DNA of 54,105 nt from Euprymna scolopes (GCA_053919585.1 CM132807.1); one strand, 5' to 3'. Counted from the stretch's first letter, positions 1 to 54,105 are shown. Made by a program: numbers and translations. The notes: generated from the sequence alone by a model not told the origin.

Positions 1-539
1 CAAGAATTTGTTTATACTGGACTTGATAATGGCAATGTTCTTATCAACTAGGAAGAAGCCCCATGATACTGTGTTCCTCAGATAGGAAGTACTAGGAAAA
101 TAACTTGTTCATGGAAGTTCTACTTAATTGTAGGTACACAGAAGGAGGAAGGTAATTTATCAACAGTGGTTGTAGCTAGATAAGTTTTTGTTGCGGATAT
201 TTTAAAAATCCCTTATATGTAAAACTGAAAAGCATAAGAAATTTAGAAATATTTATTTAGTTAAAGATATACATAATGCAAAAACAAGGACTTATTTGGA
301 GTTCAACTGACAATCATTTAATAACAAATAAAAATCAAGTTTCTATTCCATTTTAAAGGATTAGAATCCTTTACCAATATCACTCCAAAAATGGAAACGA
401 TGTCGCACCCTCTTTCTAATCATGGAGATCATCCAGTTCGGATGTGTAAAAACAAAGCTAATAAAAGCATTAAGTGAGCATCATGTGCTTTTATTTTAAT
501 TCCTCATTGTCCTAATATAATACAGAATAAGCAATTGGT

Positions 540-805
540 ATAATGAGAGATCTAGAACAGGAGACTTCGATTGCATTGCTACAGTGAAAGAATGGATAAG
601 AGTTTTTGGGTTAGTAGATGTAGAACAATTAAGGTGGCAAGATCAGGTAGAAGGCCAGGAAAACATGGAGGGGTGATAAAGATGAACTTGAGAGAAAGAG
701 GGATAAATAACCTCCTGATCAGAGATAGGTTAGTTTGGAAGTCAGTTTCTAAAAGCCACCCAGCACATGCCAACATGCAACATGGACGTTAAATCGAATA
801 TGAAA
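540..805 (+). mobile_element. RTE-clade LINE 3' remnant
   Basis: RRL.L..ERMDKSFWVSRCR..V...RR.P.KTW..VIK.NLRERG...DRLVWK resembles the RTE ORF C-terminus. Confidence 0.7.
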
Positions 806-1098
806 AAAATGCATAAACAATAATTCAAGGACAAATTAACACCAATACATAATTGTATATTAATGCCCTATCTGAAAACTTTTAAATGTTATTTTGAGCA
901 ATATTTTGAAACATTTTCGGCATAATCTTATATTAAACAATATTCTGAAGGCATTTTTTAACAAAATAATTATTTAAAAAAATACAAAATTATTTAATCT
1001 AAAATTGTGCAAAACTATATGAATAAATCATGAAATGCTTTATTTTGGAAATAGGAAAATAGTAAAACAAAACTATCATAAAATATAACTCCACTTAC

Positions 1099-1137
1099 AT
1101 TTTGTTGTTGTTTTTGTAAATGTTGTTGTTGACGATC
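1099..1137 (-). CDS. Micro-exon x (39 nt, phase 1-1), GSSTTTFTKTTTK
   Basis: ttaCAG acceptor, GTAAGT donor. Confidence 0.8.
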
Positions 1138-4100
1138 CTGTAAATGAAGACAATTACATCAATATTATTTGAAAAAATGTTCAAAATGTCATGATTTATT
1201 AGTCATTCTAAGCTTCATGAGACAGCTTTATTTTTTCTTTTGCTGTTTCTATAAAATAATTGTGTAATTAACTAATTCGATATTTTGAATATCAAAAGGC
1301 AGTTTTTATATAACCTGCATCAATGAAAAGTTTGCTGTGTGCTGAGTGTTTTGTAGCTGTTTCCAATAATATAGTTATTATATGCTGGGTAAGCATAGTC
1401 TCGTTACTGGCTTCCTTTTACCTTCTTCTTAGAGAAAAAATTATACATAGGCTCATTGCTACTCTTATAGCAGACATATTAAATAGCCAGTTTCACTACG
1501 TCTCCCTGAAACATAAAGGGTTTATGTTCCTAGTAGGTTTTGTACGTCTTCCGATGGTTTCAGTTTAAGGATTACCTTCCTACGCTTCTCCCTCTCCTGT
1601 ATTTCTTTCTCTTAGAGATCTACATTTATCTTGCTCAGAATCATCTTTATGCATTATTTCATCTTCATCCAAATTTTCTAACTCATTCTAATCGTTTTGT
1701 CATGCATTATTTTAACTTCTGACATTCCATTCTATAAAAATCCTTTCTAATAATTCAGTACGAGGAAGAATCGTACAGATTTTACTATTTTGATCTCCAT
1801 ATTCACCATGGTCCCCGGTTTTCATTATTAAATATAGTTGTATTGTGAACTTTTTGCATGATAAATTCTGTTGTTTCTGTATTTGATTCATTTTCTTTAT
1901 ATACTACTAGCATTTCAGCCCGGTGTTGCCCGGGTGTTTGGAGGTGTATGCTGAGCAAAAAAAAAAAAAAAAAGAGTAAATTTTTTTTTAATTTGACCCC
2001 TATTATGACCCCTTAAAATTTATAGTTTCGGGCTCAAATCACTTTATTAAATTAGATCCAGGTTCAAGGAACCTATATCTAAAATTTCAAGTGTCTAGAC
2101 CCAAAATTGTCGGAGGAGTTTGGTAGAGTTCTTAAAGGTCAAATCGTTGAAATGTGACCCCTTAACAGCCAAATTTCTGACTGACACCCGTCACATCGAT
2201 TTTCCCAAATCTCAGTACCCGGTATTTCAAATTTTGAGTATATAGACTAAAAATTGACAGAGTTATTNNNNNNNNNNNNNNNNNNNNNNNNNNNNNNNNN
2301 NNNNNNNNNNNNNNNNNNNNNNNNNNNNNNNNNNNNNNNNNNNNNNNNNNNNNNNNNNNNNNNNNNNNNNNNNNNNNNNNNNNNNNNNNNNNNNNNNNNN
2401 TAAATTCTTAACCTAACTCTAGTTTTCCTTCCAATTAAAACTGATGAAATTTCTAGTTTTTCAGCATGAGATATTGTGTAGTAGCTTAAAGGCAAAAAAA
2501 AATCTTTATTTTTTCGACTCCTGTGGAAATCATTGTCTAGGTATAGTATTTGTGTATTTATTTTTGTGATTATTTAAATTCCTATTAATTATGATCGCCA
2601 ATTTATTTTTCAGATTACTCTTTAGTGTATTTTTTTAAACTTGTTTTTTTTTGTAAACTCTCTCGGCAATTTCCGGAACTAATTTTATCCAGCTTTTGTA
2701 GAGACGAGTTTTTTTTTCTTTCTTTACTTAAACTTATTTCATTATTGAATAGATCATTTTATCATCACAAATTATATCTTAAAAAAAAAACAAAAACATG
2801 CTCATTTTTTCTTAATCAATGCTAGTTATCACCCCTATATAATTATCAACATCTTTTTATGTGCCGGTTTTTAGTATGCTGCTTCTGGAAAATATAAACT
2901 TCAGAATTTGTTTTATCATAGAACTTCTTTTTTCTAATATATGGATTACTTGAGGACAGCCTGAAATATAGTCTCCTCATATTAATAAAAGTCTCAATGC
3001 AGTAATATTCACATGATCCATATGCACACAATTCATGGCTCCACTTCTCTGGACAATGAATGTAAAATAAGTTGTGTAAAATTTCTTAATTCTTTACATG
3101 TTTTGCATCTTTTTATATATTCTTCAACATCTCATGAATATCTTAATCATCATACTTTTTATTTTATCCTTTTTTTAGCTGCTGCTCTACACTGTTTATC
3201 ATCATGTACACTTTTATCACTAGTTTTCTTATATTTAACAAGCTTTACAAGCTCACTTTTTCTTCATAAAACAGTTTAAATTAACTGATCCCACGGTCCA
3301 AATGTTTTATAATATACATATGTGCATATATATATGCATGTGTATATACGTGTGTGTGTGTGCGCTCGCTCGCGCGTGTGCACATGTCAATGCAATGCAA
3401 TAAAAGAAATAAAAAGTAATTGAGAAACCGGTTCAGTTAAACCAGTAATACTAATCTTACCTGGTTCAGCCGTTGATGATGGAAAAGTCCATTCAATAGT
3501 TTCCTCTGTTACAGGTAATACTTCTGTAAAAGCAGTAGTTGTCTGGGTTGTGTGTTTGCTACTAGCAGTTGATGAAGTTGGTGTTGATATTGGTATTGAG
3601 ACATGTGTACTTGCTTCACTTGGTATCACTTCTTCAGTTGTTATATACTCAGATGTTGTAGAACTTGCCTCTGAAATTTCGAAATAAATGTTTCTTTTTA
3701 ATTATAGTTTGTAAGCAGATACTATTTAGCTAAAATACTATGTCTATATTTGTAAACTGAAATCTGCAGATTTATTTGTAGAACATCCTCATTTGCCTAT
3801 TTTATGAACATATTTTAAGTAGAAGGCGATTTGTGAAAAATCCAGAAATGTATATTTTCTTAAGATATTCAACTTGATTTGACAAAAAATCAGGATATTT
3901 CCTTAGCATATTCTCGCCAGAAATTGATTTAAGGAAAATCTGAATCCAGATAACTTCCAAATATTCTAAGTAGAGGTTGACTTGAAGAACATCCAAATGT
4001 GGTATTTTCGTATCATATAGCTGGAGATCAATTGGGAAAAAATGTACATGGATATTTCCAGAACATCTTCTAACCAAATGATGATTTCAGAAAAATCAGA

Positions 4101-5119
4101 ATATATTATAGTTAAAGATTAATTTAAGAAAAGTTCGAATGTGAATATTTTTTAAACATATTCTTGCCAAATGTTTATTTCACTTTTTTCTAGATAATTG
4201 TGTTCTGTTTTAATATCTTTTCAAATAGTCATATATTTATATGCCATACTGTATAAGCTACTTAATTTAGATAGTGATATCCTATTTTTATAAATTTGCA
4301 AAGGTGGCACATATATTTATTAACTGTATGATCAGTTATATTTAGATAATACTGTTGTCTTCCTACCCATTAAAATTCCTCATCCTGTATAAAAAATGTA
4401 TAATTAAATTCGTTTTAAACGACCATTAAATTACTTCTCTTTTTACAATCTTTTCTTTTGTATATCTAAAATATAAGAAAACTACAAAAAACAAAAACAG
4501 ACAAATATATACTCCTAAATACTACAGTAGATATAAAGGAATAAAAAAGGTGAAATACTTGTGGTGACTTTATTTCAAAATCTTGTAAACATTTTAAAGA
4601 AAATCCTTGTATTTTGACTTACCTGTTGAACTAATCCTTGTAGAAAAGGTTCCTACAATGAAGATGTTTTTATTTTAATATCATGGATAAAACAACTGAA
4701 AGTTATTGTATTACTGAACAATTTTAAAATTAGATTTTCGAAAGTTTTAGGTACATATTAATAATTTGTATTATTTTGACTATCTCTTCTCATCTTGAAT
4801 GTCATTATCACATGTTTTGGCCAATGTAATCCCGAACTTTCTTCATGTGCTTCATCTTGAATTTGGAAATCAATACAAGATTTTTTTTATTTAATCTATG
4901 AGGGTAGATTGTTCTTATTTGTCAGTCATAAGCAGGTAGAAGTGTTAATTTACTTTATTCATAGCATGATGCTATTGGACAAGTATGTTGTTGGTGTTTG
5001 TGTATTTGTTGCTTCATTTTACAGATCCAAAGGAAAGAGGAAGACACAAGAACTTTTACTGCTACATATTCACTATTGCTATAATGATGGCTTAATAAGA
5101 ACAGAAAAGAAGAGAAAAG

Positions 5120-5191
<72 letters not shown>

Positions 5192-8100
5192 TATTCACAG
5201 AGCCAACAACTTATATGCCAGTATTATTACAGATTCTAATGCTACAAACAGCTTATTAGTTGTAGTGGACAGAGCATATCCCCTCCCCCAATGTAACTGA
5301 CATAGTATTGCCCGTATTGTGTATAAAAACTACACTGACTGTGTTAAAAGTAGGCTTTTATTAATATCGGCTCACTTCAAATCAGGCCTTGAAAACCTAT
5401 GATTGAAAAATGACTATGATTGAAAAAAGAAATGAAAGCAACAACAGTTGAAAGAGCTTTTATTCGTGATACTTCAGTTACAACCTGCTTATTGGTGCTG
5501 TGTATGCGGAAGTAAAAAGCCATTTGTAATCTTAAATTACAATATTGCCATAATGTTGTAATAATGCTGAGAATAAATGGTTAGTTGGAACTAGGAGAAT
5601 AGTTTATTGTAATGTTACAACAATCTTGCAATGATGTCAAATTATTATAATGTTACAGTAGTATTGCAACAATGTCCAATTATTGTAATATTACAATAAT
5701 GTTAGAATACTGTCGAATTATTGTAACATTATAGTAAGATTGCAAAAATGTTGAATGATTGTAATGTTACAATAACACTGCAATAATACTGAATATCCCA
5801 CAATCAAAATAAAATGAAGTTGATTATTGGTATGATTTTTGTCCAATTCCTAGATTACTTTAATAATAAACAAAATGCACTTACCTGGAGTTTCAAAACA
5901 TGCTTTGATGCTGACCCACACTTTATATCTCTCATTATTTGGCTTAATAGATTCAAGAATAATCTTGACCACTTGGACATTTGCGTAATCTTTGCTGCGA
6001 TAAGTTCCCGAAATATTATCCGCTTTTCTTTGAAATGAAGGCAAACTGCTGTCCCATGTTTCAACAGAAAATCTCCCAACATTTCCAAACACTGTAACTT
6101 CTACAAGAGGTAAACCTTGTGCTTTGTTTGTGATTGAGATCAATAGGTACGGTTTTGTTTGATTTTGGTTTATTGGAACAGGTACAACCCAACCTTGTCC
6201 ACTTGGACGTGAATCGCTTGGTGAGCCATCACCGAATTCAGGTGACCCATTGATAAAACGGTCAGGGATCAGGAATGGATTTGACATGCCTTCACTAACA
6301 TCACAAGGTACTGAAAAATAAAAACAAATATAGATAAGATAATAAACAAATATAGATGCATATTTATTCTTCCTTTCATATGCCACTGTACTTTAATATA
6401 TTTCAACCGTTAACTACCCTGGCCAGATAATGAAACTATGAATAGGTTCCTATCACTTCACATCTAGTTTGACTAAAAGTTTAACTCAGGAAAATAAAAT
6501 AAAAATAAATAAAGGATGAATAATAGCAATAAAAACATAGACATTTGTTTTTTCTTCTACATACTACCATGCTTTAATCTATTTTAAATATATTAGCTAT
6601 TTCATTCTTTCAAAATAATTTGAAAAAATAGTAAATAAAAAAATGAACAAATCAACGAATAAATAAAATATATTAATAAAATTAAAAAATAAAACACAAA
6701 ATATGTAAAAAAAAAACAAACCCCAAAAAACACTTGCATGTTATCTATCATTGGAAAAATGGTATTTTGACAGCCAAAGTTGCACCTCTAGGAGAAAGGG
6801 GGCCAAGGGAGACTTCAGACCCTATCATATTATAAGACATTATTGCTGCTCTCATGAGATCACAAGTTCCGAAAGTTTCACCAGCTTAGTTTCTCTGCTT
6901 ACTTGCTGGTCGCTGATGTAAACATTTTTACTGAGTTTTGTCCCAAGTTCTACAGACCTTCTCCAACACAAACGTGGGTCTACTGTAAGTTATTTCTTGT
7001 ATGCTTATCATGATTACTTTATCTTGTTATTACAACTGTTACAGGCTTACTACTAAAAAGAATATCCAATAAAAGCCAATTGTTAACATCCTTTGATGTA
7101 CATGAATGTCAGACAGTGAATAATTTTGGTCAGAATGTTCTCCCTTGTGTCATTTGGTCATGATTTGACTATTTATCTATGACATAGTTTTCCCATAATG
7201 TTAGCATGTTGAATTTAAAATAACTCTACCAACCCATCTGCTCTCTTAATGAACCTATTTGTTCTTTCTCTTCTTTATCTCTTCTTTCTGCTTTTGTTCT
7301 CACTTTTCTTCCTTTCTGTCAATTGTTTATTATACTCAGTCGTCCTATGGTAAGGATCTTCTGGACTCTTTCAAGCCATCTATCTGATGCTTTGTGTATG
7401 ATTTATATTCAATTTTGAAATGGTTGTATTTTTTGTCTACTAATGCTTCCCCTTCTGCTCCATCATTGACTTGATCTGGCAAGTTCATCTGGATTCACTA
7501 TGACCTTGATAAACTAGTTCCCATGTACTATGCTTTTTATCTAGTAGTATTGTTGATGGCTGATATGGCAGCACCTAGTATTCTAAAATTCTCATCCATC
7601 TGATATGGACGAAGCTCAACATCACTTAACTTTGATGGTCGAATAAAAACAGATATGTAAACAAAGTTGCGCTGTGTATTATTGCTTATCCATATGCAAT
7701 TTTTTTAATAATTTGTAAATAAAAATGGATTCGCATAATGCCTTTTGACAACATATTAAGTAAGCACTTGAGTTTAATTTGATTTGATTGTATTTGGGCA
7801 GTTATTCACTTTTTCACTCATTTCTCAAACTTTTAGATACAATTACTTTCTTCATATTTCTTAGCCTACTTTTGTTCACTTCAAATTATTTATTGGGTGC
7901 TATAGTTATTGTTTGCTGTTTTGCAAGTGTTTTCCAGAAACCATTTGAATTATTGAAGTTCTTCTTTCTGTTGCTTACAATTATAGCTGTAACTGCCTGC
8001 CATTAGCCAGAATAAATTGAAGTAATTTAAATTTTGAAAATTTCATACCTTGAGATGTTGTAGTTCCTGGTGTAGAAACTGATGGTAGTACTGTTGAAGT

Positions 8101-11100
8101 AGATGTACTTTTACTTGGGAAGACTGAAATATAAAAATACATTGATATAAACATCTTAAGAAATAAATTGTTGTTGTATCATCATTGACATCAATCTTTA
8201 ACCATTTCCCTAGTTAATTGTTGTAAAGGAATGAATTTGTATGAATTAAATAAATTAACAATGTAATTCATACAAATAAATCATATGCCTTTTATTTACA
8301 AAATATCAGAAGGTATAAACGATTTAAATGTTTATTCAATTGTGGATTTGTTGATAAAGGAATAGACTACTGATAATATTGTGTTCTTCTTTATATAGTG
8401 TGGCAATCAGCAGTTATTGCCAAATATCTTTAACAATTTCTTTTATTGCTTTTAATGAAGATATTTTAAGCTTTCCTTATAGATATTTCCTTCTGCTTAT
8501 TTGATTTGAACTTGGAACCAATTTTGGACTAAAACATGCAATTTCTTTTGTACTAATACTCATAATCTCTCTTTCTTTCTCCCACCTTATATAAGACAGG
8601 AGGGATAAAGGTGAGAAGAGAAAAAGAGAAGGAAAAACAGGAGTTGAAAGCAGAACAGAGAGAATGAACTTTGTAAACATTGAAAAAACGAAAAACTGTA
8701 GCAATCCCACTAATATGAAAATATATAATTGATATTAAGTAGATTAGAGTCATGTCCTCTTGAACACTCAGATTTTCGGATTACAAACTGCCAGAGTTTG
8801 CTGTCTCTTATTCCACTCTTCTGGATTAAGAAAATATGCATTTTGATGTGAAATTAAATTGACATCTTACCAACATATTTGAAAATGGATCTATTCTTGT
8901 AATCTTTCGTCTTACTTTTTGGTGAAAATTGAACTTTTGTAGACATTGTTGTAGTTTGTTTTTACTTATGAGAATTTTTGGCATTTCTTATTTTTGGAGA
9001 TCAATTTTAGGTGTGCATATGTTTGAGGGAGAAGGGTAACTAATCTATTATCTCCTGAAAATGCATTAAATCATTTTATAAATGAAATAATTATTTGATT
9101 ATGTTTTTCTTACAAAGTCCTATGAATGAATAGATACCACACTTTATCAGAATTAGTGTTCATTGAGTGTGAAATCTCTATTTATTTGTGGGCTCATACA
9201 TAAGATCGCCTCCACTTCCTCCAATTTTCTGTACTAGGCTATACAGACTATACTTTTTTTTTCAATAAGATCAACCCCATATCAACAGGCGGCACAGGCT
9301 TTATCTCCTTTAAAAGTATTTGATTATGTGTTCTTAAAAATGCTACTTGGTACGATAGTGGGAGATTATTTTACATTGAATTAATATATGAAAGTGATCT
9401 ATTATTTTAAAGTCTAAAATAGTGTTTCGTTTTTTTTTTTTTTTTTTTTTTACTAACTTTTTCAATGTGTTTGTACGTAATCGCCTAAAGATAGAATCTT
9501 ATGTTTTTATTTTGGGTGAATTAGCACAGAATGCAAGACTTCAATTTTACCAAAGTATATAGCTAGCAGCTATAATGAATCAGTATGACACTGATCTATC
9601 TGAGCTAAATTTCAACAACAGAAAAAATTTCCTCTTTTTCTTACTTTGTTTTCTTTCTTTTTCTCTTCTCTTCGTCTTTCTTTTCTTTTTTTTTTTACTT
9701 ATTTTTTCTTAACCGTTGTTCCAGCTTTGTTTTTTTTCTTTTCAAAGTTGTGGTAATTAAAAAATTAAACATTCACATTACTAACCTGAAGTTGTTGGTG
9801 TTGTCTTGGAAACTTCAGGAGTTGTATATTCTATAAAAGATAAATAAAAATATGTAAAAAAGACAAAGTAAATTTACAAAATATATTTGATAAATTATAA
9901 GATCTTTTTGTCATTTACCAGCCCCCGCCCCCATGAGAGCTAGATATCTTGTAAACTTGAGCTTAATGCAGGATGTGGCTATTTCTAAATGCTACAAGAA
10001 TGTTGATAGTCGGTAACAATCTCCATTTATATAAAGTTAAATAATGTGTATATGTCTATATATTCGTATGCATAGGATTAATTCCGAAACTAATTAACTA
10101 ATCATTATGAATTCTGGAACATAACTGATAAGTATAAGAGTGGACAGTGTGGATTATATTTAGTTTTATGTAAAAAGGCAAAGAGGGACTAGAAGCCCCT
10201 GATGAACGCTTCAGATACTTCCGATTTTTATGAAATTTTACCAGTAGATATTAGATTTATTTTTTTTTGTATTTTAAATGGTCATAGCGGGCATAATATG
10301 AGCATGACCTCCTATCTAGAAAATTGAAACATTTTTGATTTCCATTAAATTTAATCCATAATCATTAAATACCAGTCAAGCTAGATTCTGTAAATTTCAA
10401 TTTCAAGACTCCTTAAACCAAGCCTTAGATTTTAAGCATTTTCTAAAACCAAAATCATATAAAAGATTTTGATCAAATTTTGAATAAAGATTATAGACAT
10501 TAGGTTTAATAGCATTACATGTTGATTTTAATGCTCGTAAATGATTCAAATTGTTCTATTTGCAGAATTAATTTTACCTGTCTTGGGATGAGTAATTACT
10601 TAAAAATTACCTGATAAGAGCCTGGTGAAAAATTTTATACAATCAATCGATTATGGTATCACCACTCTTTCTCTTTTTTCTTTGAAATTTTGTAGTGATT
10701 AGATTATGAGCTTTTTTGTCACATATATCTACCTTTGCAATTTTATTTCCTTTGGATTTATTATTACTACTATTACTTCTACTAGAATAGGGGTTTTTAC
10801 ACTAATCATTATAAGCGATTTCTCACTGACAAGAACAAGTGGTGCTTTCTGGAGTCTGAGTGACTAATCTCTCCAAATTTTTAGAACTCTTTCAATAAAG
10901 ACTGTAAATAATTTTGCTACTGCAACAGACGTTTACAATTGATTTATTGTTGATGATGACCATTAATCTTCTCTGATATTTGAGTGGCAATAAGCCTACC
11001 CAAGACTCAGTATTCTCTGTATTTACAGTGCTCTCCCTATTTGATCTTTAGAGTATTTGACCCTCCACAACCATTTTGTATGGTTCCTGTTGAGACTGAT

Positions 11101-13047
11101 GTTACAACCTGTGTGTCAGTGTTTTTTTTTTTTTTTCATTTTCAATTTAAAAAAATTAGGAGGGCAGTGTAAATGTAATTTTTCATTGATTTCTCTGAGT
11201 TTCAGTTTCCTTTGGCTCATGTGATGGTCTTTCTATATTTTATTATAATTAGTCGGAAGTGACAGTGGTAAAGTTGATATCAGAATCAACTCTAGACTCA
11301 GTATTCTATGTTTGAATCCTGTTGGATCCATTAACTACTGTCATTTGAAATTTTGATAATTTTCTCATGGTCTCTCCTGTGAGTTATGAAAAAAAAAACC
11401 CCAAAAAAACGAATCAGAGAAATTAACAAATTGAAAAATGCTAATTTTTATGAAAATGATATCTGACCTTGCTACCTCAACTGTTCTACATCTACTAACC
11501 CCCAAATTCTTCTAATGAGACCAAACCAACAGTTTCGTTTTTGCACACATTTCCCTATGATGATTGAATCTTCACTGAGGCCATCCAATCTAAGCCTGTT
11601 ATTAAGATGCATTGTGTCACTCTCATATCATTTCTCTCCATACAACACATGTATTCAAGCTTTGATGATCAAGTTTCACTTCCATATATTATCCCACTTC
11701 ATACACATGTCTGATAGACTCTCATATTGATCAATAATTGTAATGTTTTGCTGGTTAGTAATTACCGGAGTTCCCTGAACTTACTCCTTGTTAAACATTC
11801 AGTCTCCTGGCTAAATATACAGCATTAAGTTTTAGGATAAATAGAATAATCTAGAGAAAGGATTGCCCCTCCCCCTTCTTACATCTTGGTGTAGTAGCGA
11901 AGTAAAAAAGGAGTACTTGACTAAAGTTGATCTATTAATTTTTTTTATAAGGTGGAAGCAAATAATTATAATAATAAATATATATAATTTAACACTAGTT
12001 GCTCTTTTACTCATACAATGAAAATGCAATAGAAATATTTGTAATGGATAGAAAATAAAAATTAATATTCTTACCTGGTGTGAAGCAACCAATAATTGAG
12101 ACCTTGACGTTAAAGTCTTTAGGGTATATGCCAACATCGACAGGTTTTACAGATTTTAGAATGATACGGACTTTTGTAACCTTTGTCATAACCGATGGTT
12201 TGTAAGATGATATCCCATTTGTAAAAGTTCCAACAGATTCATATAGAATCGTTTTTGGATGTTGCAATTGAACAACGTAGTTATTTACGTTTCCGTGAAG
12301 AATCACTTCTGCCAATAGAATTCCATCAGGATCATTGGTGAGTGTGATCGTGATGGTGGGGTCATAACCAGATTTACTTGGCACTGGAACTTTCCATCCA
12401 CTTCGATCTGGACGCATGTCAAGTCTTGTAGAAGAGCTTTCAATTGGTGTGACAATTATGTGGTGATCAGGAATAAAAACTTCATTTTTCATTCCTTCAT
12501 TCAAAGTACATGGAGCTGAAAATAAAGATATCTTTGTGAAACATATGTATCCTATTGACAGAGAAAGCTTCAAAATAAAATGGTAAAACTAATGCGATGA
12601 GGAAACAAGAACATATATTTGTATCCAAACATATTGGAAATCAAATGAAGATAAGAAATTTCAATGTGTATATTAGTATTTGTACAATTCTGAAATATGG
12701 GCAGTAAACAAGAGACTTACTAACAAAATAAACAGCTTGCAAAGGAGACTAGGAAAATATGAAATAAATTTCATCGTCAGCTAAGTATGGGAAGTGTAGT
12801 AAAACCATAAATAGAAGACGTTGGCACATGCCATGAGACTGAGTGGATTTCTGCTAGTATGAAATACCCTAAATCTGATATGAAGAGAAGTCAACCAAAT
12901 GCAAAGTGGATTAAAACTAGCATAAATAATTTGAACTGTGATGATTTTGCAAAACACCCTAAAATCTGCACACTAAAAAGCATTACAAAAGACAACAAAT
13001 TCTGGAGAAACACAATGATGATACTAATAAAATAGTGAATTTCAAAA

Positions 13048-13084
<37 letters not shown>

Positions 13085-14224
13085 GCAGCAAGCATGTCTG
13101 ATTGAACACGACTGAGTCCTTTTTTTCGATTTTATTGAATAACTTTTCGATTCATCAAGTGGTCTTTTTTGTTTTAGCTGGTAGGTTGTATATTATGGCG
13201 CGCAGTAGTTGTTCGGTCATATTCTCCTCGAGCGCTTTCTATTGGTACATCCGATCGTCACCAGAAGTGGTTGTTGTTATTGTCGTTCTTTTCTTCATTG
13301 AGGCTTGGTGTATTAATAGTTAGTTCTATTTTATTTTTATTTTATATTGTTATACAGGTAGGTGCAGGTGGGTAAGGGTGAGTTATAATTTTTCATTTTG
13401 ATCTTCTTATTTTATTTTTATTCTATATTTTATTTATTTAGTTATTTATTTATTGTTAATTGTTGAGTACGGTTAGTATATTTGTCCGGATATTAAACGC
13501 GATTCGATTAATGAGGGGCTGTAGTTTTTAATTAGAATAGCTTCTTGTAATTTAAGTCTTTGTGTGCAATTGTGAAACTATCTAATTTTAGTATTGTTAG
13601 TTAAAATATTTCTTATTTCGGATGATTGTAGTTTTTTGTTGTGATAGGTTAGGTGTCGCTTGATGACACTATTATCTACTAAATGGTAGGTTAATCGTCA
13701 AGAGAGTGTTGTCTTGATGTGGCCTATGTATGCATTGTATGAGTTTTAGAGTGGGTTTGAAGACATTCTTTGAAGGGGCAAATAAATTCATACACTACAT
13801 TAGTTTGTGTTAGTGTGATGTTAGTATTATTATTGTTTTTAATTATTAGATTAGAGGTTTTAAATTTAGTATATTATTAGTTTGATCTTTTTGTTCTGGT
13901 CGGTGGGTCTGGTATACCTTTTAATTAGGTTTGTTATTATTTTTTCGTCTGTTTTGTAGTTAATGTGCAGTTGGTTTTTGTAATATACTTTGATGGTGTC
14001 GTTTTTCAACAATTAACATAGCTAGACAAGTTAGAATAAAAGAATACTAAGAAATTAGCAATGAAACTATAATGCATCTATTGCACTATATATAAATAAA
14101 ATGTATTTTACCTGTTGTTGATGATGGCATATAAGTAGTTGTAGAACCTGATAAAAATAAAATTGGGTGTTAATTTATTGTATAATTTAAACAGTTCATA
14201 TTTGAGACATACCAAAACAACTTA

Positions 14225-14293
<69 letters not shown>

Positions 14294-17200
14294 AATAACA
14301 GTATAGTTATATTTCAAACTCCAAATATTTATTTTTCATACAAAACAGTTCCTTCAGCATGTTAAAATTTTGGTACATATTTTACAGATCCATTTCGTTA
14401 TGAAGAACCCTTTTCTTCTTGCAACATAATAGTGTTATGCATTTTTTCTATCTAAGCAAAGAATTTCTAATTTTCTGAAGATTATATGCACGAAAAGAGA
14501 CGGTATTGACATAATAATAACTGTTTGTTTCTGCATAACAAAACGGATATGTAAAAAAATGTACTGAAATCTTAACATGCCGGAGGAGCTGTTTTAGCAT
14601 GAAAAAAATATTTGGATTCTGGAATGTAACTATACTATTATCCTTTTATATATGCCTTTTATATATGCTCTATTGTTATATTTAACATGCATCGAGCTTC
14701 TAAACAAAAAGGATTGGTATACCCATAGAATTAAATATAATTGAAAAAACATATTTTACAAAAAAAAACAATATATATATATATATATGGTAATAAGTAG
14801 TAAAACTGCACACCTAGGAAATACAGATTTTTTTTCTTTTTTTTTTACACAGTGGATACAACTTATCAAAGCCCGGAAGCCACTCAGGGATAAAGGTTAT
14901 TGCAAGTACATTACGTTAGTGTGGAGATTTGATGAAGTGTTTACTTAAGGGGGAGGTTCATTAGGAATTTGTTAACGTTGGACTTGAACACATCCAAGTT
15001 GTAGTCAAGTGGGAAGCAGGCAGACGGAACAGAGTTCCACAGGCGTGCAGTTCTAAGAAAGAAACTTTGTTCATGGAATCAATGTTTTGATTTAGGCACA
15101 GATAAAGAGTGGGGGCAATTTTTCACAGTGGATTCGGCTAGACGGGTGTTTTTGGTGAAAGATTAGCGAAGGGGAACCAGAGATTGGACTTCAGACGAGC
15201 ACCTGCCATGGAAATAACGATAAAACAAGGAAAGGCTCGCAACGTCTCTTCTGTGGGAGAGAGGTTGCAAGGTAGAGAAAAGGGCATCCCCACTAAGCCA
15301 CAAAGTCTATTTTGTACTCTGTCAAGGCAGGATAGGCTGTTTTTAGCAGCTCCTGCCCAGATATGGCAGCAGTATTCCATCCTTGGACGTACTTGGCTTT
15401 TATATAGATAGAGAATTGCATCAGTAGTGAGATATCTTCTGGAGCGGTAGAAGGATCCCACCATCTTTCCAGCGACCTTGGCAATAAACTTGAAGTACGT
15501 GTTCCATTTCAGATCAGGAGTAAAGGTCAAACCCAGAAGCTTGTCAAAACATGGGGCCTCTCCCAGACGAGAGCCATCCATCCCAATTGATGCCAGATGG
15601 GGATCAGAGCGTTGATGATGTAAGGCTAGGAGTTTGGTTTTAGATGCATTAAAGGTAACCAGTCATGTGTTCCCCCACTGAACCACGCGCTCGAGATCAG
15701 AGGAGAGAGAATCAGAGAGAACTTTGCCATTTACAGCCTTTGATGTGTTGCCGTAGATGGTCGTGTCATCAGCATAGATGTCAACGAATGATTTAAGTAT
15801 GTGTTTAGGGAGATCATTGATGTAGAAGCAGTTTTAAATATTGAAAAATTGAACTATTAGAAGTTTGGATAAAATGCTTTAAAGCACATGCTGGAACAAC
15901 GAAGTTATGAGATTGCCAGAAATCACCAACCTATTTTTGATAACTGTGTGATATGAAGCTATAAGAAAGATTTCACTAATCACTTATCTGACTGAAATTG
16001 AAAACGTAGCATTTACGAATTCAAAGAAGTAATTAAAAAAAGATTTAACTACAAATATGCAGTTTCATGTCATACTCAGAAGAGATTCTATTTGACTCAT
16101 TTATGAGATCCTACAATATCACTCTGCAATGTAGTGGAAGCTAGAGGATGATTATTTTCTAATGTTCTCAAATTCGTCTCTCACCATCTCAGTTTATTCA
16201 TTACATGTCGCTGGCAACTTCCTTTTTACAACTCAATATCTTGAAAAGCATGATTATGCGTGTACACCCATACACGCGCGTGTACACAAAAGACCCTCTC
16301 TTATTGCTTTTACCTTATGTGTTTAATAAACATATTATTTGTATATATTGTAACTCGGTTTTAACGTTCTCCTATTTGATGTCTCTCCTTTAAATGTACT
16401 TCTCGTAATGTTGGCTAATGTTCCCTTTTATTCGGAGTCGTACAAACACGTGTATCTGGCATATTAGAATATCTCTCTCCTCAACATGTTTACGGATCTT
16501 GCACAAATTGACTAACAGCCTACGTTACAAATCTTCTTTATACGATTTCTTTACATAACTGGAGTCTGGTAACTGGGAAACTTGTTCAAACTATGCTTTC
16601 TAATAATGATATTGGTACATCTGTTAAGCTTCTTTCTGATACCTGTACTTCTTTATTCCCCTGACAAAGTTATCCAATGATAGTTCTTAAACATTTGTAA
16701 TCATGCAATAGAAATAAGAACCCTAGTCTAGACGATCTGCATTCAAAAATACTCCAAGCACTCTCTCTACTCATTGTAGACCCTCTCATCCACGAGTATT
16801 TGTCCCATCATTCAAGAAAGGCGACACAAAATTACAGACCAGTTTCACTCACTTCTGTAATTTGAAAAGTATTTGGGACTCATGATATCTCATCTCCTGA
16901 CCATAGCACTAATTTCTTAAGTTCAACACTACTTCCCGAATTTCTTCATTATGGAGGAGTGGGTCACTAAAATTTTGGATGATAGCTATGCAGCAGACAT
17001 TGTCTTGCCTGACTTTACCAAAGCCTTTGATTCAGTGAATCATAGGCCTCTGCTCTACAAACTCCAGGCCTATAGATTTCAACCACATGTAGTAAGATGG
17101 ATAAGCATAAAACATCAATCAACATTTGAATGTACCTATCGGGGGAGGGTCATACTGGAGCCAGATAACGATTTCCACTGAACTTGTATCACTAGTGGAG

Positions 17201-20200
17201 GAGCAACATTCTCTGTCTGTGTTTAAGACGTAGTAATGATTTCTGTTGTAGCCATGATTGACGTTTTGGAGAAAATATTCAGACACAGCTTAGATGTATA
17301 TATCTTCCAACTTTTCATTTACATGGCTTGTTGCATTTTGCTGTTTTGCTAAAAAATTTGATTAGATTTAATTTTGAAAACATTGGGTTTCTTTTCATGC
17401 TCCGCCAATTTAATCCATTCTATCATATACAGCAATAAGAACTATCAATGCATTGTAAAGTCTTAATTTCAGAGGTATTGATTTTAAGAAGGTGATATGC
17501 TTTACGATATATTGGTTTTGTGGGGTTGGGTGGGACTGGTTTGAACTTTTAGTGCATACTAGAGAGATATTTGTTCAAACCTTAGGATTAAAGGTGATTC
17601 TTTGGTTTCTGTATATATAAACTTTACGTGCGTTTCGAATCTCAGCTTAAAACATGTCTAGCCACACAAAGGAACAAAGAAAGCTGGCTGCGGATGCATT
17701 TATGCACATGTTTGTTTTAGCTGAGTACTTATCATTTTAAGACTAACAAAATTATACCAAACTAGCTGAATCTTGTGGGAATTCCACATTGTTTTCTACA
17801 TCAATTGGTATAATTTACTGTTTATAATATTCTTTTTGAGATAAATGTCTGTCATGGTTAATACTATTAAGAAAAAAGACTCTCTTCCGTAAAAATAATC
17901 ATCAATATCAGCTAAATATTTTTAAAATAAATAAAACAAATATGCCTCTTCTTTATTTATTTAAAATTGTAGAAATTTAATTATTTTTACAACAAAGAAT
18001 ATTCTCTTTATTCTCATAAAAATAATTGTCAGCTAAATATTCTTCAAATCAATAAAATAAATGTCACTTTTTGAAATGTATTTATTTAAAATTGTACTGT
18101 TTTAGTTCATCAGATGACATAAGTTGATTATAAAATGCACCAAGTCTGAATTGTTTACCTTAGCGACATCATTATTAATCAGGAATCACCATCTTGGTTA
18201 ATCACAGAATCTTATTTGTTTTGATGCATGTGAAAGGTGATAATGTACATACATGAAATGCCTTAGAGTATTATTATATTGACAACACAAAAAGATATTT
18301 TTAAAGGTATGAAAAGCTCTCACCTTCACATCCCACTGGTTCTATAACACAGGCACCATTCCTATATGTAAACTCCTCTTTGCAGGTGCATATTTTATTG
18401 CATTCTGGAGAAACTGAACAATCGCTGTTACATCTTTTCAATACACAGTAACACTTTTCAGCACAATCTGAAACACAAGTAAAAACAGAAAAAAATATCA
18501 TCTCTTGAAAAAATATATCAAAACCAGTTATAGTTATTCATAGAATTGTTCACATAATCTCACTTGTCTATATTTGTATTTTTTGGCTGTACCTATTTGA
18601 GAATCTTCCATTTAAGCTACTATCTTCTCAAATCAATCCTTTTAAACAAATTTACAAAACATTTACATTATTAATACAATATCAATATACAAATTACATT
18701 TTATGAGAATTGGCAAAAGCTCTTAGAAGCATTATTAATAAAATTAAAAAGTGTGAATAAGCAGACCAGCGGTTTTAAAACCACATTAAGATTTTATAAA
18801 ACAAGCCTTAATTTTTATATTTTTTAACTTAGTTTTGGATAGTAAAATATCTATCATCAGAGAAGAAGGTTTTTATTTACGAAAAAGAAAGAAACAAAAG
18901 AAAATTCTTTCCTTTACTATCCGAAATTAATAAAAAATATTTGAAGTTAAAAAAAATTAAATATTTTATTTTTATAAAATATTTGCATCTTAACATAGTT
19001 TAAAAATATCTTGTCTGTTTATTCAAAATGTTTAATTTCATTAAGGATGCTTTTAAGAGCTTTTGACAATTCTCATATAACATTAAAGCACCCACACATA
19101 TAAAAAACTCAAATGAAAATTTATTTTCAACAATACTACATGTTACAACACCAGTACACATCTTTCATACAACGATACAAAGGGCACGAACATTTTATTT
19201 ATGAAAAAAAAGAAGAAAAACGACTCTTTCTTTCTAGTCATTGATGGATATGTTACTATTCGAAAGTAATAAGTTAAAAAAAGAACAATTGAATGATTCT
19301 TTTAATAAAATATTTGCATCTTAACATGGTTTTACAAAAGTCTGCCTTTTTATTCAAAATTTAAAAATTAAATTTTGTTAAATATTTCATCCAATAGTTT
19401 CCCCAAATCCCCTCTTAATTCTTTCATTTCTGAATTCATCCATCCAATTCTATCTGAAAATGTACTATACATTTGCTAATAGTAATCTGATTCGGCGACT
19501 TGTTCTAATGATTTATCACTCTGTTAGTCAAACAAATTAAATCTACATAATAAAGTAAAATCAATTTTTCATATTTACATTTAAAGATTATATCTCTGTA
19601 AATATAAGTGATATATAGAATTCAACTATGCACACTCTTTTTGCTGATTCTTGATGTGCTTTCTGAAAATATGCTCCCATTTTGTTTGCTTTCAGTAATT
19701 TCTATAATTTTTTCGACTCACCTGATTCTTCTAAAACAGTCAGAAATATAGGAAGTCTAATTAAGTTTTACTTCCACACAAAAAAAAATATTATTGCCAC
19801 CACCACAACCACCATCTTAAACTGAAAAATAATCTTCATACTTTTTCTTGATATTACTTTCATTATTTAATTTTTCTGACTCAATATTGATGCTTTCCTG
19901 CTATATTTTTATTAGATGAATACAAGTTGCCTTCTTTTGCTTTTGTGGTGATTTGATTCGCGATTTCAAAAAAATTTATGCGTTCAAGAATTGACCAAAT
20001 AAAAATAGAATGACTTGATTGTTCATTACCTACCGCATCCATTATTCCATACTGTTTGCATACAGTTAATACTCTCTTTCCTATTTTTCTCCTCATACAA
20101 TTTCTGTAAATACATAACCTTTCTTTCCCAGATGATGCCAAGTACCTTTAATTACTTATGTTTGTGTTTTCATACCTCCCTTTGCATTTATTTACATACT

Positions 20201-23200
20201 TTCCCAGTCATATATATTTTCCTATTCTAGAATACAAGACTACAATTAATGAATAGAAACATACAAATGGATAGTTTGAATAAGGCAGCTACATATTTTC
20301 TTTCCTTGTCCTACGGTTTCCATTTACCATTCTTTTTCTTATCTTTCACAACGAATGCCACTTATGTCCTTTAGTAATATTTCTGTAGCACCTCAGCCTA
20401 TCTTTCCTGCCTCTCCAAGGGTACATTCGGTCACTTACGTTTGTCATCTTAGTGCTCACTTGAGATATTAGTCAAAATCAATTTCTTGCTTTAACTATCC
20501 ATTTGTAATTTATTTGCATTATACCTCAGATGACTGATACAACATTTTTAATAAACGGTTGCTTTTATTATTTGGTTCCTACGAAAGATAATCTCTCTTT
20601 TAAACCGATTGCTAACCCTAAGTTCTCATGATAAAAATAAAAACCCAAGAACAAACTGAGAAAGCATGTACAAGAGTAATTTCCACCAGAACTTACAGTT
20701 AGTAGTAGGGTGAAGAGTTTTTCTTTTGTTTGACAAACGCTAATATTAACGCATAATTACGGACATTTTAACAATAAATATAAAAAATCTCAAAAAATAA
20801 AACAACAAATTATTTGCTGATACGCATTAATGCAATTTTATCTACAAATCCCATAAAATAAATTAGTGTTATGGGAATATTTCTTTAAGAAAATATGTTT
20901 CAGATCGTAGCCAAAAAATATTTTTGCTTGAACTATTCATTTGTGATCTATTTACATTATACCTCAGGACGAAAATGGAAATAATTTTTTTAAAGGGGAT
21001 ACACTTGGGATATTAGTTAAAAACAATGTTTTATTTTACTTTCTATTTGGGATCTATTTAGATTAAAACAATTATTTAATAAAAGTTATGAGCCGTTTAA
21101 GTTTGTATAAATATCGATTCTGAGCAAAGTAGCCCACTTTGTTTGCATTACTAGCTAAACAAACACTGTTACTTTGTCTATAATCGATAGTTACACAAAC
21201 TTAAAGGACCTGTAACTTCTATTACGTATTCAGTTTTGTATATACTAATGTTTATTTGTACCAAATATGGATTGCAAACAATTTTGAACTTTACTAATGA
21301 TTCCAAGAATGGCATATTTTGGAGTTCAGCCTGAATTAAGATTTATTAAAAAGATTGTTTTGCTCTATGCAAATAGCAAATGTTGGAGTAATTATACTAA
21401 AAATTGAATCACTCGTGTGTTAACAACGTGTAAAATACTGCAGAATGTTAATAAAGTTTGAGTTGTATGAACTGATGGTAAAATCGAAATGTTTAACTCA
21501 CCAGAAGGAGTAGTACTAGTCTCTGTAGTTGTGGCTGAAAATTAGAGCATAGAATTTTCAGTATTTTAATATTAGTCAATGTTAGTTAATCAACGATTAT
21601 TTTGTTAAGCTGTTTTTCTATATACTTTAATAACACAAAATATATGCTAAAATATTCATTCGTTCTAGAATTGAGTTATCCTATTCCCAAGCTGAAATTA
21701 ATTAAAGACAAACTAGTTGATCAGATTTAGTATAAAAATCAACGAATTCGAAAGAAACTGAAATTTATTTTATTTTTTCAGAAATATTTGACCTGACTCA
21801 TGGATGAAGCAGATTTTTATATGTAGATCTGTCAAAAGGAAAAATCGTATTCTACTTTATATATGAGAAAGATAATATAGGCATGAGAGATGCAAAGGTA
21901 CAGGTACAAACTCATAAATTGAACTTTAAATAAAGTGCTGATAAGACAGAAATCTTTAACTCACCAGAAGTAGTACTAGGCACTGTAGTTGTGGCTGAAA
22001 ATTAGAACAAATAATTTTCAATGTTTTAATATTCGTCAATGTTAGTTAACATTTTGTTTGTCTCACTAAAGCTGTTTTCCTATAAACACAAACATATAAA
22101 CACAAAATATATGCTAAAATACTGACTTGTTCTAGAATTAAGATATGTTAAAAAAACAAATCTATTTTCATTGTTCCGATTGGCCATATTTTGTAATTAA
22201 CTGAACATGTCACCTATCTCTCTTAACTATCAATATATCTCTATCGCTAATTCTCACTCAATATTAACTCAACCATTTCCTAATATTTCTAATTTTTTTC
22301 ACACTCCTTTATTTCCACTTTTTTTTATACACCTCAGCTTCTTTAATCCACTATCATGTCACCTATATCTTGGAGACCTTTTTGTTCACCCACAAATCTG
22401 CTCTGTTACATTTAAAAGTGTATCCATCAACTTCTTTCACTGTTTTTCTGAAATAGATCTGGTAAATGAGTATGCATACATTTGGTCTTTAAACTTGCAT
22501 TTTATGTGTCTTCTTTCACTGCTTCCTCCAAAGATGAACTTATTAATGGGCTTTTGAACTTAATTTTTATCAAGTTTGTGTAAAATAAAATATGGAGATA
22601 CAACTTTTTATTCTGTTTTAGATTTTTTTAGATGAAGTCTGATAATCCGTATCATTTATCTCGGATATTATTCTCATAATGTTTTGGTCAATGCAACATT
22701 CAACCTTCGTTAGATACATTTAACCAAATTCGGGAATATCTATGTCAAACTTTAGAATCTGTTTGAAATTTCGAACTAAACTCGTTATTTAATCTGCAAA
22801 GTAGATGATGTTCTGTTCTGTCAGTTACGACCGATAGAAGACTTCTGTAAATTTTAATGATAATTTCTTAGTATTGCCTGTACTGAGGATTGAACTTTTA
22901 ACCTCCAAAAGACTGTTACATAAAACTAATTATTACACAGCACTTTTTCTGTTACGTGAATGTTCAAAATTCTGTACAGATTCCCAAGTTCAACATAAAT
23001 ATTCCTAAGTTGAACAAGATGCACAAGAAGAATATCAAAGCTTACATTGGCCGAAACGTTGTGAGAATAACATCTAAGATGAGAACAGTAGTCCCAATAA
23101 TATAACTTTTTGTATTGTCTTTTTATTATCTAAAAAAAAAAAATGAATGTAAGAGTTAATAAAAACTGAGACAATAAGTAACCTTAGATATTATGAAAAC

Positions 23201-26200
23201 ATACAAAAATTCCTAAAAATGTAAATTAATTGTTGACATAGTCAATTGGAATCTTACTTGGAGAAGGCACACATGAAAGACAACAGGATCCGGTAGGACG
23301 TTGAGGTGTGTAACCCTGAAACAAAAGTGTATTACTGATTAAAATTAACATTTCATGAATATCATGTATAACAGTGAATAGTTATTAATAATCAGCAGGA
23401 CTACATGGCATTGTTCAAGATCTTAATTTCCATATATTATGTAGATTACACTAAAATATCAAATTAAAACTTATCAATCTTAATATTGCAATGCTTATTT
23501 TGATACAAAAATAAGTGAAAATAATTATGCCCGGGTAAAGTTTGAACTCACAAGCTCTAAGGAGCAGTAACCAACTGATCCGTGAGGAAAAGTATGAAAT
23601 TCACATAAACCAAACTGTCTTTTATTTCTTCTTCCTTTCCCCCTCTACCTTTATAGTTGAATGTCAATCAGTCAAAAGCAATGGAAGAAAGAGAAGAAAT
23701 AAAATCAAAAGCAAAATCAAGATTTTTTTTCCTTCTTTTTTATCAGTGAATATAAAAAAAAATTATTTAATTAATACCAGGTGATTTGAATAGCAGTATT
23801 AGGACTTCTAATTGAGAGGGTAAGAAATTTTATTCCTTCTTTTAAGACTAAAATAAAATATTCACTAAGATTAAATATAACAATCAATGAAATCAATTGA
23901 AAATTAAATATTGTTTTTGAATCAATATTTGCCATAAATCACCAATTAAAGAGATTTTATGTAGCTTATAGCAAAAGAGCTATTGATCACAGAAATATGA
24001 GAGGTCGACATAAGATTATATATAAGATTCTGTGTTCAAGAATAAACATTGAAACAGAATCAATCATTGATATTTAATACTATCTATAAGGGTAATAATA
24101 GGGACAGCAACTTTTGCAATCACAGAATTAGGGACAGAACCACACTATCATGAATAGGAAACAAAATCTCTTATTTTAAGCAAAAATAATTATTATTCAA
24201 TCTTTTTCCTCCATTTTATTTTGTAATTTATTCAAAATTCAATAAATTAATGTGATTCTGTAAAAAATAAAGAGCTAAAATATATCTGTTCCAGGATGAC
24301 AAAAATCAATTCCATGAAGAGAACACTTTTGTACCAATTTTATGCTCCTTTACAAAGATCAAAGTCTACATATAATGCTACTAAACTTTATGTAGAAAAT
24401 CTTTACACTAATTTTTATACTAAGTCTATTACATGATTTTGATTCTAAAAATGTCTCAAGTTAATACGGTCTTAAGAAGAAACTGAAATTGAAGGAACCT
24501 TAATTGGTGTCTAATAATTATAAATTAAATTTAATGCAAATTTGAAACATTGATTTTTTAAGTGTTTATATTATACCATCTAAAAACTTTTTAAAATAGT
24601 CCAAAGAAACTGAAATTTAGGGAATATTTATTAATAAATTCCTAATATCTATTGTTAAAATTGCACAGATTCCATTAAGAACTTCTATCCCGTCTTTTCC
24701 TCCTTTTTTTTACATAGGCATCACCGCTTATTAAGACCCAGAGGCTACTCGAGGATAAGGGTTAAAGAGTATACAGTAATCAATTGGACAATATAGTAAT
24801 CGTTAGTAATGGAAATTCGGTAAATTTGTTAACTTAAGTAGAACGGCTCATCAAGGACTTGTTTACGTTGGACTTGAAGACAACCATATTGTAGTCACCT
24901 GGAAAGCAGGCAAACGGAAGACAGTTCCACAGGCGTGCAGTTCTAAGAAAGAAGGTTTGTTCCTGGAATCTACGTTTAAGTCTAGGCACAGATAAAGAAT
25001 GGGGAGAATTATTGATAGTCTTTTCAGCTAGAAAAGTGTTTCCTGTGAAAGTTTGGCAAGGGGGACCATAAATTCGCGCTCAGACAAGCACTTGCCATAA
25101 AAATAACGATAAAACAGAGACAAACTCGCAGCATCCATTCTGTGAGAAAGAGATTGCAGGGAAGAGAAAAAGACATTCCCTATGAGGCTATGAAGACTAT
25201 TTTGAACTCTATCAAGGCAGGATAAGTCATTTCTAGCAGCTCCTGCCCAGATGTGGCAACAGTAATCCATCCTTGGATGTACCTGGCTCTTATATAGATA
25301 GAGAATTGCATCAGCAGTAAGATATCTACTGGATCGATAGAAGGATCCCACCATTTTTCCAGCGGCCTTGGCAACAGATTTGATGTATGTATTCCATTTC
25401 AGATCCGGAGTAAAGGTCAAGCCCAGAAGCTTGTCAAAACATGAAGCCTCTCCAAGAAGTGGGTTTCGTCAAGGAGGATCATTCATTTAGACTGAGAAAT
25501 ATGCAACATATATTCTCAACCAACACACTTTAATAATAGTCTACTTCATTAAAGATTTCTCATCAACTGAAAATTGAACATAAAACGTAATTAACCAAAT
25601 GTCAAAGACGGCAATATAGTGAACAAAAAGTGACTAATTTTGTCTTTTTTTATTTAAAATAATTTAAACTAGCTTTGCAAACTACTTTTTCCTGATTCAA
25701 AGAATTTTACTCAAGCCAAATAGATGACCCAACGGTTCACGTTTTCCAGATGATGCAGCCTTGATTTCTGATGTCACGTCATGGTTGGAGGGCCAACCTG
25801 GGGTGTTCTACAAAAACGGCCTCCAGAGCTGCATCAAACGATGGGAGAAATGCATAAATCTGTGTGGTTCCTATGTAGAGAAAGATAATAACTGTGCCAA
25901 GGTTTGTTGCTCTACTGCTATAGGAAGTGGGTCAGGGGCATTACTGATTGCATACCCCTCGTAATACAAAGATAATAATTGGTGATAAACAACAACAAAA
26001 AAAAAAAAAGAAAAAAAGAAAAAAGGCTGATACTTTGCAAATGGATTAAAAGCTAAATTAAAGAAGGTAGAAAAATATCTAGTATGAATTTTCCATCTTG
26101 TCAGGTTTCAATCAAAAATAGTTCTTTTTACTTACTTCTATACAGAGAATTTCTGGACAATTTGCTGATTTGTTCCTGTTTACAATGTTATTGTCCACAC

Positions 26201-28868
26201 AGGATTGTGTAGTACAGAGAACATCATCTGGATGCGGCCATGACTCATCTGGCTGAAAACAACAACAACAAAGAAACGTATATATGTATTTTTCTTCATA
26301 TTTTTCTCTTCGGTGGTCTTAATTGAATAATAAATGGAGAAAAAATAACATTTTGTGTCTTGGGTGTTCATTGATTGATTTTGTTTTACGGCATATCAAC
26401 CCTGCCTTGGGTGTTCAGGTAAGTGAAATACATTCTTGTAATCAGAATGACTAACTTTGGTTAAAACTCATGGTAATTAGTACTGTCTTACTAGTTTGAT
26501 GATTTACAGTCAAGCATAATGAATATAATTTCTGGAAATAATTTATAAACATACATCATTGAAATAATTTATGAAAAAATAGGCAAAAAGAAAATAAAGA
26601 TCTAAAAGCAACACACCTGATGGGTTACACCATTAGCATCAATGCAGTCACACTCGCGTTGATCAATGCACTCGGTTCCATTAAAAGCTGTTCCTCCATA
26701 ACATTCACAACATTCTTGCTTATTCTTTGGGAAACATGACGCCCGCTGACTGTGGCACACTTTGGAACGACAACCGTTACATGGTTCTTCTCGACGTTCA
26801 AATTCATCTTCATTACATGTAGCTGACAAAAGAAAAAAATTTGCAATTACAATGACATGAATGTAAAGCTATTTTATTAAGTTTTGCTAGTAATATATGT
26901 GGCTGATGGTAGATTTGTTATCATTGGGTCAAACAGGGTATCTGTTTGGATTTTCTGTAACGTTACCCAACATGTAGTAGCCTCAGTTACAAAGCAGACA
27001 AAGAATAGAAAAGAACTCCAACTCGCTTTTTTTTGTTGTACAACAATATTTATTTCCTCATTCTCCTGCCATGTATGACTTTTCATTACGGCTGTCATGT
27101 CACGCACGTATCTCAAACGTGATCGTCTTCTCAAACGTCATCCACATCTCTAATGTAATTGTCTTCTCGAACATGCTCCCTCGATTTTATAGTCTTCTTT
27201 TTCCTTACCATGATGCCATTTCACTCACAGCTCGATATTTGCATATAGCTGTCCATGCTATGTTACATTTCTACCAGTAAATGTTTTAGTATTCTAGAAA
27301 CCAAAAATGCCATACAAAATTAATGTCTATAAAAGTAGATCTAAATATAAAATCAAAAAGGTAAAATAAGAAACCTTTCTTGGTAAACTGACAACATATG
27401 TAAAAGGTATAAACTAAAAATAAATAGGATACATAATAGCAATTAATGTTCTACCTAGTTTAAATGTGAAAATAATGTAGTCCCAATCTTCGGGTGATGA
27501 TTTGGTCAAATAAAGAGTCAGTTTTTAAGGTGAAAAAATGTGGTCATAAAGTGAATCTTTTCTTTTGAAATTCAGCTCCAAGAGATAAAGTCTTTGTTGC
27601 TTGTCCAGATCATTGTAAGATGTATCAATATCAGCTTTTTTAGCCCTGAAAGTGCCAACAAGTTAAAAAATTTAATAATTTATTTAATAGAAATAGATTA
27701 ACCTATTTTTCATCTCTATTCAACATTTCAGCTGTTGACTTTTTTTTTAAAATCTTATTTGGAGTTGATGTCACCATGTATGGGGATCTGTTTATTATTA
27801 TATGTTTTGTGTGTCTTTTTTTGTAAATATTTAACATTTTACGCTTCCATGTACATTTTTTGTGTTCATATCGATCCTTTGTTTTAAATTGCAGTTTTCA
27901 AAGCTGTATATATATCTATTGGAACATAATTTCCACAATCTAACAGTCATCTTACACGAAATACAAACGCTATGGAATCACAATATGTTAGCCTTAAAGC
28001 TCATCATATGCATTCATCCTAGAAATACTTAAAAAAGATGATAAACTCAGACTCTCATAAATTAGTTAATAAGCAGTCTACTTGAAGTCTTTTCAGCAAC
28101 CATCCTGATCGACTTCATGTTTGCAACTCTTTTTTTTCAATTATGGTTCCCAATATTGGATCTAATCATTATCGTCGATATCAAATGCATAACATCTCAT
28201 TCATATTAACTCTCATTGATTTTAAAAGCAAAATATGTACTTTCTTAAAACATAATGTTTTATGATGTTCAGAAAACACTATTCGATTTCTGGACCCTTT
28301 CAGAACATTAACTTGGTTTGTTATTTTGTAATGTTTTATACAAAAATTAGTTCCAAGTTTGTCAGGTGACAATAAGAACATGATTATATTGTCAATATAC
28401 GCCTCTCTGACAGCTTCTGACATCTAAGTCTAACTCTCAGTTTGCTTGTGTGGCTTTGACATAAGCCTGGTGGAATTGTGACTACTGAAAAGAAGAAAGA
28501 GTGAAAGGCGAGTTACCTAGCACCTAGAACCAGTGCTTTGGTGCTAATCAGTCTGAGAAGAAAGAAAACTTTTATCTTAAACCTCTAACTGCCTTACAAC
28601 TTTACCCACTAATACAAAATGTTCTGAGAGTCAACGCGAGGAAATAAAATTGAGCCATAATTTCTAAGATTGTCCAAGGTTGTGTATAGCACGTTCTGGC
28701 AACTCTTGTGATTAACCGGAAACTATGTGTATTGGTGCTTGCCTTTCCAATGAACCATTCCAGTAACGTGAAAACGAGGGTTGAATTAAAATGTGTGAAC
28801 TTGAATTGTTTATATAAAGTGTCAGTTATGCACAATAGACCGATAGATGAAGCAGACTACCCAGAACA

Positions 28869-28903
<35 letters not shown>

Positions 28904-31900
28904 TTTTATGCACATTTAAATGCTGACATGCATTAGCAGTAATACTGTGTTTTTCACAAGGAATAGATGCAGAGTGAAAAGAATGCCCAAGCACAAGTTA
29001 TGATATCTCTGACCAGTACAGTGAAGACAATGCATTATTAGATATAATAAGGGCTACATATTTTTATGCAACTGGTTTTGGCAATGACAACAGTCTAGTC
29101 ATAAAAAATCCCTTGGCTGTAGCATTTCTGTTGTGATTCTTAAAACGGTGTGTATCTAATAGTAGAAGCGTCATTAACACATGATAGCACAAATACAGTT
29201 GTTCCCTCTCCTTTTCTTTGTAGTAACCACAGTAGTCGTCATCTTGAGTATAGAGTTGTCTGAGTTATATATCTTTCAGCTGAGTGTCAATTGTAGACAC
29301 GAAAATAGAAAGAATAACACACATTTATCCACTGTAGGTAATAATTCTATGTTGTTTAATTTTGTATACTTTTCGATATAGTATATAGTACATTTTACAT
29401 TTTTTTTACAGTACACATCGTCGTCTTCCTCAGTATCCCTCATAGATAGAGGGAATAAAATGTCAGAAACACATCTGTCCAGTTCAGTAGTCCAAATCCA
29501 AGAGGACAACAAGCTTCTCAACTGTCACATATCCATCCTATCTTGATTTCCTGTTTTCTTACAACGCTTCTATGGTGAGCTACGATGTTCACTCTTTCGC
29601 TGCCGGAAGTTCAAGTGCCCCGAAACGTTTTCTGCGCATGCGGCTAGAGGCGCCTTTTTACTAAATTACTTTAAAAATTCAATGTCTTGATTTTCTGACC
29701 AATCAGAGAATTTTCCAAGCTGTCGGAAATTCGGTGTCTGTGGGAGCCGATGAGAATCTTTAAAAGAGCTCTGTATTTTCAAAAAAAAAACAGTTAACAA
29801 AAATTCAGAGATAGTGTTGGAAGGCATATATCACTACTGTCTGCAACTCAACTCTAACACGACAACACTTTGAACATAACAGTCAGCTAATCAGACAATG
29901 TAGGCGAACACACAGACGTAGAAACAGTAACTAACTTTTGCATTCCCCCTTTTATTATCGTATGCTCACTTGAAATTAAGTTTATAAAAATAATTATTTT
30001 AAAACTTCTCACATTTTTCAATGAACCTTCCAGAGTGATTAATTAACTCTACTCAAAAACTTTCAGTGAAAATTATTTTATATAGTTGAGTGAGGAAGTT
30101 TTCTTTACGATTTACAGACCCGTGAACTAATCACGGCTCTTGAATTATCAACTCAAACTTCCTCGAAATCTCAAACTAATTTCCCCCTTTTGTTCACTCA
30201 TAAATGAACTATTATTTTCAATGAAAATATTTCCTAAAATGTAATAAATCTTTTTCCTTTTTATAAATTGAGAGTTAACCTTGTTTGTTATGTTGATATA
30301 TTTTCTAATCTCGTAAATTCAACTCTCTGTCTCGCTCTCTTTACTTCTTTTCTCCACAATAATAATATTAATTAATAATACATAAACAATAGCAAAAAAA
30401 GGAAGAGGCCAAACTTCCTTCGCCCCTTTAACTTAATTTTTAACCATAACTTCCAAGGAGAAATATCCTGCCTGCATCACGTTTATCACTCTCTTTTCAA
30501 TCTTAGTTCTCAACTCTGGATCTAACCATTTTTCATTGTTATATAATTCAAAATATTCCACGGACAATTCTGCTATGTATTTATACATTCTTATTTATTC
30601 AGTCACTTGTGTATTTTTGCATTGTCACAAAACTTTAGATTTCTTGTTTAGGATTCAGTTTTTCTAATTGTCTTCTTTGTATACCTTTCACGCATTAATT
30701 TGATCTTAACCTGACTAGAATATATGCCAACAAATAAAAAATCCCTATCAGACAAAAAGTCTTGACTAACTAAATAATTGGCAGACAATAAACTTACAAA
30801 GAAAGGAAGACATCATCAAATGGAATAATCCAACAAGTTTAATGCACTGTACCTTTTCTTATGACACACAGAATGTTTTTTTTGTTAATTCTGAAATATT
30901 GCCAACTTATTAATACATTACCAATTTGGAACTGCTGACTTACTTTGGTCTGTAAGAAAAAGAAAAGAGAACAAAATAAAATATTGTGAAAAACGTTTGC
31001 AGGCAAAACTATCCAATAAGATAGATGTAGTATAGGCAGTGACCTAAAAATGCTACCCATGTAATCATTAATCCAAGTCACCAACCTTTCTGTATTCCAA
31101 CCATATTTGGTACAAATAAACTTCAGTTTATTTCTTACTTGTCCACCAAGTTCCAATTATAGTCTTTACTTTATTGCAGTTCTATGAGAAGCACACCTGG
31201 ATACGATGTGTAAAATTGTAAATAACTTTGACATTATTTTCTTAGCATTGTCCTAATATTGGCTGTGATTGCCCTCTTCAATTCTTTTTTGATAGATATT
31301 ATCTTTAAAATTAATGTACAGATAACAAGCAGGGTGTGTGTGTAAGATCCAGTAAGTGTAAAATCCATTCTGGATCACACCTCCAGCTGAATGAGATGAT
31401 CACTAAAATGTCCCACCACATCATTAAACAGCAATAAAACAAAGACTGTTAAACATTTATGACTGAAATTAACTGAATAATCAGGCATAAACTAAAATTG
31501 ATTTCTACCAAATATGGTTGGATTGCAGAAAACACTGTGAATGTAATTAACGATTCCTTGAGTGGAATATTTTTTTGGGGGGGGGGTGAGAAATCACTAT
31601 GTATTTATATAATAATTCAGAAATAATTACAGCAAATATTGTATTAAAATGATGACTTCCTTGAATCAAACGTTTTAATCAAATTGTTGCAGTAAAAAAC
31701 GAGTTAAAATCTTTGTTATTTTTTTAAGAGAATATGACAATTTTGTTACAGAAGTTTTGAGATGAGGATTGATAAATTGTATTATTTGTATTATTCGGAT
31801 TACGGTTCTTATTTTGGATGTTATTCTCGCCCTTTTTCAGCCGATATAAATTCCAACCATCTTCAGGTGCGTCTTATTGAACTCAGGAATGTTTATGTAA

Positions 31901-33643
31901 AACTCCAGAAACTGTATGGAATTTTGAATAGATTTGATTGATTTCAACGCTGGTCAAATGGGTCAGCATATTTACATTGAGGAGAGTACAAATATGGTAA
32001 GTTTATCAGAATACATTATGTATAAGTACTTGGAAAATAAGCATAACAACACACAAGAACAAAAGGCTAATGATTGATACTCCAGTCTATATGTGACAAT
32101 AATACTCAATAGATGAGCGAATGATGACTTTTATAGATATAGAATATTGGCAGGTGTGAGAAGTTTTCTAGCCTGGTAGAGAGAGCCTACCTTCTTTGTT
32201 GCAGACTTCATATTGCCTGAGAATGTCAGGCTGATGACTTTAAACAAACTCTCTGAAAAGGTACGATCATCCACAGCAATCAGTGGTTGGAAAGCTCCAT
32301 GCTACTATATACTGGAGATTATTTTCCAAGGCTTCAATCATTGCCCTGTCTTATATGGGCATTCGACTTGGACTTATGGTGAGAATAGAATATAGTGGCA
32401 TCAATAAATACGTCCATATCAGACGTGATTGCATTAGGGAAATCATTTATAAAGATAAAAAATAACATAGTTCCAGATACCATCCCTGAGGCATGTACAC
32501 ATTATTGTGGTGTTGAAAACTCTCTGGATCTTTCTTTTAACTAAGAAAGATTTGATTATATCAAATATTTGTTCAATAATACCATATGAATTGATTTTCT
32601 TAAGAAGATACTAATTTTAATCAAAATGCTTGAACTAATTTTTAATAAAAAATCCGAAAAATCTCACAATATATGATATGGATATACTGATCAATTTCTC
32701 TTGAACATTTCATCGCATGGATCACAAAAATATCCTTGTAAATTTGGTTTTGCCATTATTTCCGAATTCATCCTGTTTATTTTTAAAACAATCTACACTA
32801 GAACTTTTTGATTCTTTGGACTGCTATTCTTGTCCCGGTTGTTATTTGGACAACATTTTTTAACCTTCAACATTATGTAATCTTCTTAAGATGTGATGAA
32901 TCGCACAACCTTCTGAAGGTTGACGGTTTATTCAATTCAAACAATAATTTTGAAGCTCCTACAATTCAAACAATAATTCTGAAGCTACCCAAGTTTTCTT
33001 GCTAGTAAAGTAGTGAAACCTAAGGATTCCAACCTATTTTTATAATTTAGATAATTTATTTTTTTATTAGCCTAATCCAATTTTCAAATGAAAATATTTT
33101 GTCTTTAGATAAATATGGAAAAAATACTTACTGCATCCAACTTTTTCATCAGAGCAAAGAGGACAGTCACATTTTCCGTCGCATTCAAATGCTTTTGTAC
33201 AAGGAATCTCTGTAAAAAAATAAATAAATTATTAAATTGTATTGAATTATAAATTAAATCTTTTGTAGAGGACCCAAGCCACTAACAAAAAATAAGTTTT
33301 CCTAAAAATATAGTCTCACCAATCATGGGGCTGGGAATAAACAAAGAAAGTTATAATTGAATACAATTAATGATGAAAATGAAGAAAGAGTATATAAACT
33401 TGATCACAAAACAGCTGCTGGTATAAACAGAGCATGGAGAGGAGAAGATTCCACTAGTAAGTGGACAGTAGGAAACTGGTTTCAGAAAGTTTGTAATTAT
33501 AATGAGAACTTTGAAACTGAAGGTTATCAATCCCATAAACTAGATGGTAGATATCTCAACCATGGCAACAATGGAAATATGCAATATTAGCAGTTCAGCC
33601 CGGCTTTGCTCGGGCCCTATGTACTGTTCATAACTTTATGCGC

Positions 33644-33697
<54 letters not shown>

Positions 33698-36600
33698 TTG
33701 ACTCATGTCCAGGTAATCTACATTTAAAATTTCAAGTATTTAGACCCAAAATTGGCAGAGGAGTTTGGTAGAGTTTACAATGGTCAACTCTTTCAACTTT
33801 GATCTCTTGGCAGCCAAATTTTCAGCCAAAAACCAATTAAAAAGATTGCCCTATGTCTGAATACACTTTATGTAAAATTTCAAATGTTTAGACTAAAAAT
33901 TGATTAAGTAATTTGGTAGAGACCGCAGAGGTAATTTTTTTAAAACTGTGACCTGAATTTTGACCTCTTAACATTTATTGTTTTGGGCTCAAATTAAATT
34001 TAAAAGTTTGATCCATGTCCAAGTAACTTACATCTAAAATGTCAAGTGTCTAGACCCAAAATTGCCAGAGGAGTTTGGTAGAGTTTTAGTAAAATCGTTG
34101 AACTTTGACCGCTTGACAGCCAAATTTCTGGCTGAAAACCGATTAAAACGATTTTTCCAAATCTCAATACCCCTTATGTCAAATCTCAAGTCTGTAGACT
34201 GAAATTTGACAGAGTAATTTGGTAGGGAAATGTACACACACAGGCACAGCCAGACAATTCCACTTTTATAGATATATAGATATAACATAAATATTACACA
34301 GATCGTCCATTCTCTCTACTCTTATTAATGTAAAATGACAACCTACGGCATGATATAGATAATGACAATAGTAAAAAATAAACATAATCCACTACGACCA
34401 TCTGAATTCATAAGAGATGATTCTCAAATTACATGTTCCTATGTTTAATATGTAAAACTAGATATTGAACATGGATGGATGTCTATCATATTAGAATAAA
34501 CTGACAGATTATGGCATAATATTGATACATAGGTACTGACAATCATTTAAGAATATAGTAAAGGACAAACATGCATGTTTTCCAATAAATGTTTGAAAGC
34601 TTCAAAGCAATTGTTTAACAAAACTCACATCGAATGTCAGAGAATTTGATGTCAGTATTTCAATGGTGTCTGACCACTTGGAGTAAACTTGTAAAGTATG
34701 ACAGCAATAAATGAATTTTATGTGAACTCAATGAATAAATGTTTGTTTCTGAAATCACTTATTTTCTCAACAATCTAATTATAATTCATCATTCTTTTGC
34801 TATATCACAGAAGTTGAGAAAATGTTGAGTCTGGCCAGTACCAAATCTATGACCATTTAAGAATACCAGGTGCTGTATGTGGGAGGATGGCGAAACTTCC
34901 TTGCAAGAACATTCAGCCCAATGATGCTTTTAGCAAGTACTTCAGTATAACTTGCTAATGCACACGTGCTAACACAATGAAACAACTACACCTTGAGTGG
35001 AAGTTTTGTTTTCAAACATGTGATGAAGTTTCTCAGAAAAAGTATGCAATCCGTTTCTTTTTTTAATTAGTAAAATAGCAAAGTTGTACTTACCACAAAC
35101 ATTACAGCATTCTCCATCAACAGATACTTCGACATGCGGATATTTGCACTCCACCTTACAGACCTCTGTTTCACAATTGACACTATTTGGTGCCATACAA
35201 GTGCAGTTTTTACAAGGGTCGACCTTCCATGTTTCATTCACCTAAATGAAATTAATTAAATTATAAATATGATTTGCTTTCACAATGCATATTAATTAAT
35301 CATTTAATACCTTTCTTTTATCAGTTTAATCCCTGAAACAACAGTAAATTGTGTTTGACATTGCAAGCCAATCAAAATCTATATTTTTCAGATATTCCTA
35401 TTTACCTTATTTCCCAAACGTTTCAACTATTCAAGCTCTCTTTACGTTTAATCATCCGAGGAACAGCAGATAAGTGTAATGTCCAAATAAAAAAAAATTA
35501 TCCATACACAGGTGATCTCATGCAGCATTTCCAGTAAAATCAATAAGTACAAACATATTTATCTTTAACTCCATTAAAAATGTCCCTGCTTAAATATGAA
35601 ATTGAGCTCATGAACTCCAGATATTTTGTCAAGATTATAAAAGTAAAGGACAAAATACCAGAATAAAACTAATAGAATCTTGAGGTCAAAGGCTGTTTCC
35701 ACATTTCATGGTGCTTCACTTCAGACTCCTCGCACGGTGTGGACCACTAATCTTCATCTTATTATCTCATCAACTTCAAGTGTCTCTTGTTAAAGAACAA
35801 TTAACTATTCTGTTTTCTTTTTTTGTTGTTTTGATCACTGCAATTCCTGCACATAACAGCCACTACAGTAAACTTAACACCAAATTTTATCATAGTAAAG
35901 AGTTCACCTCAAAATATTTTCCTACTTTTTCCTAAGAGTATATATGGATGTTGTATATCAGGACAAAAATGTATAACCTTTGTTATTTCGTATTCCCTTA
36001 TTTCTTTTGTATGTAATAGCTCTGCATGGTCATACATTGGAGCGATTTCCCTCATTTGGGGACTCCTTATCTATTGGGCTAAACAACTTGTAACACCAGC
36101 CAATCGTATTGCTGCTGTGTTGCATCCCTTTTCTTGTTTTATAAGTGCTTCTACATAATGTACTCCAATAAACTTGCTGCACTTGTATCCCCCTCAATGT
36201 AAATATCTCGACTCACCTGACTATCAGTAAAATAACATACTTTACTGTCGAGATCTTTAGATACTGAAAGATTTTCTACTCTCACAGCTTTTTCTTTAAA
36301 TCACTTGCATTTGGAATTCTCTCCCTACTCCCTGTTTCCCCGACCATGCAAAAAAATTAAATGTAATGCAAACAAACATTTTGCAGCCCAACTTCCTATC
36401 CAGGTTGCTCCATATAAATCTGGCTCCTGTCACAGTAGTGCTTTATGCGGGAGTAGCAATATACCTTGTTCGGTGTGAACAAAAGTAAAAACCAAATTTA
36501 CCTCCACTACACGAATATGCAAGAAAACTCCTATAATACTTATACTTTAACTAATGATAAATTGAGCTTTACTTTCAGAAATATATATCATTTATATTTA

Positions 36601-37539
36601 CCGCCTTGCATTCCATGAGATTTTCAACCAAACAGCCATCGTAGCAAGGAGGAACTGTTTGATTAGCAAAAGTAGTGGTTCCGAATGTATACATGGTACT
36701 GGTTGAAAACAATGTTGTTCCTTCAGTGCTTATTCTCGTTGAGGGTATAGATGTGGAAATTTTTGTTTGGGTCGTTGCAGTCGAACTAATGAAAAAAAAA
36801 AAAAATAATAAACAACAAATATATTAAATTTCTTCGCATAAAATGCTGATTTTTCATATAGAAGTTTTTGGACAATTGTATAATTAGAGTAAGAGGAAAC
36901 AATCTCATGAATGACGTGATGACAAAAGTTTGAAGAAATAACATTTGACTTTTTTTTGTCAGCAGTGATAATCTCAGGCAGAAGTTTATTTATCCTTGTC
37001 TCACTCAGGTTTCCCTCTCTCCCAAAAGCCTGCTCAAGCAAGAGGAAGAAGAGAATATATATTTTGTTATACTCTGACATCTATGAACCGTAACAAACTT
37101 ATGTTGTGTCTTATTAATAAGATCTTATACCAATTAATGTACATGCGTTTCTACAAATTGGATGGAGTTATTTAGCAGTGTGTATGGCTCGTGTTATGAC
37201 AAAGCAAAGACCACTCCTTACTTTTCTAATCAACAAGATTTTTTTATCCATATTATATAACATGTGAGGGATTAATTATAAAACTAACTGTATAAATAAG
37301 TACACTTCACAGCAAAAAACGTTCCTGGCGCATTTGTTATATCAATACGGTACTTGTAGGTTATCTGCCACTAAAATTTTCACTATCTTATGGTCTTTAC
37401 ATGAAGTAATTTGAATTTACGATGATGTCAACAGCCATCTTTAAAGTATGAAGCAAAACTAATTATAGACTCTCGACCCTTGCTCTGACACACTCAACTG
37501 CTAACTCATACTTAGGATTAGTGTTTGTGCTAATGGAAA

Positions 37540-37586
<47 letters not shown>

Positions 37587-37906
37587 ATTTTGTGTACAGA
37601 AAGTTGTTAGATGAGATAAGTCATTGGTACCGTCGGTTTCAAGCCCGATAATTTAGATAGTTTTAGATATCCATATCAAGCTCTCTTCAGCCAATACTCA
37701 TCACAGAGATGATTATTGGCTGAAGAGAGCTTGATATGAATATCTAAAATGGTCCTAAGTATCGGGCTTGAAATCAACGGTACCAATTACTTATCTCATC
37801 TAACAACTTTCTGTACATAAAATACAGTATATAAATACGCTCTTATTCTTTGGATTTTCCTTTTAATTGAGCACTCTATCGGATTTCTTTTTAAAAAAAA
37901 AAACTA

Positions 37907-37952
<46 letters not shown>

Positions 37953-38297
37953 AGTTTGTTTTTGAAATATCGTTAATTTCAATGTATACCGTTTTCGTTT
38001 AACGGGTCTAGATTGTTATTTTAAAAACCAGTCATTGCTAATTTTGAGTTAAGCTCAATGTATCTATTTAATAGATGCAGAGCATATACAGTGCAAAATT
38101 TTGTTGAAAGTTCAAAGACTCACGTTTTCTTTTTTTATAACCTTCGTTTATTTTCTGGATTTTTTTTTCCATTGCAGCTGTTTCGTTAGCGGGAAGGCAA
38201 TTTTACGATTTATGTGCCCATAAAAATATCCTGTCCCCACCACCTTCTTCAGATGTTTTTCCATTAGATTTTTACAACAACTTTCAACAAAATTTTG

Positions 38298-38360
<63 letters not shown>

Positions 38361-38892
38361 GCATTAATAAATTGTAAATTTATAAAAGTGTAGACAAGTG
38401 TATTATGACAAAAAGTTTGAAATTAAAATTAAAATGTGGTAGCAGATAAGCCACATGAATCGTGCTGATTTGTATGTACATATTTTGTAAAAATATTTCC
38501 TTGCAAAATCCTATTGGCAATTCAATCCTATAACACACAAGGACGTATAATATTAAATTCTCAATTTAAAATTCTCTTCTAAAGCCTTGTTATAGTAAAT
38601 CTTAAAAGATGCAGTCTATTTAGCCAATGCTAAAGAATAATGAAACGCATTCTGTAGAAAAGTGTCCTCTTTTTACTAATTTAGTGTTAATTAATTTATT
38701 ATGTAAAATGTTGGCAAAATATTACTGTGATTATGATAAGTAATGAAAATGGTACTATTTTACAATCATGATGAGCTAAGTGCTTTAAAAATGAGTACTT
38801 AGAGTTAAAATAAACAGATATGCCAATCATGTTAGGACCATAGGACCATATCTAAGGTCAGTAGCAGATTATAGACCTTTTCAGAAATATAT

Positions 38893-38947
<55 letters not shown>

Positions 38948-39851
38948 CTCTTTTCCATCTTGGAAGTGCTTATCAAGAACATTAACTGCCTCATGAATTG
39001 GGGGTGATTGTAAAAGGAGGTGGACTTTCTTTTGTTAGCTGACTCCTCATCCAGTGACTATTTTTATGTCAGATACTAATCCGTCATGCATAGAAAGGTG
39101 TTCCATTTTACTAATTAAGTATTAATTAATTTATTATGTAAACAGTGTTAAAAACTTAATTTGGTTATGATTAGAGTAATAAAAATTGTAATATTTTACA
39201 AATATAAATGGCTTTGAAAAAGAGTTTACATTTAAAATCCATACTAAGATGTGGTGATAATCATGTTAAGGTCATATCTAAGTTCAGCAACCAAGTATGA
39301 CCATGTTAAACAGATAAGGAGACAAACCGAGAGAGACGGGGTGGGGGTGAAAGGGCGTGAGACAAATATCACCTCTATCGTGCTTATTAGATTTATAGAG
39401 AAGGTTGTGGTTAGGCTACCATTTTATCTTTACATAGAGAAATAAAACAATAATCCTAAAATAGTGGAAGCATTATTTTTAATATTCTGGATACATTTGC
39501 ATTTTAAGTACTAGCAGAACAAACCTTATAAGATATTAAACAAAATAAAATAAAATAAATAAATAAATATAATAGAAGACTTTAGCACAAAAGCGGTTAG
39601 GATTATCTCGTATTGAAATAGTGTCTCCTAACATGCAGTCTGAAAAAATGTACACTTCACATAGGCGGCATTAAATTTAGCGTCCTTTAGCCACCAAGAA
39701 AACAAAACAAAATAAATAAATACATTACAATATTTACCTTTCTAGCTTCTATTCAAAGATATTTTTTTCTTCTCCTACTTTTCCAAGAGGCTGCTTTCAA
39801 TGCAGTAAAGTTTCCCTTCTACAGAGCCTTGTATTCGGAGTGTGTGCTTAG

Positions 39852-39919
<68 letters not shown>

Positions 39920-41694
39920 GGAGGGGGACTGGGTGACCTCATGGTCAGCTACTCGGCTAGCATGGTTTACAGGATTTCAGTTTCGTTCTAGTATGCAAGG
40001 CTACCTTTTTATTTTTATATATTGAAATAAAACAATAATCCTAAAATAATGGAAGCTTTTTTTTTAATATTCTAAATACATTTGCATTGAAATGAATGGC
40101 TCTCATCTTGGGAAAGCTATATGTTTTGACAAGCTTCCGGGCTTGACTTTTACTCCCGATCTGAAATGGAACACGTACGTCAAATCCATTGCCAAGATCG
40201 CTGGAAAAATGGTGGCCTCCTTCTATCGATCCAGTAGATATGTCATTGCTAATGCAATTCTCTACCTATATAACAGCCAGGTACATCCAAGAATGAAGTA
40301 CTTTTGCCACATCTGGGCAGGTGCTGTTAGAAAACCCTATCCTGTCTTGAGTTCAAAATAGACTTCCTTGTCTAGTAGGGGATGTCCTTTTCTCTTCCCT
40401 GCAACCTCTTTCTCACAGAAGAGACGTTGCGAGCCTGTCTCTGCTTTATCATTATTTTCATGGCAAGTGCTTGTCTGAGCTCCAATCTATGGTCCCCCCT
40501 CGCCAAACTTTCACGAGAAACACTCGTCTAACTGAAAACACTATCAATAATTTTCCCTACTCCTTATCTGTGCCTAAACCTAAACGTAGATTCCATGAAC
40601 AAAGTTTCTTTCTTAGAACGACACACCTGTGGAACTATATTCCGTTTGCTTGCTTTCCAGGTGACTACAATATGGCCGTCTTCAAGTTCAATGCAAACAA
40701 GTTCTTGATGTACAGTTCCATATAAGTTAACAAATTTACCAAATCTCCACTACTAACGATTACTATATTTCTGATATTGTACACTCTTTAACCCTTATCC
40801 TTGGCCTTGATAAGTGATAACTCCTATGTAAAAAAAAAAATCATGTTGAATATGATAGAATACATATAAAGATTAGACTATTTTGTTATGACTGGTTATA
40901 ATTAAACTAAGAAATAAATATATCTTACCAGTCTCCTTCTTTACAGGTGATATTTCCAAAGAGACACGTGCAAGTGACACATGGAATAACATTGCCGTTA
41001 CTGTCAGTTTGATCGAAGACACTCCCATGCTAAAAAGGAAAGCAGTATTCATTTATTTTTTTAACCATCTATGGAAGTTTCGGTAAAAGAAAAACTTTAT
41101 GCAAAAACAATTTTAGTAAAGAAATACGATGTCTATTGAAGTGAGTGATTAAACTGCTTACACTCTTTAAAATATTCAAACACATTGTCTCTAATTTTTA
41201 TGTGTTTAAAATTTCTGATTGTCAATAATAATATGTAAAAACGTAATTGATGATTATCTGATGTCCCCGAGTGCCACGTATTAACACTTTTTCATTTTCT
41301 ATGTAATTGTTTAAAAATAGAATAGGACGTTGTGAATAGAATTTAGTTGCCTTTAGGTTATTTGGAAAATACTGTCTGATTTTTCTTTTACTCACGTTAA
41401 AACTGTTAACTTAATTTGCTATTTTTGTAGTGTTTCATACGAGATTTTACATGTTTAAGAAATGCATATACTTTTCTTGCATGCTTTCAAATTCGGTAAT
41501 AATTCTGCCCAAACAGTCGCCAATACCAACAGAACATGGCGAGATAACTTCACAAGTGATTGCACAATAGGAAGATGGTATCCAAAATTCGGTAGTGGAA
41601 ATAAGAGTCTTGAAAATGAAGAAGTTAGAAGACAACCATGCGCTCTTGATAATCTAGACTGAAAACAATTTCATCACTTTTCAACAAATTTAGG

Positions 41695-41761
<67 letters not shown>

Positions 41762-54105: not shown

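What the first reader, a model, noticed from the sequence alone, without database searches (positions are those of the whole stretch)
1099..21994. Eleven consecutive symmetric phase-1 exons: a potentially combinatorial mucin/lectin cassette
Seen: every exon from 21994 to 1099 (30, 33, 144, 36, 441, 45, 75, 426, 30, 210, 39 nt) is a multiple of 3 with phase-1 ends, as are exons a, b and j. Ser/Thr linkers are split into micro-exons scattered across kilobases of intron. Known: vertebrate gel-forming mucins usually encode the PTS region in one large exon, while schistosome micro-exon genes diversify secreted proteins by skipping symmetric micro-exons. Inference: any subset can be skipped in frame, which could tune O-glycan spacer length and discoidin-domain number. 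Phase-1 symmetry is also normal for shuffled extracellular modules, so skipping has to be shown.
Basis: partly seen in the sequence, partly recalled or inferred. Interest (0 to 1): 0.7.

Follow-up and report, generated by a model that had tools for sequence, protein, structure and literature searches.

The report
Head of giant squid mucin gene
The eleven small in-frame exons are real and form the start of a roughly 640-kb mucus-protein gene, in which over a hundred clotting-factor-like beads alternate with tiny sugar-carrying linker exons; the RNA I could test includes the linker exons and shows no skipping.

Summary
Observation confirmed. All eleven minus-strand exons (21994 to 1099) sit at the stated sizes. 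Each has AG/GT borders and phase-1 ends on both sides.

RNA contigs from two runs carry three splice joints exactly at the predicted borders: 441|45, 45|75 and 75|426. The 45- and 75-nt micro-exons are therefore real and included. No skip joint was seen.

The assembly gap (2268-2400) lies inside a predicted intron and touches no exon. I did not fill it.

The two ~145-aa modules match no Pfam family. They fold with high confidence as discoidin (F5/8C) domains (pLDDT 95.7, Z about 14.5).

The larger picture:
- The window holds the first two of at least 118 intact single-exon copies of this bead.
- All copies are on one strand across 500 kb, and each is followed by conserved Ser/Thr micro-exons.
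- VWD, TIL, VWC and LDLa exons lie upstream, and a cystine-knot exon lies downstream.
- This is the layout of a gel-forming mucin.

Whole exon-intron blocks are duplicated at 99% identity, so phase symmetry is best read as what lets the array grow. Combinatorial skipping remains unshown.

The scan had already found the tail of this same gene on other DNA (s1-280705, s1-280726). The nearest known designs are DMBT1, MUC16 and hemolectin-type mucins.

The parts
21965..21994 (-). 30-nt phase 1-1 Ser/Thr micro-exon (TTTVPSTTS)
   Evidence: AG/GTGAGT borders. Tandem duplicate of the next exon, 77% identity over 224 nt including intron, differing by an in-frame 3-nt indel.
21502..21534 (-). 33-nt phase 1-1 Ser/Thr micro-exon (TTTETSTTPS)
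18324..18467 (-). 144-nt phase 1-1 exon encoding a 47-aa module with 10 Cys, weakly TIL/EGF-like
   Evidence: Pfam TIL only at E=0.2, below the cut-off.
14112..14147 (-). 36-nt phase 1-1 Ser/Thr micro-exon (STTTYMPSSTT)
   Evidence: donor GTAAAA.
12075..12515 (-). 441-nt phase 1-1 exon: discoidin-fold bead 1 (146 aa, Cys at positions 2 and 143)
   Evidence: Donor border confirmed by RNA joint 9830->12075 in X1 and X2. AF2 pLDDT 95.7. Discoidin fold, Z 14-14.7. A 65%-identical protein of unknown source (P0002) looks like its counterpart in another species.
9786..9830 (-). 45-nt phase 1-1 Ser/Thr micro-exon (YTTPEVSKTTPTTS)
   Evidence: Both borders confirmed by RNA joints 9830->12075 and 8123->9786.
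8049..8123 (-). 75-nt phase 1-1 Ser/Thr micro-exon (FPSKSTSTSTVLPSVSTPGTTTSQ)
   Evidence: Both borders confirmed by RNA joints 8123->9786 and 6310->8049.
5885..6310 (-). 426-nt phase 1-1 exon: discoidin-fold bead 2 (141 aa)
   Evidence: Acceptor border confirmed by RNA joint 6310->8049 in X1 and X2. 36% identical to bead 1. 61% identical to P0003, a protein of unknown source. Runs X1-X4 hold 86-100% of its sampled words.
4623..4652 (-). 30-nt phase 1-1 micro-exon (TFSTRISST)
   Evidence: and read by eye. It has the weakest pyrimidine tract of the set.
3461..3670 (-). 210-nt phase 1-1 Ser/Thr/Glu-rich linker exon (69 aa)
   Evidence: It is the only AG/GT-flanked open phase-1 segment of 210 nt in the region.
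2268..2400 (.). Assembly gap (133 N, length only estimated) inside the predicted intron 3460-1138
   Evidence: No exon abuts it. I left it unfilled. A hidden micro-exon cannot be excluded.
1099..1137 (-). 39-nt phase 1-1 Ser/Thr micro-exon (SSTTTFTKTTTK), member of the 42-nt 'SPxTTxTKxTTTx' micro-exon family
   Evidence: In 13 paralogous units the exon columns are 86% identical, against 44-48% in the downstream intron. Acceptor, donor and an ~80-nt upstream block are conserved.
52513..53573 (-).
   Evidence: Not examined further.
26115..49522 (-). Upstream Cys-rich exons of the same gene (TIL-like at 49217-49522, VWC at 34972-35241, others unassigned)
   Evidence: Pfam VWC at E 1.1e-7. TIL at E 9.5e-4, below the cut-off. 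ORF list.

Best explanation
The eleven exons are genuine cassette exons at the start of the central region of one giant gene. They are probably constitutive. The gene encodes a secreted, polymer-forming mucin of a squid-like mollusc.

Read on the minus strand of contig C25, the gene has this order:
- three VWD regions at about 32.29-32.32 Mb;
- TIL, VWC and LDLa modules, plus one split discoidin-like domain;
- at least 118 repeats of one discoidin-fold bead in a single 426-441-nt exon, each followed by one to three Ser/Thr micro-exons of 27-90 nt, spread over 500 kb;
- a cystine-knot exon at 31.683 Mb.

The protein would be beads on a string. Each discoidin-fold bead would be closed by its first and last cysteine. 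The beads would be separated by short, stiff, O-glycosylated linkers. The chains would be joined end to end through the VWD and cystine-knot ends.

Every cassette is phase 1-1. This lets whole exon-intron blocks be duplicated or lost by unequal recombination without breaking the frame, which is how the array grew. In-frame skipping is possible, but it is not what the available RNA shows.

Shown here: the exon borders, the splicing of four exons, the fold, the array, the purifying selection and the block duplication.

Inferred: a single transcription unit, glycosylation, polymerisation, the disulfide, and any lectin-like binding by the beads.
For: Exon borders and phases.

The Ser/Thr micro-exons are specific to one strand and one phase (5 against 0, shuffles 0.045).

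Spliced RNA joints at the exact predicted borders, and one 1310-nt contig carrying 441-45-75-426.

The array:
- At least 118 intact copies lie on one strand at C25:31689674-32190513.
- In the 334 kb I hold, all 55 copies have YAG/GTAAG borders and phase 1-1, 53 are exactly 435 nt, and none has a stop.
- Every interval between beads holds conserved Ser/Thr micro-exons of four families.
- dN/dS among copies is 0.18-0.46.
- Whole 4.93-kb exon-intron units are 98.8-99.5% identical.
- Micro-exons and their splice signals are conserved above the surrounding intron.

The fold: pLDDT 95.7 and pTM 0.90. Foldseek and VIA-align best matches are neuropilin b1, factor V/VIII C domains, DDR1/2 and Dictyostelium discoidin I/II, with Z 13.5-14.7 and rmsd about 3 A over about 128 of 146 residues. 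The Atlas's nearest clusters carry F5_F8_type_C.

Flanking modules: VWC, TIL and LDLa, VWD, Cys_knot at 29.7 bits, above the cut-off.

Relatives: a chiton 'mucin-2-like' protein with 7 beads separated by PTS linkers, and a flatworm VWD/C8/TIL protein with 4 beads.

Literature: F5_F8 domains are characteristic of lophotrochozoan mucin-like proteins (PMC4948705).
Against: - Only four of the eleven exons have junction-level RNA support.
- The runs are labelled RNA only by guess, and they also cover the introns. That coverage could be pre-mRNA or contaminating DNA.
- No read or contig links the VWD head, the array and the cystine-knot tail, so a single transcription unit is inferred from order and strand alone.
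- The near-identical distal units may be miscounted by the assembly.
- Two polyA runs show no expression, so the expressing tissue is unknown.
- Pfam and PDB sequence profiles do not recognise the bead. Homology to discoidin rests on fold, the terminal Cys pair and domain context.
Confidence: 0.75

Rival explanations
1. This is the reader's model: the symmetric cassettes are used combinatorially. Regulated skipping of micro-exons and bead exons would tune linker length and bead number between tissues or states, as in titin's PEVK/Ig region or schistosome micro-exon genes.
For: - All exons are in-frame removable.
- Several micro-exons have non-consensus donors: GTAAAA, GTATGA and GTTAGT.
- Family-A micro-exons carry an extended conserved upstream intronic block. 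Identity at -20 to -60 is 0.73, against 0.47 for bead exons of the same units. This is the kind of element that assists or regulates micro-exon recognition.
- Alternative splicing was proposed for chicken Muc13's multi-exon PTS domain (PMC1552070) and for DMBT1 (PMC3100851).
Against: - No skip joint (441|75, 45|426, 441|426) appears in the contigs of two runs that do carry the inclusion joints at depth 16-22.
- The conserved intronic block is equally expected for constitutive micro-exon definition.
- Block duplication alone explains the symmetry.
Confidence: 0.2
2. The exon model is partly wrong. One or more of the seven untested small exons could be a chance AG..GT open segment, most likely the 30-nt exon at 4652-4623 or the 36-nt exon at 14147-14112. 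Alternatively, further micro-exons could have been missed, for example inside the gap.
For: - Dozens of chance AG/GT open segments of 30-39 nt exist in the region.
- The 4652 exon has a weak pyrimidine tract and failed my stricter filter.
- The gap at 2268-2400 hides an unknown amount of sequence.
Against: - The chosen exons are the only Ser/Thr-rich candidates, and such candidates occur only on this strand and in this phase.
- The two micro-exons that were tested were exactly right.
- Paralogue conservation supports the 39-nt exon and the 30/33-nt pair.
- The X2 contig extends 245 nt past the 426-nt exon and 394 nt past position 12199. These lengths fit 30+210(+5) and 316+36+42, but do not prove it.
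Confidence: 0.25
3. The 500-kb array is not one gene. It could be several tandem genes, a partly dead array, or an assembly inflation of a shorter repeat.
For: - No transcript spans the array.
- Distal units are 99% identical, the kind of repeat that assemblers miscount.
- Only 150 of 243 candidates were scored.
Against: - All 55 examined copies are intact with canonical splice sites and dN/dS well below 1.
- In the 334 kb held and examined, the only module exons between the bead exons are Ser/Thr micro-exons. Only 252 kb of that lies inside the array.
- The VWD search lists no VWD hit inside the array.
- The cystine-knot exon sits 6 kb past the last copy, on the same strand.
- The proximal 14 units are 79-87% identical and so cannot be assembly copies.
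Confidence: 0.15

Closest known systems
DMBT1 / gp340 / salivary agglutinin (SRCR-SID array)
   Same: Globular Cys-bounded domains, each on a single exon, alternate with short (20-24 aa) Ser/Thr-rich O-glycosylated spacers. This gives a stretched beads-on-a-string mucosal protein. Unit number varies by genomic gain and loss, and alternative splicing has been discussed (PMC3100851). That the SIDs lie on their own phase-1 exons is from my memory of Mollenhauer's gene-structure papers; I did not check it here.
   Different: DMBT1's bead is SRCR, not discoidin. It has 8-13 units against at least 118 here. It ends in CUB and ZP domains and has no VWD head or cystine-knot tail. The squid linkers are often split over two or three micro-exons.
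Protostome gel-forming-mucin-like proteins with F5_F8_type_C domains (hemolectin/hemocytin type)
   Same: Three VWD-C8-TIL units are followed by F5/8C domains and small PTS tracts. Lang et al. state that the F5_F8 domain is characteristic of lophotrochozoan mucin-like proteins (PMC4948705).
   Different: Those proteins carry a few Pfam-recognisable F5/8C domains and two more VWD units. Here the beads escape the Pfam model and number over a hundred. No C-terminal VWD was listed near the array. The PTS material is in micro-exons.
Chicken Muc13 (PTS domain in multiple exons)
   Same: Its mucin domain is split so that each exon encodes one repeat unit. The authors proposed that splicing could set PTS length (PMC1552070).
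   Different: Muc13 is a small transmembrane SEA mucin, with no folded bead between its PTS exons.
MUC16 (tandem SEA-domain repeats)
   Same: A giant mucin whose central region is tens of tandem units made of a folded domain plus an O-glycosylated linker, each unit built from several exons.
   Different: MUC16 has SEA domains, is membrane-tethered and lacks VWD and CTCK polymerisation ends.
Schistosome micro-exon genes (MEGs)
   Same: Symmetric exons of 3-81 bp separated by long introns in genes for secreted proteins (bioRxiv 10.1101/2023.06.21.545858).
   Different: MEG coding sequence is almost entirely micro-exons, and variation by skipping is documented. Here most of the coding sequence is in 435-nt domain exons, and skipping was looked for and not seen.
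Chiton 'mucin-2-like' XP_064614628.1 (Liolophura sinensis) and Macrostomum VWFD proteins
   Same: These are true sequence relatives of the bead. The chiton protein scores E 1e-93 with 7 copies, and the flatworm protein has 4 copies next to VWD/C8/TIL. The beads are separated by PTS linkers.
   Different: They have far fewer copies. Their gene structure is not known to me, and they are uncharacterised.

Membership tests
Gel-forming mucin (VWD-C8-TIL head, PTS centre, CTCK tail) | N-terminal VWD domains | tested here: met
   VWD exons over the Pfam cut-off lie at C25:32287182-32288704, 32307135-32313886 and 32320544-32320735. They are on the same strand, 55-90 kb upstream of the window. Linkage to the same transcript is not shown.
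Gel-forming mucin (VWD-C8-TIL head, PTS centre, CTCK tail) | C8 and TIL modules | tested here: inconclusive
   TIL matches score only E 9.5e-4 and 3.4e-3, below the curated cut-off. C8 was not searched.
Gel-forming mucin (VWD-C8-TIL head, PTS centre, CTCK tail) | Pro/Thr/Ser-rich central region | tested here: met
   Ser/Thr micro-exons with 60-90% S/T/P lie between all 55 examined beads and in the window. It is not one large PTS exon as in vertebrates.
Gel-forming mucin (VWD-C8-TIL head, PTS centre, CTCK tail) | C-terminal cystine knot | tested here: met
   PF00007 scores 29.7 bits (cut-off 24) at C25:31683310-31683543 on the minus strand, 6 kb beyond the last bead. One in-match TAA suggests an intron. 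I did not fetch the sequence.
Gel-forming mucin (VWD-C8-TIL head, PTS centre, CTCK tail) | Dense O-glycosylation and disulfide polymerisation | not testable with these tools
   This needs biochemistry.
Discoidin / F5_F8_type_C domain (PF00754) | Match to the family's sequence model | tested here: not met
   No Pfam hit at E<=1 for either bead. A 26-sequence profile finds no PDB sequence at E<=10.
Discoidin / F5_F8_type_C domain (PF00754) | Distorted beta-barrel discoidin fold | tested here: met
   pLDDT 95.7. Foldseek probability 1.0 and TM 0.6-0.73 to neuropilin b1, DDR2, FV/FVIII C2 and CASPR2. Z 13.5-14.7 over about 128 of 146 residues, including Dictyostelium discoidin I/II.
Discoidin / F5_F8_type_C domain (PF00754) | Cysteines at the first and last strand that bridge the termini | tested here: met
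   C143 is invariant, and C2 is present in all full-length rows of the 26-sequence alignment. The disulfide itself is inferred.
Discoidin / F5_F8_type_C domain (PF00754) | Ligand binding by the loop 'spikes' (sugar, lipid or collagen) | not tested
   I made no loop comparison or docking. This needs binding assays.
Micro-exon gene (schistosome MEG type) | Symmetric exons of 81 nt or less with long introns | tested here: met
   Seven of the eleven exons are 30-75 nt, phase 1-1, with introns of 0.4-4.2 kb.
Micro-exon gene (schistosome MEG type) | Most of the coding sequence made of micro-exons | tested here: not met
   1221 of the 1509 nt are in the four exons of 144-441 nt. In the array the 435-nt bead exons dominate.
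Micro-exon gene (schistosome MEG type) | Protein variants produced by exon skipping | tested here: inconclusive
   No skip joints appear in the contigs of two runs. Contigs cannot prove absence.
Domain-plus-linker cassette arrays (DMBT1/MUC16 design) | One folded domain per exon, linkers on separate exons, all cassettes in one phase, growth by block duplication | tested here: met
   Splicing of linker exons to bead exons is shown.

The most novel reading that the evidence does not exclude
The locus is a titin-like splicing system for mucus. It would have more than 300 phase-1 cassettes, made of discoidin beads and O-glycan micro-exons. The micro-exons would carry their own conserved upstream intronic elements, from which tissues select different subsets. 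Bead number and spacer length of a polymeric lectin-mucin would then be set by splicing and not by allele length.
Probability: 0.15. Interest if true: 0.75.

Novelty: new variant of a known kind. Interest (0 to 1): 0.45.

Why it matters
Vertebrate gel-forming mucins keep their glycosylated region in one huge exon. Here the same job is done by hundreds of small symmetric exons alternating with folded beads, in a gene of about 640 kb that could encode roughly 20,000 residues.

The bead belongs to a discoidin-fold family that standard models miss. It occurs in mollusc, flatworm and annelid proteins; in at least the chiton and flatworm hits these are mucin-like. Annotation pipelines will therefore fragment or mislabel these genes.

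The locus gives a clean natural example of how phase-1 cassettes let an extracellular protein grow by block duplication. It also provides a concrete place to test the old proposal that mucin length can be set by splicing.

For cephalopod biology, it is a candidate major structural or agglutinating component of a mucus or jelly secretion.

Tried and rejected
- Pfam on the two beads and the linker exons gave nothing.
- The word-index protein search with the 426-nt exon found nothing. It could not be used to recover spliced neighbours.
- The PDB sequence-profile search found nothing.
- The two polyA raw-read runs (X23, X24) had no reads on the exons. They covered only an intronic repeat at 11400-11800, so they gave no junction counts.
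- I considered SCO-spondin, because upstream exons include LDLa, TIL, VWC and a discoidin-like domain. I saw no thrombospondin repeat in the 334 kb held, and the centre is PTS plus beads. I file the gene as mucin-type, but I did not search TSP1 genome-wide.
I could not check whether a distant mollusc's 107-kb contig has the same exon design.
All searches were exon by exon, by reference.

Full report
**Checking the observation**

The window is AT-rich (about 30% GC) animal DNA. It corresponds to G000:C25:32178001-32232105 of a 5.9-Gb assembly.

This returns exactly one Ser/Thr-rich or domain-bearing candidate for each size:
- 21994-21965 (30 nt)
- 21534-21502 (33 nt)
- 18467-18324 (144 nt)
- 14147-14112 (36 nt)
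- 12515-12075 (441 nt)
- 9830-9786 (45 nt)
- 8123-8049 (75 nt)
- 6310-5885 (426 nt)
- 4652-4623 (30 nt)
- 3670-3461 (210 nt)
- 1137-1099 (39 nt)

I read the lower part by eye as well. All eleven have a pyrimidine tract, YAG and a GT donor. All begin with two bases that complete a codon and end with one base that starts one.

Many chance AG..GT open segments of 30-39 nt exist in the region, so I ran a control. Under fixed criteria, Ser/Thr/Pro-rich symmetric candidates occur five times on the minus strand in phase 1-1. They occur zero times in each of the other five strand/phase combinations. Shuffled sequence gives 0.045 per shuffle, with a maximum of 2 in 200.

**The assembly gap**

The only run of N is 2268-2400. 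It lies inside the predicted 2323-nt intron between the 210-nt exon (ending at 3461) and the 39-nt exon (starting at 1137), and no predicted exon touches it.

Both neighbouring exons are phase 1, so the reading frame of the model does not depend on the gap's length. Whether the two sides are contiguous, and whether a micro-exon lies in the unread letters, cannot be known.

**RNA evidence**

Four small runs of one study (X1-X4) hold 86-100% of the sampled words of the 426-nt exon.

I had one read-laying run of at most 6,000 letters. I placed it on window:6200-12199, so that both bead exons anchor the two micro-exons between them. The contigs of X1 and X2 show three joints:
- 9830->12075, skipping 2244 nt
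- 8123->9786, skipping 1662 nt
- 6310->8049, skipping 1738 nt

All three have CT..AC ends, which is GT..AG on the minus strand. These are exactly the three predicted introns. One 1310-nt X2 contig (depth 16.3) carries all three.

The 45- and 75-nt micro-exons are therefore real and are spliced between the two bead exons. None of the possible skip joints (441|75, 45|426, 441|426) was listed.

Caveats:
- The runs are RNA only by guess, although canonical joints show that spliced RNA is present.
- The runs also cover the introns, which could be pre-mRNA or DNA.
- Contigs drop rare variants.
- Two polyA raw-read runs (X23, X24) had no reads on the exons, so I have no quantitative junction counts.
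- The X2 contig's overhangs are 245 nt below the 426-nt exon and 394 nt above position 12199. They fit 30+210+5 and 316+36+42, but they do not prove those exons.

**What the large exons encode**

The two ~145-aa products are 36% identical and match no Pfam family at E<=1.

A profile of the two, searched against 1.84 billion representatives, found only 56 proteins at E<=0.001. Those identified include:
- a chiton 'mucin-2-like' protein with seven copies separated by PTS linkers;
- Macrostomum VWD/C8/TIL proteins with four copies;
- an annelid protein;
- two proteins where the domain sits beside a Pfam-recognised F5_F8_type_C domain.

With a 26-sequence alignment, AlphaFold2 gives pLDDT 95.7 and pTM 0.90 for an all-beta domain.

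Foldseek's best matches are neuropilin b1, DDR2, factor V/VIII C2 and CASPR2 discoidin domains (probability 1.0, TM 0.6-0.73). VIA-align gives Z 13.5-14.7 and rmsd about 3 A over about 128 of 146 residues. Its list includes the Gal/GalNAc-binding discoidins I and II of Dictyostelium. The Atlas's nearest feature clusters also carry F5_F8_type_C. A sequence profile finds nothing in the PDB.

Each of the two window beads also has its own closer match in the big protein library. These are 65% (P0002) and 61% (P0003) identical. Their source organisms are not recorded, but they look like one counterpart per bead in another species, which would make the two head beads old and individually conserved.

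**The larger picture**

Searching the window's own genome with the bead profile gives at least 118 intact copies. All lie on the minus strand at C25:31689674-32190513. The window holds only the first two.

In that stretch:
- All 55 array copies have YAG acceptors, GTAAG donors and phase 1-1 borders. 53 are exactly 435 nt, and none has a stop.
- Every interval between beads contains predicted phase-1 Ser/Thr micro-exons. They belong to four recurring families:
  - 42 nt, SPITTSTKKTTTA
  - 72 nt, PGPTTGSTSTGTPTITSTPLIST
  - 57-63 nt, SQTTKTTTTTTKTTTTTP
  - 48-90 nt, TPKITTTSGRTSTTS...

Across 13 older units, that family's exon columns are 86% identical, against 44-48% in the downstream intron. 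The acceptor, the donor and an ~80-nt upstream block are conserved. Bead exons of the same units lack such an upstream block: identity at -20 to -60 is 0.47 against 0.73.

dN/dS among bead copies is 0.18-0.46. The proximal 14 units are 79-87% identical. Distal units are 95-99.8% identical with a two-bead periodicity. Whole 4.93-kb exon-intron units are 98.8-99.5% identical.

The 30- and 33-nt exons at 21994 and 21534 are themselves a ~460-bp tandem duplicate that differs by an in-frame 3-nt indel.

**The gene as a whole**

Upstream minus-strand exons, in the window and just beyond it, encode VWC, TIL-like and LDLa modules and one split discoidin-like domain. VWD exons lie further upstream on the same strand, at 32.287-32.321 Mb. 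A cystine-knot match above Pfam's cut-off lies 6 kb past the last bead, at 31683310-31683543.

This order (VWD head, PTS-bearing centre, CTCK tail) is the definition of a gel-forming mucin. The locus would span about 640 kb. At about 145 aa per bead plus about 20-40 aa of linker, the array alone would encode on the order of 20,000 residues. That figure is an inference. No transcript links the parts, so one gene is the most economical reading but is not shown.

**How it most likely works**

The product would be a secreted polymer. VWD assemblies and the cystine knot would join the chains. The centre would be a string of discoidin-fold beads, each closed by Cys2-Cys143, held apart by short O-glycosylated spacers. 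Discoidin domains commonly bind sugars, lipids or collagen, so the array could act as a highly multivalent lectin or cross-linker in mucus. All of this is inferred.

What the phase-1 symmetry demonstrably does is allow exon-intron blocks to be copied without breaking the frame, and the array bears the marks of repeated block duplication. Splicing choice is possible, but it is unsupported by the RNA I could see.

**Comparison with what is known**

- Lang et al. state that F5_F8 domains characterise lophotrochozoan mucin-like proteins. They also state that hemolectin has three VWD units followed by F5_F8 domains (PMC4948705).
- The same group showed that chicken Muc13's PTS domain is split into one exon per repeat, and proposed length control by splicing (PMC1552070).
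- DMBT1 alternates single-exon SRCR domains with 20-24-aa Ser/Thr spacers and varies in unit number (PMC3100851).
- Schistosome MEGs have symmetric exons of 3-81 bp with long introns (bioRxiv 10.1101/2023.06.21.545858). There micro-exons make up nearly the whole coding sequence, which is not the case here.

The locus is thus a new variant of a known design. Its scale is extreme, its bead family is unmodelled, and its linkers are dispersed into micro-exons.

**Earlier notes of this scan**

After I had found the array and the fold myself, a word look-up showed that other agents had already described the tail of this same gene, 434 kb before my window. They described it as the end of a giant squid mucin with more than a hundred discoidin beads ending in CTCK (s1-280705, s1-280726). 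They had also described similar genes elsewhere in the genome, with the DMBT1/MUC16 comparison (s1-259193).

These notes agree with my results. They are not independent evidence. The DMBT1 comparison came to me from that note, and I then checked it in the literature.

**Limits**

- Seven of the eleven exons lack direct RNA support.
- The expressing tissue is unknown, because the run labels are coded.
- Copy number in the near-identical distal units may be misassembled.

Noticed in passing
window 1138-1240 and 12 paralogous sites in C25:32111296-32171050: An ~80-nt intronic block upstream of the 42-nt 'SPxTTxTKxTTTx' micro-exons contains CTAATAAATAAT and CAATTTCTCCAATAAT motifs. Its identity across old repeat units is 0.72-0.73. 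The same region upstream of bead exons scores 0.47. It may be a micro-exon definition or regulation element.
   Followed up: partly
window 11400-11800: An intronic repeat is covered at depth 500-690 in runs X1 and X2. It is the only part of the stretch with reads in the two polyA runs. Many loose ends and small internal joints suggest an abundant, transcribed dispersed element.
   Followed up: no
window 553-803: A ~250-nt element has at least 40 copies at 75-80% identity on many chromosomes. It is probably a SINE-like repeat.
   Followed up: no
window 15138-15581(-), 16951-17181(+), 25028-25420(-), 40092-40725(+), 42739-42978(-): Fragments of non-LTR retrotransposon ORFs (motif YLYKSQVRPRMEYCCHIWAGA) sit in the introns of the mucin gene, in both orientations.
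   Followed up: no
L009:3739-3852 and L009:5340-5639 (C25:32255844-32257744, minus): One further discoidin-like domain lies upstream of the window, among the TIL/VWC/LDLa exons. It is split over two exons, unlike the single-exon beads of the array.
   Followed up: partly
G000:C8:104118987-104864792, C46:86052731, C12:145781109, C23:120729761: Weaker, partial matches to the bead profile form other tandem arrays, mainly on C8. These have VWD and Cys_knot matches nearby at C8:104256112, 104922528 and 104351072. They are probably paralogous giant mucin genes.
   Followed up: no
window 21439-22194: A ~460-bp tandem duplication produced the 30- and 33-nt micro-exons. The copies are 77% identical over 224 nt, and the exon copies differ by a 3-nt in-frame indel.
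   Followed up: yes
window 5123-5188 and 5604-5787: An (AG)33 microsatellite and a 38-nt-period tandem repeat lie in the intron after bead 2.
   Followed up: no
window 37586-37824: Another first-stage note reports twin hammerhead ribozymes in an intron of this gene (s1-268946). I did not examine it.
   Followed up: no
P0006, P0008, P0011: A second, more distant family of the same bead has His/Pro/Glu-rich linkers instead of Ser/Thr linkers and a VWC head, in proteins of unknown source. The bead is therefore used with non-mucin spacers too.
   Followed up: no
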